Positions 1 through 64,000 of a stretch of 64,000 nucleotides of DNA are shown one piece after another. This DNA is from a virus (lineage: Duplodnaviria > Heunggongvirae > Uroviricota > Caudoviricetes): IMG/VR virus record IMGVR_UViG_3300026737_000001, one strand, 5' to 3'. The position numbers were made by a program, and so were the translations under genes. The notes below the pieces were generated by a model. The model saw nothing but the letters and a program-made list of their open reading frames with translations. It was not told where the DNA came from and did not search any database. Positions within the stretch are counted from its first letter, which is position 1; the number at the start of each line of letters is the position of its first letter.

Positions 1-1188
1 TTTGAGCATACATTCAGGCAGATTACACTAAAAGACGGCATTGAATATACGGCATGGGTTCAGGCTATCTATGAAAATAAAGATAGTCAGTGGATAAGCG
101 TCAGCGGGTTTATAGCCAATGATGACGGCACAGCCACTATAACAACCAAAGACCAGCACGACGCTCTTTTAGATGAGACTGTTAATTACAGAACAAAAGG
201 GGCTCCAACTAATGAGCCAACACCGACCAATATAGTTGTTAATGAAAACAGTAACGGTTCTTTAGATATTAGAGTCGAGTGGGCACCATATAGTCAGGGT
301 GCAAGAAAAGCAGATATGCTTATTCTTTTCTGGAAAAAAGGTGATGCTTCAGGTCTTGGGGTACCAACAACAGAAGATAGTAATGTTAGTTTTAGTGTGA
401 ACGAAAGCAATAGCGCGTACTACTTATTAGAAGGACTTGCTCCTAATACATTTTATAGATTTGGTATAGCAGCAGCAAGAAGAACAGAGAACGGATTAGA
501 GATTGGCAATATAGTAAGTCCTGTAAGCTGGACAGACGTTGATGTTGGTGATGCAACCATCAATCACGACAATGTAAATGGTTCAGCTGGTGGAGGGACA
601 TTCCTTTTAGACGAAAACGGTATTAGGCATACAAGCGGTAGTTTTAGTATAGACCCCGACGGAAACGCCCATTTTGAAGGCGAGATAGTAATTGGAGGTA
701 CAGCAACTTCAACCAATGACTTAGAAACACAATCAGGGGCACAAAGCAAAGCTGATTCTGCTGAAGAAAACGCTAAATCTTATTCAGAAAATGCTGTTGG
801 TGCTGTTGAAAATTGGACTTCTGATACAACAAATTACACAACTATTTCTGGTGGAGTAGTAAGGACAGGGCAGATTCAGTCAGAAAATTATGAACCACAA
901 ACAAAAGGAGCTCAGGTTGACCTAGATAGCGGCATTATAGATTTTGGTGGAAGATTATACTACGAACCAAACCTAGGATTACTTGTAAACGGAACCATTT
1001 ATGCAGAAGATGGATACATATCTGATGGTGTTACAGTAGGAGCAGAAGGCAAGTCGATACTCAAAACGATAAACGAATCAGTGAAAGAAAAGGTAAATGT
1101 AAAACCCGAAGGTGGTAAGTTGTGGCATTTTGACAAGCACTTCACATCCACCCAGGGAGAAATGATAACAATAATAAAACCAGTTTAA
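1..1188 (+). CDS. tail-fibre-like structural protein (5' partial; reading frame open from base 1)
   Basis: Frame 1 is open from nt 1 and contains the listed ORF 316..1188. The N-terminal segment 'FEHTFRQITLKDGIEYTAWVQ...ANDDGTATITT' is paralogous to the N-terminus of ORF 7951..9837. Gly/Thr/Ser-rich fibre-like composition. Confidence 0.55.
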   Translation, partial: FEHTFRQITLKDGIEYTAWVQAIYENKDSQWISVSGFIANDDGTATITTKDQHDALLDETVNYRTKGAPTNEPTPTNIVVNENSNGSLDIRVEWAPYSQGARKADMLILFWKKGDASGLGVPTTEDSNVSFSVNESNSAYYLLEGLAPNTFYRFGIAAARRTENGLEIGNIVSPVSWTDVDVGDATINHDNVNGSAGGGTFLLDENGIRHTSGSFSIDPDGNAHFEGEIVIGGTATSTNDLETQSGAQSKADSAEENAKSYSENAVGAVENWTSDTTNYTTISGGVVRTGQIQSENYEPQTKGAQVDLDSGIIDFGGRLYYEPNLGLLVNGTIYAEDGYISDGVTVGAEGKSILKTINESVKEKVNVKPEGGKLWHFDKHFTSTQGEMITIIKPV

Positions 1189-1191
1189 GGA

Positions 1192-1599
1192 GTGAGGATA
1201 ATGGCATTACATTTTTATCATGATGCAGCAGGTACTCAAGAAATAACAGAAGCAGATGTAGACCATGAAAGACTTGCTGATGTTGTAGGCAGTACTATTA
1301 TATCAGAAACACAAATTTATATAGGTTCAGATGACCCTAATTTAACATACGAAAATATAGTTGTCAGCACAGTAAATGATTTTGACCATACATCAAACGC
1401 AGGAGAGATTGACATAGAATATGCTTTAGACAGTAATGGAAGTCCAGGTACATACAATCAGGTTTTAAGTGTTCCAAATAATGATTTTGACCCACCTGTA
1501 CCTATCTGGAGAAAGATGACAGCACCAAACATAACAACCGCCTTTACAATAAGTAATATAGAACATCACATAGAAAATTATGACGAATATGTTAAGTAA
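1192..1599 (+). CDS. hypothetical structural protein
   Basis: ORF with RBS GGAGTGAGG immediately upstream and tight spacing to the fibre gene. Confidence 0.45.
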   Translation: MRIMALHFYHDAAGTQEITEADVDHERLADVVGSTIISETQIYIGSDDPNLTYENIVVSTVNDFDHTSNAGEIDIEYALDSNGSPGTYNQVLSVPNNDFDPPVPIWRKMTAPNITTAFTISNIEHHIENYDEYVK

Positions 1600-1648
1600 T
1601 TAGTTTAGTAATATTTATAATACTTAACAATAGAAAGGAGTTTTTAGC

Positions 1649-4600
1649 TTGTCATTAGACTACAGTATTGAGAGTAGAGATTGGGGTAATACAGATGTAA
1701 ATGTTAATGTAACTGACCCTGATGGGTTTAATGGGGTTAGGCATGATAACAAATATACTGCCCTTAATTTTGATGGTGTTGATGATTATGTAGAAATGTC
1801 TACAATAAGACCACAAACAGGAGCATTAACTATCAGTGCTTGGGTTAAGTTAAAATCATATTCAACTAATGGTGTTAGTTTTATAGGTGGTGAAGGAAAT
1901 ACTAGCAGTCTTGGATATTGGCTTGGTATCAGGAGCAGTGGAGAACCAACATTCGCATTAGAATCCCAACTCAATGCTAGTTCGAAAATTTCATTAAATG
2001 AACCAGTTTACATAACTGGTGTATGGGATGGCTTAGAGCAAAGAATTTATATAAATGGAGTTTTGAGCAACTCTATTTCAACCACAATAAGTGTAATTGA
2101 TTATACTGATATTGCACCATTTAGGTTGGCTAAAATTACATCACTTAATACTAACAGGCTTTGGTCCGGAAAAATAGGAAGATTTGAATTATGGGGCAAT
2201 GCATTAACCGAAACAGAAATAAATAAATATATGAGAAAAGCTCCATTTGGTACCGAGTCAGGCTTAATATCTTTTTGGGATATAAATAATAATAGCGGAA
2301 CAACAGTTTTTGACATGGCAGGAACAAATGACGGTACAATTTATGGAGCTACCTGGACAGATACTAATTTTTTGGAAGGTCAATTTAATAATGCAAAAGT
2401 TATTGATAATAATTTAGAACTAATAAGATTTAATAATTATGCTAGCTATAATATAGATAAAGATATTGTTGATTTATATAGTGGAACCAGATACCCTCCT
2501 GCTACTGATAACTATACATACAGAGATGATGGTAGAATATATTCTTCATTATATGTTCCAAGAGGTACTGAAAATATTATAGCAACAAAAGCAACTACAG
2601 CCTTGTGGGGGGCTGGAGGTTTTGAAGGTGGAGACTGTGAAGTTATAACTGACACAAGTTGTCCTGTTGGTGATGGAAAAGTTATTAAATTAGATGCAAC
2701 CACAAATACTAGCTTTGAAGATTTAGGCTCTGTTACATTTACAGATACAGAACTTAATACTGGAGATATATATACTCTATCTTGGTGGTTTAAGGGCAAT
2801 TCCCAACCGGCTTATGCTGATAGAATATACTACACTGATGGCACTTGGTCAAGGGCTACAAAAACGTGGAAATCTCAACCATCTCCTGACCCTAATAATT
2901 GGCAGTATTATGAAGTAGAGATGTTAATACAAGATAATGGAGGGAAGACATATTCTTCTTGGAAAGTACCAAGATTTTTTTATGGTTCTACTGATGATAC
3001 AAGCATTGGATATTTTTCACCATTCCAACTTGAAAAAAAGTCTTATGCAACAGACTTTATTAATGGCACTAGAACAGGTGCTGGATTATCTTATACTCCA
3101 TCATCTTTTGGAGTTGATTTTAATAGTAAAAATTGGACAGTAATGGCCTGGGTTAAATATGGAGAGACAATTACGGCTGGTACACGTTCAACAGCCTTTG
3201 AGCTTGGAAGTTACTATATAGCAGGAGAAACTGATATAGGTGTAGGCACTAGGACATCTACCAACAGACTTAATCTTTATGGTTATGAAAATAAAGCAGG
3301 GCAATTTGGAGGAGGTATTAACTTAACCCCATCAGAGGCTAAGGACTGGATATTAGTTGCTTTAACCTGCAATAGCTCTAAATTAACACTTCATACAGTG
3401 TCAAATGAAAGCGGCTATCAGAGTGTGACTGATGATGCAAATTGGGATACCTCTGCAAACCCTATTAGGGATAATTTATTTGTTGGCAGGTATGGGTGGA
3501 ACAATGGAGAAATTAATGGAAATATAGAGGATTTAGTTGTTGTTCCATATGAAATAACAGGCTCACAAATAGAAAAGATTGGTCTCCAGGCAGAAAATGC
3601 TGCTGGAATCTCAAGTGGCTCCTATATCTCAAAACAAATTGATTTGTCCAACATGAACAGTGTTTCAAATAGCAATATTTCATGGGGGTATGGTTTTAAT
3701 AATTCGTATTATATTGTTGGGACAGGGATGGAAGATAACAACTCAGCCCACAGCATATTAATTAATGGAGCAGAAAAATCACTAGATTCAAGAGGTTTAA
3801 ATTTAGTTAGGTTAGACAGTAACGGGGACTACATAGAAAGTAAGAGTTATGACACACATGGAAGTTCTGCAGAAAGTGATGCTTGTGCTACATATATAAA
3901 TGGGTTGCCAAATACTGATTATTTAATAGTTGCATCTCAAGACCAGGCTGCTGGGGCGGCTTCAGGAGCAAGTTCTGGTAATTTGACTCAATCCTGTATT
4001 GATGCTATAGCAAATAGACTTTCTAGCACATCTATATCTACTTTGGAATATAGAAGTAATTGGTTAATTTTCTCAAAAATAGATGGAGAAAAAATTGTTG
4101 AAAAGTATAGAAGTAGACAAACAGGGAATGTTAAGTGGGCTCATGACATAAGCGTGGAAACAAGTGCAGATAATCAAGCAACTTGGCAAAGTGTTAGTAA
4201 CGGAGGGCAAATTCAAAGTTCTATGAATTCAGCAGACTCCCTTTATATAAAGGCAACATTAAAAACTGAAGATGGAACAGTAAGTACTTTTTTAGATAGT
4301 CTGACAGTAGAGATAGAAACCCCGATTCAATATAAGTGGGATTCAAATACAACAACCCCCTCCTTGTGGGATGAAATAACAGCAAATCCTGTAACACAAT
4401 CTTCCGACGGAATCTGGTATTTGCATACAAAATATTTTGAAAATAATGAACCAGTTACTGAGTATAAAGGTACTTTCAATATTGACAAAACTCCGCCAGT
4501 ATCTCCAAATGTAACATTAGTAAATAATACCAGCCATTCACTTTCTCTAAGCTGGACGGCTGAAGACAGCCTGAGCGGCCTTGATTATGTCCGACTTTAT

Positions 4601-7600
4601 GTTCAAAAATCTGATTCAGGAAATGCTCATGTTGCCGATATAGATATTGATGGCAATGGAACAACTGAATACAGTCTTCCTATTGGAACTCAAACATCAT
4701 ATACGGTTGATGGGCTTGAAGAATATCAACATTACAGATATTATATTAGAGTTTATGATAAGGCTGGGAATATAGCAAATGATGGTTACCACCTAATGAT
4801 AACTGATGACATTACAGAACCTGTAGTAGGCTATAATTTAAATAGCAGAGACTGGCTAAACACAAATGTAGATGAGGTAATTAATGTTGATGACCAGGCG
4901 GGTTCTGGTGTAGCAGAGGCATGGTATAAGTGGACTAACTCAGCTGTTCAACCTACTGATGGATGGATTGTAATGGGAACAACTACTAATTTCAATACCT
5001 CTCAATCACAAGAAGGTGAATGGTATTTACACATCAAAGCAACTGATAATTATTCAAATACAGCCTATGACTACTCAGGACCGTACAAGATAGATAAAAC
5101 AGCACCAGTAATCAACTCAACCAATATAACGCTCGATTCACCAACAAATGTCTATGATACCTATACAGCAACAATAGAATGGGATGTAGAGGATGCTTAT
5201 AGTGGTGTTAATAAGACAGAGTTAGGATTTTATAAGGGGTCAAACGGCTTGGAGTTTGATGGTGTTAATGATTATGTGGATTGCGGAAATAGTACAGAAC
5301 TAGATATTACAGAGAGTATAACATTAGAGTGCTGGGTTAAAGGGAACCATCTTGGAAGTTGGGATAGGATTCTTGCCAAAGGATATGACAACTCATGGTT
5401 TTTGGGTACTTTTGATACTAATGGTACAGCAAGATTCAGGTTAGACTCTAACTCAAGCATGATAGCACAATTAGAAAGCAACACTATAATTCAAGATGGC
5501 AAATGGCATCACATTTCCGGAACTTATGATGGTGCTCAATTAAAGCTTTATATTGATGGAATTCTAGAAAATCAAACATCTGGTACTGGGCTTATAAATA
5601 TTGTTACATCTAATTTATATATTGGAGATGTAGACTTTACTTCCAGTTTTGCATATTCTGGTGTGGTAAAAGATGCAAGAATCTGGAACACAGCCAGAAC
5701 AGCCGACCAGATTAAAGATAATATGTACACCAAACTAACAGGCAACGAAACTGGCCTCGTCGCTTACTACCCAATGGACGAAGACACAGGAACCACCCTG
5801 ATAGACAAAGCAGGTTCTAATAACGGCACAATAAATGGTGCTACCTGGGATGAAGGTGGATGGTACTACGATGAAAACACCTTGCCTGATGGTATAACAA
5901 CTAATGTTGACATGGATAATATAACAGGTGGTGGTGTAAAGAGTGCTACTTTTAATAATATACCAAGAGAAGTAGAGATAGGTGCAGAGTTTAATGTAAT
6001 AGATAATGCTACTAATAATATTAAAAAAAGAAGTGATAATAATTGTTTAAGTTTTGATGGTGTTGATGATTATGTGAAAATAAATAATGTAGGATTTAAC
6101 TCAGAACAAATAACTATTGAGTTCTGGGCTAAAATAAACACATCTTCAGGTAAGAATTATGCTTTTGATACAGGGGACGAAAGAGACCCATTGATGAAGT
6201 GGGATGATGGTGACACTTCTGTAATAATTTGGGGGCTTGGTTCTACAGGATATACCAATTATTCCCAGGGTTATAAAATAGGTGAGTTTGCTCATTATGC
6301 TTTAACTTATGACAATTCTACTGAGAGATTATATATAAATGGAGATGAAGTTGATAGCAAAACAGGTTCAGAAATTGTAAATTTTGATGATTTATGGATA
6401 GGTAATTATAATAATTTAGGTTATTCAATTGATGGGCTTATTTACGATTTTCAAATCTGGAACAAAGCACTAACCCAAACAGAAATACAAAACTACATGC
6501 ACAACAAGCCTGACCCTAACGACCCTAACTTAGTTGCATACTACCCCTTCTCAGAAGGGAGTGGAAATACTCTCTATGATGTAACACCTAATAGTAATCA
6601 TGGAACTATTAATGGGGCTACATGGGAGAAAGAATATGATTATGCGCTTAGTTTTGATGGTAATGAGTATATTACTATACCAGATGTAGCTGAAGAAATA
6701 CATGGTGGAACAGAAGCTACTATTGAATTTTGGTGTAGAGCAGATGAATTATATTCAACCGGAAGTGGAATAGTTCAACTTTCTGGATTTGAAAGTACTA
6801 ATGGCAACTTATATCCTTATAATTCTTTTACTAAAGTGTACTTAGATGTTTTTAGAACTGACAGAATTGGCCCAATTTACACTAATTCTCCAGTAAATGA
6901 GCTTCATCATTTTGCAATAACAACAACTCCTGGAACTGACGGCTGGAGGTTTTATCAAAACGGAGAGCTGATTCATTCTGCTACTGGACCGGGTAGCGTA
7001 TCTGCTAATTATAATGATTTTACTCTTGGGTTTAATTCAGGAAACAGATATCTGCACGGAATAATGAATGATGTTAGAATCTGGAACACAGCCAGAACCC
7101 AAACCGAAATCCAGGAAAATATGCATAAAGAATTAACAGGTGACGAGTCTGGATTGGTTGCCTACTACAAGATGAACGAGTTTTCAGGCAACACTTTAAT
7201 CGACCACGCAGGTGATAATGACGGCCGGATAGAGGGAGCACACTGGGTTGATAAAGAAGGAAATGAGATTTATACACCAAGAATCATAAATGTTAGAACA
7301 GTAACAACTAATTCTGACTATGAAATGGGAATAAACTCAGATTATAAATCTCAAACAGAATACGAAACTGGTATCAACAAAGATTACCAGTCGCCAAGTT
7401 CTCAAATAATAGATGTTTTATCAAAGTCATACGATTCTCCTACACTCTACGAAATAGGTAAAAGAACAAATTATAAATCACAAACATTATATGAAGCAGG
7501 CATAAACAAAACAGAAGGTCCGGCACCTTCACTACAGGATATCTTGGTATTGTATGACGAACCTATCTTAGTAAGCGGTAAATTCTCGCAAGGCATAAGG

Positions 7601-7951
7601 CTAGGTCTATCAGACTTAGAAATTGATATCAGCGATTTTACTGAATGGACAATGCATGTATTTAGAAGAGGTATAGACGATAGTGAGTTTAGAACAATAT
7701 TCATCAACTCAAATGGAGAAGTTTATGTTGATAACGAAATAAACAATGAGTATGATGTTAGCTGGTTTGAGAGCACAAATGAAAAAATAACTATTAAAAG
7801 TGGGGCCATTGATATAGATGAGCTTTTAGTTTTTCCACAGATAATAGACCAAAAACAGATTGGCAGAATGGGTGGGTCACCGTTTTATGACCCTAACAGA
7901 AGTGTAAAAATTGATATGCCGGATTCAGTCGATATGGAGGTAATGCAATAA
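1649..7951 (+). CDS. giant (2100 aa) tail-fibre/adhesin protein with four LamG/ConA-like lectin repeats and FN3-like modules
   Basis: TTG start preceded by RBS AAAGGAG. Four repeats carry the 'L(N/E/S)FDGV(D/N)DYV' signature at aa ~43, ~1204, ~1468 and ~1667. The downstream motifs 'LVAYYP(M/F)' and 'NG(T/A)INGATW' are typical of LamG_3 domains. An FN3-like segment reads 'PPVSPNVTLVNNTSHSLSLSWTAEDSLSGLDYVRLYV'. Confidence 0.7.
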   Translation: MSLDYSIESRDWGNTDVNVNVTDPDGFNGVRHDNKYTALNFDGVDDYVEMSTIRPQTGALTISAWVKLKSYSTNGVSFIGGEGNTSSLGYWLGIRSSGEPTFALESQLNASSKISLNEPVYITGVWDGLEQRIYINGVLSNSISTTISVIDYTDIAPFRLAKITSLNTNRLWSGKIGRFELWGNALTETEINKYMRKAPFGTESGLISFWDINNNSGTTVFDMAGTNDGTIYGATWTDTNFLEGQFNNAKVIDNNLELIRFNNYASYNIDKDIVDLYSGTRYPPATDNYTYRDDGRIYSSLYVPRGTENIIATKATTALWGAGGFEGGDCEVITDTSCPVGDGKVIKLDATTNTSFEDLGSVTFTDTELNTGDIYTLSWWFKGNSQPAYADRIYYTDGTWSRATKTWKSQPSPDPNNWQYYEVEMLIQDNGGKTYSSWKVPRFFYGSTDDTSIGYFSPFQLEKKSYATDFINGTRTGAGLSYTPSSFGVDFNSKNWTVMAWVKYGETITAGTRSTAFELGSYYIAGETDIGVGTRTSTNRLNLYGYENKAGQFGGGINLTPSEAKDWILVALTCNSSKLTLHTVSNESGYQSVTDDANWDTSANPIRDNLFVGRYGWNNGEINGNIEDLVVVPYEITGSQIEKIGLQAENAAGISSGSYISKQIDLSNMNSVSNSNISWGYGFNNSYYIVGTGMEDNNSAHSILINGAEKSLDSRGLNLVRLDSNGDYIESKSYDTHGSSAESDACATYINGLPNTDYLIVASQDQAAGAASGASSGNLTQSCIDAIANRLSSTSISTLEYRSNWLIFSKIDGEKIVEKYRSRQTGNVKWAHDISVETSADNQATWQSVSNGGQIQSSMNSADSLYIKATLKTEDGTVSTFLDSLTVEIETPIQYKWDSNTTTPSLWDEITANPVTQSSDGIWYLHTKYFENNEPVTEYKGTFNIDKTPPVSPNVTLVNNTSHSLSLSWTAEDSLSGLDYVRLYVQKSDSGNAHVADIDIDGNGTTEYSLPIGTQTSYTVDGLEEYQHYRYYIRVYDKAGNIANDGYHLMITDDITEPVVGYNLNSRDWLNTNVDEVINVDDQAGSGVAEAWYKWTNSAVQPTDGWIVMGTTTNFNTSQSQEGEWYLHIKATDNYSNTAYDYSGPYKIDKTAPVINSTNITLDSPTNVYDTYTATIEWDVEDAYSGVNKTELGFYKGSNGLEFDGVNDYVDCGNSTELDITESITLECWVKGNHLGSWDRILAKGYDNSWFLGTFDTNGTARFRLDSNSSMIAQLESNTIIQDGKWHHISGTYDGAQLKLYIDGILENQTSGTGLINIVTSNLYIGDVDFTSSFAYSGVVKDARIWNTARTADQIKDNMYTKLTGNETGLVAYYPMDEDTGTTLIDKAGSNNGTINGATWDEGGWYYDENTLPDGITTNVDMDNITGGGVKSATFNNIPREVEIGAEFNVIDNATNNIKKRSDNNCLSFDGVDDYVKINNVGFNSEQITIEFWAKINTSSGKNYAFDTGDERDPLMKWDDGDTSVIIWGLGSTGYTNYSQGYKIGEFAHYALTYDNSTERLYINGDEVDSKTGSEIVNFDDLWIGNYNNLGYSIDGLIYDFQIWNKALTQTEIQNYMHNKPDPNDPNLVAYYPFSEGSGNTLYDVTPNSNHGTINGATWEKEYDYALSFDGNEYITIPDVAEEIHGGTEATIEFWCRADELYSTGSGIVQLSGFESTNGNLYPYNSFTKVYLDVFRTDRIGPIYTNSPVNELHHFAITTTPGTDGWRFYQNGELIHSATGPGSVSANYNDFTLGFNSGNRYLHGIMNDVRIWNTARTQTEIQENMHKELTGDESGLVAYYKMNEFSGNTLIDHAGDNDGRIEGAHWVDKEGNEIYTPRIINVRTVTTNSDYEMGINSDYKSQTEYETGINKDYQSPSSQIIDVLSKSYDSPTLYEIGKRTNYKSQTLYEAGINKTEGPAPSLQDILVLYDEPILVSGKFSQGIRLGLSDLEIDISDFTEWTMHVFRRGIDDSEFRTIFINSNGEVYVDNEINNEYDVSWFESTNEKITIKSGAIDIDELLVFPQIIDQKQIGRMGGSPFYDPNRSVKIDMPDSVDMEVMQ
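7310..7515 (+). repeat. degenerate short tandem peptide repeats (~'NxDYKSQTEYE(T/A)GINK') near the C-terminus of the giant protein
   Basis: Translated repeats 'INSDYKSQTEYETGINKDYQS...TNYKSQTLYEAGINKTEG' are visible by eye. Confidence 0.4.
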
Positions 7952-9837
7952 TGGCGAAGATACTTAAAGATATATATGTGTCTTGGACCTGGGAAGGAGA
8001 CGAAATGTTACTTGAGGGGTTTAATGTAGCAATAGCCCCCCAAGGCTCTGACCCTAACACAGAGGCAATAATTATACAAAAAACAAGTTCAGAAAAAACA
8101 GATATATTAAATAGAGGTACAACTCAGTACGAGCATATTTTTAGAAATATAACATTAAATAAAGACACAAACTACATAGCATGGGTTCAGTCTCTAACTG
8201 ATGGCTTTGATTCAGAATGGCTGTCAGCAACAGGTATCAACGTTTCTGATGATGGCAAAGCTACAATAGCTACTACTGATGCTGATGGCAACCCAATAAC
8301 TTCTTCTGGTGGAGATGTTACTATAGATTCAGCAGGTATAACTGTAGTAAATGGAGCTTTTAAACTAGTAAACTCTTCAGGCTCAATCACAATAGATAAC
8401 ACTGGTATAACAGCAAATGACGGCTCTAAAGACACATTCAAAATAGATAGTAATGGCAACGCATCATTTAGCGGTTCAGTAAATGTAGGCTCAAATATTG
8501 CCGGTATTGATACAAGCGCCGAAGACTTAGAAACAGTAAGTGGTTCTACATTAAAATCTTCAGGTTCTTGGCTACGGAATGGCTTTGAAGATGGAGAGTT
8601 TGATATGTGGTCTTCTGGAGTAGTTAGGGAAACAGATAGTTTTTCTGGGAATTATTCAGGGCTTTTTACTTCATCAAATACTTCTCCAGCTTCAAGTGGC
8701 TCCATTGGTGAACCTTCAATGACTATACCCGAAGAAATAGCACTAAGTTTGGCAGGTAAGAGAGTAAGAATTTCAGTTTTTGCTAAATGGCCAGAAGTAA
8801 ATGAGTCAAGCGAATTTGCTGTATCTTATTCAACAAATGACACTGGAAATAGTGGATGGCATCACTTTAATCAAGATATAGATTGGAAAAGATTTTCATT
8901 TTACTACACTGTTCCAGAGCCAGTTGCTGGAGGGGTTGATTATATTGGTATATGGGGTGACACATCTGGTTTGGGTGGTGGCGTTTTAATAGATAATGTC
9001 GTAATAGAAACTATGCCTGGTTCAGAAAATAATAGCATAATCATCGATGATGCTGGAATAAAAACTTTAGGTACAGATGGAGACTATTCAATATTAACAG
9101 ATGACTCTCTTATTTTTTATCAGAACGGGGTTTCAACACCTCATTACTATTCTAAAAGAGTTGCTTATGGAGTAGCCCAAGATGGTGACTATATTAATCT
9201 AGGGTGGAAAAATGAACCAAAAGTTTCTACTGCTATAAGGCAGTTAAGAAGTTACTCAGCTGGTTACCCCTCAAGAAATCAAACATATGAGTCTTATGCA
9301 TCCGGAATTGATGCTGACGGGTTTTATGTTTACGGTCGTTCAACAATTAAAGGTACTTCTGGCTCTACAGCAATTGGTGCCAAGATTTCGGCACAGGGTT
9401 CAGCTTATTCATATATGGGGTCATATTCATCAACAAACGATTCTGCTGCCTATAATACAACTACTGGCATAGTGGCAGGGGGCACTAGTTACTTAAAGAT
9501 TCAGTTTTATGTTAATAGCTCGTCTTCTCAACATTCAAGTCTAGCACCTAGGGGTGTTAGGATATATTACAAAATAGAGGGTGCTGGAAGCTGGACTCAT
9601 TATAAAAATTACCAAAATATTGGTGTCGGAAGATATTACTGCGAAATACCAGGATTAGCTGCTAATAGATATCAGGTAAGAATGTATGTATACGCAAATG
9701 CTTATGCTAATACAAATGAATTGGACACAAAAACTTCACAAATAACTGCAACACTCGAGAGTGTTTATTATACAGCTAACGAAACCACAATAGATTATGG
9801 AGATGTAATGTGGATTGCAGTTGAAGGAGGAGCTTAA
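7951..9837 (+). CDS. tail-fibre-like protein (paralogous N-terminal module to the ORF at 1..1188)
   Basis: The ATG overlaps the previous stop (TAATG). The N-terminus 'YEHIFRNITLNKDTNYIAWVQS...DDGKATIATT' matches the window-start ORF. Ser/Gly-rich. Confidence 0.6.
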   Translation: MAKILKDIYVSWTWEGDEMLLEGFNVAIAPQGSDPNTEAIIIQKTSSEKTDILNRGTTQYEHIFRNITLNKDTNYIAWVQSLTDGFDSEWLSATGINVSDDGKATIATTDADGNPITSSGGDVTIDSAGITVVNGAFKLVNSSGSITIDNTGITANDGSKDTFKIDSNGNASFSGSVNVGSNIAGIDTSAEDLETVSGSTLKSSGSWLRNGFEDGEFDMWSSGVVRETDSFSGNYSGLFTSSNTSPASSGSIGEPSMTIPEEIALSLAGKRVRISVFAKWPEVNESSEFAVSYSTNDTGNSGWHHFNQDIDWKRFSFYYTVPEPVAGGVDYIGIWGDTSGLGGGVLIDNVVIETMPGSENNSIIIDDAGIKTLGTDGDYSILTDDSLIFYQNGVSTPHYYSKRVAYGVAQDGDYINLGWKNEPKVSTAIRQLRSYSAGYPSRNQTYESYASGIDADGFYVYGRSTIKGTSGSTAIGAKISAQGSAYSYMGSYSSTNDSAAYNTTTGIVAGGTSYLKIQFYVNSSSSQHSSLAPRGVRIYYKIEGAGSWTHYKNYQNIGVGRYYCEIPGLAANRYQVRMYVYANAYANTNELDTKTSQITATLESVYYTANETTIDYGDVMWIAVEGGA

Positions 9838-10347
9838 ATGCCTAGCAGATTATTATTTGATAAAAGAAACAAAGAAATATTAAGGTGTCAGCCTGAACCC
9901 TTCGGTAGCGCAGGTCTTCCGAGTTTTGAAGCATTATGCAATTCTGCAAGGGTACCGCTTGATGAAATCCAATACATGAATACTATAGTTATAAACGAAG
10001 ATATACTTACAAGAGAGGCTAAATCAAATTTTTACTTAAGTGAAAATGATAATGGCAGTATTGTTCTGATAGAGAAGCCAGAAGCACTTATAGTTTTAGA
10101 AAATGAAATTATTAATATATCTGCCGATAATACAGCAACAATAAGAGTTTATTTAGACAATCTAAACTCTTATATAGATTATAGTTATGTAACACTTAAT
10201 ATTAACGGAGTTGAATTTAATGTAAAGATAGATATTAATACATATGAAGGCTTAAAGTATATAAAAATTGAAGAGGCAGGAGAGTATATAATATCAGGTA
10301 GTGATGACAGATTTAATATTAATGAAGTTATGATAAGTGCAGTTTAA
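9838..10347 (+). CDS. hypothetical structural/assembly protein
   Basis: ATG immediately after the preceding stop, so translationally coupled. Confidence 0.4.
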   Translation: MPSRLLFDKRNKEILRCQPEPFGSAGLPSFEALCNSARVPLDEIQYMNTIVINEDILTREAKSNFYLSENDNGSIVLIEKPEALIVLENEIINISADNTATIRVYLDNLNSYIDYSYVTLNINGVEFNVKIDINTYEGLKYIKIEEAGEYIISGSDDRFNINEVMISAV

Positions 10348-10371
10348 AACAAGAAATGGAGGTGTTGTTTT

Positions 10372-11238
10372 TTGCTAAAAAAAGGCATTGTTAGGCCAAT
10401 TGCATATGACGAAATAAGCCATAAGTTTTTACTAAAAAATATAAAAAACCATACACATACTGATTATATGAAGCAAAAAAATATGAGAAAATACTCAACA
10501 GAAGATTTGTATTTTATGTATAATTCATACATTAATTATAATTTAAGGAATTTACTTAATTTGAGCGTATTTGAATTTTCTTGGGAACATCCAAGCAAAA
10601 TAAAAAATAGAGATTTTGATATAGAAGAAAACTGGGTTATACAAGATAATACAGATATGTATTTGAGACAAACAAAAGAAAATAAAGTAAATTTAGGATT
10701 AGATATCTTAGAGAACGGAACTTACTGGCCAATAGTTGTTGAAGTAATAGATGGAGATTTATATGTATACGAGGGTAACCATAGAGCTTTTGCTATAAAA
10801 AAGATGGTAGAAACTGGCGATTGGCCAGAAGATAAAAAGGTGCTTTGTATGAGGGTTAATGGCGACTACCAAAGAATCAAAGCTAGAAAAAAAGTAATAG
10901 AATTAGAGAGACCAGTAAAACAGTTAGCTCCGTTTGTGACAATTTACGGAGATGAAAATAATAAAAAAGAGGATAGAGATTTTATAGAAAAGAACTTATT
11001 TAAATCTGATAATATTGAATTTCATAGTGATAAAAAAATACTATTAAAAAAAGAAGTTTATGACTATAGCAGCTTACTTTTTTTAACTCAAGCATTGCCT
11101 CACTGGATGAGAGATATTATATGGTTAAATCAAAATGATACAGGCACTCCAATAAAGTCAAGCAGAGTTGTTAATGATGAGAGTTTATGGAATAGATTTG
11201 TTGGAGGAGAAATTTTTAATGAAAATATAGATAATTAG
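10372..11238 (+). CDS. ParB/Srx-fold (ParB-like nuclease/NTPase domain) protein, paralog 1
   Basis: TTG start with RBS GGAGGTG at 10358. The motif 'NGTYWPIVVEVIDGDLYVYEGNHRAFAIKK' resembles the ParB N-domain GxxR/'DGHHR'-type motif. Paralogous to the next ORF, sharing 'YMYNSYINYNL', 'LGLDILENGTYWP', 'WPEDKK(V/M)LC' and 'HW(M/L)RDI(I/F)WL'. Confidence 0.5.
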   Translation: MLKKGIVRPIAYDEISHKFLLKNIKNHTHTDYMKQKNMRKYSTEDLYFMYNSYINYNLRNLLNLSVFEFSWEHPSKIKNRDFDIEENWVIQDNTDMYLRQTKENKVNLGLDILENGTYWPIVVEVIDGDLYVYEGNHRAFAIKKMVETGDWPEDKKVLCMRVNGDYQRIKARKKVIELERPVKQLAPFVTIYGDENNKKEDRDFIEKNLFKSDNIEFHSDKKILLKKEVYDYSSLLFLTQALPHWMRDIIWLNQNDTGTPIKSSRVVNDESLWNRFVGGEIFNENIDN

Positions 11239-11243
11239 CAAGG

Positions 11244-12119
11244 GTGGGACTATTGAACAGATATAATATAGATAGACTAAAGCTTGATTATGATGAAAGA
11301 AATGATAGGCATGTTCTGCCTGCACTTTACAGGCATTTACACACGGCGTATTTAAACCAGGAAAACTCATGTATATTTGATAAAGAATATATAAAATATA
11401 TGTACAATACATATATTAATTATAATTTGAAAAATATTTTAGAAGCTGAGCTTTTTAGGTTTTTATGGATTCACCCTAAATTTATTTATATAACAGAAAA
11501 GAAAAAGAAAGAAGAGCAGTGGGCAATGAGAAATCAAGCAAATCAATTTAAAGATGCTTACCTTGTAGAATCCAGGAACAATAAGGAAAAGTTAGGCTTG
11601 GACGTGTTAAAAAACGGTACTTACTGGCCACTAGTTATATCAGCCAGAAGGTATCAAAGATTGTTTTATGTCTATGAAGGTAGCCACCGAATGTTATCAA
11701 TAAGAAGCCTTTATAAAAATAATTTATGGCCAGAAGATAAAAAGATGTTATGTTTAAATATAATAACTAGAGATTTTTATGAATTAAAATATGGCAAGGA
11801 ATTTATAGAATTAAAAAAACCAATAGAACAAGTATTACCTTTTTCTGTAGTTTATGGAGACGAATATAATACACCAGACGGAAAAGAATTTGTTAAAGAT
11901 AAATGTTTTAAGAGAGATGGAGCTTCATTTTTTGACCCAAAGAAAGAACTAATTAAAATGAAAATATATAATTATAGCGACCTTTTGTATGCAAATCAAA
12001 GTATGTCACACTGGTTGAGAGATATATTTTGGCTTTATAAAGAAAATAATGAAGACATTATAAAACCAAGCAAAATAATAAATAGTGAAGATAAATGGAA
12101 TAAATTCATAGGGGGTTAA
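11244..12119 (+). CDS. ParB/Srx-fold protein, paralog 2
   Basis: GTG start (alternative TTG at 11253). 'YWPLVISARRYQRLFYVYEGSHRMLSIR' is the same motif family as paralog 1. Stop 1 nt before the next gene. Confidence 0.5.
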   Translation: MGLLNRYNIDRLKLDYDERNDRHVLPALYRHLHTAYLNQENSCIFDKEYIKYMYNTYINYNLKNILEAELFRFLWIHPKFIYITEKKKKEEQWAMRNQANQFKDAYLVESRNNKEKLGLDVLKNGTYWPLVISARRYQRLFYVYEGSHRMLSIRSLYKNNLWPEDKKMLCLNIITRDFYELKYGKEFIELKKPIEQVLPFSVVYGDEYNTPDGKEFVKDKCFKRDGASFFDPKKELIKMKIYNYSDLLYANQSMSHWLRDIFWLYKENNEDIIKPSKIINSEDKWNKFIGG

Positions 12120-12120
12120 A

Positions 12121-13026
12121 ATGCTTTCTCATATAAAAAGAATAGAGATAGAGATTAATGGGTATTGTAATAGAGAATGTCATTGGTGTCCAAACAAGGA
12201 TATTCAAAGAGATAAGAATCTTCCTATGCCGGAGGATACTTTTTTAAAATTAATCCAAGACCTTAAAAAAAATAATTTTAATAAAAATAAAAATAAAATA
12301 TTCAACAAGATTTCATTTAATAGATTTTCTGAGCCAATGGCAGATATTAAATTACTTAAAAAAAGGTCTAACCAATTAAAAAATATCCTTGATAACGTAT
12401 ATTTATACGTAAATACTAATGGCGACTTTTTAAACAAAAAGAATATTAGCAATCTTAATTTAGATAGAATAAATGTTATGGACTATGATTGCAGAGGTAC
12501 AGCATATGGTTTTGAGCTAATAAACAATCTAGGCCTAAAAGTTAGAAGATTTGACACTGAAAATAAATATATATCAGCTATAGATGATAACTCTTTTGAG
12601 TTAAGGTATTTTTATAATTGGCCTCTGAATAACAATATAGAAAATATAGCTGAACTTTTAGATATTGAAAACAAAATAAAAATTAAAGACCCTCATAATC
12701 ATGAGTACAAAAATATAGAGTGGCACAGCAACAGGAAAAGCAGACAAAGAAATAAAAAGTGCATAGAAATTTTTAATTATATTTCTATTGACTATAATGG
12801 TAACGTTATGCCTTGTTGCCATATGAGAAGTGATGCTAAAAAGCATGAGGATTTCATACTCGGAAATATAAACGAAAAAAGTATATCAAATATATATTAC
12901 TCAAAAAAATCTAAAAAATTTAGAAACATAATGCTTGGGAAAATTGATGATTACCCCAAAATATGCAAGAGATGTCATAAATATAGGGACAATGAAGAAA
13001 TTAAAAATATTAAGGAATGCTGGTGA
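12121..13026 (+). CDS. radical SAM enzyme with SPASM/twitch-like C-terminal Cys motif, paralog 1
   Basis: N-terminal CxxxCxxC 'GYCNRECHWCPNK' at aa 15-23, 'NTNGDF' core strand, and C-terminal 'YNGNVMPCCHMRSDAKKHEDFILGN...KICKRCHKY'. Confidence 0.65.
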   Translation: MLSHIKRIEIEINGYCNRECHWCPNKDIQRDKNLPMPEDTFLKLIQDLKKNNFNKNKNKIFNKISFNRFSEPMADIKLLKKRSNQLKNILDNVYLYVNTNGDFLNKKNISNLNLDRINVMDYDCRGTAYGFELINNLGLKVRRFDTENKYISAIDDNSFELRYFYNWPLNNNIENIAELLDIENKIKIKDPHNHEYKNIEWHSNRKSRQRNKKCIEIFNYISIDYNGNVMPCCHMRSDAKKHEDFILGNINEKSISNIYYSKKSKKFRNIMLGKIDDYPKICKRCHKYRDNEEIKNIKECW

Positions 13027-13030
13027 TATA

Positions 13031-13861
13031 ATGTTTTCTCATATTTCAGGTGTAGAAATAGCTTTCCACAGCCAGTGCAATAGAAAATGCGAGTGGTGCC
13101 CAAATAAATATATAGATAGAACTTTTTATAAAGAGTTTGATGAAGATATTTTTCTAAAATTATTAAGTGATTTAAAGGAAAACGGCTTCGGAGAAAAAGA
13201 CTCTTCTACAATATCTATTTCAAGATTTCATGAAGCATTTATTAATCCTGAGCTTGCAAGAAAAAGGTCAAAGCAAATAAAAAAAATACTTCCAGATGTT
13301 CATCTACTTATCAAATCTAATGGTGATTTTATAACAAAAGAAAACATAAAAGATATACCATTTGATAGGTTAAACATAATGGACTATGACGGTGTTGGAA
13401 GTGCAAGCTGTTTAATAAAAATAAATGATATAGGTTTTAATTTTGATTTTATAAGAGCTAAAAACTCATATATCCGCGCAAGGGATGAAAACTCAAGAAT
13501 TATTATATATAAATCTAACTGGAAGAGAAATGTAGAACTGGAGGATAGAGCTGGTTTATTAGACCCAAACTCAATAAATGATATGGAATGGATAAAGAAA
13601 GACAAAAAAAGAAATAGATTTTGTGGAGAGCCATTTAATACAATTATTGTTGATTATGATGGAAGTGTAATGCCTTGCTGCCACATGAGGCATGATGCAA
13701 AAAAGCATCAAGAATTTATATTAGGAAATCTTCATGAAAAAAGCATAGTTGAGATATATAAATCAGAAAAAGCTAAAAAAATAATGAAAAAATTCGAGAA
13801 AATAAAAACTATGCCAGGAGTTTGCACTTATTGCCATAAGCCTGAAGGGGGTAACAAATAA
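13031..13861 (+). CDS. radical SAM enzyme, paralog 2 (start moved from the listed 12935 to the conserved 'MFSHI')
   Basis: 'FHSQCNRKCEWCPNK', 'KSNGDF', 'YDGSVMPCCHMRHDAKKHQEFILGN...GVCTYCHKP'. The N-terminus aligns with paralogs 1 and 3 at ATG 13031. Confidence 0.6.
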   Translation: MFSHISGVEIAFHSQCNRKCEWCPNKYIDRTFYKEFDEDIFLKLLSDLKENGFGEKDSSTISISRFHEAFINPELARKRSKQIKKILPDVHLLIKSNGDFITKENIKDIPFDRLNIMDYDGVGSASCLIKINDIGFNFDFIRAKNSYIRARDENSRIIIYKSNWKRNVELEDRAGLLDPNSINDMEWIKKDKKRNRFCGEPFNTIIVDYDGSVMPCCHMRHDAKKHQEFILGNLHEKSIVEIYKSEKAKKIMKKFEKIKTMPGVCTYCHKPEGGNK

Positions 13862-13862
13862 A

Positions 13863-14735
13863 GTGTTTTCAAAAATAAAAAATCTAGAATTAGAATTTCA
13901 CAGCCAGTGCAACAGAAAATGCGAGTGGTGCCCAAACAAAGATATAGACAGGACCTTCTACAAAGAGCTTGATGAAGATGTTTTTTTGAAGTTGTTAAAT
14001 GATTTAAAAAGAAACAAATTTAACTTATATAGAAATGCAACTGTTTATATTGCAAGATATCATGAGCCTCTCATAAATATAAAGCTTTTAAATAAAAGAA
14101 TAAAGCAAATAAAAAATTTTTTCCCTTATATAAATATAGTTGTAAAAACTAACGGAGATTTTGTTGAAAAACTTGACTTAAAAGATTTTTATGCTACAAG
14201 GTTAAACATTATGGATTATGATTGCCTTGGTGCAGAAAAGGTGAAGAAAAAAATATCTGAGGCTGGTTTTAAAAATATTAAATACAACAAAAAAAATAAG
14301 CAAATATTGTCAAAATCAAAATATGGAACTACAGCTCTATACAGAGTAGATTGGCCAAAACATGCACTTTTAGAAAATAGAGGAGGGCTTTTAAGTCAAG
14401 AAGAAGTAATTCATAATAGAACAAAATTAAAATGGAGAAAAAACAGAGAAGAGAGAACGGAAATCTGTACAGAACCATTAGATTCGATATATATAGACTA
14501 CAATGGCTCTGTTATGCCTTGTGCACACACAAGAAGTGATGCAGATTCTCACAAAGAATTAATACTTGGAAACCTTTATAAAAGCGATATAGATGATATA
14601 TATAAATCTAGTAGAACTAAAAAAATACTGGCCAAATTCAGTAATAAAAACTCTATGCCTCAAGCATGTAATAACTGCCACAGAAACACAGATGGAAAAT
14701 CTCATGCATCTAGTGTTAATGGATTAGTTTTTTAG
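13863..14735 (+). CDS. radical SAM enzyme, paralog 3
   Basis: GTG start 1 nt after the previous stop. 'FHSQCNRKCEWCPNK', 'KTNGDF', 'YNGSVMPCAHTRSDADSHKELILGN...QACNNCHRN'. Confidence 0.6.
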   Translation: MFSKIKNLELEFHSQCNRKCEWCPNKDIDRTFYKELDEDVFLKLLNDLKRNKFNLYRNATVYIARYHEPLINIKLLNKRIKQIKNFFPYINIVVKTNGDFVEKLDLKDFYATRLNIMDYDCLGAEKVKKKISEAGFKNIKYNKKNKQILSKSKYGTTALYRVDWPKHALLENRGGLLSQEEVIHNRTKLKWRKNREERTEICTEPLDSIYIDYNGSVMPCAHTRSDADSHKELILGNLYKSDIDDIYKSSRTKKILAKFSNKNSMPQACNNCHRNTDGKSHASSVNGLVF

Positions 14736-14746
14736 GAGGTGGTCAA

Positions 14747-14971
14747 ATGGCTAAATTTAACATAATGAACGAAAACGAAAACACTATTGTTATTTCAAAA
14801 GGTTACGAAAAATTAACAGATGAAAACGCTGAACTAGCAAGCGACCTAGACTACATTACAAAAGAAGAATTAATAGAGGCGGTTCATGTACTTGCAGCAG
14901 AAATAAGTAAGCTAAAAGGAGAACCATTCGATATTAAATTTACTTATGAGAATAAAAAAAATAAACTTTAA
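14747..14971 (+). CDS. small acidic hypothetical protein (74 aa) closing the cassette
   Basis: RBS GGAGGTGG 7 nt upstream. Acidic, helical, no Cys. Confidence 0.45.
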   Translation: MAKFNIMNENENTIVISKGYEKLTDENAELASDLDYITKEELIEAVHVLAAEISKLKGEPFDIKFTYENKKNKL

Positions 14972-15030
14972 GTTTTATGTTTAGTAATGTTTGATAAATA
15001 AAACTAAAAAAAGAAGGGAGGTGACTATAG

Positions 15031-15624
15031 ATGCCATATAAAGAAAACTTAATAATTGCAATTAGCGCAGGACATGGAGGAAAGGACGGAGGGGCTGTCG
15101 ACCCTAAAGACAAAAAGTATGATGATGATATTTATGAAGATGAAATCTACACAGAAGAAAGCGAAAAGAACTTAAAGGCAGCAAAGATGCTTAAGAGTTT
15201 ATTCGAACTAAAAACAGAGCACAAAGTAGTAATGATTAGGGATAAAGACGAATATGTAAAGCTTAGCGAAAGGTGCAATATAGCAAACAATGAAAAGGCA
15301 GATTTGTTTATTTCAATCCATGCTAATGCAGCAGCTGCAGAGAGTGCTGAAGGCTTTGAGACACTTCATTACCCTACCAGTATTGGTGGTAAAAAGCTTG
15401 CAGGCTTAATACAAGGAGAAGTAATAAGGGACCTTAATCCTCGTGATAGAGGCCTTAAAGAAAGAAAGAACTTATACGTATTAAAAAACACTCATATGCC
15501 AGCAGTCTTGATAGAGATGGGTTTTATTACAAATATAGAAGAAGAAAAGAAACTAAATAACGATGACTACTTAAAGCTAATGATGAATGATGTAGTTAAT
15601 GCAGTAAGAAGATACAACAGCTAA
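15031..15624 (+). CDS. N-acetylmuramoyl-L-alanine amidase (Amidase_3 family) endolysin
   Basis: RBS GAAGGGAGGTG. Motifs 'ISAGHGGKDGGA', 'FISIHANA' and 'ETLHY' are typical of CwlC-type amidase_3. Confidence 0.7.
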   Translation: MPYKENLIIAISAGHGGKDGGAVDPKDKKYDDDIYEDEIYTEESEKNLKAAKMLKSLFELKTEHKVVMIRDKDEYVKLSERCNIANNEKADLFISIHANAAAAESAEGFETLHYPTSIGGKKLAGLIQGEVIRDLNPRDRGLKERKNLYVLKNTHMPAVLIEMGFITNIEEEKKLNNDDYLKLMMNDVVNAVRRYNS

Positions 15625-15668
15625 AATTTTAATAGGGGGAGCATTTAAATAAAAAGGGTGACAAAAAG

Positions 15669-16292
15669 ATGAAAATAATAGCAGACGCAAAAACAAATCA
15701 TAATGGAAATATAGTATTCGCTAAAAAACTAATAGAGGAAGCCTTTATGGCAGGAGCAGATATTATATCCTTTGATGTTAAAGTTCCAGAGCTATCAATC
15801 ACTAGAGATGATTGGTTTAAACTGATTGATACTCCCTGGGGCCAGATGCTCAATATAGATTGCGAGAGAAGATTACAGCTTAGAAAAAAAGAATTGAAAG
15901 AAATAGATAAATATTCAAAAAAAGTTGGTATCAAATGGATGCCTAAAGTATACGACTCAAAAAGTTTAAATTGCATTTTACAGTTCGATATTCCATACAT
16001 AGAGCTATGTCAAGGTTTTAAATTTAAAAAGGAACTAATTAAAAAAGCAAAAGAAAGTAAAGTTCATATATTATTACCTTCATCTGAACTTAAATTCTCA
16101 GAAGGGTGTGAACTTTCCTTGTACTTTGGTGAAAGATATGCAGAAAAATACGGACTCACCTTTTTAGCTAAAAATAACACTGAGGGTTTCGGCATTATTA
16201 AAAGAGGCCTTACTCTAGATAAAAATATGTGGACTAAAGAAGATAACAACCTTAACAAAACAGAGTTTAAGAATTTTATTTTAAACTTGTAA
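15669..16292 (+). CDS. NeuB/sialic-acid-synthase-like N-terminal domain protein (short)
   Basis: 'KIIADAKTNHNGNIVFAKKLIEEAFMAGADIISFDVK' resembles the NeuB/PseI/SpsE N-terminal TIM-barrel signature 'IIAE.G.NHNG....AK.LI..A...GADA.KFQ'. Only about 60% of full NeuB length. Confidence 0.35.
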   Translation: MKIIADAKTNHNGNIVFAKKLIEEAFMAGADIISFDVKVPELSITRDDWFKLIDTPWGQMLNIDCERRLQLRKKELKEIDKYSKKVGIKWMPKVYDSKSLNCILQFDIPYIELCQGFKFKKELIKKAKESKVHILLPSSELKFSEGCELSLYFGERYAEKYGLTFLAKNNTEGFGIIKRGLTLDKNMWTKEDNNLNKTEFKNFILNL

Positions 16293-16308
16293 AAGGAGGC
16301 AAAGATAA

Positions 16309-17004
16309 GTGGAAAAAGTAATGACTAAGATTAATGACGGCTTAATAAAAAATGAAGACTACAGGTTCAAAAATAAAGATAAATTAAAAAATAAAATAAA
16401 AGAGCTCGGCTTTGAAATAGAAGAAGCTCTGCCTGACATAGTTAATACAGATAAAAAGGAAGTTTACTATACATTTAATGAGTATAAAGTTGCCGACACC
16501 GAAAAGTACTTAAAAGTGTTAGATGAGCTTAAGATTGGTGATGTTATCAACCAGGAGATTAATAATAAGCTCTTTGATATTACAAGCTTAAGTTTCTTAT
16601 CTTCGGTTTATTCAATTATATCTTACGATAAAAAAAGCGTAACCTTTTATTTATACAAAAAGGGCTTAAATAATGAACAACTCAACAAACTTAAAAGTAT
16701 GACTAATACTGATGATTTAGTTTTAAGCAGTTTTATTTTAGATAAAGCTTACCTTATAGGTGTTGATTACAATCTGGAAACAAACAAAATAGAAGATAAT
16801 TTAAGACTTTATTTTACAGTAAACAGGGTAAAGTACGAAGATGTCTCAGAGCCTTTAACTGATGAGGACTTAAAAGAATTCGAAACAATATTAGATGAAA
16901 AAATAAATGATATTAAAACTAATTTTGAAATAGAAAAAGAACTTGAAGCACTGGCAGTGGTTATAGAAAACGGAGCATTAAAACATTACAATTACTATTT
17001 TTAA
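16309..17004 (+). CDS. hypothetical protein
   Basis: ORF with RBS AAGGAGG upstream. Confidence 0.4.
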   Translation: MEKVMTKINDGLIKNEDYRFKNKDKLKNKIKELGFEIEEALPDIVNTDKKEVYYTFNEYKVADTEKYLKVLDELKIGDVINQEINNKLFDITSLSFLSSVYSIISYDKKSVTFYLYKKGLNNEQLNKLKSMTNTDDLVLSSFILDKAYLIGVDYNLETNKIEDNLRLYFTVNRVKYEDVSEPLTDEDLKEFETILDEKINDIKTNFEIEKELEALAVVIENGALKHYNYYF

Positions 17005-17018
17005 GGAGTGGAGAGGCT

Positions 17019-18128
17019 TTGGTAATCTTACAGGGGTTTTATTGGAACTGTCTTGAGAATTGGTGGGAGCATTTAGAGTATCTGGCTGAAGAGATAGCAA
17101 ACAAGGGCTTTGATACAGTCTGGCTTCCACCTGTTTCAAAGGGCATGAATGGTTCTAACTCAATGGGCTATGATATTAAAGAACATTACAACTTAGATTC
17201 TAGGTTTGGTACTAAAGAAACACTCAAAAAACTAATAAATAAACTACATAAAGAAGATGTTAATGTCATGGCTGATTTAGTATTAGGCCATATGCTTGGA
17301 GGAGAGCTTGAGTATAATCCTTATTTTGATAAAAAAACATATACAAAATTTGAAGATGAATTATTTAAAAAAAATTACAGACACTTCTGTCACGAATGTG
17401 GAAACTGTGACAGCCGCAACTCATTTGGAGAAACAATCTGTTATTCCTCTGATGATAAATATATGGCAGATGGTTTAATAAATTGGGCAAAATGGCTCAA
17501 AGATGAGATAGGTTTCGACAGTTTTCGACTAGATAACATAAAAGATATGCGATGGGATTTTACAAAAGTATTCACACAATATTTTAAGCTTGACACATTT
17601 ATGATGGGCGAATACTGGGAAGGTGCAGATTCAAAACTAAATGAGGTTCACTCTTATAATCCAGACTTAAATTTATTAAATTTTCCCTTATTTTACAAAT
17701 TAAGAGATATGTGTATGAATCCTGATTTTGATATCAGAAAACTTGAAGAAATAAACAAAAACAAAAGGGTTAATTTTCTTGCTAATCACGATATTGAAAG
17801 AAGAGAGAGAAGTTCAAATAAGGATGCAATCTCAGAGAAAAAAGAGCTTGCATATGCATATATATTCTTCCAGGACAATCCAGTTGTTGTTTTCTGGGAT
17901 GATTACTTTAGATATGAACTGAAAGACCAAATAGATACTCTTATCGGAGTTAAAAAGGAAACAGAAAAAGAGGGCCTTGAGATTATCAAATCAACATGTA
18001 ACATTTACCACGCTAAAAGAGGATGTTACGAACTAATAATCAACAACGGAGGCAACGCAGAAATGGTTCAAGGGTTTAAAATTGAGCCAAGGTCCTACAT
18101 TATCTTAAATGGGGGTGATAAGTTATAA
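17019..18128 (+). CDS. GH13 alpha-amylase-family catalytic-domain protein
   Basis: Regions I-IV are recognisable: 'VMADLVLGHM', 'GFDSFRLDNIKDM', 'MMGEYWEG', 'FLANHDIER'. N-terminal 'LQGFYWN'. Confidence 0.55.
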   Translation: MVILQGFYWNCLENWWEHLEYLAEEIANKGFDTVWLPPVSKGMNGSNSMGYDIKEHYNLDSRFGTKETLKKLINKLHKEDVNVMADLVLGHMLGGELEYNPYFDKKTYTKFEDELFKKNYRHFCHECGNCDSRNSFGETICYSSDDKYMADGLINWAKWLKDEIGFDSFRLDNIKDMRWDFTKVFTQYFKLDTFMMGEYWEGADSKLNEVHSYNPDLNLLNFPLFYKLRDMCMNPDFDIRKLEEINKNKRVNFLANHDIERRERSSNKDAISEKKELAYAYIFFQDNPVVVFWDDYFRYELKDQIDTLIGVKKETEKEGLEIIKSTCNIYHAKRGCYELIINNGGNAEMVQGFKIEPRSYIILNGGDKL

Positions 18129-18186
18129 TTCAAAAGGGGCTATCACAGGGGGGACATTAAATATGTCTAGGAGGTAACTTAAGAAG

Positions 18187-18567
18187 ATGGTAGAATTCAC
18201 AAAATTAATCTCAGTACTAGGAGACACACTATCAAACCCTTATCTCTACTTGATAGCTATGTTAGTTGGTGTAATCTATTCAATAGTCAAGGTCATGATT
18301 GAAAGAGAAAGAGAAAACTCAAAAGAAAAATCGGAGATGCTTGATAAAGTAATCTGTGATGCGGAAGAGACGAGAAAGCTCTTAACTCAGTCACAAAAAA
18401 ACCAGACTAAATTTGCACATACATTAGAAGTGCAGATGGGAGAACACCGCCACGCAATTAAGGAGATAGCAACAGCTGTAGCGGAAATGAGAAAGGATTT
18501 AAGCGAGGTAAAGGTCGACTTAAAGGGAGAGATTGAAAGTATAAAAAAGGATATTGAGAGACGGTAA
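18187..18567 (+). CDS. holin-like membrane protein (one TM plus coiled coil)
   Basis: N-terminal TM 'LYLIAMLVGVIYSIVKVMI' followed by a charged helical tail. RBS GGAGGTAA. Confidence 0.4.
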   Translation: MVEFTKLISVLGDTLSNPYLYLIAMLVGVIYSIVKVMIERERENSKEKSEMLDKVICDAEETRKLLTQSQKNQTKFAHTLEVQMGEHRHAIKEIATAVAEMRKDLSEVKVDLKGEIESIKKDIERR

Positions 18568-18612
18568 AGGCATAAAAAGGAGGTTAAAAAGGGGGTAAAA
18601 ATTTAAATAGGA

Positions 18613-18858
18613 GTGGTCTTAATGGAAGAAAAAAGAGAGTTTTTAGACAGGGACCAGGATGGAGTAGATGACAGAGTGGAGAGAATTATAGATTATATCT
18701 TAGCCTTGGTGCTTCTTTTGATTACTGTGCCGGCTTTTTTCCTCAAGATGATTGATTTTGAAGATGTAAAAATTGTCTTTTATCTTGTTGTAGGTCTTTC
18801 CGGCGGGATGACGATGCTTAAAGGTATTTTAAAGGAACTGCTTAAGAACTTTAAATAA
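18613..18858 (+). CDS. small two-TM membrane protein (holin/antiholin candidate)
   Basis: Two hydrophobic segments, 'ILALVLLLITVPAFF' and 'IVFYLVVGLSGGMTML'. Confidence 0.4.
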   Translation: MVLMEEKREFLDRDQDGVDDRVERIIDYILALVLLLITVPAFFLKMIDFEDVKIVFYLVVGLSGGMTMLKGILKELLKNFK

Positions 18859-18878
18859 AAAAAAGAAGGTGCGAATTT

Positions 18879-19319
18879 ATGTTTAATAAAATAAAGGAAG
18901 CTTTGGTTTATATTCTATCAGGGATAGGTGCTGCTTTAGCATTTGTTTTCTTCAGTAAAAGTAAAGATAAAGAAGAGATAGAAAGAAAAATCAAAAGCAA
19001 AAAAGAAAAGGAAAAGAGAATTAGAGAAGAGGTAAAAATCAGGCAGGAGCAGCTAAAAAAAGACGCTAAGAAATATGACAAAGAGTTTGAGGATTCGATG
19101 CAGAAGACCAAAGAGATGAAAGAGAAGAGAGACTTAATTCAAAAACAGATTGAACAACAGAAAGAAAAAAATAGGGAAAAAGAAAAGGAAATTGAAACCC
19201 TAAAAAAGGAGCTCGAGGACGATGAGAATGCACCCGGAGAATTTGGCGACTCTGATGGCGACGCTGCTTATAGTTATATTATTGATAGTATTAATGATGA
19301 TGGGAAGCCAGAAGGCTAA
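18879..19319 (+). CDS. membrane-anchored KE-rich coiled-coil protein
   Basis: N-terminal TM followed by a low-complexity Lys/Glu coiled coil. Confidence 0.4.
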   Translation: MFNKIKEALVYILSGIGAALAFVFFSKSKDKEEIERKIKSKKEKEKRIREEVKIRQEQLKKDAKKYDKEFEDSMQKTKEMKEKRDLIQKQIEQQKEKNREKEKEIETLKKELEDDENAPGEFGDSDGDAAYSYIIDSINDDGKPEG

Positions 19320-19806
19320 TGCTGAATCTGCAACAATAGTAGAACTAAGCAACACTATAAAAGCTCAAGAGGCAGAGATAGAAACTCTAAAAAAGATAAT
19401 AGAAAGTAAAAAATATGATTTAACAGAACAGGAAGCTATTGATGTTGCAAATAAGATTAAATCTCTTGAAAATGAAGTATCGAAACTAAAAAGCATTGTA
19501 GCCAAACAGGAATCTTTAATAAAAGGATTAAAAAAGGAGAATGAACTCCAAGATAAATACATATTATCCTTAGAAGATGAAAATGACATGCTTAAAGTTT
19601 CTATTAAAAACCAGAAAGAATCTTTTGACAGTGCAATAGCTAACGCCAATCAGGTGATAGGACTGCAGAAAGAGCAGCTAATGCTTAAAGACGATATAAT
19701 AAATGAACAGGAAAAGATGTATTCAATGAGCTTTATAGAAAAAATTGAGTACATAGCATTAGGTGTAGCCATTTATTCTACAGCTGATTTGTTAATAGAA
19801 AACTAA
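19222..19806 (+). CDS. membrane-anchored coiled-coil protein (start uncertain; overlaps the previous ORF)
   Basis: TM 'LLIVILLIVLMMM' followed by a long coiled coil. Terminator hairpin immediately downstream. Confidence 0.35.
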   Translation: MRMHPENLATLMATLLIVILLIVLMMMGSQKANAESATIVELSNTIKAQEAEIETLKKIIESKKYDLTEQEAIDVANKIKSLENEVSKLKSIVAKQESLIKGLKKENELQDKYILSLEDENDMLKVSIKNQKESFDSAIANANQVIGLQKEQLMLKDDIINEQEKMYSMSFIEKIEYIALGVAIYSTADLLIEN

Positions 19807-19817
19807 ATAGAAATGAC

Positions 19818-19852
19818 AAAAGCCGCCCTTAAAAGGACGGCTTCTTTTTTTA
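19818..19852. terminator. bidirectional rho-independent terminator between convergent gene blocks
   Basis: Hairpin 'AAAGCCGCCC-ttaaaa-GGACGGCTT' followed by a T-run on + and preceded by an A-run (T-run on -). Lies between the + gene ending at 19806 and the - gene ending at 19850. Confidence 0.6.
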
Positions 19853-20167
19853 TAGTAATGTTTTTATCTTTTTTAGAAATACCATAGCTGATTTATCCTG
19901 TTCTTCAACAATCTCTCCATTTTTAAACAATATAAGTTTCGGAAGTCCTTTTACGTTATACTCTTCAGCTAAAGCCTCAAAAGAGTCAACATCAACTGTG
20001 TAAATATCAAACTTATCAGCATACTGGGCCATTAACCTTCCTTTAAGTTGCTTACACTTTCCACACCATTTAGCGTAAAAATCAACCACAACATGTTTGT
20101 CCTGATTGATAAAGTCCTCGAATTCCTCTACAGTTGTAATCTCTATCATTAATTTAATTCCTCCCAT
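19850..20167 (-). CDS. thioredoxin with atypical CGKC active site
   Basis: 'VVDFYAKWCGKCKQL' is the Trx fold motif (WCGPC in canonical Trx). 105 aa. Confidence 0.7.
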   Translation of the reverse strand: MGGIKLMIEITTVEEFEDFINQDKHVVVDFYAKWCGKCKQLKGRLMAQYADKFDIYTVDVDSFEALAEEYNVKGLPKLILFKNGEIVEEQDKSAMVFLKKIKTLL

Positions 20168-20568
20168 TGTTTACTTTCACTATTAAAACTTTCTATTTTT
20201 AAATTACTATCACTCATCCAGGCATCAACTTCTTTTTCTAGTTTCTTTTTATAGTCATCAACACCCTTTAGAGCATAGCTTGTTTTAAGCTTATGCCATT
20301 TTTTAAATTCATCTGTCTTTACAAGTCTTTCAAGTGCAGCCTTTTTATTCTTAGCCTGAGTCCTGTGGTTTCTTGACTCGGCCACAGCCCCTGACTCTTT
20401 ATGTCTAATTCTGACACCAGTTTCTCGTGAGTTTTGGTTTTGTCCGCCCGGGCCACCAGAGCGAAAAGTCTCAATTTCTAAGTCGTTTTTAGTTACAGAA
20501 AATAGAAGCTCCTTACTCATTGTTGTCATCATCCTCTTTTTTATAGTTTCTGCATTTACCCTTCTCAT
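20149..20568 (-). CDS. ArfB/ICT1-like peptidyl-tRNA hydrolase (GGQ-domain ribosome rescue factor)
   Basis: 'FRSGGPGGQNQNSRETGVRIRHKESG' is the RF-1 domain GGQ motif. 139 aa with a basic C-terminal tail, like ArfB/YaeJ. Confidence 0.6.
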   Translation of the reverse strand: MRRVNAETIKKRMMTTMSKELLFSVTKNDLEIETFRSGGPGGQNQNSRETGVRIRHKESGAVAESRNHRTQAKNKKAALERLVKTDEFKKWHKLKTSYALKGVDDYKKKLEKEVDAWMSDSNLKIESFNSESKQWEELN

Positions 20569-20639
20569 CTAAAAAAACTTCATCTGTCCAGCATTCGCCT
20601 AAATCATGATATTCGCAATCAGATGCATCGCAATAAGCT

Positions 20640-20978
20640 CTAGGCATTATTATCACTCTTCAGGGCATAACCTAAAGCCTCATAAAAAGAGCAGCCACCA
20701 TTATAATACTTTGTTTCAAAGCTTATAGTTCCGTCATCGTTAAAATTAGATTCAAAGATATCATCATAATAAACATCTTCCATTTCAATCCGGTAGATAG
20801 TATCATCGATAACAGCAAACTTCTTGTAAGCAGCTTCCAAAAACTGTTCTTCTAAGCTGTCATAATAGCTTTTAACCTCTGTAATACCAGCTACATCTTT
20901 CATTTGTTCTTCAAGTGTCATACCTTCAGGCCTTGTCAAAGGCACTAACTGACCCTTAAAATGTACCATTTCACTCAT
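20640..20978 (-). CDS. hypothetical protein
   Basis: ORF in an operon-like array. Confidence 0.35.
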   Translation of the reverse strand: MSEMVHFKGQLVPLTRPEGMTLEEQMKDVAGITEVKSYYDSLEEQFLEAAYKKFAVIDDTIYRIEMEDVYYDDIFESNFNDDGTISFETKYYNGGCSFYEALGYALKSDNNA

Positions 20979-21232
20979 TAAAATCCCTCCATATCAAACT
21001 CTTTAACTTCACTTTGGTTATAATCTCTAACTTTAATTAGATTTTCAATTGGTATTTTAGTCCACTTCATACCGACTCTATCGAAAGGGTCCTCGGCAGG
21101 GACAACTACCTCAACTTCAGCCTTATCATTTTCTACTTTATTAACTTTAAACTCACAATTGTTATTGATTCCACGGCGTTCGAGCAGTCCTTTGTGATAG
21201 ACAATATCTCCTTTTTTAATCATCATCATCAA
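20978..21232 (-). CDS. hypothetical protein
   Basis: ORF with an overlapping stop/start. Confidence 0.35.
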   Translation of the reverse strand: MMMMIKKGDIVYHKGLLERRGINNNCEFKVNKVENDKAEVEVVVPAEDPFDRVGMKWTKIPIENLIKVRDYNQSEVKEFDMEGF

Positions 21233-21441
21233 CTCCCATTAATATCTACAGTATATACTCCATCATTAATGTATGCGTCTGAAATACATGTAAAAAGAAC
21301 TCTGTCATTCTTATCAGATACAAGCATTCCATCTGGTTCATACATTTTAAACATATCATCTTTTTTTAAGTCTTTGAAGTTAACCTCTTTAAAAACGCCA
21401 CCATCTTCAAGACGAAAAACTTTTCTATTTATGTTGCTCAT
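21229..21441 (-). CDS. hypothetical protein
   Basis: ORF with an overlapping stop/start. Confidence 0.3.
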   Translation of the reverse strand: MSNINRKVFRLEDGGVFKEVNFKDLKKDDMFKMYEPDGMLVSDKNDRVLFTCISDAYINDGVYTVDINGS

Positions 21442-21682
21442 CCTTAAATCGGTCCTCCTCAGTATATCCGTAATAAAACCACAAAACAGTCATTATAATA
21501 AATCTTAAATTATCTAAAAACCATGCAGTCCATGTATATGTATATTCAACATCTCTACCAAGCTCAAAAAGAGAGAGGAGAGCATATAAAACAACAGTTA
21601 TAAGATATGCATAAATAGTGATATTCCATAGCTCGCCCTTAAACACCTTTATCTTTTTAACTCTCAAATTAAAACACCTCAA
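21425..21682 (-). CDS. hypothetical membrane protein
   Basis: Two hydrophobic segments. Confidence 0.3.
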   Translation of the reverse strand: MRCFNLRVKKIKVFKGELWNITIYAYLITVVLYALLSLFELGRDVEYTYTWTAWFLDNLRFIIMTVLWFYYGYTEEDRFKDEQHK

Positions 21683-22290
21683 TCCTTAAATTTATCTCCA
21701 TATTTTTTCCTTAGTTTAGTTTTATAAAGCCAGTTATTTCTCATGTAGAAATCCTTACTTAATTTATAAAGCATCCTCCACTTTAATCTTTCAACAGTTT
21801 GTTCTTTTCTTTTTTTAGGTATCTTTATTTTTCTGGCCCTCTGGATAGTCTTATAACCCGACTTTATTCTATTACCTTTATAGTAGAACTTATCAAAATC
21901 AATCTCAATCAAACCGACAAAAGAAGGGACCTCATCCACAGGGATAACTCCTTTTGGTGCTATGAGATAATTATACTCACCGCCGATGCAGAAACCGTTT
22001 TGAAAGTCAGAATAAGAGGCCTTAGCCTCAACCGATTTAATCGTCACATCACCAGAGTAGGTTGCCTTAAACCCAAAAGCATCTGTAATACTTTTGTTAT
22101 GTATCTTATAACCAAGCTTTGTATCAAACTGCTTTTCTGCAAGACGAGAGAAGCAGTGGGGGATAGTAAATTCATCCGCCACAAAGTTGCAGAGCTGGTT
22201 ATGCTTTAAATAAAGCTTACCAATTTCTTTTAAAGTAAAATGTTCAAAGCTCTCATTTTTTGGAAATACAATATCTGACATAAAAAACAT
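21679..22290 (-). CDS. hypothetical protein
   Basis: 203-aa ORF, first gene after the AT-rich intergenic region. Confidence 0.4.
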   Translation of the reverse strand: MFFMSDIVFPKNESFEHFTLKEIGKLYLKHNQLCNFVADEFTIPHCFSRLAEKQFDTKLGYKIHNKSITDAFGFKATYSGDVTIKSVEAKASYSDFQNGFCIGGEYNYLIAPKGVIPVDEVPSFVGLIEIDFDKFYYKGNRIKSGYKTIQRARKIKIPKKRKEQTVERLKWRMLYKLSKDFYMRNNWLYKTKLRKKYGDKFKD

Positions 22291-22774
22291 TCCTTCTTAA
22301 ATTTATTTATTCTTATGAAATAAGTATGTTTAAGAATATAAAAACATATATTTTTATTATGTTTAATCATTATATGAACTTATGAATATAGAAACAAAGG
22401 AACTAACCCCTATAATTTTAAAAAAGTATTTAGTTATACCCACAATCCAAAAACTTTTGACGATATGAGGCCATATAATTTATGTTATTTTTTCCATTTT
22501 ATCCCAAAAACCTAGATATCTTGGGATATTGAGACAGAATTTAGAATTAAATAACTTGGATGTAAAATATTTTAATAGTAAAATAACCTCTCTTTTGGTA
22601 AAAATTTCGTAAAACAAGAATTTTACGAATATATTGCGAAACTTTTTTACTAAGCTTTTTTATAAAAACATCCAATAATATAATACTTTTAATATTTTAA
22701 ATATTGCATATAGTATCACAAGTGCTCCAATTGTAAATACTGTTCCTATTAAGAAATCCATTTTTAATTCTCCT

Positions 22775-23008
22775 TTATTGCAATTCTAATAAACATCCGT
22801 TATTTTTTATATAATCATATAATTTTTTCATAATAGAATCTCTTTGCATTCGGTATTTAAAAGTTTTAACGATATTTTTATCTGTTAATGTTATTTCTAA
22901 ATAATATGGCTCAACCATATTTTCTTTTTCATAAATTTCAATATTAATAATTGAGTTGACATTTATTATATTATAATCAAGTTTAATAAAGTTTGGCTCA
23001 AAATCCAT
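22775..23008 (-). CDS. hypothetical protein
   Basis: ORF. Confidence 0.3.
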   Translation of the reverse strand: MDFEPNFIKLDYNIINVNSIINIEIYEKENMVEPYYLEITLTDKNIVKTFKYRMQRDSIMKKLYDYIKNNGCLLELQ

Positions 23009-23023
23009 AATAATCCTCGCTTT

Positions 23024-23266
23024 CTATTTTGGAGACATCGACTTGACATAAATAAAGGCTAAAATAGTCAGCCAGCTTAAAAGGCACGACATAAAAATTG
23101 CAGAGTAAACATCATTTTTATCTTTTGCTGATGAAGCCTTTATAATATGTTCAAGTGCATCTTCCCAAATATGTTTGTTAACTAAATACTGTGACAGCCA
23201 CAAAAACATTGTGGCCATCACTCCTGCTAAATAAAACCAAAATAATCTCTCAAATAAAACAATCAT
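23024..23266 (-). CDS. hypothetical membrane protein
   Basis: Hydrophobic segments. Confidence 0.3.
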   Translation of the reverse strand: MIVLFERLFWFYLAGVMATMFLWLSQYLVNKHIWEDALEHIIKASSAKDKNDVYSAIFMSCLLSWLTILAFIYVKSMSPK

Positions 23267-23656
23267 TTATAGCACCTCTGTTAATTCCGCAAAATCTTCT
23301 GGCATTCTAAGATTAATTTTTTCAAAGTCTTCTTCCCTCATATAAAGAACAAGCGCATCATCAACATGCTTTAGTACATCATCAGCTGATAATCTATGAT
23401 TTTCTGCTACAAGTTTGTTGCCTAAATAAAAACCTTCCCATTCACCATTTTCAAGTCTTACAAAATGGTATTCATGACCATTTTCAAGTCTTGCAAAACG
23501 GTATTCATGCGGCTTAATCGACATTTTATTGGACTTTTCTATTTCCATCATTTCTATTTCCATCATTGCAGATAGCGTATCTTTATTTGTCCCGTACTGT
23601 TCTACCTGCTGTAAAATTTCATCTTTTAATTCTTCCCACATTTTTTCGTAATTCAT
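23267..23656 (-). CDS. hypothetical protein
   Basis: ORF with internal duplication 'ARLENGHEYHFVRLENGEWEG'. Confidence 0.35.
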   Translation of the reverse strand: MNYEKMWEELKDEILQQVEQYGTNKDTLSAMMEIEMMEIEKSNKMSIKPHEYRFARLENGHEYHFVRLENGEWEGFYLGNKLVAENHRLSADDVLKHVDDALVLYMREEDFEKINLRMPEDFAELTEVL

Positions 23657-23667
23657 TTATTTACCTC

Positions 23668-23865
23668 CTAAATTAGATTGTAATGATAAACAAAGCTTCT
23701 TCCTTCATTATATTTTCTTTTTTTATCCTCCATCTTATCAGCAACCCGTTTCATTCTTAAAGCTTTTTTGCGGTCCTTTACATCAAGAGCCCACTTTGCT
23801 AAAAGCATAGCTTCAAGCGATTGATACTTCTGATAACCAGGAGCGTTTTTCCAAAGGTGACTCAT
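23668..23865 (-). CDS. hypothetical basic protein
   Basis: ORF. Confidence 0.3.
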   Translation of the reverse strand: MSHLWKNAPGYQKYQSLEAMLLAKWALDVKDRKKALRMKRVADKMEDKKRKYNEGRSFVYHYNLI

Positions 23866-23875
23866 TTTACCCCCC

Positions 23876-24208
23876 CTAAAATATAAAGACTATTATTAAT
23901 GTAAATACATGGGCAAGCTGGTCTGCTATTAAGTAGCCAGAATAATGAGCCTCGCGCTGCAATGAAATTTTCGCCAGGTCGATAATAAAATGTGTAGCAA
24001 ATAAAAACATAAACTTCCAGAGTGTATAAATTCCAAGAATCTTTAACCCAAGCGACAAGAATAAAGCCCATGTCAGACAGTGTATGAATAAAATAAAAAT
24101 GTATTTAGCCTTGTATGTTCCGACAAAATCTCCCTGCCAGTGAAAGTCATACATTAAGTGCATCAGTATTAAAATCGCAAACTGCTCTATCAAGCTAAGC
24201 TCCATCAT
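23876..24208 (-). CDS. hypothetical polytopic membrane protein
   Basis: About three TM segments. Confidence 0.35.
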   Translation of the reverse strand: MMELSLIEQFAILILMHLMYDFHWQGDFVGTYKAKYIFILFIHCLTWALFLSLGLKILGIYTLWKFMFLFATHFIIDLAKISLQREAHYSGYLIADQLAHVFTLIIVFIF

Positions 24209-24211
24209 ATT

Positions 24212-24616
24212 TTAATCTCCAATCTTTATAAAATTAAGTACATTAAAAATATGTGCTAATTGTTTTTCGGTCCATTCAGGTGCTCCTGTTTCATATTCCC
24301 TAGCTAAACCTCTTTTTAGAAGAAAGTCGCTCAAGGTTCCACCTTCTGGTAGATAAATATCTGCAATATACCTGCCAAAACCACCCTTTTTATTTGTTTT
24401 AATTACTAATTCTCTATCTTTTAATAGGTGTTTTACAAACTCAGTAACAAGTATAGCTGCGTTTTTTTCTCTATTATTAGATGTTCTCATCTCTGGTGTA
24501 TCAACACCCTTGAGTCTGAGCCTTTCTTTTTTTAATGTAGAAAAGCCCAAATCAATTGTTGCATCAAAGGTATCACCATCTATAACCTCATCTATCACGG
24601 CATTGTATTTGTACAT
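24212..24616 (-). CDS. thermonuclease (SNase-like)
   Basis: 'VIDGDTFDATI...RLRLKGVDTPE' is the staphylococcal nuclease signature. Confidence 0.65.
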   Translation of the reverse strand: MYKYNAVIDEVIDGDTFDATIDLGFSTLKKERLRLKGVDTPEMRTSNNREKNAAILVTEFVKHLLKDRELVIKTNKKGGFGRYIADIYLPEGGTLSDFLLKRGLAREYETGAPEWTEKQLAHIFNVLNFIKIGD

Positions 24617-24973
24617 TTATGCCCCCTTAACCCAGTCATCTACATAAACAGCTTTATCATCAATATATTTATGAGCAAACACTTTTATTCCCTCGCCATC
24701 AAAATGGTTTTTAACCCATTCACAATTTTCATTAGCATAATCAATAGGTATATCATTTTCGTAGCAGAATTTTATAGCTTCCTCAAGCTCTTTACCGGTC
24801 CGACATGTCCAGAGAATGATTACAGTGCCATCTTCATCTTCTCTTCTCATCTCTTCTACAACATGCTCATTAATCTCTCCGATTTCAGGCCATTTATTTT
24901 GAACAATAGTTCCGTCAAAGTCGACAGCTATAATTCTAGGCATATCTCCATTTAAATCTTCTTTTTCTGTCAT
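24617..24973 (-). CDS. HAD-superfamily phosphatase-like protein
   Basis: 'IIAVDFDGTIV' HAD motif I. Confidence 0.4.
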   Translation of the reverse strand: MTEKEDLNGDMPRIIAVDFDGTIVQNKWPEIGEINEHVVEEMRREDEDGTVIILWTCRTGKELEEAIKFCYENDIPIDYANENCEWVKNHFDGEGIKVFAHKYIDDKAVYVDDWVKGA

Positions 24974-24977
24974 TTAA

Positions 24978-25709
24978 TCACCTTTCATTCTCTATAAATT
25001 TTATTAGTCTTTTTAAGTTTATAGGTTTTAATAATAAATTTTCTGCTGAAACACATTTGTGGAACTTAGATTTCTCTTCCTTAACACCATGTACATGTCC
25101 GTGAATGTTAATTATGTTGTGTGACTTAAAATAAAGCTCATCTTCTATACTCAATTCCATTGGTCTGTGAGTTAAAACGAAAGTGTAATCATTAACCATC
25201 AAGGTAAAACTGTCATATACTTCTTTAAACCCAAGCCTTTCAACGAGTTTTGTTCGTGATTGACCGTCGTGATTACCTCTAATGAGTATAATTTTGCCGT
25301 TTAAACGGTCCATAATCTCAAGCTGTCGTTTGGTGTTAGTAAGAAAGAAATCTCCTAGATGAAGCACTGTGTCATGTGGACAAACAGTATCATTCCACAT
25401 TTCAATCATGTATTCATCCATCTCTTCTGCTGTTAAAAAAGGTCTGTTCTCATATTCTATAATGTTATAATGGCCAAAATGGGTGTCAGCAATCAGATAT
25501 AGATTTTTAACACCCAAGATTGACTCAATTATCCTTTTTCCTCTTTCAATTTCTTCCATTGTTTTCTTTATGTTTGTTTTTCTTTTATTTATTTCTTCTG
25601 GTGTAGATTTATGATTTTCAGCTTCTTCTAAAAGTTCATAAAACCTATCAGCTGCTTTTTGCGACTTTATAACAATAGGCTCTGTAAATCTTTTTAAGTA
25701 ATCTTCCAT
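24978..25709 (-). CDS. calcineurin-like metallophosphoesterase
   Basis: 'IADTHFGH', 'LHLGDFF', 'IRGNHD', 'HGHVH' motifs. Confidence 0.65.
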   Translation of the reverse strand: MEDYLKRFTEPIVIKSQKAADRFYELLEEAENHKSTPEEINKRKTNIKKTMEEIERGKRIIESILGVKNLYLIADTHFGHYNIIEYENRPFLTAEEMDEYMIEMWNDTVCPHDTVLHLGDFFLTNTKRQLEIMDRLNGKIILIRGNHDGQSRTKLVERLGFKEVYDSFTLMVNDYTFVLTHRPMELSIEDELYFKSHNIINIHGHVHGVKEEKSKFHKCVSAENLLLKPINLKRLIKFIENER

Positions 25710-25994
25710 TTAAAATCTCGAGAGACCAATCTCGATTTCCTTTTCTAAATTTGTATGTTGACCTAGCCAGTTTTTATACTGAAACTTTTTAAGGTCCTTG
25801 TCATACTTTACTTTCATAAATCTCTTTGTTCTAGGTACAGAACTTCTATTATCAATTAAAGACATTGTTCCTTTATACTTATCCCATGTCCCATCTAAAA
25901 ACCCAACTTCAAGTTCTTCATTCTTTTCATCTAGAAGATTAAAAAATTCCTTCTTAATATCTTCGTGTTCTTTTAATTTCTGTGTAGCTGCCAT
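25710..25994 (-). CDS. hypothetical protein
   Basis: ORF. Confidence 0.3.
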   Translation of the reverse strand: MAATQKLKEHEDIKKEFFNLLDEKNEELEVGFLDGTWDKYKGTMSLIDNRSSVPRTKRFMKVKYDKDLKKFQYKNWLGQHTNLEKEIEIGLSRF

Positions 25995-26013
25995 TATTTT
26001 ATCCCCCTTGTTT

Positions 26014-26211
26014 TTACTCTTTATTTGAAACTTCCTTTACCATGTTTTCTATATCTAAAATAGTTTCGTGCTTTACTGTTTCGTAATCTTTTTCAGTTTT
26101 ATCATAGGCTCGTCCATCCCAATAAGTCTTTTCCAAAAGCAGATGGTATTTTATTTTATCTACTTTAGCTCTTGCTTCTTTCGAAAAGATTTTTTTAATC
26201 CATTTAATCAT
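26014..26211 (-). CDS. hypothetical protein
   Basis: ORF. Confidence 0.3.
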   Translation of the reverse strand: MIKWIKKIFSKEARAKVDKIKYHLLLEKTYWDGRAYDKTEKDYETVKHETILDIENMVKEVSNKE

Positions 26212-26230
26212 TTTTATATTCCTCCATTTT

Positions 26231-26479
26231 TTATATGCAAAGCATAATTACTATATATACAAGTGTTGAACCTGTTATAGTGTAAGCCATATCCGTCCAT
26301 TCAAAGCAACCTTTATCAAGCCACTTGTCCCAGACATATTCCTTTAATATACCAACTGTACTTCCTGTTACTAATCCAAAGAATGGGTTAATCAAACTTA
26401 AAATTAGTGTTATTAACCCTCCAGCAAAAAAGTGTTTGATATAATCAATTCTTGGTGGCTTTTCTTTTAAAAATTCCAT
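26231..26479 (-). CDS. hypothetical membrane protein
   Basis: Two TM segments. Confidence 0.3.
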   Translation of the reverse strand: MEFLKEKPPRIDYIKHFFAGGLITLILSLINPFFGLVTGSTVGILKEYVWDKWLDKGCFEWTDMAYTITGSTLVYIVIMLCI

Positions 26480-26820
26480 AAGTCTAACACCCCTTCAATT
26501 CCTTCAGAGCCAAGAGGAATTTTGTAAATTGCTACCTTTTCTTCAAGTCCTGCAATTACCCTAACTTTCATCCCAAATATAGAGCTTATTTTATCTGCGT
26601 TTTCTTTTAATTCAACAGGCATTGTTTCTTTAAATTCTTCAAAACCCTCTTTATTAAAAACAATTACATAATGATAAGACATTTCAGGCAGTGAATTTAT
26701 TGCCTCATACAAGTCATCAAGGCTTGTTTCGTCTGTATTTATTTCACATTCGACAGAATACCTATCCTTAGATATACTGTCATACCACTCAATCTGGTCT
26801 TTTGCTACCTGAGATGTCAT
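26467..26820 (-). CDS. hypothetical protein (start trimmed to 'MTSQ' because the listed N-terminus 26821-26862 lies inside the IS right end)
   Basis: The listed ORF begins within the IS subterminal hairpin. The internal ATG at 26820 is preceded by GAGGAG. Confidence 0.35.
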   Translation of the reverse strand: MTSQVAKDQIEWYDSISKDRYSVECEINTDETSLDDLYEAINSLPEMSYHYVIVFNKEGFEEFKETMPVELKENADKISSIFGMKVRVIAGLEEKVAIYKIPLGSEGIEGVLDLWNF

Positions 26821-26963
26821 GGTCTTGACGCTCCTCGGGGCAAGCCCACGAGGATTCCTCATTCATAGAGAATTGCCTACTTAAAGCATAGCAAAAGCTA
26901 GATTAATTAGGTCTTATGCTCTCTCCAAAGGCGTAAATTCGGGTAAGCCCTACCCTATATAGT

Positions 26964-28085
26964 CTATCTTATACCTAAATCTAATTTGCCTTGTTTTAAA
27001 AGATTTTTACTAGCGTTTATATCCCTGTCGTGATTTGCACCACACTCACAAGTCCAAGTGCGAACTGATAAATCTTTGACTTTAGGATTTTTAGTACCAC
27101 ATTCTGAACAGGTTTGACTACTAGCAAAAAACCTATCTGCTTTGTGTAATATGCAATTATACCACTTGCTTTTGTATTCCAGCATTGTAGTAAACATATT
27201 CCAGGCACAATCAGAAATATGTTTTGCAAGTTTAGAATTTTTAAGCATACCTTTTACATTTAAGTCCTCTATGACTAAAAGTTGGTTCTCCTTTGTTAGA
27301 CTAGTTGACAGTTTATGCAAAAAGTCTTTACGAATATTTTTGATTTTTTCATGAACTTTAGCAATTTTCTTTTTAAGTTTATACCAATTGTTACTACCTT
27401 CTTCTTTACGAGCTAACCTTCTTTGTAATTTAGCAAGTTTATCTTGATATTTAGAAAGGTGCCTAGGATTTGAAATATGTTCACCATTAGAAGTAGTTAA
27501 AAAGTCTTTAATTCCTAAATCTAATCCTAATTCACATTGATTATCTTTAACAATAGTTACTAAGACTTGTTTAACATTAATTGATATATAATATTTACCT
27601 GCTCTAGATTTAGAAACTGTAACATTATTAATTTTACCTTTAACCTCTTTAGATTTAGCAAACTTAATCCAAGATAGTTTTGGTAGTTTAATCTTATTTT
27701 CTTTAATTTCAATATTTGTTGTACCACTAGGTCTAATGAATTTTTGTGTTCTATATGATAGCCTAGCTTTTCTTTTAGATTTAAACTTAGGATAATTATA
27801 TTTACCACTAAAGAAATTCTTAAAAGCTCTATCCAGGTCTTTAAGACTTTGCTGTAAAGCTATACTATCTACTTCTTTAAGCCACTCATATTCTTTTTTT
27901 AATTGAGGCAGTTGTCTGGAATATTTAGTATATGATTGATAATTTTCTTCTTTAGTTTTTGCTAAAAATTCGTTGTAAATGAATCTAGAACAACCAATAG
28001 TTTTATCAATTAATTCTTGTTGTTCTTGATTAGGATAAATTCTAAACTTATATGCTTTGTTAATTGGCTTAAATTTTTTAATCAT
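26964..28085 (-). CDS. tnpB: TnpB (IS605 OrfB-family RNA-guided nuclease/transposase accessory protein)
   Basis: N-terminal HTH 'YKFRIYPNQEQQELIDKTIGCSRFIYN', RuvC-like core, and C-terminal zinc finger 'CSECGTKNPKVKDLSVRTWTCECGANHDRDINASKN'. Confidence 0.85.
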   Translation of the reverse strand: MIKKFKPINKAYKFRIYPNQEQQELIDKTIGCSRFIYNEFLAKTKEENYQSYTKYSRQLPQLKKEYEWLKEVDSIALQQSLKDLDRAFKNFFSGKYNYPKFKSKRKARLSYRTQKFIRPSGTTNIEIKENKIKLPKLSWIKFAKSKEVKGKINNVTVSKSRAGKYYISINVKQVLVTIVKDNQCELGLDLGIKDFLTTSNGEHISNPRHLSKYQDKLAKLQRRLARKEEGSNNWYKLKKKIAKVHEKIKNIRKDFLHKLSTSLTKENQLLVIEDLNVKGMLKNSKLAKHISDCAWNMFTTMLEYKSKWYNCILHKADRFFASSQTCSECGTKNPKVKDLSVRTWTCECGANHDRDINASKNLLKQGKLDLGIR

Positions 28086-28132
28086 TATGTTTGCCTCTTT
28101 TCTATGTTGTTAACTACATTATATCATTGTGT

Positions 28133-28160
28133 TGATATGTTGTCAACTATATGATATAAT
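28133..28160 (+). promoter_or_regulatory. sigma70-type promoter with extended -10 (TTGATA-16-TGaTATAAT) for the RHH gene
   Basis: Seen directly. Followed by RBS AGGAGG (28167-28172) and ATG 28181. Confidence 0.6.
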
Positions 28161-28180
28161 AATTTTAGGAGGTGTTCATT

Positions 28181-28333
28181 ATGTCAAGAAAAGCAGTCAA
28201 CACTACTTTAAATAAAGAATTATATAAGAAAATTAGAATATTAGCTCTAAAAAAAGGTTGCAATGCTAATGATTTAATGGAAGAAGGTATGAAGATGGTA
28301 CTTAATAAGTATGAGAACCAGGAAAAAGAATAA
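28181..28333 (+). CDS. ribbon-helix-helix (CopG/Arc-like) small DNA-binding protein, 50 aa, inside the IS
   Basis: Not in the ORF track (under 60 aa). 'MSRKAVNTTLNKELYKKIRILALKKGCNANDLMEEGMKMVLNKY' has the RHH beta-strand plus two helices pattern. Consensus promoter and RBS. Confidence 0.6.
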   Translation: MSRKAVNTTLNKELYKKIRILALKKGCNANDLMEEGMKMVLNKYENQEKE

Positions 28334-28474
28334 TTTTAAAGCAATATTTAATTACTTCAAAATTAGGCACTATTCATCCGTGAGGGCAAGCCCATCAGGT
28401 TTTCTAGTGCCTAACTTTTATAACTTCTGCCGGGAATTCAATATCATCTATAAACATTCTCATCTCTGTTGCTT

Positions 28475-30154
28475 TTACTTTTTTTCCTGTGAACTCATTA
28501 CTGATTGTATCCATCTCCTCGTAGAAGCATTTTTTACAAAATCAACAAATAAAGGGTGTGGCCTCAAAGGTCTTGACTTAAACTCCGGATGAAACTGCAC
28601 ACCAACAAACCATCTGTGTTCTTTAAGCTCCATTGTTTCAACAAGCTTTCCGTCCGGTGATAGACCTGAGAATACAACCCCGTTAGCTTCAAATAACTTT
28701 CTGTAATCATTGTTAAACTCAAAGCGGTGACGATGCCTTTCTTTTAATTCTAAATGGTCGATGTAGGCGCTGTGAACTCTTGACTTTAAAGGCTTTGCTG
28801 TAAAATCATAAGAGCCAAGCCTCATTGTTCCGCCCTTGTTAACAACCTCTCTCTGCTCATTCATGAGGGTTATTACAGGGTTTTTAGTTTCACTGTCAAA
28901 CTCTAAGCTGTTGGCATCTTCTAGTCCTAACTCATTTCTGGCAAATTCAATAGCTGCAACCTGCATGCCAAGACAAATACCAAAGTAAGGGACCTTATTT
29001 TCTCTTGCATATTTAGCCGCCTTTATCTTGCCTTCAATGCCTCTCTCACCAAATCCACCAGGGACTAATATTCCATCATATCCTTTTAATGTTATTCTAA
29101 CTGCTTCATCACAGCTTAAATCTTCAAGCTCTTGAGAGTCAATAAATGTAATATCAACATCGAGATGATTTTTAAGACCTGCATGTATTAAAGCCTCTTT
29201 GATGCTGAGATATGCATCTTCGAGCTGTGTATATTTTCCCACAACTGCTATATTTACCTTTTCTTTTTTTTCTTGTAAATTTACAAGCATATGCCCCCAG
29301 TCATCTATATCTTGAGGATAACTCTGAAATGATTTAAAACCAAGTTTCTCCATTACCTTTTTAGCCATATCCTGACCTTCATATTTGAGAGGTATTTCAT
29401 AAATGTGCTCTACATCAACTGACTCAAATATTAATTCCTTGTCTATATCTCCAAATAAAGAAATCTTATCCCTTATTTCTTCAGGCATTTTATCTTTAAT
29501 TCTGCCGACTACAGCATCAGGCTGAACGCCAAGACTTCTAAGCTCCTTTAAGCTCTGCTGGGTAGGTTTTGATTTGTACTCTCCTACTTTATGCATGTAA
29601 GGAATTAATGTGCAGTGAACATGGAATGTGTTATCAAAACCTAAATCATGTCTTAACTGCCTTACAGCCTCCACAAAAGGGAAGCTTTCAATATCTCCTA
29701 CAGTGCCCCCGAGTTCAATTAGTATCACATCAGTCTTATCGTCTTCCGGCATGGTCATCCTGCGCTTTATCTCATCAGTGATATGAGGTATTACCTGTAT
29801 TGTCTTACCTAAGTATTTGCCTTTTCTTTCGTTATCTAAAACTTCCTGATAGATTTGACCTGTTGAGACAGAATTAATTCCAGAAAGCTCTATATCAATA
29901 AACCTTTCATAGTGGCCAAGGTCTAAATCAGTTTCTGCTCCATCATTGGTAACAAAAACCTCTCCGTGTTCTATAGGGTTCATTGTCCCAGCATCAACAT
30001 TTATATAGGGGTCAAATTTCTGAACCTTAATATTTAACCCTCTAGCTTTAAGTAACATTCCAAGCGATGCAGAAGTTAACCCCTTTCCTAATCCAGAGAC
30101 AACCCCTCCTGTCACGAATATATATTTAGTTTTCTTACTCACACTCATCAACAC
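28475..30154 (-). CDS. pyrG: CTP synthase
   Basis: Full-length 559 aa. 'KYIFVTGGVVSGLGKG' at the N-terminus, glutaminase-domain 'GICLGMQ' and 'GGTMRLG'. Confidence 0.9.
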   Translation of the reverse strand: MLMSVSKKTKYIFVTGGVVSGLGKGLTSASLGMLLKARGLNIKVQKFDPYINVDAGTMNPIEHGEVFVTNDGAETDLDLGHYERFIDIELSGINSVSTGQIYQEVLDNERKGKYLGKTIQVIPHITDEIKRRMTMPEDDKTDVILIELGGTVGDIESFPFVEAVRQLRHDLGFDNTFHVHCTLIPYMHKVGEYKSKPTQQSLKELRSLGVQPDAVVGRIKDKMPEEIRDKISLFGDIDKELIFESVDVEHIYEIPLKYEGQDMAKKVMEKLGFKSFQSYPQDIDDWGHMLVNLQEKKEKVNIAVVGKYTQLEDAYLSIKEALIHAGLKNHLDVDITFIDSQELEDLSCDEAVRITLKGYDGILVPGGFGERGIEGKIKAAKYARENKVPYFGICLGMQVAAIEFARNELGLEDANSLEFDSETKNPVITLMNEQREVVNKGGTMRLGSYDFTAKPLKSRVHSAYIDHLELKERHRHRFEFNNDYRKLFEANGVVFSGLSPDGKLVETMELKEHRWFVGVQFHPEFKSRPLRPHPLFVDFVKNASTRRWIQSVMSSQEKK

Positions 30155-30848
30155 CGAGAGCCATCATATTATTATCGCAGATAGTCATATCAAGGTATTC
30201 CTGAATCTCCAGCAAATCCTCGTCTGTCATATCAGAAAGCTTGTCATACACCTTATCAATTGCTGTCTCTTCAACATAAGTGTGGCTTACAATTTCGATA
30301 TCTCCACCAACAAACGGTGTAAGGTCCATAGCCGCCAGAATAGACATTGTTATCTTTTCAGTAGGCTCAACTTCATCAAAACTATTTAAAGCGTACATAG
30401 CCCCCAAAGCTACCTCTCCACCGGAACCTATAGCGGTAAAGTCTTCACTTCCGATACCAACCTGAAAGTCATAGTCGATTCTATAGAGCTCATTTTTATA
30501 TGCTACTAAAAATAAACCGCCAAACTCTTTGTTGTCCTGGTCGACACCCATAATACCGTTTTTATCAAAAAGTCTCCTAACTTCATCGATAAATGTCGTG
30601 GCCATATAGCCGTGGTCTGTCTGAGAGTCTTTCTGTGCCGGAACATCTAACTTATACTGTAATACCTGTCCCATTCTATAAGAGCCCGCAAAACCTATTG
30701 TGAAATCACCTGAAGCAAATACCTTGCCGTCTTTCCTGTTTTCTTTTGTGTAATTTGTAGAGCCAACAGTGTCAGCGCCAATATATATTTTGTTTTCTTT
30801 TTCTGCTTTAAATCCAACTACACATGTCATTAAATAAACCACTTCCAA
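30135..30848 (-). CDS. HslV/proteasome-like Ntn-hydrolase peptidase
   Basis: 'TCVVGFKAE...IYIGADTVGS' and 'GSGGEVALGAMYAL' parallel HslV 'TTIVSVR...GDGQ' and 'GSGG'. 237 aa (longer than HslV). Overlaps pyrG by 20 nt. Confidence 0.5.
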   Translation of the reverse strand: MEVVYLMTCVVGFKAEKENKIYIGADTVGSTNYTKENRKDGKVFASGDFTIGFAGSYRMGQVLQYKLDVPAQKDSQTDHGYMATTFIDEVRRLFDKNGIMGVDQDNKEFGGLFLVAYKNELYRIDYDFQVGIGSEDFTAIGSGGEVALGAMYALNSFDEVEPTEKITMSILAAMDLTPFVGGDIEIVSHTYVEETAIDKVYDKLSDMTDEDLLEIQEYLDMTICDNNMMALGVDECE

Positions 30849-30968
30849 TCCTTTTTAAAATTAAATTTGCTTTTTTATTTTCTGTGATGTAAAATTAAAA
30901 AATTTACTGCCTATACTTTTGTTGTTTAAGTAAACCTATATAAGAAGGTGCCTTCTTTTATTGTATTA

Positions 30969-30997
30969 TTGACAATCAAAATCGTACGAGATACAAT
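30969..30997 (+). promoter_or_regulatory. sigma70-type promoter TTGACA-17-TACAAT
   Basis: Seen directly. Followed by RBS GAGGTGAGG and ATG 31017. Confidence 0.55.
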
Positions 30998-31016
30998 TAA
31001 TACAGAGGTGAGGTAT

Positions 31017-31244
31017 ATGTCAAAAAAGAAAAAAATAGAAAGAATAGAATTCAGTGGCACTATTGACCCCGACCTGTATTATGAAATTAAGATGCTTTCT
31101 TTAAGGCTTAGAAAGATTGGTATTAAGCGTAATATAAATGAATTAACCGAAGAAGGATACCGTTATATCCTTAAAAAATATTACTCAAAATACCAAAAAC
31201 TAGGCCAGTCACACTCTAAGTATGTCGAAGAAGATTTAGATTAA
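31017..31244 (+). CDS. small basic protein (start moved from the listed 30948, which would include the promoter)
   Basis: 'MSKKKKIERIEFSGTIDPDLYYEIKMLSLRLRK...' with a terminator immediately downstream. Confidence 0.45.
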   Translation: MSKKKKIERIEFSGTIDPDLYYEIKMLSLRLRKIGIKRNINELTEEGYRYILKKYYSKYQKLGQSHSKYVEEDLD

Positions 31245-31273
31245 GAGGCGGAATTACCCGCCTCTCTTTTTTT
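31245..31273 (+). terminator. rho-independent terminator
   Basis: GAGGCGG-aattac-CCGCCTC followed by TCTTTTTTT. Confidence 0.7.
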
Positions 31274-31438
31274 ACAATGAATTTTTCATCTCCCAAATAA
31301 GCCAAGCTACCAAGAATAAAAACCCCTCAAGTAATAACTTGCCCGACAAAGCAATGTCTGCCAGTAAAAATGATACTGCAATCAGGAAAAATCCAAATCC
31401 TCCAATCATTAGTCCTATAAAATCCTCATCAAACATCA

Positions 31439-32539
31439 TTATTCCATCGCTCCATTAATTTCATTTAAGATACCCATTATACCAGGCATTGAACCTATAC
31501 CACTTCCGTCTTCTGGAGTAACGATAATCTTCATCTTCTCATTGATACTTGTAACTGCTTTAGTCTGCAGGTCAAGCTTTCTATCAGCAAAATATACATC
31601 TGTATAAGCCTGCTGTTTTTCTAATTCTGCTTTCTTTTCCAGGATAGCTGCCTCATATTTATTTTTGGCTGCCATTTTAATAGCCTCTGCTTTTCTTTCA
31701 ATAGAATAAGCTTCTGCATCCGCTTTTCTTTCCTTCTCGTAAGCATCGGCATCAGCAGCTGCCTTCCTTTGAATAAGTTCCTGCTTTGACTCAGCTTCCT
31801 GTCTTGCAACCTCTTTAGCGTTAACCTCCGCCTGTCTTTTAGCATCTAATTCAGCAAGTTCTACCTCATTAATAGCTGATGTTTTACGGTTAATCTCTGC
31901 CTGAATTTCCTGTGGAACTAAGATATTTCCGAATTCAAATCTGATTAGTTTGATACCATATTTATCAGAGAGTGTATCTCTTAAATTCTCAAAGATTTCT
32001 GTCTGCATATCGCTTACCTTAGCTTGAAAATTGTAGACTGAAGTTTTTCTGGTAACTTTTTTAACTTCACCTTTCATAACCCCGTAAAGTTCGTCATCCA
32101 CGATAGTCTCGAAGTCTTTTTTAACGCCCCAGTTTTTGATAATCTTAGCAACATTCTCAGGCTGTACTGACATATAGATATCAACTATTACATTTTTACC
32201 TTCAATTGTTCCTGCTTCAATAGAATCGTCCTGCTTTGAGCCTTCCTGCTCGTTTTTAGTCCAGTTCCTGCTGATGATAGTAGTAGGTGATATATACATT
32301 TCTTGAGTAAAAGGATTTAGCCAAACCAATCCATATCGTGGTTGATTGATTACTGAAGTACCTTCTAATACAGGCACACTATTTTCTCCCGGGTTATCAG
32401 GGTCAATAGTTCTATCATATATATAACCAACAAAACCTGGCTCTATATTATCAGTCACCATGAAGAAACCTACACCTGCTAAAACCACTAAAATACCAAA
32501 TACTATAAGTCCTATAAAACCTTTTTGTTTATTATTCAT
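31439..32539 (-). CDS. SPFH/band-7 (prohibitin/HflC-like) membrane protein
   Basis: N-terminal TM, SPFH core, Ala/Glu/Lys-rich coiled-coil tail 'AEAIKMAAKNKYEAAILEKKAELEK'. Confidence 0.6.
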   Translation of the reverse strand: MNNKQKGFIGLIVFGILVVLAGVGFFMVTDNIEPGFVGYIYDRTIDPDNPGENSVPVLEGTSVINQPRYGLVWLNPFTQEMYISPTTIISRNWTKNEQEGSKQDDSIEAGTIEGKNVIVDIYMSVQPENVAKIIKNWGVKKDFETIVDDELYGVMKGEVKKVTRKTSVYNFQAKVSDMQTEIFENLRDTLSDKYGIKLIRFEFGNILVPQEIQAEINRKTSAINEVELAELDAKRQAEVNAKEVARQEAESKQELIQRKAAADADAYEKERKADAEAYSIERKAEAIKMAAKNKYEAAILEKKAELEKQQAYTDVYFADRKLDLQTKAVTSINEKMKIIVTPEDGSGIGSMPGIMGILNEINGAME

Positions 32540-32560
32540 TAAATAAATCCCCCTATTTTT

Positions 32561-32704
32561 TTATTCATCTTTATTTTCTTCATCTTCCCAGTTAAAATAC
32601 TTATTAATAGCACTTCCTATCTTCGGAAATATAGAAAAGATTGATACTCCTATAACCATAACTATTAATAAAACAAAAAATATAAACATAAAACCCCAAC
32701 CCAT
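32561..32704 (-). CDS. small single-TM membrane protein (47 aa) upstream of the SPFH gene
   Basis: Not in the ORF track. 'MGWGFMFIFFVLLIVMVIGVSIFSIFPKIGSAINKYFNWEDEENKDE'. Confidence 0.35.
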   Translation of the reverse strand: MGWGFMFIFFVLLIVMVIGVSIFSIFPKIGSAINKYFNWEDEENKDE

Positions 32705-32768
32705 AAAATCATCCTTTCACTTGATTGGTTTATTAAACTTCACTAAACCTCTAATCCTAAAAAAAGAA

Positions 32769-32942
32769 TTAACTGTTTACATAAAAATTCTTGCCTTTAA
32801 AACTTATACCCGGAGCCTTTTTAAATATTCTTTTTATGCTGCCTCTACATTCAGGACATTCTTCTAATGGCTCCTCACTTATCTTCTGCATTTTAGAAAA
32901 CTGGTAACCGCAATCTTCACACCTATAATTATATGTAGGCAA
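32769..32942 (-). CDS. FmdB-family zinc-ribbon protein (57 aa)
   Basis: Not in the ORF track. TTG start after GAGGAGG. '(M)PTYNYRCEDCGYQF...CPECRGS' gives CxxC...CxxC. Confidence 0.5.
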   Translation of the reverse strand: MPTYNYRCEDCGYQFSKMQKISEEPLEECPECRGSIKRIFKKAPGISFKGKNFYVNS

Positions 32943-32970
32943 TTCATCTACCTCCTCGTACCCAATAAGT

Positions 32971-33585
32971 TCAACTTCTTTTTTTGTAACTATCTTCTGA
33001 TATATGTTTTTTCATGTTTTCTGCCAACTCTTTGTTTACTTCTAATAAATCTACTATATATTGTTTCCTTTTGAAAGGAGCTGAGTTAAAAATAAATATC
33101 TGTTTTAAATTATAGTCTTTAATAAAATGTTCTCTTATTTTTGCTACCTTTTTATCAGAGACTTCCATATCCTCAAAAATTAAAGTATCGATTTTTTCTG
33201 TATAACCATGAACTCCTTCATATATATTTCTAATCGCAGAATCTGATGTTCCAGATAAAAAGAATATTTTTCTTCTTTCAATTTCATCATTTTTATTTAA
33301 AATCCAGTACTGAATTATTCTCCTATCCTTAGTAGTATAACTTATATGATTTTTAAGAGATGATATTTTTTTAATCGCTGATTTAAAACATTCATCTTTT
33401 TGCCTACTGTATTTAAAGTATCTTACAACAACTTCATCTCTTAAAGATAAATTATTTGCAAGCTCTGTTTTGCCTGTTATTCTTGCTCCTTTAACTTCTA
33501 TAACTGATGACTTATCATTAAAAACTTCAAAAACTTCCTCCTGCCATTCATATAATTTTATGGTAAATCCCCCTCTCTTTTTAAC
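32971..33585 (-). pseudogene. P-loop NTPase (nucleotide-kinase-like) reading frame lacking a canonical start; possibly frameshifted
   Basis: The frame is open from the TAG at 33586-33588 and contains Walker A 'GARITGKT', but has no ATG/GTG/TTG before Met-33168. The ATG at 33551 is in another frame and stops after 17 codons. RBS AAGAGAGGGGGA at 33568-33579. Confidence 0.35.
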
Positions 33586-33663
33586 CTATAATAAGTATAC
33601 CATACCCTTATCCATTTTTCAAGGTTTAGTATTATAAACTAAATTAAAATACAATTATTTGCA

Positions 33664-33906
33664 TCATAATCTTTCGTTTCTTATCGCAAAACCCTGAGCC
33701 ATACCCTGAGCAAACTCAGACTTATTCATGGTGGCCCAGGTGTATGCCCTCCTAAAACCTATAAAGGCAAGTTTATTTATAAGATAGTCCAAATCATTGA
33801 ATAAAGTATTAGCAAAATCCTCAAAGCCTAAATCTTTAACATAGATTTGTCTGGCCTGTATGAGCTCATTATAAATATCCTTGTCAACAGGAATCATTAA
33901 TCTCAC
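33664..33906 (-). CDS. hypothetical protein
   Basis: ORF. Confidence 0.3.
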   Translation of the reverse strand: MRLMIPVDKDIYNELIQARQIYVKDLGFEDFANTLFNDLDYLINKLAFIGFRRAYTWATMNKSEFAQGMAQGFAIRNERL

Positions 33907-34871
33907 TCCTTATATTTGTCGAAATCTATAAAGAAATCCTTCCATTTATAATTATCCTCTACTTTATTCTTCTCTGTTTTATTAGAATCTCCTGCAGCTG
34001 TTTTAAGATTGTCTTTTCTAAAAATCTTTTTGAGGTCATCTTTTTTATAAATACCTTTGTCCATCAGAATATCAAGTCTCCTGAAAAAGAATGTCTGGTT
34101 GTGGCCACCAATTGCACAATACTCTATCGTTTTAAGCAATAGCTCAAAATCGCCACCTTTATCAATAAACTCTGAGAGCTTTTGCTTTTGAAAATCGTTT
34201 GGTTTTTTGCCGAATGCTTTTTGGAAGTTATCCACAAGCAGTTCTGAATTTTTATCTCCCGGCTTTTTGTTATTATTATTAGAATTTGTAGTAGTCTCTG
34301 TAGTACTCTCTGGTAATGTTTCGTTTTTATTTATGTTTGAACCAAAATTATTCGTGTTTGAAACAAAATCATTTTCTTTGCATTCGTTTTTATTTTCTTT
34401 GGCGTTATCTCGGGGATAAGGAACCTTTTGAATTATTGAAGGATATTTATCTAAGTTATAACCAAGCTTAAGTAAGTCTTTTTGTATCTGTATAATATCT
34501 ACTCTGTACTGATATGTTCTATCCTGCTTGTACTTTGGATTTCTCCTTCTTTGTAGCCATTTTTTTTCTACTAACTTAGTCATTCTTTTTCTTATAGTAG
34601 GTTCAGTCATATCTACCATTAATTCTTCATTCATTTCTTCAGCACTTTTATATATCCACCCATTCTTAAACTGAACTTCTTCATCAGTTTTTATTCCTTC
34701 ATTTTCTAACCTTGAATATTCTTCACTTAACATTTTGTCATAATCATTAACTCTTTCTGACCAGTATATAAACTGATTTAAAACTAATGCTGCTAAGTAC
34801 TCTCCTGTAAGCTCAACTAGTTCTTCTTTTATAACAACCCTCTTTAGTGGTCGCTGTTTTTTATCACTCAT
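33903..34871 (-). CDS. DnaD-domain replication initiation/replisome organizer-like protein
   Basis: N-terminal wHTH-like 'LTGEYLAALVLNQFIYWSERV'. The C-terminal 'LSEFIDKGGDFELLLKTIEYCAIGGHNQTFFFRRLDILMDKGIYKKDDL' resembles the DnaD C-terminal domain. Confidence 0.45.
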   Translation of the reverse strand: MSDKKQRPLKRVVIKEELVELTGEYLAALVLNQFIYWSERVNDYDKMLSEEYSRLENEGIKTDEEVQFKNGWIYKSAEEMNEELMVDMTEPTIRKRMTKLVEKKWLQRRRNPKYKQDRTYQYRVDIIQIQKDLLKLGYNLDKYPSIIQKVPYPRDNAKENKNECKENDFVSNTNNFGSNINKNETLPESTTETTTNSNNNNKKPGDKNSELLVDNFQKAFGKKPNDFQKQKLSEFIDKGGDFELLLKTIEYCAIGGHNQTFFFRRLDILMDKGIYKKDDLKKIFRKDNLKTAAGDSNKTEKNKVEDNYKWKDFFIDFDKYKE

Positions 34872-34941
34872 ACAGCAACACCTTCTCCACCAATAATATT
34901 AGACACATTTTCAGCATTAATAGATTTTATAATTTCTTTCA

Positions 34942-35187
34942 TTATAAAACACCGCCACATAAAACATAATCCAATAATCTTTCGTATTGTTTTTCTGAAA
35001 TACTATGCTTTATTCTGATGTTAGTCTCTATGTACCCTTTTGGTTTTTGTTTTTCCTTATTCTTATAAATCTCCATTGCTTTTTTTAAACTTTCTCTTTT
35101 CTTTTTATTCATTTCGTCTACATCTCCTTTTGTTTTCGGAGCATAATAAAACCCACTGCTGCTAGAGTCTTGGCAAGTATCCAGCAA
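34942..35187 (-). CDS. hypothetical protein
   Basis: ORF. Confidence 0.3.
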   Translation of the reverse strand: MLDTCQDSSSSGFYYAPKTKGDVDEMNKKKRESLKKAMEIYKNKEKQKPKGYIETNIRIKHSISEKQYERLLDYVLCGGVL

Positions 35188-35224
35188 ACAGTGGGCGAGA
35201 ATAGGAAAAACTTTTAAATAACCC

Positions 35225-35254
35225 TTGACTAATATTATCTATATGTGTTATTAT
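35225..35254 (+). promoter_or_regulatory. orphan + strand promoter TTGACT-18-TGtTATTAT inside a - strand gene block
   Basis: Seen directly. No + strand CDS downstream before the terminator at 35326. Confidence 0.4.
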
Positions 35255-35260
35255 TAATCC

Positions 35261-35358
35261 AAGAATTAAACAATTAAATGGTTATTTTTGTTTTTTCTGT
35301 TTGTTTTAGTTTATTTTTGTTTGCTGGAGTGACTTGGTGGGTCGCTCCTATTTTTTTT
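35261..35358 (+). ncRNA. candidate ~100-nt small RNA (promoter to intrinsic terminator), U-rich
   Basis: Bounded by the promoter above and the hairpin GGAGTGAC-ttggtgg-GTCGCTCC plus T8 at 35326-35358. Confidence 0.3.
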
Positions 35359-35448
35359 GTTTTAATTTTAGTTTGATAAGTATCACTCTACATACTACAT
35401 ATTTTATAATTTAACTATAACACATTCAATATTAATGTGCAAATAATT

Positions 35449-35673
35449 TTACTTTTTATCTCTTATAGCTTCAGCGGCTGCAGACACAGCATCGTTGAAG
35501 TTTTTTATATATGTTCTTACTGTTTTTCCGCTCATATCAACCCTGTATTTTCTAGTCTTTTCATCTTCTGGAATTATAGAATATTCATTTATTATTGATA
35601 TGGTAGCAGCAATCATTGATTCATCATCATATACAGTCCAGTCTCCATTATCTTCTTTTAAAGTTTTAATCAT
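35449..35673 (-). CDS. hypothetical protein
   Basis: ORF. Confidence 0.3.
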   Translation of the reverse strand: MIKTLKEDNGDWTVYDDESMIAATISIINEYSIIPEDEKTRKYRVDMSGKTVRTYIKNFNDAVSAAAEAIRDKK

Positions 35674-35972
35674 TTTTTACCTCCTTTTCTCAAATCATAA
35701 AATAATATATACTCAGGATAACCAAGTAATTTAGATAGGCTTTCTTTATTTTCTTCATTGGGATTCCTGCCTTCAAAAACCCATGCCTGAACAGTTCTGG
35801 GACTAACATTTATTATTTTAGCTAAGTCAGAAATCTTCAAGTTAAGCGAAAACATAATTCCATATAATATTTTATTCTCTACATTCCACTCTCTCAACCT
35901 TCTAAAAGATTTTTTCTTTCCACCTTTTATTTTATTAGATATCTTTTTTCTTTCTTCTTCAAAAGAAGCCAA
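35670..35972 (-). CDS. XRE-like helix-turn-helix DNA-binding protein
   Basis: 'ISDLAKIINVSPRTVQAWVFEGRNPN' HTH. Confidence 0.5.
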   Translation of the reverse strand: MASFEEERKKISNKIKGGKKKSFRRLREWNVENKILYGIMFSLNLKISDLAKIINVSPRTVQAWVFEGRNPNEENKESLSKLLGYPEYILFYDLRKGGKK

Positions 35973-36002
35973 ATTAAATCCCTCCTTTTACATATTATAA
36001 CA

Positions 36003-36031
36003 TAAAAAAAGAGAAGGCGAAATGCCTTCTC
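36003..36031 (-). terminator. rho-independent terminator (- strand)
   Basis: GAGAAGGC-gaaat-GCCTTCTC with an A-run on + (T-run on -), immediately 3' of the bactofilin-like gene. Confidence 0.6.
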
Positions 36032-36035
36032 AACC

Positions 36036-36458
36036 TTATATAGTATTTACACTTCCATTTGCTGTAATATCACCATTAACATCTTCACAATTTACACTGC
36101 CTTTAGAGTATACACTTCCAAAAACGTCGTCACAGTTAATACTTCCGTGAGAACTTATATCTCCATCGACATTGTTGCAGTTTACAGCAAGGTCAGTAGT
36201 TAAATTGCCGTTTATATCTCCGTTTATTTTTAGACATTTTATATCATCATCAATATCGTCTACTTTGCTTCCATCAACACGAACCTCACCATTTGAAATG
36301 CTAATATTGTTACCTTCATACATTCTTCCATTTATAACAACTTTACTTTTTAAATTGTTATCGCCAACAGAGTTTATATCTCTGCCGGCGACTTTATTAT
36401 TATTTCCAGAAACTAAAGAAGAATTTTTCTTAAAAAAATTCAATAATTTTTTAAGCAT
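36036..36458 (-). CDS. bactofilin-like polymer-forming (beta-helical repeat) protein
   Basis: Repeats 'GSINCDDVFGSVYSKGSVNCEDVNGDITANGSV' match the DUF583/bactofilin 'G.V.GDV' periodicity. Confidence 0.5.
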   Translation of the reverse strand: MLKKLLNFFKKNSSLVSGNNNKVAGRDINSVGDNNLKSKVVINGRMYEGNNISISNGEVRVDGSKVDDIDDDIKCLKINGDINGNLTTDLAVNCNNVDGDISSHGSINCDDVFGSVYSKGSVNCEDVNGDITANGSVNTI

Positions 36459-36484
36459 TTTTACCTCCTTATAAACTATAATTA

Positions 36485-38092
36485 TTACTTAAAAGGATTT
36501 ATCTTTTCAACTATTATTTGCAGTGACTTTCTGCCTCTATACTCATTCCAGCCAACTGTATATGTTAGGTTAACTTTACCCTCTCTCAAGGTTCTTTCCA
36601 TATCAGCCTGCCTAAAAGCTATAGCTTCAACCCCACCAGCTTTAAATTTAACATGTTCATTTCCTGGAAGAACCCAAACTGAAGTTATATCAACATTTTT
36701 TGAGTAGAATACAGGCTTCCTATTTCCCTCTCCACATGGTTCTAAAATTTCAAGGTCGTACAGTAGCTCTTCTGAAATTTCACCTATGTCTACCTCTTTA
36801 TCATAGGTTACTGGCATTAACTCTACACTTTCAGCAAGCTCATTTAGTCTTAAGCTAAAATCATCAAATTTGTTCATTGATACATTTAGGCCAGCTGCCA
36901 TCGAGTGTCCACCTGCAGAATTTAAGAGTTCTTCTTCTAAGCAGACTTTTAAATTTTCGTAAAGATTAAACGGCTCTATGCTTCTGCCTGAACCCTTACC
37001 ACTCTTTCTATCAACAACTATTGATGGCTTCTCAAAAGAAGATGATATTCTTCCTGAAATAAGTCCAACTATGCCCTGTGGTATATTGCCATTACAAACT
37101 ATTACTTTATCACTATCATCGATATCATTTTTCATTTCATCCAATATCTTTTTAGTGATGTCTTTTCTTTGAACGTTTTTTCTATAAAGCTCATCAGCTA
37201 ATTCAGAACGTTGATATTCATTGTCAGTATATAAAATATCGTATGCTGGTCGAGCGGTTTTAAGTCTTCCAGTAGCGTTGATTAGTGGGCCTATCTTAAA
37301 GCCTATGTCAGTTGCTGAAAGTTTTGTTTCATCAACCTCGTTAACTTCAAGTATATTTTTTAGGCCGGAATTCATTATTCCCTTTCTCATACGCTTTAAG
37401 CCTTCTCTGACGATAATTCTGTTTTCATCAACTAAAGGTACAACATCAGCTACTGTAGCAACTGCTACGATGTCGATTACATCTAAGAATAAGTCATCTA
37501 GAAGATACTGAGAAAACTTCCAGGCTGCTCCAGCTCCACAAAGTTCAGTAAAGGGATAATCTCCCGAGTTTGCTTTTAAATCTATAAAAGGAGCATCAAC
37601 ACCATCATCACTTTCGTGGTGGTCGATAACAACTACTTCCATTCCCAAAGAGCGTGCATAATCTATTTCAGCCTGATTAGATATACCGCAATCTAAAGTA
37701 ATTATTAACTTAGCTCCTTGATGGTTCATTATATCTATTGACCTTTTTGATAAGCCATAACCATCTTTAAATCTATTAGCAAAAAAGACATCCACCTTAG
37801 CATTGTTTGACAGCTTTTTTAGTGCAGTTCTCAGTATATAAGCAGATGAAACTCCATCAGCATCATAATCTGAATAAATTGCAATCTTTGAAAAGAAGGC
37901 ATACTCTTTTACCTTGTCTGCAAATTCCTTAATATTTGGTATCTTTTCTGGTTCGTGCAGGTCTTTTAAAGAGCCGTTGAGAAAGAGGTCTAAATCTTTC
38001 TCATTATCAAGACCTCTATCCACCATGAGCTCTGCTACTATTTTATTTATATTTAGTTTTTCTTGTATATCTTCTACTTTTAGTTTTTTCAA
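36485..38092 (-). CDS. recJ: single-stranded-DNA-specific exonuclease RecJ (DHH family)
   Basis: DHH motifs 'YSDYDADGVSS', 'DCGISN', 'VIDHHESDD' and 'GGGHSMAAG'. Confidence 0.75.
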   Translation of the reverse strand: MKKLKVEDIQEKLNINKIVAELMVDRGLDNEKDLDLFLNGSLKDLHEPEKIPNIKEFADKVKEYAFFSKIAIYSDYDADGVSSAYILRTALKKLSNNAKVDVFFANRFKDGYGLSKRSIDIMNHQGAKLIITLDCGISNQAEIDYARSLGMEVVVIDHHESDDGVDAPFIDLKANSGDYPFTELCGAGAAWKFSQYLLDDLFLDVIDIVAVATVADVVPLVDENRIIVREGLKRMRKGIMNSGLKNILEVNEVDETKLSATDIGFKIGPLINATGRLKTARPAYDILYTDNEYQRSELADELYRKNVQRKDITKKILDEMKNDIDDSDKVIVCNGNIPQGIVGLISGRISSSFEKPSIVVDRKSGKGSGRSIEPFNLYENLKVCLEEELLNSAGGHSMAAGLNVSMNKFDDFSLRLNELAESVELMPVTYDKEVDIGEISEELLYDLEILEPCGEGNRKPVFYSKNVDITSVWVLPGNEHVKFKAGGVEAIAFRQADMERTLREGKVNLTYTVGWNEYRGRKSLQIIVEKINPFK

Positions 38093-38107
38093 TTTACCAC
38101 CCTCTTT

Positions 38108-39182
38108 CTAATTAGCTTTCTTAAAGAAATCTCCTTCAATCAATTTAACTTTATCAACCAGCATTGCATTACTTTTATCTTTTTTACCTTCAAGTTTTAA
38201 TTTAAAACCTTTTTGAAATAAGTCATGATTGGAGCGATATGTGTCCGGAAAAACTACAAGTTTAATCTTATTTTTATCTGTTTTAACTTTTGCAAAAGCC
38301 ATTAATTTATTTGACTTTCTGGTTTTAACCTCTTTAGATTCTGTAATTATGCCTTCCACCTCTAAGACCTCTCCGCTTTTAGCAAAATCCCATTCAGAAG
38401 GATAGGTTAAAGATAAACCGATTGTGTCCATTTCGAATTCAATAATTTCTTCTTTTGTGGGTTCTGGTTCGTCAAAAACTCCAGAACCTTCCTCATTTTT
38501 GAAGGCATCAAATAGTGACTGCCTCATCTGTCCAAACTCTTTAATAGTCTTGTAATCTACAAGTAATTGTTTTCTGTTTTTGCCGAATGAATCCATTGCC
38601 CCAGCTTTAATTAAAGATTCAAAAGCTGTCTTATTAACAACTCTTGTATCAACCTTCTGGTACATATCATCTAGGTCTTTAAACGGTCTTTGATTCATTA
38701 TTTCGGTGCTTGCTTTTTTACCTAAACCATCAATCGCATTTAAACCCAGTCTTATCTTCCCGTTAACAGCTGTAAAGCGCCCTTCTGACTCGTTAATGTC
38801 AGGAGGTAGTATATCTATCTTCTTTTTATAGCAGTCCGAGAAATAGTCCGTAATCGAGCTGTCAGAGCCACTCTTTGCTGCTTCAACACTCATGATAGCT
38901 GCATAGAACTCTGCCGGAAAATGGTATTTAAGGTAAGCAGTGGCATAAGATATTAATGCATAGCAAGCAGAATGTGATTTATTAAAGCCATAGCCGGCAA
39001 AATATTCGATTAATCTAAACATTTCATCAGCAAATTCTTCTGTGTGGCCATTTTCTTTAGCTCCTGCTTTAAACTTAACTTTCATTTTTTCTAATACTTT
39101 TATTTTCTTTTTTCCCATTCCACGCCTTAATATATCTGCCTCTCCCAGGCTGAAGTTAGCAATTATCTGTGCAGTTTTCATT
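38108..39182 (-). CDS. dnaE: DNA polymerase III alpha subunit DnaE, exon 3 (C-terminal part)
   Basis: '(V)MKTAQIIANFSLGEADILRRGMGKKK' corresponds to DnaE 'YQEQVMQIAQ...LGEADLLRRAMGKKK'. The codon is completed by splicing (see intron). Confidence 0.85.
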
Positions 39183-40758
39183 CAATTATGTTATCGCAAA
39201 AGCTTTTTATCTTCTGCTTCTATATCTGCTATCTTTACAAATATAGTTCGGCATACATTTTCACCTTATTTAAGGTGTCGAACACTCGTGGAGAGATTAT
39301 ATTTTACATATAAATGTAAGTTCACTCTCTATGCTCTACGGTATTAACAGATTTTTAGGTCTATTAATTACCTCGGTATTATCACATATAATATCCATTC
39401 TTTTTCTTTTTCTTGGTAGCCAAATATTAGCATCTTTGTACATGTATTTATATAGCTTTTTAGAAAATGATATACCACTTTGAAAGTAATATAGATTAGT
39501 ACTTTTATGGATTGTTTTATTGCTTTTTATTACCTTTTGTATAGATTTAAGCATTTTTTTATTTCCACAAAACCCACTTCTCTTACTTTTTTTGATGCAA
39601 GTTATGCCATCTCCATCAAAAAACCCTCTAATAAAGTGTCTATACATATTATCAGGTATTTGAAAGGGAAATGATTCTTTTCCCGTCTTATTAGGTATAA
39701 CACCATATTCAAATAATTTTTCAGTCATATGTCTTGATGTTAAGCTACATCTGCAACAGTAACCTTTTTTTGAATATCCAGAATTTTTACCAACATAAGG
39801 ATTAAGAGAACTTTCTAAGTGGCTTAAAAACCCATAAATAATCTCTTTGTCCTTTAAGGCTACACCTAATTTTATAGAATATTGACCATTATAGATAGAA
39901 GTGTTTCCATCAGCCATTAAAAAACCCAAAAAATAAGCTTTTTCTTCTTTGTTTATTTTATCAAAAAAATCTTCTTTTTTTATGCTATTCTCTAATCCTC
40001 TTTTTATATCAAAACCTTCTTTCTTTAACCATAATGAAATAGTGTTTCTATTAATACCTGTTTCAGTTGCTATTTCACATAAATATAATCCTGATTTATA
40101 AAGATTAACAACTCTTTTTTTATAAACATCTTTATATCCTATTTTATCCCCATGATTAAATTTTGAATTTTTTGTTAGTCCAGCATTTCTTAAATATTTA
40201 TACACTGTACCAACACTTATATTCAATAATTTTGATATTTCTTTTCCAAACTTACCTTCATTATAAAGGTCCATTATTTTTTTGATTTTATATTCACTTA
40301 TTTTTTCAGTTTTTTTAGATTTTTGTGGATTTTGTAAACTTATATCAGATTCATTAATCCATTTATAAATTGTACTTCTGCAAGGCATAATTTCCATTTT
40401 AGAAATATCAGTAACAGAAATGCCATCGCCATACATGTTTAATGCTTTTATTTTGCGTTGACTACTTTTCATCTTTATCACCTTCTACATATTGAAAGAG
40501 TATATACCTAACCATTTCAGAAAAATTAATTCCTTTTTTGTCAGCTATTTTTTGAATGTCTTCTTCCAGCTGTTCCGGTAAATAAATATTTCTTCTTTTC
40601 ATTTTTATCATCTCCAACGTGTGGTATTTGTATCACCTTGCATACATTATTATAACACACATTGAATCATTTTTCAAATTATGGATATTTAGATAGTGGC
40701 TTCACCGATTTTGCTCGATAATAATCTAGCTTATTTCTAAGCTGGACGGCAATTTCTT
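39183..40758 (-). other. group I-like intron in dnaE (intron 2), 1576 nt, carrying a LAGLIDADG HEG
   Basis: Exon 2 ends '...CAGGU' (U before the 5' splice site). The intron ends '...AATTG' (terminal G). Joining gives CAG GTA ATG = Q-V-M, restoring the conserved DnaE YQEQVM. A stop codon follows the exon 2 junction in frame. Confidence 0.7.
39336..40481 (-). CDS. LAGLIDADG homing endonuclease (double-motif) with N-terminal HTH modules, intron-encoded
   Basis: 'YFLGFLMADGNTS' and 'FIRGFFDGDGITC'. Confidence 0.8.
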   Translation of the reverse strand: MIKMKSSQRKIKALNMYGDGISVTDISKMEIMPCRSTIYKWINESDISLQNPQKSKKTEKISEYKIKKIMDLYNEGKFGKEISKLLNISVGTVYKYLRNAGLTKNSKFNHGDKIGYKDVYKKRVVNLYKSGLYLCEIATETGINRNTISLWLKKEGFDIKRGLENSIKKEDFFDKINKEEKAYFLGFLMADGNTSIYNGQYSIKLGVALKDKEIIYGFLSHLESSLNPYVGKNSGYSKKGYCCRCSLTSRHMTEKLFEYGVIPNKTGKESFPFQIPDNMYRHFIRGFFDGDGITCIKKSKRSGFCGNKKMLKSIQKVIKSNKTIHKSTNLYYFQSGISFSKKLYKYMYKDANIWLPRKRKRMDIICDNTEVINRPKNLLIP

Positions 40759-42710
40759 ACCTGTTCCTGGTATACTAGGTAACCGTATGTTTCCTCTAAT
40801 TCCTTTTTTAAACTTTCGTGTGGATATTCTACTTTTTCATTACCGTGCATTCTGTCGAAATATTTTTCCACAATACCAGCTTCAAGTGGTCCCGGGCGAC
40901 CGAGAGCAAGTATAGCAATTATATGCTCGAACTTTGTAGGTTTCATTTTCTTTAACAGCCTTTTAAATAGTTGTGATTCTACCTGAAAAACCCCGTTGGT
41001 ATCAGCCTTCTGATAGATGTTTTTATATACATCTTTATCATCAAGAGGTAAATCCCAAATGTTTTGTACTGTAGGCTTATACTCTAAGCTATCATAATCT
41101 TTTCTGTTCTTGATAAACTTAATAGCCTCACCTATGATAACAACAGTCTTTAACCCTAAGAAATCCATCTTGAGCAAACCTAAATCTTCGCTATCGTGCA
41201 TCTCTGTCTGAGTTACATATGTTATCTCACCAGTCTGGCTGTTTTTGGTTCGTGCTAAAGGTGTGTAATCATCAACAGGCTCTGGAGTAATAACAACTGC
41301 TGAGGCATGTGTACCTAACTGTCTAGGCTTACCTTCTAGCTTTTGAGCTATATCGAATAGTTTTGGATACTGTTCAGCATACATCTTAAGTTCTTTACTT
41401 TCTTCCAGTGCTTCCTTGATTGAAATACCTGGGGTATCGGGAAATGCCTTTGATATCTCTTTATTCATTAGATTGTAATCATATCCTAATACTCGGCCTA
41501 CATCTTTAACAGCTGATTTAGCACCTAGTGTACCAAAGTTACAGATACTTGCTACATTTTCTTCTCCGTATTTGTCGATTACATACTGGATAACTTTTCC
41601 TCTATTTCCAAAATCTATATCAATATCAGGCATAGCAGTTCTTTCAGGATTTAAGAATCTTTCAAACAGCAGTCCATACTTAACAGGGTCTAAGGCTGTG
41701 ATGCCTAAAAGATAGGATAGAAGTGAGCCTGCTGCAGACCCTCGACCAGGACCAACAATGATGTTATTATCTTTAGCCCACTGAACATAATCTTCAACAA
41801 TTAAAAAGTAGGCAGGATACCCCTTCATATTTATAACCTCAAGCTCTGTATCAAGCCGTCTGGCGTATTTATCCATATCAATGTCTTTTTCTACAGCCAA
41901 CTCAAAAAGCTTCTTAAAGGCCCTTTCTTCAAGGTATGACTCAAGTGTATAACCTTCAGGAACTTCGAACTTAGGAAGGAGTAAATTACCTAAATCAAGC
42001 TCGACTGTATCACATTTATCGGCAATTTTTACTGTATTCTCAACTGCACTATCTCTGGCATCTATAAAATCAGACTCTACACTTTTTGCAAAAAGCTGAC
42101 TTTTTATCTCATCTTCACCCTTAAAATAGTATGAATCTCCATGAAATCTAAATCTGTCATTATCTTCAACTTTTGCCCCTGTTTGAATACATAGCATAAC
42201 GTCATGAGCTTCTATACTGTCCTTTTCTAGATAGTGCATATCTGATGTAGCTACAAGCTCTATATCTAATTTTCTAGCTAAATTTGCAAGCTTTGAGTTC
42301 ATTACGTACTGCTCTGATACATCGTTGGCCATAATCTCTATATAGAAATCATCACCAAAAAGTTTTTTATATTTTAGAGCTATTTCTTCTGCTCTTTCAT
42401 TGTTGTTATTCTCTAAGGCTCTTGGTATCTCTCCTGCAAGGCAGGCAGAACTTACTATAAGTCCTTCAGAATGCTCTTTTAAAATTTCAAAATCTATTCT
42501 TGGTTTATAATAAAAACCTTCTGTATTTGACTTACTCACCATCTTAAAAATATTATCCAATCCTTTTTTATTTTTAGCAAGGATTATAAGGTGGTGTCTT
42601 TTACCTTCTTTATCATGCATGTCATTAGCTACATATACTTCAATTCCAAATATATGTTTAATTTCTTCTTCTTTGGCTGCTTTATAAAGCTCTACGAAAT
42701 TATGGATACT
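40759..42710 (-). CDS. dnaE: DNA polymerase III alpha subunit DnaE, exon 2 (PHP remainder plus polymerase core)
   Basis: 'GPGRGSAAGSLLSYLLGIT', 'FLGLKT', ends 'GYLVYQEQV'. Confidence 0.85.
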
Positions 42711-43840
42711 CAATTGTGTTATCCTACAAGTTTTTTACCATGTAGTTCTTGCAGTTCATTTCCTGCAAGTTCAGCATACCTTTTGCCCACCAGCATTACC
42801 TGTGAGGACAGGAGTCTCTTGGAAAAATTATATTCTTTAATACAAATTAAAGTTTCATTTTCTATGCGTTGCCCCTGACTAATATTTTAAAATTAGCCTT
42901 CGGTTCGGATTGGCTTCTCAGCTTTCCCGCTTAATACTCCTGTAATAATTCTAAACATTCCTGTTTAGAACGGCAAATTTATCATGTTTTCTCTTTAAAT
43001 ATATATTAGCATCTTTATATAGGTAGTCTTTAATTTTCAAAACAGCAAGCCTTCCTGACTTTCTTATTTTGTACATATCAGATTTATGAAATTTTGGTTT
43101 TTGCATAAATATATCATTTTTTTCAAACTCATCAGATATTTCATTTAGCATATCTTTATAGCCCATTATATAAAATTCACAATTTAAAGAGTTCTTGTGA
43201 TGGTTATCATTTCTTATTGAATATGATATACATCCATCACCGTCAAAGTAACCTCTTATAAAATGATTCATATATTCTTCTTTTATATTTGGTAATGAGT
43301 TTGTGTTTTTTACACCTAGTTTTATTAAGTCTTGATATATTTTTTTATTGGTAAAAGACAGAGTATATTGTCCAATATTACTATATCTATCCTTTCTTGG
43401 TTTAATGTAATATAATGGACCTGCATAACCAACTTCATTTTTTACATCTAAAAGAAGTTTTTTATCATCTTCTTTTAAACCAATAGAGGCCACATAACTT
43501 CTTCCTGAAATATATACGCTTCCATCTGAATAAAATAATCCTAATATATAGGCTTTCTCTTTAGAATTTATTTCAGAAAAATATTTTTGATTTATTTTAT
43601 ATTGTGGTTGACCTCCTGGATTTCTTGATTTTATATTATACTCTTTGAAAGTCGTTTGTATTTTTGAAGCACTTACATTAAAATATTTTCCTATATCTTT
43701 ATGACTTAAACCATCATTATAAAGATTTTTCATTTCATTAATTTGTTTTGTAGAAAAAATAATTTTTTTAGTAATTTTTATCACCCTCTTTAGCTTAAAG
43801 GTGCTAATATATTTATAATTATAACATGATATTAATGTTT
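42711..43840 (-). other. group I-like intron in dnaE (intron 1), 1130 nt, carrying a LAGLIDADG HEG
   Basis: Exon 1 ends '...GAC CAC GGU' and the intron ends '...CACAATTG'. Joining gives 'TDHG|SIHNFVELYKAAK', collinear without gaps with Firmicute DnaE 'TDHGNMFGAIEFYKAAK'. Confidence 0.65.
42951..43784 (-). CDS. LAGLIDADG homing endonuclease, intron-encoded (paralog of 39336..40481)
   Basis: 'YILGLFYSDGSVY' and 'FIRGYFDGDGCIS'. The N-terminal HTH resembles the other HEG. Confidence 0.8.
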   Translation of the reverse strand: MIKITKKIIFSTKQINEMKNLYNDGLSHKDIGKYFNVSASKIQTTFKEYNIKSRNPGGQPQYKINQKYFSEINSKEKAYILGLFYSDGSVYISGRSYVASIGLKEDDKKLLLDVKNEVGYAGPLYYIKPRKDRYSNIGQYTLSFTNKKIYQDLIKLGVKNTNSLPNIKEEYMNHFIRGYFDGDGCISYSIRNDNHHKNSLNCEFYIMGYKDMLNEISDEFEKNDIFMQKPKFHKSDMYKIRKSGRLAVLKIKDYLYKDANIYLKRKHDKFAVLNRNV

Positions 43841-43966
43841 ACCGTGGTCTGTTATAGCAACAGTTTTTTGACCCATATCTTTTGCTTTCTTCACAATATC
43901 CTTTGGTGAATCAAAGCCGTCCAAAAAAGAGTAGTAACTGTGGTTGTGTAAATTAACATAAGACAA
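43841..43966 (-). CDS. dnaE: DNA polymerase III alpha subunit DnaE, exon 1 (PHP N-terminus)
   Basis: Not in the ORF track. TTG start after AAGGAGG. '(M)SYVNLHNHSYYSFLDGFDSPKDIVKKAKDMGQKTVAITDHG' is the PHP-domain signature. Confidence 0.7.
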
Positions 43967-44131
43967 ATAACTTCCTCCTTTCGTTTCGTTAAGTTTATTA
44001 TATCATACTTCACTTGATTATTAAAGAAAAAGGCGCACCATTAAAGCAACGCCTTCTTTTATTATATAACTATACCTGCTAACAACCCAGCTATTAATAA
44101 AGCATTAAATAGTCTTAACATTATTCTTCAC

Positions 44132-44485
44132 CTACTTGTGCCAAGGCTTAAAGTCTTTAACTTTATTAATTAACTCTTTATTCCATTTACCCCCAAAATT
44201 AATTGCTCTATCATCAATTTGCACTATAGCTGGTACTTTATCTCTAACTACTTTATCTACTTCAATATCATATTTATCTAAATAATCTTCGATAGCTTCA
44301 ATTCCGCCTTCTTGGTGGCACCTGGAAGAATGGACAACTACTTCATAATCTTTCCTTAATTCCTGAATAGCTTCGTTTACACCTTCAACCGGAGAATCTG
44401 GTATATTAGTAACTCCTTGCCAACCAGACTTATAGCTGTGAATAACACCGTCAAAATCTAAAATAATTGTTTTCTTGCCTGACAT
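44132..44485 (-). CDS. HAD-superfamily phosphatase-like protein (paralog of 24617..24973)
   Basis: 'KKTIILDFDGVIH' motif I. Confidence 0.4.
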   Translation of the reverse strand: MSGKKTIILDFDGVIHSYKSGWQGVTNIPDSPVEGVNEAIQELRKDYEVVVHSSRCHQEGGIEAIEDYLDKYDIEVDKVVRDKVPAIVQIDDRAINFGGKWNKELINKVKDFKPWHK

Positions 44486-44800
44486 TTAATTTGCCTCCTC
44501 TACTTTCTCATAAGTTTTATGGAATATATCAGGTTTACAAGGATAAAATTCGCCGTTTACGCCTTTGATAATATAGTCTCCAACATTAGCCCTCATTACC
44601 CCTTCTAAAGTAGGTATGACAATTTCCCCTAATTTTTTGTTGCTGTAATCAATATAAGAATCCTTACAATCTTTCATAAAAGTTTCAGTAATTAAACTAT
44701 TAGCCCCATTCCATTCAACAGCCTCAATTACAACTGGTTTTTTACGATATTTTGCCATTTTATCCCCCTTAAAATTGCTTTGAAAGTGTAAAACTAACAT
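44486..44800 (-). CDS. hypothetical protein
   Basis: ORF. Confidence 0.3.
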   Translation of the reverse strand: MLVLHFQSNFKGDKMAKYRKKPVVIEAVEWNGANSLITETFMKDCKDSYIDYSNKKLGEIVIPTLEGVMRANVGDYIIKGVNGEFYPCKPDIFHKTYEKVEEAN

Positions 44801-44874
44801 TATTTGGAGTCTTACAATCCTGCTTTATCCTTAAATGGCCTAAAGGTAGTTTGCCTTCAACGCCATATACCTTT

Positions 44875-45513
44875 TTAACGCCCTCTACATAGCAATAGTG
44901 TAGCTTTTCCATAACTATAATAAGGAACTCCATCATCTATTAAATCATAATCGTCTCTTTCTGATATGATTGCCCATGCATCTTCGTTTTCTATATGGTA
45001 TCTAACACCAACCTTTTTAGCTTGTAGTTTACCTCTGGATATTTTATTAACTATCCCTTGGTTGGTTACTCCTATCAACATTGCAAGTTCATTTGCAGAT
45101 AAATCTCTGCCTCTGTATAATTTTATTCTTGTCTCTGCAAGCGTTATTAAAAATCCAATCCGGGAGTTTAAAAGACCCCTGTTGGTACCTTTCTGAACAA
45201 AGTATTTAGAAACAATATTTACCTGAGCATCCTCTTTTAATTCGTTTATTATTCCAGTTATTTCAGGAATATAATCATACTGTCCCTTTATAAAGTAAAA
45301 TAGTTTTTTTATTTCTTTAGCAAAAGGAAAAGGAAAATCAATTTTTTTATTCTCTATTGGACAGAAAAGTTCCACTGGTTCTTTGTTCACTTCTATGTCT
45401 TTTGCGTACTTAAGTTCAAGTTGGATTAATTCACGTAAATTGTTTTCTATATCAGATATAATTTTATTATAAAAACTTTTTCCTTTGAAATCTTTAATAC
45501 TGTATTCATTCAT
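44875..45513 (-). CDS. hypothetical protein with C-terminal HTH
   Basis: 'LAMLIGVTNQGIVNKISRGKLQA'. Confidence 0.35.
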   Translation of the reverse strand: MNEYSIKDFKGKSFYNKIISDIENNLRELIQLELKYAKDIEVNKEPVELFCPIENKKIDFPFPFAKEIKKLFYFIKGQYDYIPEITGIINELKEDAQVNIVSKYFVQKGTNRGLLNSRIGFLITLAETRIKLYRGRDLSANELAMLIGVTNQGIVNKISRGKLQAKKVGVRYHIENEDAWAIISERDDYDLIDDGVPYYSYGKATLLLCRGR

Positions 45514-45610
45514 TTTTTTAAACCCCCTTTTTATTTAGTTTTATTATCTAAACTAATCATAACAGCTGCAAATTACTTTGTCAACAACTTTTTTAGGAAT
45601 TACTCTTATT

Positions 45611-46150
45611 TTATATGTGAATTTTTTCTTTTAACATCACTTCTAATTCTCTTTTTGCAATTTCTTTTTCATCTTTTTGCAAATTGTTTTTTAAGCAAAA
45701 TTCAAAGTCTATATTTGAGTTTTTAATAAATAATGCTGATTTATAAATACACTTCCAATCTTTACCTCCTGTTATAACAACGTTCTTGTGGTAGTTTAAA
45801 AAACTGTTCTTTAAAACTAGATATATTTTATCAACTAGGTTCTCATTTGTTATTTTGTATATTTTTGAAACTTTAACCCCATTTGTATATAGTTTTACAA
45901 CTATATTTTTATGATTATTTTGCAAATATTTCAAAAATTGAACGAGGTCAGTTTGAAGCGTTGCCTCTCCGCCTCTTATGGTAATTTCCTCTAAATTTTT
46001 ATAATTTATATCTTCTTTATTAAAATTTTCTTTTTTTATTTTTGGAACTAGATGCAAATCCTTACAATCTGCACACCTTAAGTTACATCCCTGAACATAG
46101 ATTGTTAACTTCTTACCGTCCTCTGAATATTCCTTCTTATAAATATTCAT
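45611..46150 (-). CDS. small radical SAM activase-like protein (NrdG/QueE-like)
   Basis: 'DGKKLTIYVQGCNLRCADC' and 'IRGGEATLQ'. Confidence 0.45.
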   Translation of the reverse strand: MNIYKKEYSEDGKKLTIYVQGCNLRCADCKDLHLVPKIKKENFNKEDINYKNLEEITIRGGEATLQTDLVQFLKYLQNNHKNIVVKLYTNGVKVSKIYKITNENLVDKIYLVLKNSFLNYHKNVVITGGKDWKCIYKSALFIKNSNIDFEFCLKNNLQKDEKEIAKRELEVMLKEKIHI

Positions 46151-46199
46151 TCCAAACCTCCTAAAATAAAAACCCCCAAAATTAATTGAGGGTTTGAAT

Positions 46200-47387
46200 T
46201 TATTTTTTATATTTTTCTTTTATTAAAAATGAGACCTGTATCCCGATTCCTATTAATGCTGCAAGTCCTACACCGCTAAATTTATAAACTGTTATTCCAC
46301 TTAGTCCAAAAACTATCATCGTAGAAGCTATAAATGTATTCTTTGGACTTGTGAAATCGACTTTATTTGAAACAAAAGTTTTAAAGCCTAGAGTTGCTAT
46401 ATTACCAAAAAGAATAATCATAACTCCTCCAACAACAGCTGTTGGTATTGACTGCAGAAAAGCTGCTAATACACCTACAAAGCTAAATATAATTGCAAAT
46501 ATACCTGCATTTCTTGTAACTTTTGGGTCTCTTATCTTTAATAGACTAACTGCTGATGTTCCTTCTGAGTAAGTTGTATTTGGTACAGAGCCTACAAAAG
46601 AAAGCATTGTGCCTATTCCATCAATTAACATCGTCCTGTGCATCCCTGGTGACTTATAATACTTATTACCAGTTGCTTCACTTACTGCAAATACATCACC
46701 AAAATGCTCTATTGTTGGAGCTAAGGCAAATGGCAGTATGTAAATTGCTGCGCTTAAATTAAATCTTGGGAGTGTAAATTCAGGCATGCTTACTAGTGGT
46801 AGAGAAACAAATGTTACCTCTCCTAGAAGCAAAGCTGATATATATCCTGTTAAAATAGCTATCAAAACTGAATATAATCTTGTTACTCCTTCTGTAAACA
46901 TCATAAAATATCCTGCTGTAGATAATGTTATAATAGCTAAAAGCCAATTACCTGAAGCCATATCTATACCGGTATCTATCAGGGTCAACCCTATCAGCAT
47001 AATCATTGTTCCTGAGATTACTGGAGGGAAAAGTTTTTCTGAGATGAAGTCACTGCCTGTTTTTTTAATTACAAATGAAAATAAAACTTTCATAATTCCC
47101 GCAACACCTAATGCAAAGAAAACAGATGGCATATCCCATCTATCCTGTATATAAATTATTGGTGCTATATAGGCAAATGATGAGCCTAGAAAAATTATTG
47201 GTGCTCCATATTCACCTCTACCAAAATAATGCATGATAAGAGTCGATATACCTGCTGTAAATAAAACAATAGATGTTGAGATACCCGTCAAAAGTGGTAC
47301 CAAAATCGTAGCGCCAAAGCAGACTACAAGCATCTGTAAACCTAAAAGCCATGTGTTATTTCCAATATTGAAATTCTCTGATTTCAT
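46200..47387 (-). CDS. NCS2-family nucleobase (uracil/xanthine) permease
   Basis: N-terminus 'LQMLVVCFGATILVPLLTG...LFTAGISTLIMH...IFLGSSFAYIAPII' parallels UraA/PyrP. Twelve or more TM segments. Confidence 0.6.
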   Translation of the reverse strand: MKSENFNIGNNTWLLGLQMLVVCFGATILVPLLTGISTSIVLFTAGISTLIMHYFGRGEYGAPIIFLGSSFAYIAPIIYIQDRWDMPSVFFALGVAGIMKVLFSFVIKKTGSDFISEKLFPPVISGTMIMLIGLTLIDTGIDMASGNWLLAIITLSTAGYFMMFTEGVTRLYSVLIAILTGYISALLLGEVTFVSLPLVSMPEFTLPRFNLSAAIYILPFALAPTIEHFGDVFAVSEATGNKYYKSPGMHRTMLIDGIGTMLSFVGSVPNTTYSEGTSAVSLLKIRDPKVTRNAGIFAIIFSFVGVLAAFLQSIPTAVVGGVMIILFGNIATLGFKTFVSNKVDFTSPKNTFIASTMIVFGLSGITVYKFSGVGLAALIGIGIQVSFLIKEKYKK

Positions 47388-47408
47388 TAATATTGTGCCT
47401 CCTGTTTT

Positions 47409-47702
47409 TTATAACCAATTATATTTTTTTACGTAATAAAAATCTTCGCTTATACCACAATAAGGGCAAACCTTTACTTTCTTTTCTGGATGAGTTTTAA
47501 ATTTTCTATTTTTGCCACATATAGGACACCATGTATAAATTATTCTTCTGTCTGGTTTTTTGAAATCCTTGTGTTTGTAAAGTGTTACTTTTTTGTACTT
47601 CTTTTTTTGTTTTTTGTAATATTTTTCTGCCTCTTTTTTGCTTGTAAACTTTTCTTTTTCATATTTAAATTTTTTCTTAGCTGTAATTACAAACCACTTC
47701 AA
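47409..47702 (-). CDS. Lys-rich zinc-ribbon protein
   Basis: 'CPICGKN...CPYCG' CxxC...CxxC. Confidence 0.35.
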   Translation of the reverse strand: MKWFVITAKKKFKYEKEKFTSKKEAEKYYKKQKKKYKKVTLYKHKDFKKPDRRIIYTWCPICGKNRKFKTHPEKKVKVCPYCGISEDFYYVKKYNWL

Positions 47703-47875
47703 TTAATACCTCCCCCTTTAAGAGATATTTACAGTACTTTATCAAATGTTTTTCTGTCTTTCCACTCTTCTTTTTTTCCTTTATTCCAATGAGAGATAGG
47801 TGTTAAAAACCCAACAACTCTGGAATAAACTTCACATCTAGTTCTTTTGCTTTCCATAATTACCACCTCCTTTCT

Positions 47876-48592
47876 TTAATTTCTTATTCTTACATTATCA
47901 ATATACTCTTCAGCAATGCTTTTAAATTCCTTTAACTTTTTTTCACTAAAACCATTTTTGCCACAGAGTTCTTTATTATAAGTAGAATCACCTTTGAAAT
48001 TCTGGATAAAATACCAGTCAGAATTTATTATCTGAGAGGCGATTTCTCTAATGTCCTCACTTTCATGCATTCCTGGTACTACTGTGGTTCTGATTTCATA
48101 CTGAACATCATATTTTTCTTTGGCCTGATATATATTATATAAAGAGCGTTTAATCTTATCTAAATTAATCTTGCCTCCTAATGAGCCGTATCTCTCATAT
48201 GGCATTTTAAAATCCATTGCTATATAATCTATAAGACCAGAAGACGCAAGGTATAAAAGTTTTTTAGGATAGGAACCGTTAGTATCAATCTTAACTTTTA
48301 ATCCCATAGTTTTAACTTTTTCAAGGAATAATTTTAAATCATCAATATCCTGCATTAAGGGCTCTCCACCAGTAATAGTAACTCCATCTATCTTTCCTTT
48401 TCTTTCGTTTAGGAACATTAAAATTTCATCTTCGTTAATTAAATTTTCTTTGTCTTTTATATCTTCACTTATTAATGATGGGTTGTGGCAGTAAGGACAT
48501 CGTAAATTACAACCCTGAGTAAATAAGATTGTAGAAATATGTTCTGGATAATCCATCAAAGAAGTCTTTTGTATTCCTGCAAATTTAATCAT
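47876..48592 (-). CDS. nrdG: glycyl-radical enzyme activating protein (anaerobic RNR activase NrdG-like)
   Basis: 'ILFTQGCNLRCPYCHNP' and 'TITGGEPLMQ'. Confidence 0.55.
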   Translation of the reverse strand: MIKFAGIQKTSLMDYPEHISTILFTQGCNLRCPYCHNPSLISEDIKDKENLINEDEILMFLNERKGKIDGVTITGGEPLMQDIDDLKLFLEKVKTMGLKVKIDTNGSYPKKLLYLASSGLIDYIAMDFKMPYERYGSLGGKINLDKIKRSLYNIYQAKEKYDVQYEIRTTVVPGMHESEDIREIASQIINSDWYFIQNFKGDSTYNKELCGKNGFSEKKLKEFKSIAEEYIDNVRIRN

Positions 48593-49187
48593 TTAAACCC
48601 TCACCAAACCTTTTTACAAAAGCTTTTTCATCTGCTGGCATTTGCTCAAAGCCAATCTCCACTAATCCATGTAGCCTTATAATTTCATAAAAAATAGCAA
48701 TAGACTTTTTAAGCTCTCCATCATTATTTTTAATAGTGTAGTCCGCTATTTCTTTATTTTTTCTTTCACGAGTCTTAATCATGTGCCAAACTCTCTTGAA
48801 TGCAGCTTTAAACCCATCTCTTTTATAAAGTCTTTTTGCAAGCTGATAGAATGGTACATCAATGTAGATAACTCTAACCTCATCACCATACATGCCTTTC
48901 ATTTGTCTGACTCCGTTTCTGTCCATAATTACAAATACAGAATCGTTATCCTCTAACTTTCTTTCAACTTCTCTTGTTGAGAGGCAGTAATAGTTGCCGG
49001 CGTATTCTGTAAACTCAGCTTTATTCATTTTGTCTATGTCTTTTTTGGTAACAAAATAGTAAGTCTCTCCGTGAACTTCTCCTTTTCTCATATCTCTTGA
49101 GGTGTGGGATACAAGCTCAGGTAATCCTGAGCCTTTACCGATTGCAGTTTTACCAGAGCCTGAAGGTCCCATTAAGATATATATCAT
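48585..49187 (-). CDS. guanylate kinase-like nucleoside monophosphate kinase
   Basis: 'ILMGPSGSGKT...SHTSRDMRKGEVHGETYYFV...EYAGNYYCLS' is the Gmk signature. Confidence 0.7.
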   Translation of the reverse strand: MIYILMGPSGSGKTAIGKGSGLPELVSHTSRDMRKGEVHGETYYFVTKKDIDKMNKAEFTEYAGNYYCLSTREVERKLEDNDSVFVIMDRNGVRQMKGMYGDEVRVIYIDVPFYQLAKRLYKRDGFKAAFKRVWHMIKTRERKNKEIADYTIKNNDGELKKSIAIFYEIIRLHGLVEIGFEQMPADEKAFVKRFGEGLND

Positions 49188-49198
49188 ATTTAACCCCC

Positions 49199-49618
49199 TT
49201 AAATTTCTAATTCATTTTCTAAAATAGTTCTTGTCTTATCGGTTAATTTAATTTTTTCTTTATTATTTAAGTAATACTCTTTGGCTGTGTCACCAAATTT
49301 CAAACTCATAGCCTCCCAGTCAACTACCATTTGTTGAATATATTTTAGTGGTATCTCCATAGGTTTTCCCTGTGGGCCTATCCAGTGATTCCAATGGTGA
49401 GGATTATTATAATAGTGGTGTCTCCATGCCATCTCAAATCGGTGCTTGTATTTTTCTTTATCTTTATAAAAATATCCTGCATAAGCCCAAAATTCGCTAC
49501 CAGTTAATTTAGATAAATCATGGGTAAAAGCATGAACGAACATACCCTTACCCATTGCAATTTTAAAAACATTCCATTTGTGTTCTAAAACATAAAGTAA
49601 ATATTTTAAAATATACAT
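49199..49618 (-). CDS. hypothetical protein
   Basis: ORF. Confidence 0.3.
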   Translation of the reverse strand: MYILKYLLYVLEHKWNVFKIAMGKGMFVHAFTHDLSKLTGSEFWAYAGYFYKDKEKYKHRFEMAWRHHYYNNPHHWNHWIGPQGKPMEIPLKYIQQMVVDWEAMSLKFGDTAKEYYLNNKEKIKLTDKTRTILENELEI

Positions 49619-49621
49619 TTA

Positions 49622-52600
49622 CTAACCCTCATATCCGTTTTCAGCATCACACTTAGGACAGAATTCGTGTTCTCCTGGCAGATACCCATGTATTGGACAA
49701 ATACTAAAAGTAGGAGTAATAGAGTAATAAGGAAGTTCATAATTTTCAGCAACTCTTTTAACAAACTTTTTGGTAGCCTCTATTCCAGGCATTCTCTCTC
49801 CTAGAAATAAATGTAAAACTGTTCCTCCTGTATAATTTTTCTGAAGTTCATCCTGCCAATCTAAAGCTTCAAAAGGGTCGTCTGTAGCCCCTACAGGTAG
49901 CTGAGTTGAATTAGTGTAATACGGGTCAGCATCTTCTGTATAAACCCTTTTATCATTAGCAAAAACAGCTTCTTCTTTCCCAAACTTATCAAGGTCTGAT
50001 TTGGCCAATCTATAGCTTGTTCCTTCAGCTGGAGTAGCTTCAAGGTTAAAAAGGTCACTTGTTTCTTCCTGGTACTCCACCATTCTTTCTTTCATTTTGT
50101 ACATAACCCATTTAGTAAATTTAATAGCTTCATGTTCTGTCATATCTTTTCCTAAGAAATTCATAACAGATTCATTCATTCCATTTAATCCGATTGTATT
50201 AAAGTGATTTTTCCAGTACTCTCCAAAACGTTCCTTAATACTTCTTAGATAAAACTTAGAATAAGGGTAAAGACCTGCATCTGTTAACTCTTCTAAAATT
50301 CTTCTTTTAATTTCTAAACTTTCTTTTGCAATATCCATTAATTCATAGACTCTCTCTAAATAATCATCAGTATTTTCTGCTAAAAGTCCAATTCTGGGCA
50401 TATTAAGTGTTACTACACCGATAGAGCCTGTCATAGGCGATGAGCCGAATAAACCTCCTCCTCGCTTTCTTAATTGCCGATTATCAAGGCGCAGCCTGCA
50501 GTTATGAGTCAAGATTCCAGTTGTGCCAACCGTAAACATTGGTTCTCCATCTTTGACTTCAAAACAATAAGCCGTTTGTTTTTCTTTTAGTTTTTCAACT
50601 TTATCTATTTTCATCCACAGTTTTGAGTCTTTTTTAAACCAAACGTCGCCATAACTATTTCTATTTAATTTGTAAAATAAAACAGCATAATTTGGATTAT
50701 CTCCTAGTCTTCCATCACTTTTTTTTCTGTCATCAGTATAAACATTGGTTGTTGTTCCCAGAGTAGCAGCTAACATATTTAAGCTTTCTACCATTTTTTC
50801 TGATGATGTATAAATTCTATTTTTGTTTCCTCCATCAGTTTCATAATAGCCATCAAATAATCCTGTTCTAAAGTGTTTGCTCATTTCAAAAACATTTGCT
50901 TTGAAGTATTTATTTAATGCATTATCCCCATCAACAAAACTTTCAATCATTGATTTTACTGCTGGATTATATGTTGAAAGTTTAACTACATTATTTTTTT
51001 CTTCTTTTTCGGTAAATTTAGCCCCAAAAAGTTTAGTCAGTATTTCTTTTAAATTTTCAAGCACTGTTAGCTTGGTATTATTATTTAAAGAAAAAACAGT
51101 TCCTGTATTTTTATCACAGCTTCCGTCTCCTGCAAAAGCTCCTATTAAATAGCCAAGGTCATAAGTTCCTCCTTCGCCTTTAAAACTTGTTAAGCTATAA
51201 GGTAGATAATAACCTTCTTTTAAGTCTTTTCCTGACATTTCTTCAATATCTTTATTTTTATTTTTGATAACAAAATTTAAATGTTCTTCAGTCATCTTTA
51301 TCTCATGCCCGTTAACCAATCTTACATTTATCATATTTTGATTTTCAAACTTATTGAATCGACCTTCTATAAATTTACCATCAGAATAGACTAATATATC
51401 ATCATTATCTTTAGTGTCATAATATGTGTGGTTAATTTGGGAGTATCTTACATTGTCATCACCTGTTTTAACTAATACCTTTTCTTTTCCGTCAAGTGGA
51501 CACATTGAGCGAGCGTCTTCAGCTTTCATATCGGAATTGACGAAGTTCGCAAAATATGGAATTCCGTACTTGGCTGTCATTTCCCAAACAGGATTTAATA
51601 TTTCGTTATCCCAATCAAAATCTGGAGTAATGTTATAAGTAGGAATAGGGAAAGAAAATACTCTTCCTTTTGAATCTCCCGCCAGCATAACCTCAGCAAA
51701 AGCCTTGTTAATCATGTCCATTTCCTTCTGGAAATTTTTAAGCGGCATGTCATAAAGCATTTCGCCACCAATAATAGCTGGGTCCTCTGCCATATTTGAT
51801 GGACAAACTAAATCCATAGTTAAATTTGTAAAAGGACTTTGAAATCCAACCCGTGTCGGTACATTTAAATTAAAAATAAATTCCTGCATAGCCTGATAAA
51901 CTTCATCATAATCAAGTCCATCATAAGATACAAACGGTGCAAGATAAGTATCGAAACTTGAAAAAGCTTGAGCTCCAGAACTCTCTCCCTGTAAAGTATA
52001 TAAAAAATTAACCATTTGTCCTAAAGCAGTTCTGAAGTGTTTTGGTGGTGCCGACTCTATCTTGGTTGACACTCCTGAAAAACCTTCCAATAATAAATCC
52101 TGAAGGTCCCATCCACAACAGTAATTACTTAAATTAGCAAGGTCGTGAATGTGCAAATCTCCACTTACATGCTTTTCTTTAATGTGTTTAGGGTAAATTT
52201 CATTTAACCAATAATGGCCTGTCACCTCGCTTGCTATATGATTATTTAAACCCTGAAGACTATAACCCATATTGGAGTTCTCATTAACTTTCCAATTGCT
52301 TAAATCAAGGTAATTATTAACTGTATCATTTATTCCATTGTATAGTTTTTGAGCATCTCTATACTTTTCATGCTGCTTTCTATATAATATATAGTTTTTT
52401 GCTATTTCATAATGTCTGTTTTCCATTAATTCATACTCAACAATATCCTGTAAAGTCTCAACATTAACAGAGTTTAATCCAGAACTAATCATTCCACTTA
52501 TATTATCTTCTATTTCTTCAACAATATTATTTGCAACAAAATTCCAAAAATCTTCACCTTTTTTTTCTGCTGTTGCCTTCGCTGCTTTATAAACTGCATC

Positions 52601-52663
52601 TTTAATTTTTTTATTTTTATATTCTACTTTTCTTCCGTCTCTTTTAATTACATAAAACGACAT
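49622..52663 (-). CDS. nrdD: anaerobic ribonucleoside-triphosphate reductase NrdD (class III), intein-containing
   Basis: N-terminal ATP-cone, C-terminal zinc ribbon and glycyl region '...CPIHGYL...CPKCD'. 1013 aa, of which 334 aa are intein. Confidence 0.8.
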   Translation of the reverse strand: MSFYVIKRDGRKVEYKNKKIKDAVYKAAKATAEKKGEDFWNFVANNIVEEIEDNISGMISSGLNSVNVETLQDIVEYELMENRHYEIAKNYILYRKQHEKYRDAQKLYNGINDTVNNYLDLSNWKVNENSNMGYSLQGLNNHIASEVTGHYWLNEIYPKHIKEKHVSGDLHIHDLANLSNYCCGWDLQDLLLEGFSGVSTKIESAPPKHFRTALGQMVNFLYTLQGESSGAQAFSSFDTYLAPFVSYDGLDYDEVYQAMQEFIFNLNVPTRVGFQSPFTNLTMDLVCPSNMAEDPAIIGGEMLYDMPLKNFQKEMDMINKAFAEVMLAGDSKGRVFSFPIPTYNITPDFDWDNEILNPVWEMTAKYGIPYFANFVNSDMKAEDARSMCPLDGKEKVLVKTGDDNVRYSQINHTYYDTKDNDDILVYSDGKFIEGRFNKFENQNMINVRLVNGHEIKMTEEHLNFVIKNKNKDIEEMSGKDLKEGYYLPYSLTSFKGEGGTYDLGYLIGAFAGDGSCDKNTGTVFSLNNNTKLTVLENLKEILTKLFGAKFTEKEEKNNVVKLSTYNPAVKSMIESFVDGDNALNKYFKANVFEMSKHFRTGLFDGYYETDGGNKNRIYTSSEKMVESLNMLAATLGTTTNVYTDDRKKSDGRLGDNPNYAVLFYKLNRNSYGDVWFKKDSKLWMKIDKVEKLKEKQTAYCFEVKDGEPMFTVGTTGILTHNCRLRLDNRQLRKRGGGLFGSSPMTGSIGVVTLNMPRIGLLAENTDDYLERVYELMDIAKESLEIKRRILEELTDAGLYPYSKFYLRSIKERFGEYWKNHFNTIGLNGMNESVMNFLGKDMTEHEAIKFTKWVMYKMKERMVEYQEETSDLFNLEATPAEGTSYRLAKSDLDKFGKEEAVFANDKRVYTEDADPYYTNSTQLPVGATDDPFEALDWQDELQKNYTGGTVLHLFLGERMPGIEATKKFVKRVAENYELPYYSITPTFSICPIHGYLPGEHEFCPKCDAENGYEG
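50501..51502 (-). mobile_element. intein with LAGLIDADG homing-endonuclease domain inside NrdD (aa 388-721)
   Basis: Starts with Cys in 'ARSM|CPLDGKEKVLV' and ends 'GILTHN|C'. LAGLIDADG motifs 'YLIGAFAGDGS' and 'FRTGLFDGYYETDGG'. Extein junction 'ARSM-CRLRLD'. Confidence 0.7.
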
Positions 52664-52675
52664 TTTACTCCCCCT

Positions 52676-53050
52676 TTAAATTATTAACCGTTTATTTTTT
52701 ACTTTCTGTTTTTTATTTATTACTATTTTTTTATCTTTAAGGTCTTCGTTTAAGTTTACATTATAAAATCTTTTATAAAGCTTTGAGGCCTCATCATTTA
52801 GGCAATCTTTTACATTTTGGCCACATGTTTTATGATTATAAAGGCAGTCTGAACAAAAAACACTTATAGATTCTTCTTCACTTCTCTCGTTTTTATAATC
52901 ATCACTAATATTTAAATTATTGATTTTACACTTTATAGCATTTTCAGTCCTGTTTATAACTTTAGACAATTCTTTAGCTGAAAGCCTTGGATATTGCAGA
53001 AGATAAAACATTTCTGTAGCTGTCCATCTCTTAGAAGCCATACATATCAT
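52676..53050 (-). CDS. hypothetical Cys-containing protein
   Basis: ORF. Confidence 0.3.
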   Translation of the reverse strand: MICMASKRWTATEMFYLLQYPRLSAKELSKVINRTENAIKCKINNLNISDDYKNERSEEESISVFCSDCLYNHKTCGQNVKDCLNDEASKLYKRFYNVNLNEDLKDKKIVINKKQKVKNKRLII

Positions 53051-53053
53051 CCC

Positions 53054-53890
53054 TTATTTTATATTTTTTAATCTTCTATAGATTGTCATCGGAGTTTTAT
53101 CCAGCATATCTCCTATTTCTTCAACAGTTTTGTTATTAACTAAGTACTCATTAGCTATTATTTTATTCTCTATGTTCTTATCTTTTATTTTTTCAAGTTT
53201 ATTTCTGATAGTATTAATCCTTCTTGAAATTGATGATTTAGATTTTCCTAATCTCTCACCTATTTCGTCTAAGATTAAATGGTCTTCAAATCTTAGTTTT
53301 AAAATTAACCTTTCTTCAATTGTTAAATCAGAAAATCTATTGTTGCATGTATTTCCATTAACCCAATCTCTATCAATACTTGTTTTTGAAACTTCATCTT
53401 TTTCTGTGACTAAAAATGGATTTTGCATAGGCCACTTTTCTATATTATCTGATAAAGGTTCTGTCTTTACATTGTCTACTGTATTGTTTTTTAGTATATA
53501 AGGAAAATAAATTGACAAGAAATAATCAAATGGACTTTCAACTTCTTTTCTTTCATCATATTCTGATATATCAAAAACATCTAAAGAAATTAAAAAAGAT
53601 AATTTTACATCCTGATAGACATCTTCAAAATCATATGCTGAATATATTGCGTTAATAACACTTACAACATTGGTTAATTCTTCTACTGAAGAGCTGCCTC
53701 CTGGCTGAAGAAGTCTAAGAAAGTTTTTAACTGAAGTGTTGCTTTTATAAGAGCCGTGATAAATAAGCGAAACAAAGTTTTTTATGAATGCATCATACAT
53801 GTCTAAAAGTTTTTGTCCTGACTCTTTATTTCCTTTTTTGTATTCTTCTATTAGCTTTAGTTTTTCACTCATCATAATTTCCCTCTTCAA
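53054..53890 (-). CDS. phage-encoded RNA polymerase sigma factor (sigma-70 family, region 4 duplicated)
   Basis: 'LILKLRFEDHLILDEIGERLGKSKSSISRRINTIRNKL' and 'EIGDMLDKTPMTIYRRLKNI' HTHs. Confidence 0.5.
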   Translation of the reverse strand: MKREIMMSEKLKLIEEYKKGNKESGQKLLDMYDAFIKNFVSLIYHGSYKSNTSVKNFLRLLQPGGSSSVEELTNVVSVINAIYSAYDFEDVYQDVKLSFLISLDVFDISEYDERKEVESPFDYFLSIYFPYILKNNTVDNVKTEPLSDNIEKWPMQNPFLVTEKDEVSKTSIDRDWVNGNTCNNRFSDLTIEERLILKLRFEDHLILDEIGERLGKSKSSISRRINTIRNKLEKIKDKNIENKIIANEYLVNNKTVEEIGDMLDKTPMTIYRRLKNIK

Positions 53891-54158
53891 AATCTTCTAT
53901 TAACTTCCTCAAAGTATCTTCTATATTTCCATTGTAATCTCCAGAAAACCCATCATCCAAACCTTTATCAACTAACAAGTTTGTTTCCGCACTATCAAAA
54001 GGATTAAAAAATAAAAATTCAATCTCAGTCCCTAAAGTTTGACTTTCTTTGTCTACCTGTCCTAACATGCATAAAAAATCTTTAATATCCTGTGGGTGTT
54101 CAGAAAAAATTTCATCAAAGCTCATTTCTACATCGAAATTATCAAAATTAAATTTCAT
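53865..54158 (-). CDS. acidic hypothetical protein
   Basis: ORF. Confidence 0.3.
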   Translation of the reverse strand: MKFNFDNFDVEMSFDEIFSEHPQDIKDFLCMLGQVDKESQTLGTEIEFLFFNPFDSAETNLLVDKGLDDGFSGDYNGNIEDTLRKLIEDFEEGNYDE

Positions 54159-54173
54159 TTATTATCACGCCTT

Positions 54174-54737
54174 CTATATTTTTTGCCCCTTTTTCTTATT
54201 GAAAAGAAAAGAAAGTGCGATTCCTATAGCATCTGCTTTATCATTTTCTTTCTTAAAATTTAACCCTAAATCAAAGTATTCATTTATTGCTTCTGTCATC
54301 TCTTCCTTTGAAGCTCTTCCATTTCCTGAAGCTATTTTTTTTACACTTGTAGGATAATATAAGTACATATCTTTTTGATACATCTCTGCTAAAAACATGC
54401 AAACCCCTCTTACATGACTTAATCTTTTTAAAGTTTTAGGGTTAAGAGAGCTGTATTGGTCTTCAATACTTATTATTTCAGGCTTATAAAATTTAATAAT
54501 TTTTTCTAGCTGTTCATATATTTGATAAAATCTTTTTCTATCTGTCTTATCCGAATCTGTTTCTATATTGTCATAATCTAAAAGCTCTGGTTTGTAGTTA
54601 CCTTTAAACAAACTTTCTTCTTTTTCAGGTGTTATTATATTTACAAGTTCGTCTTCCTCATATTCCAAAACTGCCCAGCCGGTGCTGGTGATGCTCGGGT
54701 CAATCCCTAGTATCCTCTTTTTCATCTTCTGTATCAT
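54174..54737 (-). CDS. ruvC: RuvC-like Holliday junction resolvase
   Basis: 'ILGIDPSITSTGWAVL' (RuvC 'ILGIDPG...TG'), conserved acidic residues. Confidence 0.6.
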   Translation of the reverse strand: MIQKMKKRILGIDPSITSTGWAVLEYEEDELVNIITPEKEESLFKGNYKPELLDYDNIETDSDKTDRKRFYQIYEQLEKIIKFYKPEIISIEDQYSSLNPKTLKRLSHVRGVCMFLAEMYQKDMYLYYPTSVKKIASGNGRASKEEMTEAINEYFDLGLNFKKENDKADAIGIALSFLFNKKKGQKI

Positions 54738-54860
54738 CTACTTCCTCTTTGTTTTTTTCTTCGTCTGATTCAGATTCTGATAAATTACCTGACCATTCAT
54801 CGCCAATCTTTAAGCCTTTTTCTTGGTCTTCAATTATATTGATTTTTTTTGACATTAAAA

Positions 54861-55604
54861 TCACCTCCCGCGCCAGTTATAGCAAATATCACTGTATGCA
54901 CATGCTTTACATAAATAGTTTATATTCTGCCAGTAGAGCTCCTGGTCTATAATCTCTGCAATATTATCTAAAGTAGCAACCATTTTTTTAAACTGCCAGT
55001 TGCTTCTATATATCTCTAAAAATCTACCTTTTCTTACGCTGTTGTAAATAAATTTATCTTCTTTTTGTTTAAATATATTTCTAAATCCATAACTCATAAG
55101 AGAAAATTTAAGGTCGTTATTTTTTCTAAAAGTATCAGGATTATGAGAAGCATTACTAAAATACATTATGTGAGTTTTTTTATTTACCATTTTTACAAGC
55201 TGTAAATTGCAATTTGTAATTTTGTGATTTTCTAGTTCTACATCAAACTTTTCATTCACAGCTATTGGAATCCCTGGATTATCTCTGTGTTTAATGTAAA
55301 ACTTTTTTATAAATTCTCCTGGGTATTGCTGTGTATATCTCTTTTTTTGCTGACTTGTTTTGAATTTTAAAAACTCTTCCTTTTCAGCAAATTGAGTTCC
55401 ATAAAAATTTTTTAATTCAGTTTCTGAAGGTATTCTTTCTTCTTCAAGTATTGTGTTATAAAAAAAGTAAATAGTATTTGTTAATATGTCGTCTATTACT
55501 TTTCTGCCCATGTAGCTTTCAACCTTGTCTTTTCTTTGATGCTTGAAAAGATATAAGGCAGGACATGCTAAAAAATCTAATAGTGCTTGATATTCTATTT
55601 CCAA
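54861..55604 (-). CDS. hypothetical protein with Cas4/RecB-like Cys pattern (C...CxxCx5C)
   Basis: Cys14 plus C-terminal 'CKACAYSDIC'. Confidence 0.3.
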   Translation of the reverse strand: MEIEYQALLDFLACPALYLFKHQRKDKVESYMGRKVIDDILTNTIYFFYNTILEEERIPSETELKNFYGTQFAEKEEFLKFKTSQQKKRYTQQYPGEFIKKFYIKHRDNPGIPIAVNEKFDVELENHKITNCNLQLVKMVNKKTHIMYFSNASHNPDTFRKNNDLKFSLMSYGFRNIFKQKEDKFIYNSVRKGRFLEIYRSNWQFKKMVATLDNIAEIIDQELYWQNINYLCKACAYSDICYNWRGR

Positions 55605-55655
55605 TTAATTCACCTCATATTATGTTGATTTGTTTATTTTACTTCACTAAACTAA

Positions 55656-56321
55656 TTATAACACAAATCCGTCCACTTTTAAAGTTTTTATCTCTTTTAA
55701 TATTTTATCGGTTGATTCTTCTATTGAATGAAGGCTTGAGTTAATTATTACTTTGGTGTAATCAAGCATTTTTAAATTATGATTTTTAGTTAGAGTTATA
55801 AACTTTCTATTTAATCCGTCCCAATCATAATTGTATTTTTCCATAAAGGTATCTGCTTCATTACTGATAAATGGTTCGTTAGCTATCATTATAACGCCCA
55901 TATCCGGAGTTGGAAATCCTAACATCTCTTCTATCTTAAATAAATCTTTGTAGTCTAAAACTCCCTTTTCCATGCACTGATAGACAGCTGTTGAAAGGTC
56001 GTATCTATCACTTAATATTATAGTGTTGTCATCATTTCCTTTTTCTATTAATGTTTTTGTATGTTCAGCCCTATCAGCCAGGAATATTAATGTTTCAGTT
56101 AAAGGAGATATTTTTTCATTTTTATCAAACAAAATCTTTCTTAACTTTAAACCGAACTCTGAACCTCCAGGTTCTTTAGTTGTCAATACTCTCTTATTAA
56201 AGGAAGGAGAAGCCTTCAAGGCCTCTCCCACGCTTTCTAAGAGGGTTGATTTTCCGACCCAATCGGGCCCTTCAAATACGATAAACAAACTAATCATCCT
56301 CTCTCTTTTCTGCTTCTTCAA
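55656..56321 (-). CDS. tmk: thymidylate kinase
   Basis: 'IVFEGPDWVGKSTL' and the 'DRY' motif 'LSDRYDLS'. Confidence 0.65.
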   Translation of the reverse strand: MKKQKRERMISLFIVFEGPDWVGKSTLLESVGEALKASPSFNKRVLTTKEPGGSEFGLKLRKILFDKNEKISPLTETLIFLADRAEHTKTLIEKGNDDNTIILSDRYDLSTAVYQCMEKGVLDYKDLFKIEEMLGFPTPDMGVIMIANEPFISNEADTFMEKYNYDWDGLNRKFITLTKNHNLKMLDYTKVIINSSLHSIEESTDKILKEIKTLKVDGFVL

Positions 56322-56553
56322 TTACTTTACTCATTATTTTGCCAAAATCATCTCCGTCTTCTAAATCCTCTTTGTCAAAATGCATTACAAAGTCGGGTTC
56401 TCCAGCGAATGTATACCTGTATACTTCAAAGACTATAAAACCTGAAAGCAGTGTTAAAGCTGAGTATATTAATGAGTAATTAACAAAAACGACCATTGAT
56501 AATATTCCGAAGATTAAACCTAAGACATAGCTTATTGTTGAAACATGCGACAT
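56290..56553 (-). CDS. small membrane protein
   Basis: Two TM segments. Confidence 0.3.
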   Translation of the reverse strand: MSHVSTISYVLGLIFGILSMVVFVNYSLIYSALTLLSGFIVFEVYRYTFAGEPDFVMHFDKEDLEDGDDFGKIMSKVIEEAEKREDD

Positions 56554-56594
56554 TAAAAAAATCTCTACATTGTCTAAAAATACTAGAAATTTAT

Positions 56595-57257
56595 TTATTT
56601 TACCACCTCCTGGTCATTTGCCAAAAAATCGGCAATATGTACTATCTTAAGAAAATCATTCTCTTTTCTATACCTTAAAGATTGAATTAAGCACTTACCC
56701 CCTGTGTGGCCTTCAATCCCCTTCATTATCAAGTCAAAAGCATCTTTATCTTCTTCGTTTGCTATCAAGTATTCATAGTCTAAAAATTTAATTCTTGGCT
56801 GAATCAAATGCAAGTGAAAAATTTCATCTTTATCAGCAGTAGAAAATGAATCTAAAAAACAATCATGTAAAAGTGTTGCTGCAAGTACAATATCACGCTT
56901 GTAATCGCTAATATCCCAAGCTTTAATTAGCTTTTTAGCTATTTTAAATGCCTTTTTAGAGTGGAGCACAGCTCCTCCGACACCTTCTTCATCTTCAGGA
57001 GTTTTGCCGTACTCTGATTTATTAGGCCTAAACCAAAATTCATTTGGTAAACTTTCTAAAATTTTAATAACTATAACTTTTACATTATAATTTTTGATAT
57101 CATTTATTTCACTGCCAAATACTATATTTTTTTCTTCATCTGTTAAGTTTGTTATTCCATAGATGTTTGTCATATTCTTAAGGTCAGCTTCTTCTCCTAC
57201 TAAGTTTCCTTCAGCATCAACTAGTTTATCATTTACTAAGAATTTAAGGTAATTCAT
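56595..57257 (-). CDS. HD-domain phosphohydrolase-like protein
   Basis: 'VLHSKKAF...AATLLHDCF' H...HD. Confidence 0.4.
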   Translation of the reverse strand: MNYLKFLVNDKLVDAEGNLVGEEADLKNMTNIYGITNLTDEEKNIVFGSEINDIKNYNVKVIVIKILESLPNEFWFRPNKSEYGKTPEDEEGVGGAVLHSKKAFKIAKKLIKAWDISDYKRDIVLAATLLHDCFLDSFSTADKDEIFHLHLIQPRIKFLDYEYLIANEEDKDAFDLIMKGIEGHTGGKCLIQSLRYRKENDFLKIVHIADFLANDQEVVK

Positions 57258-57278
57258 CTCTATCTTCCCCCAATAATT

Positions 57279-57596
57279 TTATATTTTATGTCTTCTTCTT
57301 ACTTCTTTTGGCCAGCACTTATGACAAACAGAAGCTTCCCACTCTTTTTTTCTGTTCTGATTTACATTACCATTGTGGTCTGTCTTTACAAAAATAAGCT
57401 GTTTACCGCAGAACTTGCAGTATTTTGTGTGTCCACCATAATCTTTATCAACTCTGTCTTTTTTGTTAATTTCTTGGTTTGCTTTATCACTATTTTGTAT
57501 CATCTTTTTCCCTCTCAATCTTGAACTCAGTCTCACAACTAGGACACTGGAGCTTTTCGTAATCTTCATCTCCGAGTTTATTTGAGAAAAAATCAC
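57279..57596 (-). CDS. zinc-finger protein
   Basis: 'CKFCGKQ...CHKC'. Confidence 0.35.
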   Translation of the reverse strand: MIFSQINSEMKITKSSSVLVVRLSSRLRGKKMIQNSDKANQEINKKDRVDKDYGGHTKYCKFCGKQLIFVKTDHNGNVNQNRKKEWEASVCHKCWPKEVRRRHKI

Positions 57597-57744
57597 CGCA
57601 TTCAGGACATTTATACAAATCTAGTTTCTCCTCTTCACACTCATCTGCTGTAGCGTAGACCTTAAGGTCTATATCGCTCTGTTTGAATGTGTTGTTTATA
57701 AAACTCAACTTCTCCTCTACTTCTTTTTTTAAGTCCTCTCTCAT
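57490..57744 (-). CDS. zinc-ribbon protein
   Basis: 'CPECGDFF...CPSCE'. Confidence 0.35.
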   Translation of the reverse strand: MREDLKKEVEEKLSFINNTFKQSDIDLKVYATADECEEEKLDLYKCPECGDFFSNKLGDEDYEKLQCPSCETEFKIEREKDDTK

Positions 57745-57977
57745 TACTCCTCCACCTTTCTAATAAGCAAATTCTTTTCTTTGGTTGAGTGAGAACAGGT
57801 AAGGACTTTGCATCTTCTACACCATTCATACTTACTATTCTTATTTTCACATCTATAATCAATAGGACAAGGGGCGTACTGAGAGCACTCAATGCCTTCA
57901 TAGTAGCCATCCTTATACCTAATTACTCTTTCTCCGAACGGACCTTCAAATTCTTCATGTTTTTCTGCTACACCCAT
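57744..57977 (-). CDS. Cys-rich small protein
   Basis: Seven Cys in 77 aa. Confidence 0.3.
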   Translation of the reverse strand: MGVAEKHEEFEGPFGERVIRYKDGYYEGIECSQYAPCPIDYRCENKNSKYEWCRRCKVLTCSHSTKEKNLLIRKVEE

Positions 57978-58097
57978 CGGGTAAGCACCTCCTTAATATT
58001 AACACATAAACATATGTTTTGCAAGGGTCATAATCACAATTTCATCAAATTTTAAATAGCAATTTATTACATAATTCGACAACAAAGTGAATAAGCT

Positions 58098-59228
58098 TTA
58101 ATTTTGATAAATCAAATTGTTGTAATACTCAACTTCTCCTTCTGTTGCCTCGACAAATAATGCATATTCAGGAACGAACTTATAATAAAGCCTTCCTTTA
58201 TATGAACTTTGTTTATTTTTGTCGAAATGAACTTCAACTATAGGATTTTTACCTGGCCTATCCTGACTTCTGTAAAACACGGCTGCGTTCTGCTGCTCTA
58301 GTCCAACCTCATTGTAAAGCATAAGGCATGCTGTTGCTCGGTAAACAATCTTTCCAGCTTCTTTGATATCCTCTTTTACTGGCCTAACATTTGTATGGCC
58401 AGATGAGCCCTTTCGTAGTTCAGCTGTACACCAGATTGGAATATTAAATTTTTCAGAAAGATTTCTTAACCTATCAGCTATATCGCTGTATTTTTCTTTT
58501 TCGCTGTAGTATGTCTTATCTTCTGATGTAAGGTCGTGAAAATTATCAATTTGTACAAAAAGTTTTCTGTCAGAACCTATCTCCTCTAAATAATTTAAAT
58601 GCTTTTCCACTTCCTTTTCAACAAGCTCAATCGATTTACCTTTGTCCTGGTCGATGATTTTAAATCTATCTAAAGAAGAATACAAATCTCTAATCCCATC
58701 TTTCCTTTTCTCAAGTATCGTTGGGTAGTCTAAATATCTTTCAGGAAGTCTAATTGCGTTAATAGGTATATTCTTTTCAGATGCAACAATTCTTGGCAGT
58801 AAATCCTTACTGCCGTCATCAAAAGAAAAATACAAACTATAAACATCACCAGCAATAGATGATTGGTTAGCTACATATAACAAAAAACTTGATTTACCAA
58901 CATTGGACTGAGCTCCGACAAATACTAAACCTGACTGAATACCCATAAATTTATCATCTAAAAGTTTAAACCCTGTAGAGAAACCTTCGCCTCTTTCCCA
59001 GGCTACCTTGTCGGAATTTAAAATTGTATAGTACATTTCTTTTTCTATGTCATTTAACTCATCTGGTTTGATATTTGAATTGACTAATAAATCTTCTATA
59101 GGAATATCTTCTTTTTCTATCTCCTTTTCTGGAGTATCTTCTTCTATATCTATTTCTTCTTCTAACCATTTTTGAAAATCATACTCCTCTTCACTTTCTA
59201 AAAAGTTTTCTATTGCAGTTGTGCTCAT
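58098..59228 (-). CDS. DnaB-like replicative helicase (RecA-fold C-terminal domain)
   Basis: Walker A 'GLVFVGAQSNVGKSSFLLYVA', Walker B 'LFVQIDNFHDL'. Confidence 0.55.
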   Translation of the reverse strand: MSTTAIENFLESEEEYDFQKWLEEEIDIEEDTPEKEIEKEDIPIEDLLVNSNIKPDELNDIEKEMYYTILNSDKVAWERGEGFSTGFKLLDDKFMGIQSGLVFVGAQSNVGKSSFLLYVANQSSIAGDVYSLYFSFDDGSKDLLPRIVASEKNIPINAIRLPERYLDYPTILEKRKDGIRDLYSSLDRFKIIDQDKGKSIELVEKEVEKHLNYLEEIGSDRKLFVQIDNFHDLTSEDKTYYSEKEKYSDIADRLRNLSEKFNIPIWCTAELRKGSSGHTNVRPVKEDIKEAGKIVYRATACLMLYNEVGLEQQNAAVFYRSQDRPGKNPIVEVHFDKNKQSSYKGRLYYKFVPEYALFVEATEGEVEYYNNLIYQN

Positions 59229-59908
59229 TTATTTACACCCCTCTTCTTTAGGTAAGCTTTATAGAAGGGGTGTACTTTTCCAGAGCTTGAATTTTTGACA
59301 TTTTCCATTCTTTTTTTACCTTCTTTTGTATAGTATATTATCGACTCAGCAACTTTTGTATCCCAGTTCTCTACACTTCCAAGCCTTTTTATTTCGTCTA
59401 TTGTAAATAATAATAAATCTAAATCATAAGATTTTAAGTATCCATTTATTCTTTTTTTATTTCTATCATAAAGAGTCTCATCTTTATCTTTAATATCAAG
59501 TCTTTCGTAAAAATGCTGTACCAAATCCTCTGCTGTAAAAGACTCAACAAGCTCCAAATAAAAAGGTTCTTTTTTCTCGATTATTTTTCCTTCAATTGAA
59601 ATATCAAGAGAGGCAGGCTCCGAAATTTTATGAAGCCTGCTGTTGTAATAAAACTTATCCTCAAGAAGGTTATTTGGCTTTTTTAGAGGAGGGGTGCTAT
59701 TAAGGTATGGAACATCGTTTAAACTCTGCACTCCCTCTATGCTGTTGATATCGCAAGATACAATCCTGTTTGTGATGTTGGCTATAGTCCAGCCCTGACT
59801 GAGTAAGTTTTTTGACTGTTCATATATCTGTTTAACATATTTTTTTGAAGGTACAGTCTTTGGGTGCAAAACCAGAAAAAAGCACCTTACTATATCATCT
59901 ATTTTCAC
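59225..59908 (-). CDS. hypothetical replication-associated protein
   Basis: ORF overlapping the helicase start. Confidence 0.3.
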   Translation of the reverse strand: MKIDDIVRCFFLVLHPKTVPSKKYVKQIYEQSKNLLSQGWTIANITNRIVSCDINSIEGVQSLNDVPYLNSTPPLKKPNNLLEDKFYYNSRLHKISEPASLDISIEGKIIEKKEPFYLELVESFTAEDLVQHFYERLDIKDKDETLYDRNKKRINGYLKSYDLDLLLFTIDEIKRLGSVENWDTKVAESIIYYTKEGKKRMENVKNSSSGKVHPFYKAYLKKRGVNK

Positions 59909-60489
59909 ACAGCCTTACCTCCTGCCTCCAAATCTATTTTTCCCTGCAGAAAATCGTTAAAATCCTCTATATTCTTTGGTAGAATATCTCCTACACTTTT
60001 TGAATTATCATCAAAAAATTCATGCACATAAGGCATTAACTCGCTGTTAGTCTTAAGTCTTAGTTTAGATTTTAACTCCTGAAGTTTTGTTACATCTGCT
60101 GCATAAAAGATACTACTTTTGGTTGTCCATTTATTCATATCCTCATCAGTCAGTTCCGATTTTAAAATCTTTTCATTTTCATTTTGCGGTTCTTTCCTTT
60201 TAGTCTCTATATTAGCAACTTTACTTTTATCTTTTTTAAGGCTAAAGCCTATATCAAAACTATCAACAAGCTCAACCACAAGCTCAGAGATTTTGTTTTC
60301 TATCTCTGTTTTTTTTAAAAGTTTGTCTGATAAAAAACCAATAGCTGTGTTAGTGCCAATATCATCAAGGGTAAGTGATACTTTAATTCTTGCCCCCAAC
60401 TCTTTTGGCCCTTTTACATCTAAATCTAAATCAATCTTAGGCTTGAAACCTTTACTCCTAAGTTTTGCAAAGTGTTTTAAATAATTCAT
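59905..60489 (-). CDS. hypothetical protein
   Basis: ORF. Confidence 0.3.
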   Translation of the reverse strand: MNYLKHFAKLRSKGFKPKIDLDLDVKGPKELGARIKVSLTLDDIGTNTAIGFLSDKLLKKTEIENKISELVVELVDSFDIGFSLKKDKSKVANIETKRKEPQNENEKILKSELTDEDMNKWTTKSSIFYAADVTKLQELKSKLRLKTNSELMPYVHEFFDDNSKSVGDILPKNIEDFNDFLQGKIDLEAGGKAV

Positions 60490-60502
60490 TTAATACCTCC
60501 TT

Positions 60503-60802
60503 TTACTCTATTGTTGCTATAATGTCTCTTTCATTTATCAACCATAAATCTTCTCCGTCAACTTCAATTTTATGACCTGCATACTGCTTATAAAGTATTT
60601 CGTCACCTTTATTAACACTTGTTTCAATTAGTTTATTTGAATTAGGAGTTTTTCTACCTGGTCCAGCCTCAATTACCTCTCCTTTTAAAACTTCATATTT
60701 TTCAGTTTGCTTTTCAGGAATAATAAGTCCCGATTTTGTTTTTGTCTTACCTTCTTTTTCTTCTCTTTTAACTAAAATAAAGTCATGCATTGGTTTAATC
60801 AT
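60503..60802 (-). CDS. groES: co-chaperonin GroES (Cpn10)
   Basis: 'IKPMHDFILVKREEKE...GLIIPE...GEVIEAGPG...GDEILY'. Confidence 0.7.
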   Translation of the reverse strand: MIKPMHDFILVKREEKEGKTKTKSGLIIPEKQTEKYEVLKGEVIEAGPGRKTPNSNKLIETSVNKGDEILYKQYAGHKIEVDGEDLWLINERDIIATIE

Positions 60803-60946
60803 TTATTTTCAGCCCTCTCTATAATTTCTTTTTTCATTAATTCTATTTCTTCTTCTCTTTCTAATGTGTAATTAGATGTTTGAAATACAATATTTCTTTC
60901 AAGCTCTTTAACTAGGTCATGAGTTGGGATTATCTTAATCATTTTC

Positions 60947-61498
60947 TTATCCATTTTTTACAAACTCTCTATCACGGAAACTCATACTTCCTGTTGCTCC
61001 GTTTTGACCATTGTATTTCCCGTTGTATAAATTGTCAGGTACATTTTTAGTTTCTGCAAATACAAGCTGACAAATTCTTGTTCCCGGAGTTAATTCTATT
61101 GGGATTTCATTGGAATTATATAACTCTAATGTAATTTGACCCCAAAAGCCGTTATCGACCCACCCTGCATTCTCAATAAAAAGACCAAGCCTGCCAATTG
61201 AACTCCTGCCTTCAACAAAGGCTGCTATTTTACCGTCAAGTCTTACGCTTTCTTTTGTTGTAGCCAAAACAAATTGATGAGGTTTTAGGACAAACTTCTC
61301 ATCTTTTTCTAAAATTAATTCTTCGTATTCTGTTTTTTGATTAAATTTTATAATTTCATTTTCTTTTTTAATCAAAGAAAAACTATTTCCAAGCCTTAAG
61401 TCTACGGAAGCGGGTTCAATCTGCTCTTTTTTTAGAGGTCTTATATCTATAAAGCCAGCCTCCATGTTTCGTTTAATATCTTTATCCGACAAAATCAT
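60947..61498 (-). CDS. dcd: dCTP deaminase
   Basis: 'MILSDKDIK...GFIDIRPL' N-terminus and 'VDNGFWGQITLE'. Confidence 0.7.
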   Translation of the reverse strand: MILSDKDIKRNMEAGFIDIRPLKKEQIEPASVDLRLGNSFSLIKKENEIIKFNQKTEYEELILEKDEKFVLKPHQFVLATTKESVRLDGKIAAFVEGRSSIGRLGLFIENAGWVDNGFWGQITLELYNSNEIPIELTPGTRICQLVFAETKNVPDNLYNGKYNGQNGATGSMSFRDREFVKNG

Positions 61499-61853
61499 CT
61501 ATTCTAACTTCCTCTCTCAATTTAATTTTATTGTACAAATCTTTATTTTTAAATATATTACCTACAATTTCATAATTTTCATTTTGGTAAAATGGACTGA
61601 TTACTTTATTATCCTTGTAATAGCATTCAAGGTACCAGCCATTTAAAGTCTTTCCATTATAACTAAACTTTCCTCTTTTTAAAATTGATATATACTTTTT
61701 GTATTTCAAAATATCATTTTCATATATTAAATTATTATTAATATCTGAACAACCGGGAGAGCCCATTGAGCCTTCGCTCTCCCAACTGTAAATTAAATGG
61801 TTCATTTCGCTTCCGTCCCAGGTTCTTATAGGCTCAAAAAACATCAAAAACAT
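61482..61853 (-). CDS. hypothetical protein
   Basis: ORF. Confidence 0.3.
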   Translation of the reverse strand: MFLMFFEPIRTWDGSEMNHLIYSWESEGSMGSPGCSDINNNLIYENDILKYKKYISILKRGKFSYNGKTLNGWYLECYYKDNKVISPFYQNENYEIVGNIFKNKDLYNKIKLREEVRIDDFVG

Positions 61854-61859
61854 CCTCTC

Positions 61860-62600
61860 TTAAAGATTCATTATATTTCTATTTACAATATATTCAGGCA
61901 TTAAGGGTAAAATATTTTCTGTAATAACCTGTAATCTTCTCACATCATTACTGCAATGAATTATTTGCGTTTCTTGAAACTCATCAAAACCAATCTCACC
62001 TTTTTTGTACTGGTTGACAAGTTCTCCAACATCTATATATGGATATTCTTCTTCCTTTTTAGGGTCAAAGAAGTTAATATAAACATCCTGTAGAGAATTT
62101 GATTCTGATGTAGTTACTGAATCTCTTCCACACCAGTCACATCCTTCTGCTTCCTCAAGTTCCATTAATCTTTTATATGTGTCTTTAGTTGTTGTGTACT
62201 TAATAGAATTGGCAAAAGCAAGCTCCATTAGGTCATCTTTTCTAAGTGATGACTTTGAAGGCAATTTAACTTCGTAAGTTTTAGTATCAAGGTGTCCTTG
62301 AACAATTGGCATCATATCTAAATGTCTTCTGCTTTTAAAAGGCCATTTTAAATTATTTTTTAAAGCCTGTGTTCTTAAAAATGGCAGGTCAAATCCTCCA
62401 CGATAAGTCTGTGTATTATAACCTACAAGTATTGCTCCTGATAAAGTTTGGCAATAGCTTAGGAAAGTTTCAAGACTTCTAAAATCTAAAACTTTATTTT
62501 CTTTTCTTATTATTGCACAAACAAAATCATCTTCTAGACCTGACAATCCTGTTGTTTCAATATCAAAATAGTGCGGTATTAAACCTTCTATTTTATACAT
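61860..62600 (-). CDS. DEDD-family 3'-5' exonuclease (DnaQ/RNase T-like)
   Basis: Exo I motif 'YFDIETTGL'. Confidence 0.5.
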   Translation of the reverse strand: MYKIEGLIPHYFDIETTGLSGLEDDFVCAIIRKENKVLDFRSLETFLSYCQTLSGAILVGYNTQTYRGGFDLPFLRTQALKNNLKWPFKSRRHLDMMPIVQGHLDTKTYEVKLPSKSSLRKDDLMELAFANSIKYTTTKDTYKRLMELEEAEGCDWCGRDSVTTSESNSLQDVYINFFDPKKEEEYPYIDVGELVNQYKKGEIGFDEFQETQIIHCSNDVRRLQVITENILPLMPEYIVNRNIMNL

Positions 62601-62645
62601 TTAATCTCCTCCTTTTATAAGGAAGGTACAAGACCCTCCTTATCT

Positions 62646-63419
62646 TTAATCTTCGATTTTTTCTTCTTTTATTTTTTCTTTTACTTTTTCTATAATTTCT
62701 AATAACTTTTCTTCATCTTTAATCTCAGAAACAAGGGCTATATCCCTTTCTTTTCCCATTTTTTCGAGTTCATCAAAAACAATATCCTGTGTTATTGATT
62801 GGTTCTTTTTCCATAGCTGTCTAATTTCTTCTATATTATTATCTTTATGCTCGCTTTTTTTCTGAACTGGAATATCTTTTTTTGTTTTTTTCTTTTTAGG
62901 CTTGGGAGCCTCCTGTTTAATCTTAGGAGAATCCATTTCAGGGTCATCACCAGTGCTCAACATGAAATTGTTGATAAGAAAGTATTTAATAGCACCCGTA
63001 TAAGCTTTATAGATGTGCTTGTCGCCTTCGTCTAAAGCATAGCCTGAATATAAAAGCTTGACTTTTGCCCCAGTATCACCACATCGTAAGGTAAAGTACA
63101 TGCCTAATTCAATTTCTGTTGAGTTACCTCTTTGAGTTTGGACCTGCTTTTTGCTGTATCCCTTTACTTCACTTGAAATCCATAAATTTTCTTCAGCACA
63201 TAATGGCCTTAGCGCTTCTTTAATATCTTCAGCTGTTGCATATTCATAATCATCATATTTGTTGTAACCACTCTTTTTTATTTTACCTACTTTACCCATA
63301 ATTTTTGCTACTTTAGAATAAAGTGTTGCTAAATCTTTCTTGCTTCCGACCTCATCTATTTCCTCAACCTTTTCTTTTGCTTCGGTATTTATATCATAAA
63401 CAGTAGCTCTATTTTCCAT
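62646..63419 (-). CDS. ERF-family single-strand annealing protein (putative)
   Basis: 'KSGYNKYDDYEYATAEDIKEALRPLCAEENL' resembles the ERF core. Acidic Lys/Glu tail. Confidence 0.4.
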   Translation of the reverse strand: MENRATVYDINTEAKEKVEEIDEVGSKKDLATLYSKVAKIMGKVGKIKKSGYNKYDDYEYATAEDIKEALRPLCAEENLWISSEVKGYSKKQVQTQRGNSTEIELGMYFTLRCGDTGAKVKLLYSGYALDEGDKHIYKAYTGAIKYFLINNFMLSTGDDPEMDSPKIKQEAPKPKKKKTKKDIPVQKKSEHKDNNIEEIRQLWKKNQSITQDIVFDELEKMGKERDIALVSEIKDEEKLLEIIEKVKEKIKEEKIED

Positions 63420-63483
63420 TTTGAAGCCTCCTTTTTTATTCTTAAGTTAAGTATATCAAACAAAACTAAATTATTCAAGTTCT

Positions 63484-63879
63484 TTAGTTTTCATTATCAA
63501 TTTTTTTAAAATATTTTTTCATTTTTTCATCAAGCTCTTCTTTGCATTTTTCTGAACAAACGGGAACTTTTCCATAAAGAGTTTTGACAAACATACTCCA
63601 TTGATGTATTGGTGTTGCAATATAATAATCACAGTTTGAACATTTACCAACTGGTTTTGGTTCATAATGTTCGCAATTTTTTGCCAACTCACTTTCGTCC
63701 CAATCATGTGACTCCATAAATTTAATAGTGACATGTGCATTAGAACATTCATTTAGCTCAGGTATTATCTGAAAATCTTCAGTTACAATACTTTCTATAT
63801 TTCTAGAATGTTTACAATTTTTACAATGTTTTTTAGGCATTTTACACCTCCTTTTTATATTTTTTGGATTTTTTTGCAT
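63484..63879 (-). CDS. Cys-rich zinc-binding protein
   Basis: 'CKNCKHS', 'CSNCDY' and 'CSEKC' pairs. Confidence 0.35.
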   Translation of the reverse strand: MQKNPKNIKRRCKMPKKHCKNCKHSRNIESIVTEDFQIIPELNECSNAHVTIKFMESHDWDESELAKNCEHYEPKPVGKCSNCDYYIATPIHQWSMFVKTLYGKVPVCSEKCKEELDEKMKKYFKKIDNEN

Positions 63880-63902
63880 TTCTTTTTTCTTAATGTTATA
63901 AT
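63875..63902 (+). promoter_or_regulatory. sigma70-type promoter TTGCAT-16-TATAAT in the divergent region
   Basis: Seen directly. RBS GGAGG at 63921 and ATG 63937 follow. Confidence 0.5.
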
Positions 63903-63936
63903 ATCAATACTAGCAAAATTGGAGGATTGATATATT

Positions 63937-64000
63937 ATGAGCGATGAATTTGATAAAAATAAACTTTATTGGTTCAACCCTCAAAAAGAAAATAGCAAGT
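63937..64000 (+). CDS. hypothetical protein (3' partial; runs off the window)
   Basis: GGAGG-9nt-ATG. 'MSDEFDKNKLYWFNPQKENSK'. Confidence 0.4.
   Translation, partial: MSDEFDKNKLYWFNPQKENSK

What the first reader, a model, noticed from the sequence alone, without database searches (positions are those of the whole stretch)
28475..30848. Phage-encoded CTP synthase fused in operon with an HslV/proteasome-like peptidase
A full-length pyrG overlaps by 20 nt with an Ntn-hydrolase protein bearing HslV hallmarks (N-terminal Thr context, GSGG). No HslU ATPase is visible in the window. A stand-alone HslV-like protease co-transcribed with a nucleotide biosynthesis gene is unusual. It could be an Anbu/BPH-type self-compartmentalising peptidase.
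Basis: partly seen in the sequence, partly recalled or inferred. Interest (0 to 1): 0.5.

Follow-up and report, generated by a model that had tools for sequence, protein, structure and literature searches.

The report
Phage stand-alone proteasome-like peptidase beside pyrG
A large phage of low-GC bacteria carries a small proteasome-like threonine peptidase gene that overlaps a full-length CTP synthase gene; the peptidase belongs to a widespread but biochemically untested phage family already described in the literature, so this is a new member of a known kind.

Summary
pyrG is full length (28475..30148, minus strand, 557 aa from the ATG). The upstream gene is 30135..30830 (231 aa from the ATG).

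The upstream protein is a proteasome-fold Ntn hydrolase. It starts Met-Thr-Cys with no propeptide. It has the Thr1/Asp17/Lys33/Gly45 equivalents (T2, D20, K36, G46) and a GSGG motif.

It fails the curated HslV models (23-24 bits against cut-offs of 137-158) and falls below the Pfam Proteasome threshold. It matches PHROG 1040 (E 2e-25), and its family profile and AlphaFold model match BPH slightly better than HslV.

Its taxonomic distribution and four-helix core fit AAH, a phage-spread group I proteasome homologue (Fuchs, Alva, Lupas 2021). I found no experimental study of the family.

No HslU or other AAA+ unfoldase lies in the window or beside 174 related loci.

The tight pyrG linkage occurs only in this phage lineage. 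However, pyrimidine and dNTP genes (ThyA, ThyX, TK, RNR, dCMP deaminase) recur near these genes in unrelated phages.

Verdict: new member of a known kind, modest interest.

The parts
30135..30830 (-). Gene for a 231-aa stand-alone proteasome-like (group I, AAH-like) N-terminal-threonine hydrolase. The ATG start is at 30830 and the TAA stop at 30137..30135.
   Evidence: ORF. PHROG 1040, E 2.1e-25. All homologues start M-T-C. JGI called the gene at 231 aa. AlphaFold2 model pLDDT 94. Foldseek finds BPH then HslV.
30825..30827 (-). Codon of Thr2. After removal of the initiator Met this becomes Thr1, the predicted catalytic nucleophile. It is followed by a nearly invariant Cys.
   Evidence: T2 is invariant in 119 sequences and C3 is present in at least 90%. 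It aligns with Thr1 of BPH and HslV.
30771..30773 (-). Codon of Asp20, the equivalent of proteasome Asp17.
   Evidence: Invariant in alignment A2. It aligns with the GAD/GGD motif of BPH and HslV. The codon gac was read.
30723..30725 (-). Codon of Lys36, the equivalent of proteasome and HslV Lys33 (BPH Lys37).
   Evidence: Invariant in A2. It aligns with the catalytic Lys of BPH and HslV. The codon aag was read.
30417..30428 (-). GSGG motif (residues 135-138). It is the equivalent of the Gly-Ser-Gly loop that holds Ser129 (proteasome) or Ser124 (HslV).
   Evidence: G135 is invariant and G137 is present in at least 90%. The Ser position varies (S/C/A/T/I) across the family.
30138..30269 (-). 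Lineage-specific acidic C-terminal extension (residues about 188-231, two predicted helices at 190-199 and 203-224). It is absent from the roughly 180-aa bulk of the family.
   Evidence: Only P0001-P0006 share it. pLDDT is 88-96 up to about residue 220.
28475..30148 (-). pyrG, a full-length glutamine-hydrolysing CTP synthase (557 aa from the ATG at 30148; 559 aa from the GTG at 30154).
   Evidence: NCBIfam PRK05380 793.9 bits and TIGR00337 757.3 bits. Pfam CTP_synth_N 389 bits plus GATase 137 bits. The same gene was called at 557 aa in L171.
30135..30148 (-). 14-nt overlap between the 3' end of the peptidase gene and the 5' end of pyrG. There is no intergenic space and no good Shine-Dalgarno element for pyrG, which implies co-transcription and probable translational coupling.
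   Evidence: Sequence read. The same 14-nt overlap occurs in the 74%-identical relative L002 and in L171/L172.

Best explanation
The 231-aa product of 30135..30830 (minus strand) is a catalytically competent, stand-alone member of the proteasome-like Ntn-hydrolase superfamily. It belongs to the phage-disseminated group I branch, most probably the 'AAH' family of Fuchs, Alva and Lupas 2021, which is PHROG 1040.

Proposed mechanism:
1. Deformylase and methionine aminopeptidase remove the initiator Met. This exposes Thr1, whose hydroxyl is the nucleophile and whose free amine acts with Lys33 and Asp17 (here K36 and D20). G46 supplies the oxyanion hole. No propeptide autolysis is needed.
2. By analogy with its closest solved relatives, BPH and HslV, the subunits assemble into stacked rings that enclose the active sites.
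3. The complex acts without a dedicated phage unfoldase. It cleaves peptides, unfolded proteins or specific protein substrates in the infected cell during the replication and nucleotide-metabolism phase.

In this phage lineage the gene sits directly upstream of a full-length CTP synthase, shares its transcript and is probably translationally coupled to it. That linkage reflects shared timing inside a nucleotide and replication gene module, not a two-protein machine.

What is shown: the fold, the catalytic residues, family membership at the PHROG level, the absence of a linked ATPase, and the lineage-restricted pyrG adjacency.
What is inferred: Met removal, ring assembly, proteolytic (rather than other) chemistry, and the timing of expression.
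For: Fold and superfamily:
- PHROG 1040 'peptidase HslV family', E 2.1e-25.
- The family profile matches BPH 5ovu at E 1.1e-8 and HslV 1m4y/1g3i at 2e-8 to 6e-8.
- The AlphaFold2 model has pLDDT 94 and pTM 0.84.
- Foldseek top hits are BPH 5ovs/5ovu (E 1e-11, target-normalised TM 0.75-0.80), then HslV, then 20S beta subunits.

Active site:
- T2, D20, K36, S50, R52, D121, G135, A141 and G143 are invariant in 119 homologues. C3 and G46 are present in at least 90%.
- These residues align with the catalytic Thr, Asp, Lys and Gly of BPH and HslV. The BPH residues are as defined in PMC5777263.

No propeptide: homologues start at M-T-C.

Not PPH: the model has all four core helices (H51-60, H72-90, H138-149, H156-170). 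PPH lacks helix H2 and is about 140 aa long (PMC8665760).

Distribution fits AAH (compared with PMC8665760): alpha-proteobacteria, Actinobacteria, Bacillota, Myxococcota and phages.

No unfoldase:
- The window has none.
- No HslU-like or classical AAA gene lies within 6-10 kb in 174 related loci (2.36 Mb), apart from one Bacillus element.
- In GenBank the HslU-like phage genes sit mainly in other phage groups.

pyrG linkage is lineage-specific:
- It is adjacent and overlapping in L002 (74% identity) and L171/L172.
- It lies 2.9 kb away, behind seven genes, in L001 (52-55% identity).
- It is absent within 10 kb in 0 of 80 IMG/VR loci.

Module context in the window: DnaB, thymidylate kinase, NrdD/NrdG, guanylate kinase, nucleobase permease, Pol III alpha, RecJ and a DnaD-like protein, all on the same strand.
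Against: - No member of this family has demonstrated activity. Its closest characterised relative, BPH, was inert in standard protease assays (PMC5777263).
- Pfam Proteasome is below its gathering score for this sequence (17.4 against 22.4 bits).
- The Ser129-equivalent position is not conserved across the family.
- Oligomeric state was not modelled.
- Only 64 kb of a genome of at least 82 kb, and possibly more than 200 kb, was examined. An unfoldase could lie elsewhere, or a host AAA+ protein could be used.
- No convincing sigma70-type promoter was found directly upstream of the gene, so the transcription unit and its timing are inferred.
Confidence: 0.7

Rival explanations
1. It is a true, if divergent, HslV. 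It works as the proteolytic core of an HslVU-type ATP-dependent protease, using an HslU (ClpY/CodX) supplied by the host or encoded outside the window.
For: - There are weak but full-length alignments to the HslV equivalog models (NF003964 23.8 bits, TIGR03692 23 bits).
- HslV structures are strong fold matches (target-normalised TM 0.62-0.78).
- Some jumbo phages do encode HslU-like ATPases.
- The contig extends beyond the window.
Against: - Scores are about six times below the curated HslV cut-offs.
- BPH, which lacks an unfoldase partner (PMC5777263), is the closer relative by both sequence profile and fold.
- No HslU homologue lies in the window or within 6-10 kb of 174 related loci.
- The family-specific invariant motifs SFRMGQ and DFQVG have no counterpart in HslV.
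- Phage genera carrying this family and those carrying HslU-like genes largely differ, judging from partial lists.
Confidence: 0.08
2. The peptidase is functionally tied to nucleotide-precursor metabolism. It might process, activate or degrade PyrG or other phage or host nucleotide enzymes or their regulators. On this reading the overlap with pyrG is a true functional operon.
For: - The overlap suggests translational coupling with pyrG.
- Pyrimidine or dNTP genes recur within about 4 kb in unrelated phages: NrdA-NrdB-DHFR-ThyA directly upstream in T5-like phages; ThyA and TK in Vibrio phage henriette; NrdAB in Pseudoalteromonas J2-1 and NrdB in Vibrio 1.101.O; dCMP deaminase in 121Q; ThyX adjacent in a Bacillus element; TK and dCMP deaminase adjacent in L037/L046/L077; TK and PyrG in L001.
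Against: - No single nucleotide gene is a conserved partner.
- pyrG is within 10 kb in 0 of 80 IMG/VR loci, and only 4 of those loci have any detected nucleotide gene.
- Other contexts are unrelated: TerL-peptidase-portal in small phages, DNA ligase in a 447-kb contig, an upstream ORF family (9 loci) that looks like an HD-domain protein by eye, not scanned, hypothetical genes in the Moorella phage, and chromosomal sites in Myxococcota.
- Large lytic phages cluster nucleotide genes with other early and middle genes, so co-location may reflect timing alone. No background frequency was computed.
Confidence: 0.1
3. It uses the proteasome-type active site for chemistry other than bulk proteolysis. 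Candidates are sequence-specific protein ligation or transpeptidation, as in connectase, or hydrolysis of a non-protein amide.
For: - The superfamily includes the monomeric ligase connectase (PMC8665760).
- BPH and Anbu show no protease activity in vitro (PMC5777263).
- The family has its own invariant residues next to the active-site loop (S50, R52, Q55, D121). These could define a special substrate pocket.
Against: - The fold is the compact four-helix group I type without the connectase S3/S4 insertion (against the description in PMC8665760).
- The nearest relatives are ring-forming.
- There is no positive evidence for any alternative substrate.
Confidence: 0.08
4. It is a virion morphogenesis protease that processes head or scaffold proteins.
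For: In five small IMG/VR phages the gene lies between the large terminase and portal genes (L064, L068, L072, L073, L076). Pfam confirmed this in L064, L072 and L073; in L068 the flanking genes were assigned by clustering only, and L076 has no upstream sequence.
Against: - In this window it sits in the replication and nucleotide module, on the opposite strand from the structural and lysis genes and more than 10 kb from them.
- L064 already has a canonical S78 prohead protease next to its capsid gene.
- Most contexts are early or middle gene regions.
Confidence: 0.04

Closest known systems
[quoted passage not shown] This corresponds to PHROG 1040 'peptidase HslV family'.
   Same: - Compact group I proteasome-like fold with no propeptide and the catalytic Thr/Asp/Lys/Gly.
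- Spread by phages, including into Firmicutes.
- Taxonomic distribution of close homologues: alpha-proteobacteria, Actinobacteria, Bacillota and phages.
- PHROG 1040 hit at E 2e-25.
- Like AAH, and unlike PPH, it keeps helix H2 and has a core of about 180 aa.
   Different: - It carries a 45-aa acidic two-helix C-terminal extension found only in its closest relatives.
- It is overlapped by pyrG.
- T5-like PPH proteins match only residues 6-151 at about 28% identity.
- Direct comparison with the published AAH reference (WP_035979212) was not possible.
BPH (beta-proteobacterial proteasome homologue; PDB 5OVS, 5OVT, 5OVU)
   Same: - Best solved match by sequence (E 3.5e-4 for the single sequence, 1.1e-8 for the profile) and by fold (target-normalised TM 0.75-0.80).
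- Thr-Cys N-terminus.
- No partner unfoldase.
- A hydrophilic, slightly acidic pore-loop region of similar length.
   Different: - Only 21-22% identity.
- The family-specific invariant motifs SFRMGQ and DFQVG are absent from BPH.
- BPH occurs in cellular genomes; the published table lists no phages (PMC8665760).
- The tetradecameric double heptamer ring of BPH was not tested here.
HslV (ClpQ/CodW), the peptidase of the HslVU ATP-dependent protease
   Same: Same superfamily, size class and catalytic residues, GSGG loop, and Met-Thr start without a long propeptide.
   Different: - Fails both curated HslV equivalog models by about six-fold.
- No adjacent hslU.
- BPH is the closer relative.
Phage-encoded CTP synthase (PHROG 28378)
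   Same: Full-length two-domain PyrG that matches the phage family at E 1.5e-211.
   Different: It is rare among deposited phage genomes. Only 17 of 50,697 records match, and most look like host DNA in unannotated 'phage' contigs. The clearest viral case is a 595-kb uncultured phage.

Membership tests
Proteasome-like Ntn-hydrolase superfamily (MEROPS T1 / Pfam PF00227 clan) | Four-layer alpha-beta-beta-alpha proteasome subunit fold | tested here: met
   The AlphaFold2 model has pLDDT 94. Foldseek gives probability 1.00 to BPH, HslV and 20S beta subunits, with 933 PDB chains at E<=1e-3.
Proteasome-like Ntn-hydrolase superfamily (MEROPS T1 / Pfam PF00227 clan) | N-terminal nucleophile Thr plus the Asp17, Lys33 and Gly47 equivalents | tested here: met
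   T2, D20 and K36 are invariant and G46 is present in at least 90% of 119 homologues. They align to the catalytic residues of BPH and HslV.
Proteasome-like Ntn-hydrolase superfamily (MEROPS T1 / Pfam PF00227 clan) | Pfam PF00227 score at or above the gathering threshold | tested here: not met
   17.4 bits against a gathering score of 22.4. Several homologues (P0006, P0010 and others) carry precomputed PF00227 hits.
HslV (NCBIfam TIGR03692 / NF003964 equivalogs) | Score at or above the curated equivalog cut-off | tested here: not met
   23.0 bits against 157.75, and 23.8 bits against 137.
HslV (NCBIfam TIGR03692 / NF003964 equivalogs) | A partner hslU gene, normally adjacent | tested here: not met
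   There is no HslU-like sequence in the 64-kb window or in 174 related loci, and no AAA+ ORF in the window. The rest of the phage genome was not available.
HslV (NCBIfam TIGR03692 / NF003964 equivalogs) | Dodecamer of two hexameric rings, with pockets for the HslU C-terminal tail | not testable with these tools
   Only monomer prediction was available.
BPH | Closest sequence and structure relationship to the BPH crystal structures | tested here: inconclusive
   BPH is the top hit, but at 21-22% identity and only marginally ahead of HslV. The family signature motifs are not shared.
BPH | Tetradecameric double heptamer with a long, highly acidic pore loop | not testable with these tools
   Oligomer not modelled. 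The loop at residues 91-105 has similar length but is only mildly acidic.
AAH (Fuchs et al. 2021) | Clusters with the AAH reference sequences (e.g. WP_035979212) | not testable with these tools
AAH (Fuchs et al. 2021) | Compact group I subunit with helices H1-H4, no propeptide, and a distribution across alpha-proteobacteria, Actinobacteria, Firmicutes and phages | tested here: met
   Four core helices. M-T-C start. Homologues occur in Rhizobium, Mesorhizobium, Devosia, Frankia, Aeromicrobium, Paenibacillus, Bacillus relatives and Myxococcota, and in 405 IMG/VR contigs.
PPH (Fuchs et al. 2021) | About 140 residues, lacking helix H2 | tested here: not met
   The core is about 180 aa and H2 (residues 72-90) is predicted with pLDDT above 95.
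Anbu | Anbu-type subunit with a long C-terminal coiled-coil helix H5, and closest similarity to Anbu structures | tested here: not met
   No Anbu chain is among the top 50 Foldseek PDB matches or in the listed PDB sequence hits (the 7 single-sequence hits and the best 60 of 122 profile hits).
CTP synthase PyrG (TIGR00337 / PRK05380) | Full-length synthetase and class I amidotransferase domains above the equivalog cut-off | tested here: met
   793.9 bits against 308, and 757.3 bits against 462.75, covering model positions 2-529 of 534.

The most novel reading that the evidence does not exclude
Phage proteasome-like hydrolases may be a dedicated accessory of the phage nucleotide-precursor programme. 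They might remove or process host or phage enzymes or regulators of pyrimidine and dNTP synthesis. That would explain why unrelated phages place the gene beside PyrG, ThyA/ThyX, TK, RNR, DHFR or dCMP deaminase, and why this lineage couples its translation to CTP synthase. An invariant Arg (R52) maps, by alignment, to a position that lines the proteasome S1 pocket. If that mapping is right, the enzyme could have an unusual, charge-directed specificity.
Probability: 0.1. Interest if true: 0.7.

Novelty: new member of a known kind. Interest (0 to 1): 0.3.

Why it matters
Proteasome-like peptidases carried by phages form a large family: more than 3,000 clusters at 50% identity match this family's profile at E<=1e-30. 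No substrate, partner or phenotype is known for any of them, and their best-studied cellular cousin, BPH, is inert in standard assays.

This example adds little that is new in kind. It does give a clean case for experiments: an intact active site, no propeptide, no linked ATPase, and tight coupling to CTP synthase. It also feeds a testable generalisation, that these genes tend to lie in phage nucleotide-metabolism modules. If that association proved functional, it would give the first handle on what viral proteasome homologues do.

Tried and rejected
- Megablast of 28000-31500 against GenBank phages found no match, so there is no close isolate to borrow annotation from.
- PADLOC scan of the peptidase and six neighbouring ORFs found no defence-system family.
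- Search for a conserved partner. I clustered all ORFs from 80 IMG/VR loci and 80 cellular loci. No neighbour is shared across clades. High-GC loci gave many spurious antisense ORFs.
- HslU and classical AAA tblastn against the window and 174 loci found only the query's own Bacillus element.
- Repeat search over 25500-33500 looked for cassette borders around the peptidase-pyrG pair and found only short, low-identity repeats. I rejected the idea of a mobile cassette bounded by the two RHH genes.
- SPFH/NfeD-style pairing with the upstream Band-7 gene was rejected. The neighbour is conserved only in near-identical contigs (L171, L173) and not in L002 or L001.
- Class II glutamine amidotransferase (Ntn, Cys1) feeding PyrG was rejected. 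The fold and triad are proteasome-type, and PyrG has its own class I amidotransferase domain.
- Literature searches for experimental work on phage HslV-like, AAH or PPH proteins found only the 2021 bioinformatic survey and routine annotations.
- The rest of the phage genome could not be retrieved. The exact protein occurs on an 82-kb contig and in a 0.2-1 Mb size class, but only flanks are served.
Full report
**1. What is in the sequence**

On the minus strand there are two overlapping ORFs: 28475..30154 (559 aa from a GTG) and 30135..30848 (237 aa from a TTG).

The downstream ORF is a full-length CTP synthase.
- NCBIfam PRK05380 scores 793.9 bits (cut-off 308) and TIGR00337 scores 757.3 bits.
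- Pfam finds CTP_synth_N at 389 bits and GATase at 137 bits.
- The GICLGMQ and HRHRFE amidotransferase motifs are visible in the translation.

The upstream ORF scores weakly against curated models.
- Pfam Proteasome gives 17.4 bits, below the gathering score of 22.4.
- The NCBIfam HslV equivalogs give 23-24 bits against cut-offs of 137 and 157.75.
- It matches PHROG 1040 'peptidase HslV family' at E 2.1e-25.

**2. Corrected gene models**

All 119 aligned homologues begin Met-Thr-Cys. In a profile search of 1.84 billion representative proteins, nearly every hit aligns from its own residue 1. JGI called the identical gene at 231 aa on an 82-kb contig. The ATG at 30830 has a GGAAGTGG element 8 nt upstream, whereas the TTG at 30848 has no room for one.

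The peptidase gene is therefore 30135..30830, and it has no propeptide.

For pyrG, gene callers in L171 and L002 use the ATG at 30148. That gives 557 aa and a 14-nt overlap. With no intergenic space and no clear ribosome-binding site for pyrG, co-transcription and translational coupling are the natural inference.

**3. What the upstream protein is**

T2, D20, K36, S50, R52, D121, G135, A141 and G143 are invariant in 119 homologues. C3, G46, Q55 and the DFQVG block are nearly invariant.

In HMMER alignments to BPH and HslV, T2, D20, K36 and G46 fall on the catalytic Thr1, Asp17, Lys33 and oxyanion Gly. These roles are defined experimentally for BPH in PMC5777263.

The closest solved sequence is BPH 5ovu, at E 3.5e-4 for the single sequence. 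The family profile gives BPH 1.1e-8 and HslV 2e-8 to 8e-6.

An AlphaFold2 model built on the 119-sequence alignment has pLDDT 94 and pTM 0.84. Foldseek against the PDB puts BPH first (5ovs/5ovu, E about 1e-11, target-normalised TM 0.75-0.80). HslV follows from several species (TM 0.62-0.78), then 20S beta subunits. No Anbu structure is in the top 50.

The model has the four core helices H1-H4 and two extra C-terminal helices (190-199 and 203-224). That acidic extension is shared only by the closest relatives, P0001-P0006.

**4. Placement in the literature**

Fuchs, Alva and Lupas (2021, PMC8665760) surveyed proteasome homologues. They defined 'group I' as HslV, BPH, AAH, CPH, PPH, RPC and DPH.
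- PPH is about 140 aa, lacks helix H2, and occurs in Caudovirales and their hosts.
- Group I members other than HslV have no propeptide and no known unfoldase.

The present protein keeps H2 and has a core of about 180 aa, so it is not PPH. T5-like phage proteins, which fit PPH, match only residues 6-151 at about 28% identity.

Its close homologues in cellular genomes come from Rhizobium, Mesorhizobium, Devosia, Methylobacterium, Frankia, Aeromicrobium, Paenibacillus and Bacillus relatives, many Myxococcota, and others. There are 435 loci among 185,579 species genomes. This fits AAH, but I could not compare with the published AAH reference sequences, so the assignment is probable and untested.

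The family is large.
- 203 GenBank phage records match by tblastn, including the more distant PPH-type relatives.
- 405 IMG/VR contigs match one motif.
- 3,266 clusters at 50% identity match at E<=1e-30.
- 35 viral predicted structures match at E<=1e-3.

Four literature searches found no experimental characterisation.

**5. Partner ATPase**

The window has only three Walker-A ORFs: guanylate kinase, thymidylate kinase and DnaB.

tblastn with E. coli HslU finds nothing in the window or in 174 related loci totalling 2.36 Mb. It is validated by 97% matches to annotated HslU.

A classical AAA ATPase lies 2.7 kb upstream in one Bacillus element only. In GenBank phages, HslU-like genes occur mainly in Erwinia and Salmonella jumbo phages, not in the groups that dominate the peptidase hits.

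The contig extends beyond the window, so absence from the whole genome is not shown.

**6. Is the pyrG linkage meaningful?**

- In the 74%-identical relative, the same 14-nt overlap with pyrG is present (L002).
- In the 52-55%-identical relative, pyrG lies 2.9 kb downstream. Seven genes separate them, including thymidine kinase and an HNH endonuclease (L001).
- None of the 80 best IMG/VR loci has pyrG within 10 kb.

Tight coupling is therefore a feature of this lineage only.

Inspection of independent isolates shows a looser theme.
- T5-like phages have NrdA-NrdB-DHFR-ThyA directly upstream.
- Vibrio phage henriette has ThyA, TK and peptide deformylase within 4.4 kb.
- Pseudoalteromonas J2-1 and Vibrio 1.101.O have RNR genes and an adjacent PhoH-like gene.
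- Aeromonas 4L372XY has a PhoH-like gene and a second, tandem copy of the peptidase gene.
- E. coli 121Q has dCMP deaminase, a ClpP-like protease and a PhoH-like gene nearby.
- A Bacillus element has ThyX next door.
- Three IMG/VR loci have TK and dCMP deaminase adjacent.

Other contexts do not fit this theme.
- Five small phages have the gene beside portal. Pfam confirmed TerL-peptidase-portal in three of them, and one of those also has a canonical S78 prohead protease.
- A 447-kb contig has DNA ligase next door.
- Nine huge-phage loci share an upstream ORF family that looks like an HD-domain protein by eye but was not scanned.
- Moorella phage MTATph1 has only hypothetical genes nearby.
- Myxococcota carry the gene at chromosomal sites.

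I computed no background frequency. The association is suggestive, and shared early or middle timing is the most economical explanation.

**7. Local anatomy**

The pair sits in a minus-strand replication and nucleotide module. The module contains:
- DnaB, an HD protein, thymidylate kinase and a sigma factor;
- NrdD with an intein, NrdG and guanylate kinase;
- a nucleobase permease;
- Pol III alpha split by an endonuclease ORF;
- RecJ, a DnaD-like protein and an SPFH protein.

Two paralogous plus-strand RHH genes flank the pair. Each has a near-consensus sigma70 promoter, and the upstream one ends in a terminator hairpin. No strong sigma70-type promoter precedes the peptidase gene. Transcription may depend on read-through or on the phage sigma factor; this is an inference.

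**8. Mechanism proposed**

After deformylation and methionine removal (Thr is a permitted second residue for methionine aminopeptidase; established knowledge), Thr1 is the nucleophile. Lys33 and Asp17 assist it, and the backbone amide at G46 forms the oxyanion hole.

By analogy with BPH and HslV, the subunits form stacked rings that sequester the active sites. With no dedicated unfoldase, the substrates would be peptides, disordered proteins or specific targets in the infected cell during DNA replication.

The invariant R52 aligns to proteasome position 53, which I recall as one of the residues lining the S1 pocket. This could impose charge-directed specificity, but it is inference from alignment, not from coordinates.

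Rival readings are scored in the report: true HslV with a host HslU, a functional link to nucleotide metabolism, non-proteolytic chemistry, and a morphogenetic protease. None is excluded outright, and each has specific evidence against it.

**9. Verdict**

It is wrong on HslV, Anbu, the propeptide and rarity.

This is a new member of a known but uncharacterised phage family. Interest is modest. It rises only if the nucleotide-module association proves functional.

Noticed in passing
window 28172-28333 (+) and 31017-31244 (+): Two paralogous small ribbon-helix-helix genes (37% identity, E 1e-7) lie on the opposite strand inside the minus-strand module and bracket the peptidase-pyrG pair. Each has a near-consensus sigma70 promoter (28132-28160 and 30969-30997). 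The second is followed by a terminator hairpin at 31244-31265 and preceded by a perfect 7-bp inverted repeat (AAGAAGG-tg-CCTTCTT, 30944-30959). They may be early regulators of the flanking minus-strand genes.
   Followed up: partly
window 26964-28085 (-): A TnpB / IS605 OrfB-type gene (OrfB_IS605, Cas12f1-like TNB and HTH domains) sits just downstream of pyrG. A 12/12 consensus sigma70 promoter at 28146..28118 lies divergent to the first RHH gene. No TnpA was seen.
   Followed up: no
window 46200-47387 (-): The phage encodes a xanthine/uracil-family nucleobase permease (Pfam Xan_ur_permease, 222 bits). A membrane transporter is an uncommon auxiliary gene. It fits the heavy investment in nucleotide supply seen here (PyrG, NrdD/NrdG, guanylate and thymidylate kinases).
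   Followed up: no
window 38108-42713 (-): DNA polymerase III alpha is split into two ORFs (40737..42713 and 38108..39181) by an ORF with HTH and endonuclease domains (39336..40481). This suggests an intron or a homing-endonuclease insertion. A free-standing LAGLIDADG ORF lies at 42951..43784.
   Followed up: no
window 49622-52663 (-): The anaerobic ribonucleotide reductase NrdD carries an intein with a LAGLIDADG domain (Intein_splicing and LAGLIDADG_3 between the two NRDD halves). Its radical-SAM activase lies at 47876..48592.
   Followed up: no
window 31272-32539 (-): An SPFH/Band-7 protein (366 aa) and a 55-aa hydrophobic ORF lie upstream of the peptidase gene. The neighbour is conserved only in near-identical contigs (L171, L173) and not in L002 or L001.
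   Followed up: partly
L064, L068, L072, L073, L076 (IMG/VR): In a subset of smaller phages the homologous peptidase gene is placed next to the portal gene. Pfam confirmed a large terminase upstream and portal downstream in L064, L072 and L073. L068 was assigned by clustering only, and L076 has no upstream sequence. L064 also has a canonical S78 prohead protease.
   Followed up: partly
L176 3633-4130 (Vibrio phage henriette) and L016 10576-10968: A peptide deformylase gene lies next to, or two genes from, the peptidase gene in two unrelated phages. Exposing the catalytic Thr1 requires deformylation and Met removal, so this is suggestive, but it rests on two cases only.
   Followed up: no
L179 4001-5397 (Aeromonas phage 4L372XY); L177, L178, L179, L180: The Aeromonas phage has two tandem 'HslV family' genes, which could form a hetero-oligomer. 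PhoH-like ATPase genes lie within about 0.4-2.8 kb of the peptidase gene in four marine or enteric phages.
   Followed up: no
L004/L005 and many L092-L158 loci (Myxococcota): Close homologues are abundant in Myxococcota/Polyangiaceae chromosomes, in non-phage-looking contexts with Ser/Thr kinases and conserved local synteny. This suggests a cellular role in that phylum.
   Followed up: no
phage collection hits H41-H54 and H60-H71: Many unannotated GenBank 'phage' records (Listeria LM 4-11-1, Staphylococcus SA 1306 Kay, Salmonella S.Kent 1-2-1 and others) carry host-like pyrG and hslU at identities typical of bacterial chromosomes. These are probably host DNA filed as phage, which inflates counts of 'phage' pyrG and hslU.
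   Followed up: no

Follow-up and report, generated by a model that had tools for sequence, protein, structure and literature searches.

The window, the 64,000-nt stretch of DNA analyzed here, represents the genome of a large phage, in which genes for a tape measure protein, DnaE, NrdD, and a sigma factor occur together with many for nucleotide metabolism; neither a partition gene nor an integrase gene was seen in this phage. Within a 44-kb block of minus-strand genes lies a replication operon whose second gene encodes a 322-aa DnaD-like protein. Its PHROG matches are to a DnaD-like helicase loader (2e-15), a replication initiation protein (2e-9), and an O-like protein (1e-8). Pfam DnaB_2 scored below threshold, and no Pfam or PDB sequence match placed the protein in RepA_N. 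The gene in front of it is a basic ORF with no family match, called as 56 or 81 aa by the gene callers on related contigs. Between the stop of the next ORF upstream (74 aa, ending at 35449) and the start of the 56-aa ORF there are 336 noncoding nucleotides, in which no ORF with an RBS was found. The elements described below all lie in or beside this gap and are listed, with the surrounding genes, in Table 1.

Table 1. Features of the replication-operon leader and its surroundings (RNA ends and regulatory roles are predicted)
Feature	Position	Strand	Details or basis
Promoter of the antisense RNA	35225-35254	+	TTGACT (-35, 35225-35230), 18-nt spacer, TGtTATTAT
Predicted antisense RNA (countertranscript), ~98 nt	35261-35358	+	predicted ends
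Antisense RNA terminator	35326-35358	+	stem 35326-35348, T8 at 35351-35358
Hydrophobic 32-codon ORF, considered noncoding	35278-35376	+	ATG 35278, stop 35374-35376
Promoter-like site for the sense leader	35443-35414	-	TTTGCA-18-TGnTATAGT, 9/12 with TG
Second candidate sense promoter	35429-35401	-	promoter scan
Untranslated leader of the replication operon	35407-35113	-	predicted transcript start near 35407
Pre-emptor (putative antiterminator 5' partner)	35336-35318	-	CAAGU-CAC-UCCAGCAAACA; found as an 11-nt perfect inverted repeat
Attenuator 5' arm segment pairing with the pre-emptor	35190-35174	-	UGUUUGCUGGA-U-ACUUG
Attenuator, long terminator hairpin (35196-35151/2) followed by UUUUAUUAU (35151-35143)	35196-35143	-	folding
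56-aa basic ORF (35112-34942), putative first controlled gene	35129-34942	-	ORF list; RBS AAGGAG 35129-35124
DnaD-like replication initiator/helicase loader, 322 aa, putative main controlled gene	34871-33903	-	PHROG matches
Small HTH gene upstream of the leader	35670-35972
Phage-encoded sigma factor	53054-53890

A sequence-only reading of this DNA had described an orphan plus-strand unit here, running from a promoter to a strong intrinsic terminator about 70 nt downstream. Both signals were found. The promoter, TTGACT-18-TGtTATTAT, has an extended -10 element (TG at 35246-35247, TATTAT at 35249-35254), scores 10/12 with TG, and is invariant across 19 related contigs. The terminator stem, GGAGTGAC(TT)/(GG)GTCGCTCC, has 10 pairs, 5 of them G-C, starts 71 nt after the -10 element, and is followed by a run of eight T residues. 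Its hairpin folds with -14.2 kcal/mol as plus-strand RNA versus -9.3 as minus-strand RNA; its three G.U pairs turn into C.A mismatches on the other strand. With the 5' end placed 7 nt past the -10 element and the 3' end at the end of the T-run, the predicted RNA would consist of a U-rich, weakly structured 5' part and the terminator hairpin (-20.3 kcal/mol, z = -3.5).

We then asked how readily such a unit would arise by chance. Promoter-like hexamers alone were not enriched (22 versus 22.5 in shuffled sequence). Promoters scoring at least 10/12 with TG numbered only about 10 per 40 kb, counting both strands, and there were about 5 strong terminators in 40 kb, this one among them. From these counts we estimate a chance of about 0.015 that a given terminator has such a promoter on its own strand in the preceding 120 nt or so. 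The only other strong plus-strand terminator in the 44-kb minus-strand block closes a plus-strand gene (31017-31241) that has its own promoter.

The term orphan does not fit the unit. It is nested, in antisense orientation, within the leader of the replication operon, between a minus-strand promoter-like site and a minus-strand terminator, and it overlaps leader sequence able to prevent that terminator from forming. The sense and antisense promoters converge and lie about 160 nt apart. The phage encodes its own sigma factor, so the promoters that it actually uses may depart from the sigma-70-type consensus applied in scoring. Transcription could also enter the leader by read-through from the upstream 74-aa gene, there being no terminator between them. 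The sense promoter-like site lies outside the conserved core, as shown by its replacement with an RHH-type gene in relatives L184 and L133. The leader as a whole folds with a z score of -4.0.

At the downstream end of the leader is a long hairpin followed by a U-tract, which we call the attenuator. It has a stability of -25.3 kcal/mol on the minus strand versus -19.2 on the plus strand. For both hairpins, then, the strand with a U-run behind the stem is favored by about 5 to 6 kcal/mol. An A/G polymorphism at 35151 gives a G.U or a G-C pair at the base of the stem in the minus-strand RNA only. The attenuator formed in all leader folds reaching past 35155, and its internal loops explain why a simple terminator scanner missed it. 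Its U-tail ends 13 to 14 nt before the operon RBS. This gap leaves no room for a promoter, and the scan reported no promoter-like site there, so the downstream genes would need read-through of the attenuator.

The antisense-covered stretch of the leader also contains a segment, the pre-emptor, that is complementary to the 5' arm of the attenuator (11 + 5 bp). The leader hairpin mirroring the antisense terminator shares part of its 3' arm with this segment. The pre-emptor duplex (-21.8 kcal/mol) was equaled by 4 of 2,000 shuffled sequences, and its perfect 11-mer by none of the 2,000; in a control with genomic segments 15 of 638 did as well, which makes the significance only moderate. The exact 11-mer occurs twice in the 64 kb, once per strand, both times in this leader. 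Nascent-chain folding gave the antiterminator pairing a probability of 0.96 in leaders ending between 35172 and 35160. The terminator and antiterminator conformations of the leader, at -53.7 and -50.7, differ by 3 kcal/mol, and such nearly isoenergetic folds fit the requirement for a kinetic switch. In the window's version the minimum-energy fold of the full-length leader already contains the terminator, so read-through would depend on a kinetic trap, which lies beyond what folding energies can prove.

Long leader, nested antisense gene, terminator before the RBS, and pre-emptor: these defining features of the pT181 and pIP501 systems are present at the sequence level. We therefore propose that the plus-strand unit probably encodes a countertranscript of about 98 nt that exerts negative control over the replication-initiation operon through transcription attenuation. 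Minus-strand transcription would enter the leader, about 300 nt long, by starting at the promoter-like site (35443-35414) or by reading through from upstream genes, and the pre-emptor would be transcribed first. About 127 nt later the 5' arm of the attenuator would emerge and pair with the pre-emptor, blocking the terminator hairpin, and RNA polymerase would continue into the 56-aa ORF and the DnaD-like gene. An abundant antisense RNA would instead pair with the leader from 35358 to 35261 and mask the pre-emptor; the terminator would then form, and transcription would stop 13 nt before the RBS. Because the antisense RNA would be made from every genome copy, the circuit would lower initiator synthesis as phage genomes multiply or as time passes after infection. 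Two points weigh against the model: the operon opens with the 56-aa ORF instead of the initiator, and a need for classical copy-number control in such a large phage is not obvious.

The sequence-only reading had named conservation in relatives as a check on its proposal. We found the region to be 99 to 100% identical in 19 related contigs and its architecture to be kept in far more distant relatives. The core, 35152-35387, was identical in all 19 except for one T lost from the T8 run in L081. Beside this core the adjacent 74-aa gene differed at 27 of 225 nt and the DnaD-like gene had been exchanged for an allele of about 50% identity, and a cassette of 755 bp (34940-35695) remained nearly identical while neighboring genes were shuffled. 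Because the conserved tract also takes in about 130 nt of the 56-aa ORF, the identity among close relatives could stem from recent recombination and need not reflect selection. The invariance of the core leaves no material for covariation statistics within this group. The copy in L184 is cut by the end of its contig. DnaD-like homologs of about 52% identity follow ParA and RHH partition genes in L161 and L085, and an RHH-like gene, below the Pfam cutoff, directly precedes the element in L133 and L184. Neither the 56-aa ORF nor the L184 RHH protein, used as a query for homologs, matched anything but near-identical sequences or itself.

Three diverged lineages, L133, L105/L124, and L095/97/98, show this layout again ahead of their DnaD-like genes. 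L133, L105, and L095 each have an antisense terminator, a terminator/RBS hairpin by the start codon, and a pre-emptor pairing; the hairpin includes the RBS in L133 and L105. The complementarity between the 5' arm of the hairpin and the antisense-covered leader was matched by 31 of 1,000 shuffles in L133, by 0 of 1,000 in L105, and by 4 of 1,000 in L095. When the antisense target was masked in silico, the minimum-energy fold flipped to the terminator in all three. A promoter scoring at least 10/12 with TG is paired with the antisense terminator in two independent relatives, L133 (TTGACG-17-TGaTATTAT, 10/12) and L105 (TTGCAA-18-TATAAT with TG, 10/12); L095 has only a weak candidate, scoring 10/12 with no TG.

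Homology to L133 is only partly recognizable, the whole-element alignment scoring about 2.3 standard deviations above shuffles. Because MAFFT alignments of the window and L133 misplace gaps in the stem, changes there were read by hand directly from the sequences. Relative to the L133 antisense terminator stem (GGAGUAGC/GCUGCUCC), the stem in the window shows two compensatory pair changes, G-C to A-U and A-U to G-C, with the U.G pair kept. The two sides of the pre-emptor pairing have also undergone matched one-base deletions (CCAGCAAACA/UGUUUGCUGG versus CCGCAACA/UGUUGCGG).

The plus-strand unit overlaps a hydrophobic ORF of 32 codons (MVIFVFSVCFSLFLFAGVTWWVAPIFFVLILV), which the sequence-only reading had reported as lacking an RBS and ending beyond the terminator. 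We confirmed each of these points: the upstream sequence, CAAGAATTAAACAATTAAATG, has no Shine-Dalgarno motif, and the stop lies 16 nt past the end of the T-run at 35358. That reading had preferred a small noncoding RNA and kept a type I toxin-like peptide as an alternative, with the plus-strand RNA serving as peptide mRNA and the overlapping minus-strand transcript as antisense antitoxin. The evidence favors the noncoding RNA and largely removes the alternative, which we consider extremely improbable. The peptide is indeed short and wholly hydrophobic, and the plus-strand RNA would be fully overlapped by an opposite-strand transcript. Against this, no toxin ORF with both an RBS and a stop inside its own transcript was found; with the stop past the T-run, the terminated RNA would be a nonstop message. 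The ORF is missing from the counterpart RNAs of L133, L105, and L095, so that peptide conservation at related loci was not seen; in the L133 RNA, of about 58 nt, no internal ORF exceeds 5 codons. The close relatives, with identical DNA, say nothing about conservation of the peptide. The peptide gave no PHROG match, and hydrophobic ORFs are the norm on the T-rich plus strand of this region. It also has no charged residue, unlike characterized type I toxins generally. Most likely, the ORF is a noncoding by-product of T-rich sequence, and what might have passed for a hydrophobic micro-ORF is thereby accounted for.

Other readings accept or dispense with the RNA in different ways. A real plus-strand cis-antisense RNA might act by another route: by RNase III cleavage or decay of the operon mRNA, as with lambda OOP and cII, by convergent-transcription interference with the minus-strand promoter about 160 nt off, or in trans on mRNAs of the host or phage via its U-rich single-stranded part. 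The evidence for promoter and terminator serves this reading as well as it does attenuation, and its U-rich 5' half has little structure. The location of the RNA, with regulator-like genes on one side and a replication initiator on the other, resembles that of oop (PMC12197685), and the convergent promoters resemble pII and pIII of pIP501. We nevertheless think it unlikely, since it leaves unexplained both the strong sense terminator directly before the RBS and the complementarity of the terminator 5' arm to the antisense-covered leader in four lineages. The RNA, moreover, overlaps no coding sequence, the 74-aa ORF ending 90 nt past the T-run, and the U-rich middle part is missing from L133 and L105, which argues that it is not the conserved functional core. 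The locus might instead hold no regulatory RNA and consist of back-to-back terminators or insulators separating an early operon upstream from the operon downstream, with chance promoter matches in AT-rich DNA and an unrecognized downstream promoter that depends, for example, on the phage sigma factor. Promoter-like matches are as common in shuffled sequence, the phage does have its own sigma factor, and an unrelated phage family has the same stem simply after a structural gene. What makes this quite improbable in our judgment is that a plus-strand terminator within a 44-kb minus-strand block is pointless unless plus-strand transcription begins nearby, and the other strong one in the block serves a real plus-strand gene. 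In addition, antisense promoters of at least 10/12 with TG stand directly upstream of the antisense terminator in three lineages (the window, L133, and L105), and the pre-emptor complementarity and the switch induced by masking both recur.

The interval could also be a phage replication origin, activated or primed by a short plus-strand transcript. The stretch 35280-35325 is about 80% A+T with phased T/A tracts and adjoins the initiator gene, and the 11-bp inverted repeat could be a protein-binding site. We searched for iterons or repeated boxes and found none. The interval stayed unchanged while the DnaD-like initiator was swapped for the allele of about 50% identity, which would not be expected of sites cognate to that initiator; L133 and L105 lack the T-rich stretch; and the strand-asymmetric G.U pairs point to a function at the RNA level. 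An origin at this position is accordingly very unlikely. Attenuation by a countertranscript is the reading that we retain.

Database searches gave no counterpart of the element. Rfam 15, including its plasmid ctRNA families, had no match at gathering thresholds in the whole 64 kb, and a permissive search of 34900-35700 returned chance-level hits only (E values from about 0.7 upward). No tRNA or tmRNA was predicted by ARAGORN. There was no blastn match to the region among INPHARED phages or PLSDB plasmids, no match to an exact 32-nt pattern in IMG/VR, and no nucleotide similarity to the element at 80 IMG/VR loci with DnaD-like genes. A degenerate hairpin pattern had matches in five contigs, all from a single unrelated gut-phage family in which the same stem merely terminates transcription behind a structural gene; we treated this match as convergence and not as a homolog.

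Antisense-RNA attenuation of initiator genes is a textbook mechanism of plasmid copy control. In pT181 the initiator mRNA has an untranslated leader to which an 87-nt countertranscript is complementary, and a terminator-like stem-loop forms just before the start codon unless a pre-emptor pairs with its 5' arm, which the pre-emptor does when no antisense RNA is bound (PMC5703833). The phage element has predicted counterparts of the countertranscript, leader terminator, and pre-emptor of the RNAI/repC system, as judged from sequence, and the hairpins of L133 and L105 contain the RBS as stem-loop IV of pT181 does. It differs in having no sequence or Rfam similarity, in residing in a large phage instead of a small rolling-circle Staphylococcus plasmid, and in its initiator, DnaD-like rather than Rep_trans and preceded in the window by the 56-aa ORF. 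In the pIP501 system the leader measures 329 nt, attenuation is induced by a 136-nt antisense RNA, the sense and antisense promoters converge, and a gene for a small DNA-binding repressor lies just upstream (PMC4981023). The leader length and promoter convergence of the phage element are similar to those of pIP501 (RNAIII/CopR) and pAMbeta1, and the small HTH gene upstream, like the RHH-like gene preceding the element in L133 and L184, occupies a place comparable to that of CopR. The proteins and RNAs of these Inc18 theta plasmids are, however, unrelated in sequence, and the phage element is not on a plasmid. As it sits in a phage genome, the element would work like the pT181 and pIP501 systems without being a member of those plasmid families.

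The RNAI of pSK41 (about 83 nt) has its binding site in the leader roughly 100 nt before the translation start and causes a stem-loop to form at the RBS (PMC5703833). The initiators of such RepA_N plasmids have DnaD-like folds (PMC5703833), a further likeness to the phage operon. RNAI is reported to act on translation, whereas the phage hairpin is followed by a U-tract, and the phage initiator gives no RepA_N Pfam match. Lambda OOP, likewise a short antisense RNA, has a promoter and a terminator to itself and lies between regulatory genes and the gene for the replication initiator (PMC12197685). OOP overlaps the 3' end of cII and acts via RNase III decay; the phage RNA faces a leader terminator and, ending at about 35358, does not overlap the 3' end of the upstream 74-aa ORF at 35449. 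In the satellite phage/plasmid P4, RNA-RNA pairing of the CI RNA causes premature transcription termination upstream of the replication genes (PMC4825925). This likeness, RNA pairing in a phage-type element that stops transcription before replication genes, is accompanied by differences: CI RNA arises by processing of the sense transcript and not from an antisense gene with a separate promoter, its pairing partners are seqA and seqC, and it serves prophage immunity in a Gram-negative host. In the window the putative regulator lies on the opposite strand with its own promoter, and we found no repeats of the seqA/seqC type, the 11-mer occurring once per strand.

We class the element, on its sequence features, as a putative sequence-novel instance of a known attenuation mechanism in a phage context. 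We found no description in the literature of antisense attenuation of phage replication modules, and the word "attenuation" does not occur in a 2025 review of phage-derived sRNAs. The nearest phage case is the P4 CI RNA, which works differently.

A wider generalization, possible though doubtful, is that the replication modules of large phages infecting anaerobic Firmicutes-like hosts have countertranscript attenuators as a native, so far undescribed layer of control. Antisense RNA gene, pre-emptor, and attenuator would together make up a modular cassette able to pass between phages and plasmid-like replicons, whether or not a DnaD-like initiator travels with it. If so, the circuit would be a genome-dosage timer of the lytic cycle, shutting off initiator synthesis as copies accumulate. 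Given an RNA that would act in trans and a cassette that mosaic relatives share in identical form, a resident or first phage could also block the replication operon of a coinfecting relative, a form of RNA-based incompatibility or superinfection exclusion. Confirmation of the circuit would mean that phages use plasmid-style dosage feedback on replication initiation, and that one 755-bp cassette stays near-identical amid its shuffled neighbors. It would also provide compact, sequence-novel natural RNA transcriptional switches in at least four diverged versions, potential orthogonal parts for synthetic biology.

The large phage genome in the window carries a + strand structural block, including an ORF of tape-measure size (2100 aa), and, from ~19.8 kb onwards, a - strand block encoding DnaE polymerase (split by an endonuclease gene), RecJ, anaerobic ribonucleotide reductase, thymidylate kinase, guanylate kinase, dCTP deaminase, Erf, RuvC, a DnaB-like helicase, and a sigma factor. 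Since the phage encodes this sigma factor itself, sigma-70-type promoter scans may miss part of its promoters. The + strand unit is housed in a 336-nt noncoding gap. The promoter and terminator proposed for it from sequence alone were both found in place, as was a 32-codon hydrophobic ORF that lacks a Shine-Dalgarno sequence and has its stop codon past the T run. The same reading had described the unit as an orphan, having missed two further elements in the gap, both on the - strand: a promoter-like site and a long hairpin with a U-tail. The + unit is in fact nested, in antisense orientation, within a - strand leader with a terminator of its own at the end. The interval from this terminator to the downstream RBS holds no promoter-like site, so the replication genes need read-through.

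Features of the replication locus and of other regions of the window
Feature	Position	Strand	Details
74-aa ORF	35673-35449	-	upstream of the gap
Promoter-like site	35443-35414	-	TTTGCA-18-TGnTATAGT
Promoter of + unit	35225-35254	+	TTGACT-18-TGtTATTAT
32-codon hydrophobic ORF	35278-35376	+	
Terminator of + unit	35326-35348	+	10-pair hairpin, then T8 (35351-35358); -14.2 kcal/mol as + RNA, -9.3 as - RNA
Pre-emptor	35336-35318	-	pairs with 35190-35174
Terminator of - strand leader	35196-35151	-	long hairpin, then UUUUAUUAU; ends 13 nt before RBS of 56-aa ORF; -25.3 kcal/mol as - RNA, -19.2 as + RNA
56-aa ORF	35112-34942	-	RBS AAGGAG (35129-35124); downstream of the gap
DnaD-like replication initiator/helicase loader	34871-33903	-	322 aa; next after 56-aa ORF
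Second + unit	30969-31275	+	promoter TTGACA-17-TACAAT (11/12); RBS GAGGTGAGG; 75-aa ORF 31017-31241; strong terminator 31244-31265
RF-1-domain (peptide chain release factor-like) protein gene	20149-20568	-	
IS200/IS605-type TnpB-like transposase gene	26964-28085		PHROG 506, E = 5e-132
Overlapping divergent near-consensus promoters	28118-28160		12/12 and 11/12, both with TG
DnaE gene, two pieces	38108-42713	-	N-terminal part 658 aa (40737-42713); C-terminal part 357 aa (38108-39181)
HTH/LAGLIDADG-like endonuclease gene	39336-40481		381 aa; between the DnaE pieces
Second endonuclease gene	42951-43784		same PHROG as the first
Sigma-factor-like protein gene	53054-53890	-	

Folding energies showed that both hairpins are strand specific as RNA. 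On the - strand, C.A mismatches take the place of the three G.U pairs of the + hairpin, and at the base of the - hairpin the one polymorphic position (35151, A/G) allows a G.U or a G-C pair on the - RNA only.

The leader also contains an 11-nt perfect inverted repeat (35318-35328 and 35180-35190), and the exact 11-mer occurs in the 64 kb at these two places only. On the - RNA, UCCAGCAAACA with its CAAGU extension is complementary to UGUUUGCUGGA-U-ACUUG, the 5' arm of the - strand terminator. This pre-emptor lies within the stretch covered by the + RNA and overlaps the complement of that RNA's own terminator. The antiterminator helix was present in nascent-leader folds for all ends from 35178 to 35160, with a pair probability of 0.96 for ends 35172-35160. 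After the 3' arm had been transcribed, the terminator was the minimum-energy fold, at -53.7 versus -50.7 for the forced antiterminator, a margin of only 3 kcal/mol. When the leader was shuffled by dinucleotides 2000 times, the energy of the pre-emptor duplex (-21.8 kcal/mol) was reached 4 times and a perfect 11-mer never arose; in a genomic-segment control, 15 of 638 real segments equaled it.

The gap is carried by 19 metagenomic or assembled contigs at 96.7 to 100% identity (at least 99% in all except contig L081), representing at least three haplotype backgrounds. Their DnaD-like gene is either a 322-aa or a 317- to 320-aa allele, ~50% identical, and the gene upstream of the 74-aa ORF encodes a 100-aa HTH protein in some and an unrelated 132-aa zinc-ribbon-like protein in others; within the 74-aa gene, 27 of 225 nt differ. 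The only variation in the core, 35152-35387, was one T missing from the T8 run of L081. A common block of 755 bp (34940-35695), comprising the 74-aa ORF, the leader/antisense unit, and the 56-aa ORF, was 94 to 100% identical among contigs with differing flanking genes, with sharp mosaic breakpoints at ~34940 and ~35695. The identical tract reaches ~130 nt into the 56-aa ORF, so recent recombination is inseparable from purifying selection. In the compared contig L184, a 75-aa protein is 63% identical, and other genes come after its gene; at the contig end, the A-run, hairpin, and pre-emptor (the element's distal end) lie directly 3' of an RHH-type gene.

We scanned both strands for terminators in the 800 nt upstream of the DnaD-like gene at 160 distinct loci and found the arrangement in three lineages besides the window type, L133, L105/L124, and L095/97/98. 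The L133 antisense unit has the promoter TTGACG-17-TGaTATTAT and the terminator GGAGTAGC...GCTGCTCC plus TTTTTCTTT, for a predicted RNA of ~58 nt; its sense hairpin includes the RBS and is followed by U6 and the start codon. L105/L124 have a 10/12 antisense promoter with TG, a 12-pair antisense terminator (predicted RNA, ~55 nt), and a sense terminator carrying the RBS on its 3' arm. L095/97/98 have an antisense terminator, a candidate antisense promoter, and a sense hairpin with a U-tract (-22.8 kcal/mol) that stops 32 nt short of the estimated gene start and ~23 nt short of the RBS. In all three lineages, a segment in the antisense-covered region pairs with the sense terminator's 5' arm, in the nascent and even in the full-length free leader. 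The observed duplex energy was reached by 31 of 1000 shuffles for L133, 4 of 1000 for L095, and 0 of 1000 for L105. When the antisense target was masked, the minimum-energy fold switched to the complete terminator in 3/3.

L133 aligns with the window in part, over the -35, the extended -10, the RNA 5' end, and UUUUGUU(U)GC-GGAGU.... The sequences, read directly, show that both partners of two pairs in the antisense terminator stem have changed (G-C to A-U and A-U to G-C) with its U.G pair kept, and that in the pre-emptor helix the single-base deletions on the two strands match each other (CCAGCAAACA/UGUUUGCUGG versus CCGCAACA/UGUUGCGG). A terminator in L201-L205 (IMG/VR gut/oral phage contigs of ~52-57 kb plus one 8-kb fragment) has identical stem arms, GGAGTGAC/GTCGCTCC, and a T-run. 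It was rejected as a relative and assigned to sequence convergence, since it follows a structural gene in an unrelated phage family; such convergence could mislead pattern searches.

It is likely that a + strand noncoding RNA is made. Two nested units of strand-specific stability, with alternative pairings and their statistics, conservation, and a recurring architecture, point on balance to countertranscript-driven attenuation of the replication operon. Both RNAs would be made with the predicted ends, the - hairpin would terminate transcription, and antisense binding would shift the choice between antiterminator and terminator, presumably as dosage or time feedback on initiator synthesis. An antisense RNA acting by another mode, decay or transcriptional interference, seems rather unlikely; lambda OOP sits at a comparable place on the map, but it overlaps cII and works via decay (PMC12197685).

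It is more doubtful still that there is no RNA, the hairpins being passive terminators and the real promoters unrecognized, and an origin or primer transcript beside the initiator gene is improbable. The hydrophobic ORF had left room for a type I toxin, a reading that we rejected and to which we now give very little credence. The ORF is missing from the L133, L105, and L095 RNAs, has no RBS and no family match, would lack a stop codon within the terminated RNA, and resembles the many hydrophobic pseudo-ORFs arising from the T-rich + strand.

Attenuation of this kind is known from plasmids. The window element has exactly the four-segment logic of pT181, namely, antisense target/pre-emptor, terminator 5' arm, terminator 3' arm, and RBS (PMC5703833), which is also found in pIP501 and pAMbeta1 (PMC4981023), and it would work like pT181 RNAI/repC and pIP501 RNAIII/repR. 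It also parallels pSK41, with its DnaD-like RepA_N initiator and sequestered RBS, and pMV158, where an RHH repressor gene lies upstream; L133 and L184 likewise have an RHH-type gene upstream. The element does not belong to the pT181, pIP501, pSK41, or pMV158 family, because it has no Rfam, phage-database, or plasmid-database similarity, its initiator has no RepA_N match, and the replicon is a phage. The nearest phage analogue is the P4 CI RNA, which shares premature termination ahead of replication genes but arises by processing of sense RNA and targets seqA and seqC (PMC4825925). A 2025 review of phage sRNAs does not mention attenuation (PMC12197685). We regard the proposed mechanism as a known one in an unusual setting, a phage.

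The host is probably Halanaerobium, judging from sequence matches: a 52% identical initiator in an H. polyolivorans contig, a short identical stretch in H. saccharolyticum, and initiators of the same type following ParA and RHH partition genes. The stretch (L183 3001-3054, NZ_SNWX01000009.1) matches the last 18 DnaD-like residues at 100% amino-acid identity and nothing more, and could be a prophage remnant or recombination scar. At L161 (1687-3960) and L085 (1759-3951), one a high-coverage 47.5-kb H. polyolivorans contig and the other a metagenome contig, the ~52% identical DnaD-like initiator comes directly after genes for a ParA ATPase and an RHH-repeat protein. These look like plasmid or phage-plasmid replicons, and the antisense unit is absent from both loci.

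A second + strand unit within the - strand block is a real gene. Its protein resembles RHH_3 at a below-threshold score and shares 39% identity with the L184 RHH-type protein (P0007) directly preceding the attenuator element; an RHH-type protein preceding the L133 element looks similar, as judged by eye only. The window also encodes an RF-1-domain protein. DnaE is intact (1009-1050 aa) in several relatives (L185, L192-L194), and the insertion that splits it in the window may reflect a homing endonuclease, an intron, or a split gene; a second endonuclease gene lies nearby. The TnpB-like transposase gene adjoins a pair of overlapping divergent promoters.

What the first reader, a model, noticed from the sequence alone, without database searches (positions are those of the whole stretch)
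38108..43966. dnaE interrupted by two group I-like introns, each carrying a LAGLIDADG homing endonuclease; splice junctions predicted to the nucleotide
Three DnaE-coding segments are separated by 1130-nt and 1576-nt insertions. Each insertion starts after an exon-terminal U and ends in G, contains in-frame stops, and holds a free-standing double-motif LAGLIDADG ORF. Proposed joins are 43841|42710, giving '...AITDHG|SIHNFVELYKAAK', and 40759|39182, giving '...GYLVYQEQV|MKTAQIIANFSLGEADILRR'. Both restore uninterrupted collinearity with canonical DnaE (PHP motif, then YQEQVM), and the second join rebuilds a split Val codon (GU + A). The first exon and its TTG start at 43966 are absent from the ORF track. 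The spliced product is 1050 aa.
Basis: partly seen in the sequence, partly recalled or inferred. Interest (0 to 1): 0.75.

Follow-up and report, generated by a model that had tools for sequence, protein, structure and literature searches.

The report
Two homing group I introns in phage dnaE
A phage DNA polymerase III alpha gene is split into three pieces by two related self-splicing-type (group I) introns, each carrying its own homing endonuclease gene; this is a well-known kind of selfish element, here from an intron family that the standard Rfam model does not detect.

Summary
On the minus strand, dnaE runs as exon 43966-43841, a 1130-nt insertion, exon 42710-40759, a 1576-nt insertion, and exon 39182-38108. 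Joining the exons gives a stop-free 1050-aa DnaE. Pfam profile coordinates run straight across both joins. A 98%-identical relative (L023) lacks insertion 2 exactly at the predicted join.

The group I interpretation is supported, although Rfam RF00028 finds nothing. The two insertions are homologous RNAs. They belong to a family with at least 64 IMG/VR contigs, 96 phage records and 20 Bacillota genomes. Covariation supports P2, P4-P6, P7.1, P8, P9 and P9.1, and the P3/P7 pseudoknot. P7 has the bulge-plus-G-C layout. Each intron has a U.G pair at its 5' splice site and ends in G. A covariance model built from the family also finds RF00028-positive introns and all three Twort introns.

Both endonucleases are double-motif LAGLIDADG proteins with HTH N-termini (phrog_4645). 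They sit in different loops (L1 and L5).

Splicing and cleavage remain untested. This is a new member of a known kind and of moderate interest.

The parts
43997..44024 (-). promoter-like site upstream of dnaE (TTAATA-16-TATAAT with a TG extension)
   Evidence: 10 of 12 matches. This is a consensus match only.
43841..43966 (-). dnaE exon 1 (42 codons, TTG start 7 nt after AAGGAGG; PHP domain N-terminus, ends ...AITDHG)
   Evidence: PHP profile positions 2-39
42711..43840 (-). intron 1 (1130 nt), group I, with the endonuclease ORF in the P1 loop (L1)
   Evidence: family HMM hit 42978-42711, E 6e-45; CM hit 42944-42862, E 5e-15
43838..43845 (-). intron 1, P1 5' strand: exon ACGGU followed by intron AAA (U.G pair at 43841)
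   Evidence: sequence
43818..43826 (-). extended -10 element TGTTATAAT ahead of the intron 1 endonuclease gene (no good -35)
   Evidence: read directly from the sequence; the scan does not list it
42951..43784 (-). intron 1 homing endonuclease gene. It encodes an HTH domain plus a double-motif LAGLIDADG domain (277 aa from the GTG start). Its last codons encode the IGS and P2.
   Evidence: LAGLIDADG_3 E 1e-10, LAGLIDADG_1; phrog_4645 E 1e-45; the identical protein occurs on JGI contigs
42970..42977 (-). intron 1 internal guide sequence, the P1 3' strand (UUUGCCGU)
42952..42967 (-). intron 1 P2 hairpin (UAAACA-GGAA-UGUUUA)
   Evidence: helix 1; all 6 pairs show compensatory changes
42711..42942 (-). 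intron 1 catalytic core. P3 is 42942-42937 paired with 42814-42809. P7 is 42867-42863 paired with 42778-42774. The core also contains P4-P6, P7.1, P7.2, P8, P9, P9.1 and the tail GAUAACACAAUUG, with the terminal G at 42711.
40759..42710 (-). dnaE exon 2 (rest of PHP, the polymerase core and most of the finger domain; ends ...YQEQ plus GU)
39183..40758 (-). intron 2 (1576 nt), group I, with a promoter-RHH-endonuclease cassette in the P5 loop
   Evidence: (HMM hits 40754-40698 and 39386-39183, E 3e-37)
40748..40761 (-). intron 2 P1 hairpin: exon GGU, then AA-GAAA-UU-GCC (U.G pair at 40759)
   Evidence: It covaries with the exon in L114 and L115.
40649..40677 (-). internal promoter TTGAAA-17-TATAAT with a TG extension, the best match in the 6.2 kb scanned
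   Evidence: 11 of 12 matches
40462..40611 (-). small ribbon-helix-helix (CopG-like) ORF, 49 aa. Its stop codon overlaps the endonuclease start.
   Evidence: RHH_5 E 4e-6, above the cut-off; called on independent contigs
39336..40472 (-). intron 2 homing endonuclease gene. It encodes three HTH repeats plus a double-motif LAGLIDADG domain (378 aa from the ATG). Its 3' end reads through P5', P4' and P6 and stops in J6/7.
   Evidence: (phrog_4645 E 1e-49)
39183..39410 (-). intron 2 3' core. It comprises P5', P4', P6/P6a, P7, P7.1, P7.2, P3', P8, P7', P9, P9.1 and the tail GAUAACAUAAUUG, with the terminal G at 39183.
38108..39182 (-). dnaE exon 3 (A completes the Val codon, then MKTAQ...; end of the finger domain, HhH and OB domains)

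Best explanation
The window is part of a large phage genome. Its replicative polymerase gene, dnaE, is interrupted by two paralogous mobile group I introns. They have the subgroup IA-like architecture with P7.1/P7.2 and are distant relatives of the Twort-type phage introns.

Inferred splicing mechanism. After transcription, each intron RNA folds into the P3-P9 core. The internal guide sequence pairs with the last exon bases so that the exon-terminal U forms a U.G wobble pair. For intron 1 this is ACGGU|AAA with UUUGCCGU, and for intron 2 it is GGU|AA with UUGCC. An exogenous guanosine bound at the G-C pair of P7 attacks the 5' splice site. The terminal G of the intron (42711 or 39183) then replaces it, and the exons are ligated. 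The product is one mRNA for a 1050-aa DnaE.

Inferred homing mechanism. Each intron also carries a free-standing HTH-LAGLIDADG endonuclease gene with its own transcription signals. The gene lies in loop L1 in intron 1 and in the P5 loop in intron 2, where a small RHH gene lies upstream of it. The enzyme is expected to cut intron-less dnaE alleles of co-infecting relatives at the insertion site. Repair from the intron-carrying copy then spreads the intron together with flanking exon sequence.

Shown here: the exact insertions, a natural empty site, the RNA family and its structure by covariation, and the protein families. Inferred: splicing activity, endonuclease activity and specificity, and the role of the RHH protein (probably a repressor of the cassette).
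For: Exons and joins:
- The exons join into an uninterrupted DnaE, with Pfam coordinates continuous over both joins.
- L023 provides a natural empty site for intron 2. The uninterrupted dnaE of L111 is collinear across both joins.

RNA family:
- The two insertions align with each other outside their ORFs.
- A pattern taken from their shared 3' parts finds 64 viral contigs and 20 Bacillota genomes. A BLAST search with a family member (L040) finds 96 phage records.
- A family HMM built without the window rows hits both insertions at E 6e-45 and 3e-37. Both hits end exactly at the predicted 3' splice sites.

RNA structure:
- RNAalifold independently predicts P2, P4, P5, P6/6a, P7, P7.1, P8, P9 and P9.1. 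Of 50 predicted pairs, 42 show compensatory changes.
- In the pair count, 90.8% of cells are paired against 63% in shuffles. The covariation score is 0.714 against 0.21 (0 of 500 shuffles reach it), and slid controls score 0.10-0.16.
- P3 crosses P7. It is at least 6 bp long in 31 of 31 sequences, against a mean of 3.6 bp in cross-sequence controls.
- P7 is GCAUA/UAUGC, preceded by a 1-nt bulge and a closing pair that covaries (A-U in 20 sequences, G-C in 11).
- P1 with a U.G pair forms in 13 of 13 cases with a visible 5' splice site.
- Intron 2-type introns sit at the same codon in three different dnaE genes. The exon and guide sequence covary: GGU/GCC, GCU/GGC and GAU/GUC.

Link to accepted group I introns:
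- The family covariance model R1 detects an RF00028-positive intron at E 3e-6. It detects all three Twort introns at E 0.005-0.015, each at its P3-P7 segment. There is no other hit up to E=10 in 87 kb.
- Family members in AR9 gyrA lie in a CDS that its authors annotated as a 3-piece join.

Endonucleases and mobility:
- Both ORFs match Pfam LAGLIDADG models (the intron 2 ORF's LAGLIDADG_3 score is just below the cut-off) and phrog_4645. They are 28% identical to each other, and the catalytic Asp is present in all four motifs.
- Insertion 2 has a strong internal promoter.
- Identity to the intron-less allele falls to 55% over the last ~250 nt before the intron 2 site. It returns to 97% within ~40 nt after it. 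This is the pattern expected from co-conversion or from selection on the target site.
Against: - Rfam RF00028 gives no match to either insertion, even at E<=10 on the bare core. It gives none to any family member tested.
- The link to Twort is weak. CM E-values are 0.005-0.015 with rough calibration, and a sequence-only HMM is not significant.
- P7 departs from the usual GACUA/UAGUC, so guanosine binding is assumed rather than shown.
- P1 of intron 2 has only 3 exon pairs.
- In intron 1, about 860 nt separate the 5' splice site from its guide sequence.
- There are no RNA data, so splicing is inferred.
- Endonuclease activity and target are untested.
- The start codon of the intron 1 ORF is uncertain (GTG with an abutting RBS, or ATG at 43733).
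Confidence: 0.88

Rival explanations
1. The insertions are relics of group I introns, or endonuclease cassettes, that no longer splice. In that case dnaE is a pseudogene, or it is expressed as three separate polypeptides (42 + 650 + 357 aa) that assemble without covalent joining.
For: No RNA or protein data exist. RF00028 finds nothing. Exon 2 has an upstream TTG and exon 3 begins with ATG, so separate translation is formally possible. The large ORF inserts lie in L1 and L5, and the ORFs overlap core helices.
Against: Both insertions keep every invariant position of the family alignment and all helices. The guide sequences still match their exons. The same arrangement is conserved at 98-100% identity on independent contigs from several samples. 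Exon 1 would be a 44-aa fragment cut inside the PHP domain. The exons show no decay, with an open frame over all 1050 codons.
Confidence: 0.07
2. The gene is a 'fractured gene': free-standing homing endonuclease genes separate the pieces, and split inteins join the proteins in trans, or the insertions are inteins.
For: DnaE is a classic host of split inteins and inteins. A 65%-identical homologue (P0004) carries an intein. The NrdD gene of the same window carries an intein with a LAGLIDADG domain. Fractured genes that combine endonuclease genes with split inteins are described in PMC2677866 (found).
Against: The exon ends abut directly in alignments with uninterrupted DnaE. There are no extra residues that could form intein halves. 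The reading frames close within 2-6 codons of each exon end. The endonucleases are not in frame with the exons. The non-coding parts are a conserved, covarying RNA.
Confidence: 0.01
3. The insertions are group II introns or another class of intervening element, such as an IStron or a transposon.
For: The standard group I model fails. Group II introns do occur in phages, sometimes with homing endonuclease genes (PMC12350094). A TnpB/IS605-type gene lies elsewhere in the window.
Against: No Rfam group II domain model matches. There is no reverse transcriptase or transposase ORF in either insertion. The boundaries are U| ... G| rather than GUGYG ... AY. The covariation-supported fold is the group I P3/P7 pseudoknot architecture. 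The family CM cross-detects accepted group I introns.
Confidence: 0.01

Closest known systems
Staphylococcus phage Twort orf142 and nrdE group I introns (subgroup IA2; ribozyme crystal structure; AF132670)
   Same: Several introns lie in one phage gene. The helix order is the same, including extra P7.1/P7.2 hairpins between the P7 5' strand and the P3 3' strand. The junction motifs are shared: CAAUCC before P4', and GCAAC-G entering P7. So is the 3' module, UGAAC - P9 hairpin - GAA - P9.1 hairpin - G(A)UAACAUAAUUG with a terminal G (searches compared). The family CM finds all three Twort introns in register.
   Different: Twort has the canonical P7, GACUA/UAGUC, and scores 63-101 bits with RF00028. 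The family here has GCAUA/UAUGC and scores nothing. Sequence-only similarity is not significant. The host genes differ.
Bacillus phage AR9/PBS1 gyrA introns (CDS annotated as a three-piece join, KU878088 g044)
   Same: They are members of the same intron family by HMM (E 2e-24 for two copies) and about 70% identical to the intron 1 core. Two family introns lie in one DNA-metabolism gene of a large Bacillota phage.
   Different: The host gene and the 3' tail differ. The published description could not be read.
Intron 2-type introns at the same dnaE site in other uncultivated phages (L114, L115)
   Same: The insertion point is identical: after YQEQ, between codon positions 2 and 3. The ribozyme is homologous (E 8e-36 and 8e-31). 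The endonucleases are homologous (55% and 47% identity) and sit in the same loop. The guide sequence covaries with the exon.
   Different: Neither has the RHH ORF. Their endonuclease genes start directly after P5 with their own RBS.
Phage T4 td, nrdB and sunY introns, and SPO1/Bastille DNA polymerase introns (classical mobile phage group I introns)
   Same: They have the same biology. They are self-splicing introns in nucleotide-metabolism or replication genes. They carry free-standing endonuclease genes with their own expression signals in peripheral loops. They home with co-conversion of flanking exons (general knowledge; review PMC3984707).
   Different: According to that review, phage intron endonucleases are mostly GIY-YIG, HNH, PD-(D/E)xK or EDxHD. 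Here both are LAGLIDADG proteins with HTH N-termini. The host gene is Pol III alpha (dnaE), not a family A or B polymerase.

Membership tests
Group I intron (ribozyme) | P1 helix between the 5' exon end and an internal guide sequence, with a U.G wobble pair at the splice site | tested here: met
   Intron 1 pairs ACGGU|AAA with UUUGCCGU, and intron 2 pairs GGU|AA with UUGCC. P1 forms in 13 of 13 family members with a visible 5' splice site. Exon and guide sequence covary as GGU/GCC, GCU/GGC and GAU/GUC at the same dnaE site.
Group I intron (ribozyme) | Conserved core of P3-P4-P5-P6 and P7-P3'-P8-P7', with P3 and P7 forming a pseudoknot | tested here: met
   RNAalifold plus pair counts on 31 sequences: 90.8% of cells paired, 49 of 57 pairs with compensatory changes, 0 of 500 shuffles as high. 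P3 crosses P7 and is at least 6 bp long in all 31 sequences, against 3.6 bp in controls.
Group I intron (ribozyme) | Guanosine-binding site in P7: a G-C pair next to a bulged nucleotide | tested here: met
   The invariant G-C is preceded by a 1-nt bulge and a covarying closing pair (A-U in 20 sequences, G-C in 11). Only the layout is shown. The next pairs differ from the usual consensus (GCAUA rather than GACUA). Binding itself was not tested.
Group I intron (ribozyme) | Intron ends in G (omega G) immediately before the 3' exon | tested here: met
   G at 42711 and at 39183. The empty site in L023 and the collinear L111 fix the boundaries to within the 1-2 nt repeat ambiguity. The family HMM ends at these bases.
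Group I intron (ribozyme) | Significant score against the curated covariance model Rfam RF00028 | tested here: not met
   There is no hit at the gathering threshold or at E<=10 for the window, and none for the family members tested (gathering threshold; E<=10 on one compact member). Twort control introns score 63-101 bits. RF00028 is documented to miss whole subtypes (PMC6125680).
Group I intron (ribozyme) | Homology to experimentally established group I introns | tested here: inconclusive
   The family CM hits an RF00028-positive intron at E 3e-6. It hits all three Twort introns at E 0.005-0.015, in register, with no false hits. The sequence-only HMM is not significant, and the CM calibration is rough.
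Group I intron (ribozyme) | Guanosine-dependent self-splicing | not testable with these tools
   This needs in vitro transcription and splicing, or RNA-seq.
LAGLIDADG homing endonuclease (monomeric, double-motif) | Two LAGLIDADG motifs, each with the catalytic acidic residue | tested here: met
   ORF1 has ILGLFYSDG and IRGYFDGDG. ORF2 has FLGFLMADG and IRGFFDGDG. ORF1 scores above the Pfam LAGLIDADG_3 cut-off, and ORF2 scores 21.7 against a cut-off of 22.5. Both match phrog_4645 at E 1e-45 and 1e-49.
LAGLIDADG homing endonuclease (monomeric, double-motif) | Site-specific cleavage of the intron-less allele, and homing | not testable with these tools
   The evidence is indirect only. The introns are sporadic: an empty site in L023 and none in L111. 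The same site is occupied in L114 and L115. A divergence tract is centred on the site.
Intein | In-frame insertion with N- and C-terminal splicing blocks | tested here: not met
   Stop codons occur 2-6 codons into each insertion. The ORFs are free-standing and have no Intein_splicing hit.
Group II intron | Six-domain RNA with domain V, GUGYG...AY ends, usually a reverse transcriptase ORF | tested here: not met
   No Rfam group II hits. No RT domain. The ends are A...G.

The most novel reading that the evidence does not exclude
The two introns may belong to a distinct, widespread lineage of phage group IA introns. Its defining change would be a double compensatory swap in the guanosine-binding helix P7 (GCAUA/UAUGC instead of the near-universal GACUA/UAGUC). 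Standard annotation with RF00028 systematically misses it, so many 'split' or 'hypothetical' phage genes would in fact be intron-interrupted. In addition, the RHH gene in front of the intron 2 endonuclease, behind a consensus promoter, could be a self-regulating cassette. Such a cassette would time homing or interference against co-infecting phages rather than being a passive passenger.
Probability: 0.3. Interest if true: 0.5.

Novelty: new member of a known kind. Interest (0 to 1): 0.35.

Why it matters
Annotation. A replicative polymerase that gene callers report as fragments (658 aa, 357 aa and an uncalled 42-aa exon on the JGI source contig) is restored to one 1050-aa protein, with junctions known to the nucleotide.

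Method. The one curated Rfam group I model misses an entire, common family of phage introns, seen here in at least 64 IMG/VR contigs, 96 phage records and 20 Bacillota genomes. The alignment and covariance model built here could recover them. This would correct split genes such as terminase, tape-measure, capsid, gyrA and dnaE in many phage genomes.

Biology. The locus pairs an intron-containing allele with a 98%-identical intron-less allele, and a divergence tract is centred on the insertion site. The same intron-endonuclease unit also sits at the same codon in three divergent dnaE genes. This is a clean system for studying homing, co-conversion and target-site evolution. The endonucleases are candidate new specificities.

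Limits. None of this changes current understanding of group I introns.

Tried and rejected
RNA searches:
- Rfam on the whole window, on the 5.2-kb region and on the bare 3' core of intron 1 gave only chance snoRNA-like matches.
- Rfam on other interrupted dnaE loci (Bacillus phage WH1, Rossellomorea phiT1, L023 and others) found nothing.
- Rfam at E<=10 on a compact ORF-less family member found nothing relevant.
- No tRNA genes were found.
- Sequence-only HMMs against Twort were not significant. The best result was E 0.018 against a shuffled background, and the 3'-tail HMM found nothing. The Twort relationship therefore rests on the CM and on shared architecture.

Similarity searches:
- Megablast of the whole locus against phage records gave only a 38-nt hit.
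- A viral-contig search for close relatives of endonuclease 1 found none.

Methods that did not work:
- An automatic search for 5' splice sites by P1 score plus an open reading frame was too noisy. It was replaced by hand curation of 13 cases.
- MAFFT put P3 one or two columns out of register in a quarter of the rows. The official pair count for P3 (73.7% paired) is therefore an underestimate, and a register-free test was used instead.
- The AR9 genome paper could not be read.

Interpretations rejected: intein, split-intein 'fractured gene', group II intron and IStron or transposon (see the rival explanations).

Full report
**1. What is in the sequence**

All features are on the minus strand.

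- Three DnaE-coding segments lie at 43966-43841, 42710-40759 and 39182-38108. Insertions of 1130 nt (43840-42711) and 1576 nt (40758-39183) separate them.
- Concatenated, the three segments give 3153 nt, which is 1050 codons plus the stop, with no internal stop.
- Read onward, exon 1 stops after GKH and exon 2 after RNCRPA.
- Pfam profile coordinates pass straight across both joins. PHP runs 2-39 in exon 1 and 40-163 in exon 2. DNA_pol3_finger runs 4-121 in exon 2 and 122-166 in exon 3.
- The TTG at 43966 lies 7 nt after AAGGAGG. A promoter-like site lies at 44024-43997.
- The 44-aa exon 1 ORF falls below the usual ORF cut-off. It is also not called on the JGI source contig, 3300009744 Ga0114985_100001.

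**2. Independent check of the joins**

- The spliced protein finds uninterrupted homologues of 1027-1055 aa at 56-67% identity.
- It also finds P0001, which is 97% identical and 1009 aa long. Its contig, L023, matches the window at 98.3% through exon 1, intron 1 and exon 2. L023 lacks intron 2 altogether, so its exons 2 and 3 form one ORF.
- At the join, L023 reads TAT CAG GAG CAA GTT ATG GCT. The spliced window reads TAC CAG GAA CAG GT|A ATG AAA. There is no indel.
- L111 is a syntenic dnaE-recJ locus at 67% protein identity. It has neither intron and is collinear across both joins.
- Repeated A residues allow the boundaries to slide by 1 nt (intron 1) or 2 nt (intron 2).

**3. The insertions are related structured RNAs**

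- Outside their ORFs, the two insertions align with each other. The last ~160 nt match, both ending GAUAACAYAAUUG. The segment after the ORF of intron 1 matches the first ~60 nt of intron 2.
- A pattern taken from the shared 3' part found 64 IMG/VR contigs and 20 Bacillota genomes. A BLAST search with family member L040 found 96 phage records, from Staphylococcus, Clostridium, Bacillus, Streptococcus and other phages.
- Many members are compact and ORF-less, at 230-300 nt.
- An HMM built from 29 of these, without the window rows, hits the window at 42978-42711 (E 6e-45) and 39386-39183 (E 3e-37). Both hits end exactly at the predicted 3' splice sites.

**4. The fold is group I**

I aligned the 29 members with the two window introns, with their ORF loops cut out.

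- RNAalifold independently predicted hairpin P2, P4, P5, P6/P6a, a long-range helix P7, P7.1, P8, P9 and P9.1. Of 50 predicted pairs, 42 show compensatory changes.
- Counting pairs for this structure plus P3 gave 90.8% of cells paired, against 63.3% in shuffles. The covariation score was 0.714 against 0.210, and 0 of 500 shuffles reached it. Slid controls scored 0.10-0.16.
- P3 crosses P7, which is the group I pseudoknot. MAFFT misregistered P3 in some rows, so I used a register-free test. All 31 sequences form a P3 helix of at least 6 bp (mean 7.1). Cross-sequence pairings average 3.6 bp.
- P7 is invariant (GCAUA/UAUGC). It is preceded by a one-nucleotide bulge and a closing pair that covaries perfectly, A-U in 20 sequences and G-C in 11. 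This is the bulge-plus-G-C layout of the guanosine-binding site.
- Hairpins P7.1 and P7.2 lie between the P7 5' strand and the P3 3' strand. The Twort and L060 introns carry an insertion at the same place in their Rfam alignments.
- P1 with a U.G wobble pair at the splice site forms in all 13 members whose 5' exon is visible. Intron 1 pairs ACGGU|AAA with UUUGCCGU across the ORF. Intron 2 forms GGU|AA-GAAA-UUGCC.
- Read directly from the sequence, three pairs of P10 are possible in both introns: 3' exon AGU or AAU with AUU of the guide.

**5. Why Rfam fails, and the link to accepted group I introns**

- RF00028 gives nothing for the window, even at E<=10 on the bare core. It gives nothing for 20 family loci or for a compact member at E<=10.
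- The same model scores the three Twort orf142 introns at 63-101 bits. It also scores two other introns that flank the family member in L060 and L081. The tool therefore works, and it is the family that escapes the model.
- Nawrocki et al. made the same point. In their search, RF00028 found no significant hit while subtype models found 95 (PMC6125680).
- Against the RF00028 consensus (GACUA ... UAGUC), the family has positions 2 and 3 of P7 changed on both strands.
- I built a covariance model of the P3-to-P7 module from the family and searched 87 kb. It found intron 1 (E 5e-15), the 3' half of intron 2 (E 1e-8) and the family members in L060 and L081.
- It also found the RF00028-positive intron in L060/L081 (E 3e-6, with P4, P5 and P6 in register) and all three Twort introns (E 0.005-0.015), each at its P3-P7 segment. 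Nothing else appeared up to E=10.
- Twort also shares the motifs CAAUCC and GCAAC-G and the 3' module UGAAC-P9-GAA-P9.1-GUAACAUAAUUG.
- Two family members (E 2e-24) lie in AR9 gyrA, whose CDS the authors annotated as a three-piece join.

**6. The ORFs**

Both introns encode proteins of one phage family, phrog_4645 (E 1e-45 and 1e-49). The two are 28% identical to each other. Each has two LAGLIDADG motifs with the catalytic Asp, and HTH repeats at the N-terminus: one in ORF1 and three in ORF2. They occupy different loops.

*Intron 1*
- The ORF (43784-42951) lies in the P1 loop.
- Its last codons, ...FAVLNRNV*, are encoded by the guide sequence and P2.
- Family members L035 and L027 show the same arrangement.
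- An extended -10 element, TGTTATAAT, lies at 43826-43818.

*Intron 2*
- The insert is closed by P5a (AUAUCC/GGAUAU).
- It contains the best sigma-70-type promoter of the region, at 40677-40649: TTGAAA-17-TATAAT with a TG extension.
- Next comes a 49-aa ribbon-helix-helix ORF at 40611-40462 (RHH_5, E 4e-6). Its stop codon overlaps the start of the endonuclease gene (40472-39336).
- The endonuclease gene reads through P5', P4' and P6 and stops in J6/7.

**7. Evidence of mobility**

- The introns are sporadic. The window, L116-L118 and other contigs carry both. L023 carries only intron 1, and L111 carries neither.
- Identity between the window and L023 is near 100% over most of exon 2. It then falls to 0.85, 0.83, 0.73 and 0.55 in the four 60-nt windows before the intron 2 site, and returns to 0.97 within ~40 nt after it. 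This fits exon co-conversion during homing, or divergence of the target site in the intron-less allele.
- Two other, divergent dnaE genes (L114, L115) carry a homologous intron (E 8e-36 and 8e-31). Each has a homologous endonuclease (55% and 47% identity) at exactly the same position, after YQEQ between codon positions 2 and 3.
- In those genes the last exon bases and the guide sequence covary: GGU/GCC, GCU/GGC and GAU/GUC. This is independent support both for P1 and for site-specific spread.

**8. Rivals**

- Inteins or split-intein 'fractured genes' are excluded. Stop codons close the frames, the ORFs are free-standing, and there are no extra residues at the exon ends.
- Group II introns or transposons are excluded. 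There is no RT or transposase, no Rfam group II match, the ends are A...G, and the fold is group I.
- The only serious rival is loss of splicing activity. It cannot be excluded without RNA data. Three observations argue against it: the invariant core positions are intact, the guide sequences match their exons, and the arrangement is conserved on independent contigs.

**9. Verdict**

- These are two mobile group I introns in a phage dnaE gene, each carrying a LAGLIDADG homing endonuclease gene. They are new members of a well-known kind.
- Points of some interest: the family is invisible to RF00028 because of a variant P7 and variant junctions; a natural empty-site allele exists with a divergence tract; the same intron-endonuclease unit recurs at one dnaE codon in three lineages; and an RHH gene sits in the intron 2 cassette.
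- Splicing, cleavage specificity and the role of the RHH protein are inferred, not shown.

Noticed in passing
window 49622-52663 (minus strand): The anaerobic ribonucleotide reductase NrdD ORF (1013 aa) is interrupted in frame by an intein with a LAGLIDADG domain. Pfam gives Intein_splicing at aa 437-721 and LAGLIDADG_3 at aa 602-648, and the NRDD profile is split in two. This is a third mobile element in the replication and nucleotide-metabolism module.
   Followed up: partly
window 40462-40677 (minus strand): Inside intron 2, a near-consensus promoter is followed by a 49-aa ribbon-helix-helix gene whose stop codon overlaps the endonuclease start. The homologous introns at the same dnaE site in L114 and L115 lack this gene. 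It occurs only in the window lineage (L116-L118).
   Followed up: partly
L114 1620-2995; L115 2873-4182: Two other, divergent dnaE genes carry a homologous intron and endonuclease at exactly the same codon position (after YQEQ). The guide sequence changes to match each exon: GAU/GUC and GCU/GGC, against GGU/GCC in the window.
   Followed up: yes
L023 3390-3640 compared with window 40900-40759 and 39182-39080: The intron 2-less allele is otherwise 98-100% identical. It is strongly diverged for ~250 nt before and ~40 nt after the empty site. The encoded peptide is HPDLEEDLKETYGFMAYQEQVMAAARRLAG, against HESLKKELEETYGYLVYQEQVMKTAQIIAN in the window.
   Followed up: yes
L060 516-1640 and L081 1534-2658: One phage gene carries three consecutive introns within ~1.1 kb. 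Two are RF00028-positive, and a member of the RF00028-negative family lies between them. L076, L089 and AR9 gyrA (L088) each carry two family introns close together.
   Followed up: partly
window 26964-28085 (minus strand): A TnpB/IS605 OrfB-type ORF (OrfB_IS605, Cas12f1-like TNB and HTH_OrfB_IS605 domains) lies in the same phage-like region.
   Followed up: no
window 28475-30154 and 46200-47387 (minus strand): A full-length CTP synthase and a xanthine/uracil permease family protein are encoded among the replication genes. This is unusual cargo for a phage.
   Followed up: no
L023 4608-4906 compared with window 38093-38107: The close relative has an extra 93-aa ORF between dnaE and recJ. It is absent from the window, where the two genes are 15 nt apart.
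   Followed up: no
L118 4489-4566 (= window ~42796-42719); window 43841-43966: On the JGI source contig, the gene calls include a spurious 25-aa ORF inside the ribozyme core of intron 1 and omit dnaE exon 1. dnaE appears there as 658-aa and 357-aa fragments.
   Followed up: yes
P0004 (homologue): A 65%-identical DnaE homologue carries an in-frame intein inserted after GYGFNK. The same gene family is therefore invaded by both inteins and group I introns, at different conserved motifs.
   Followed up: no
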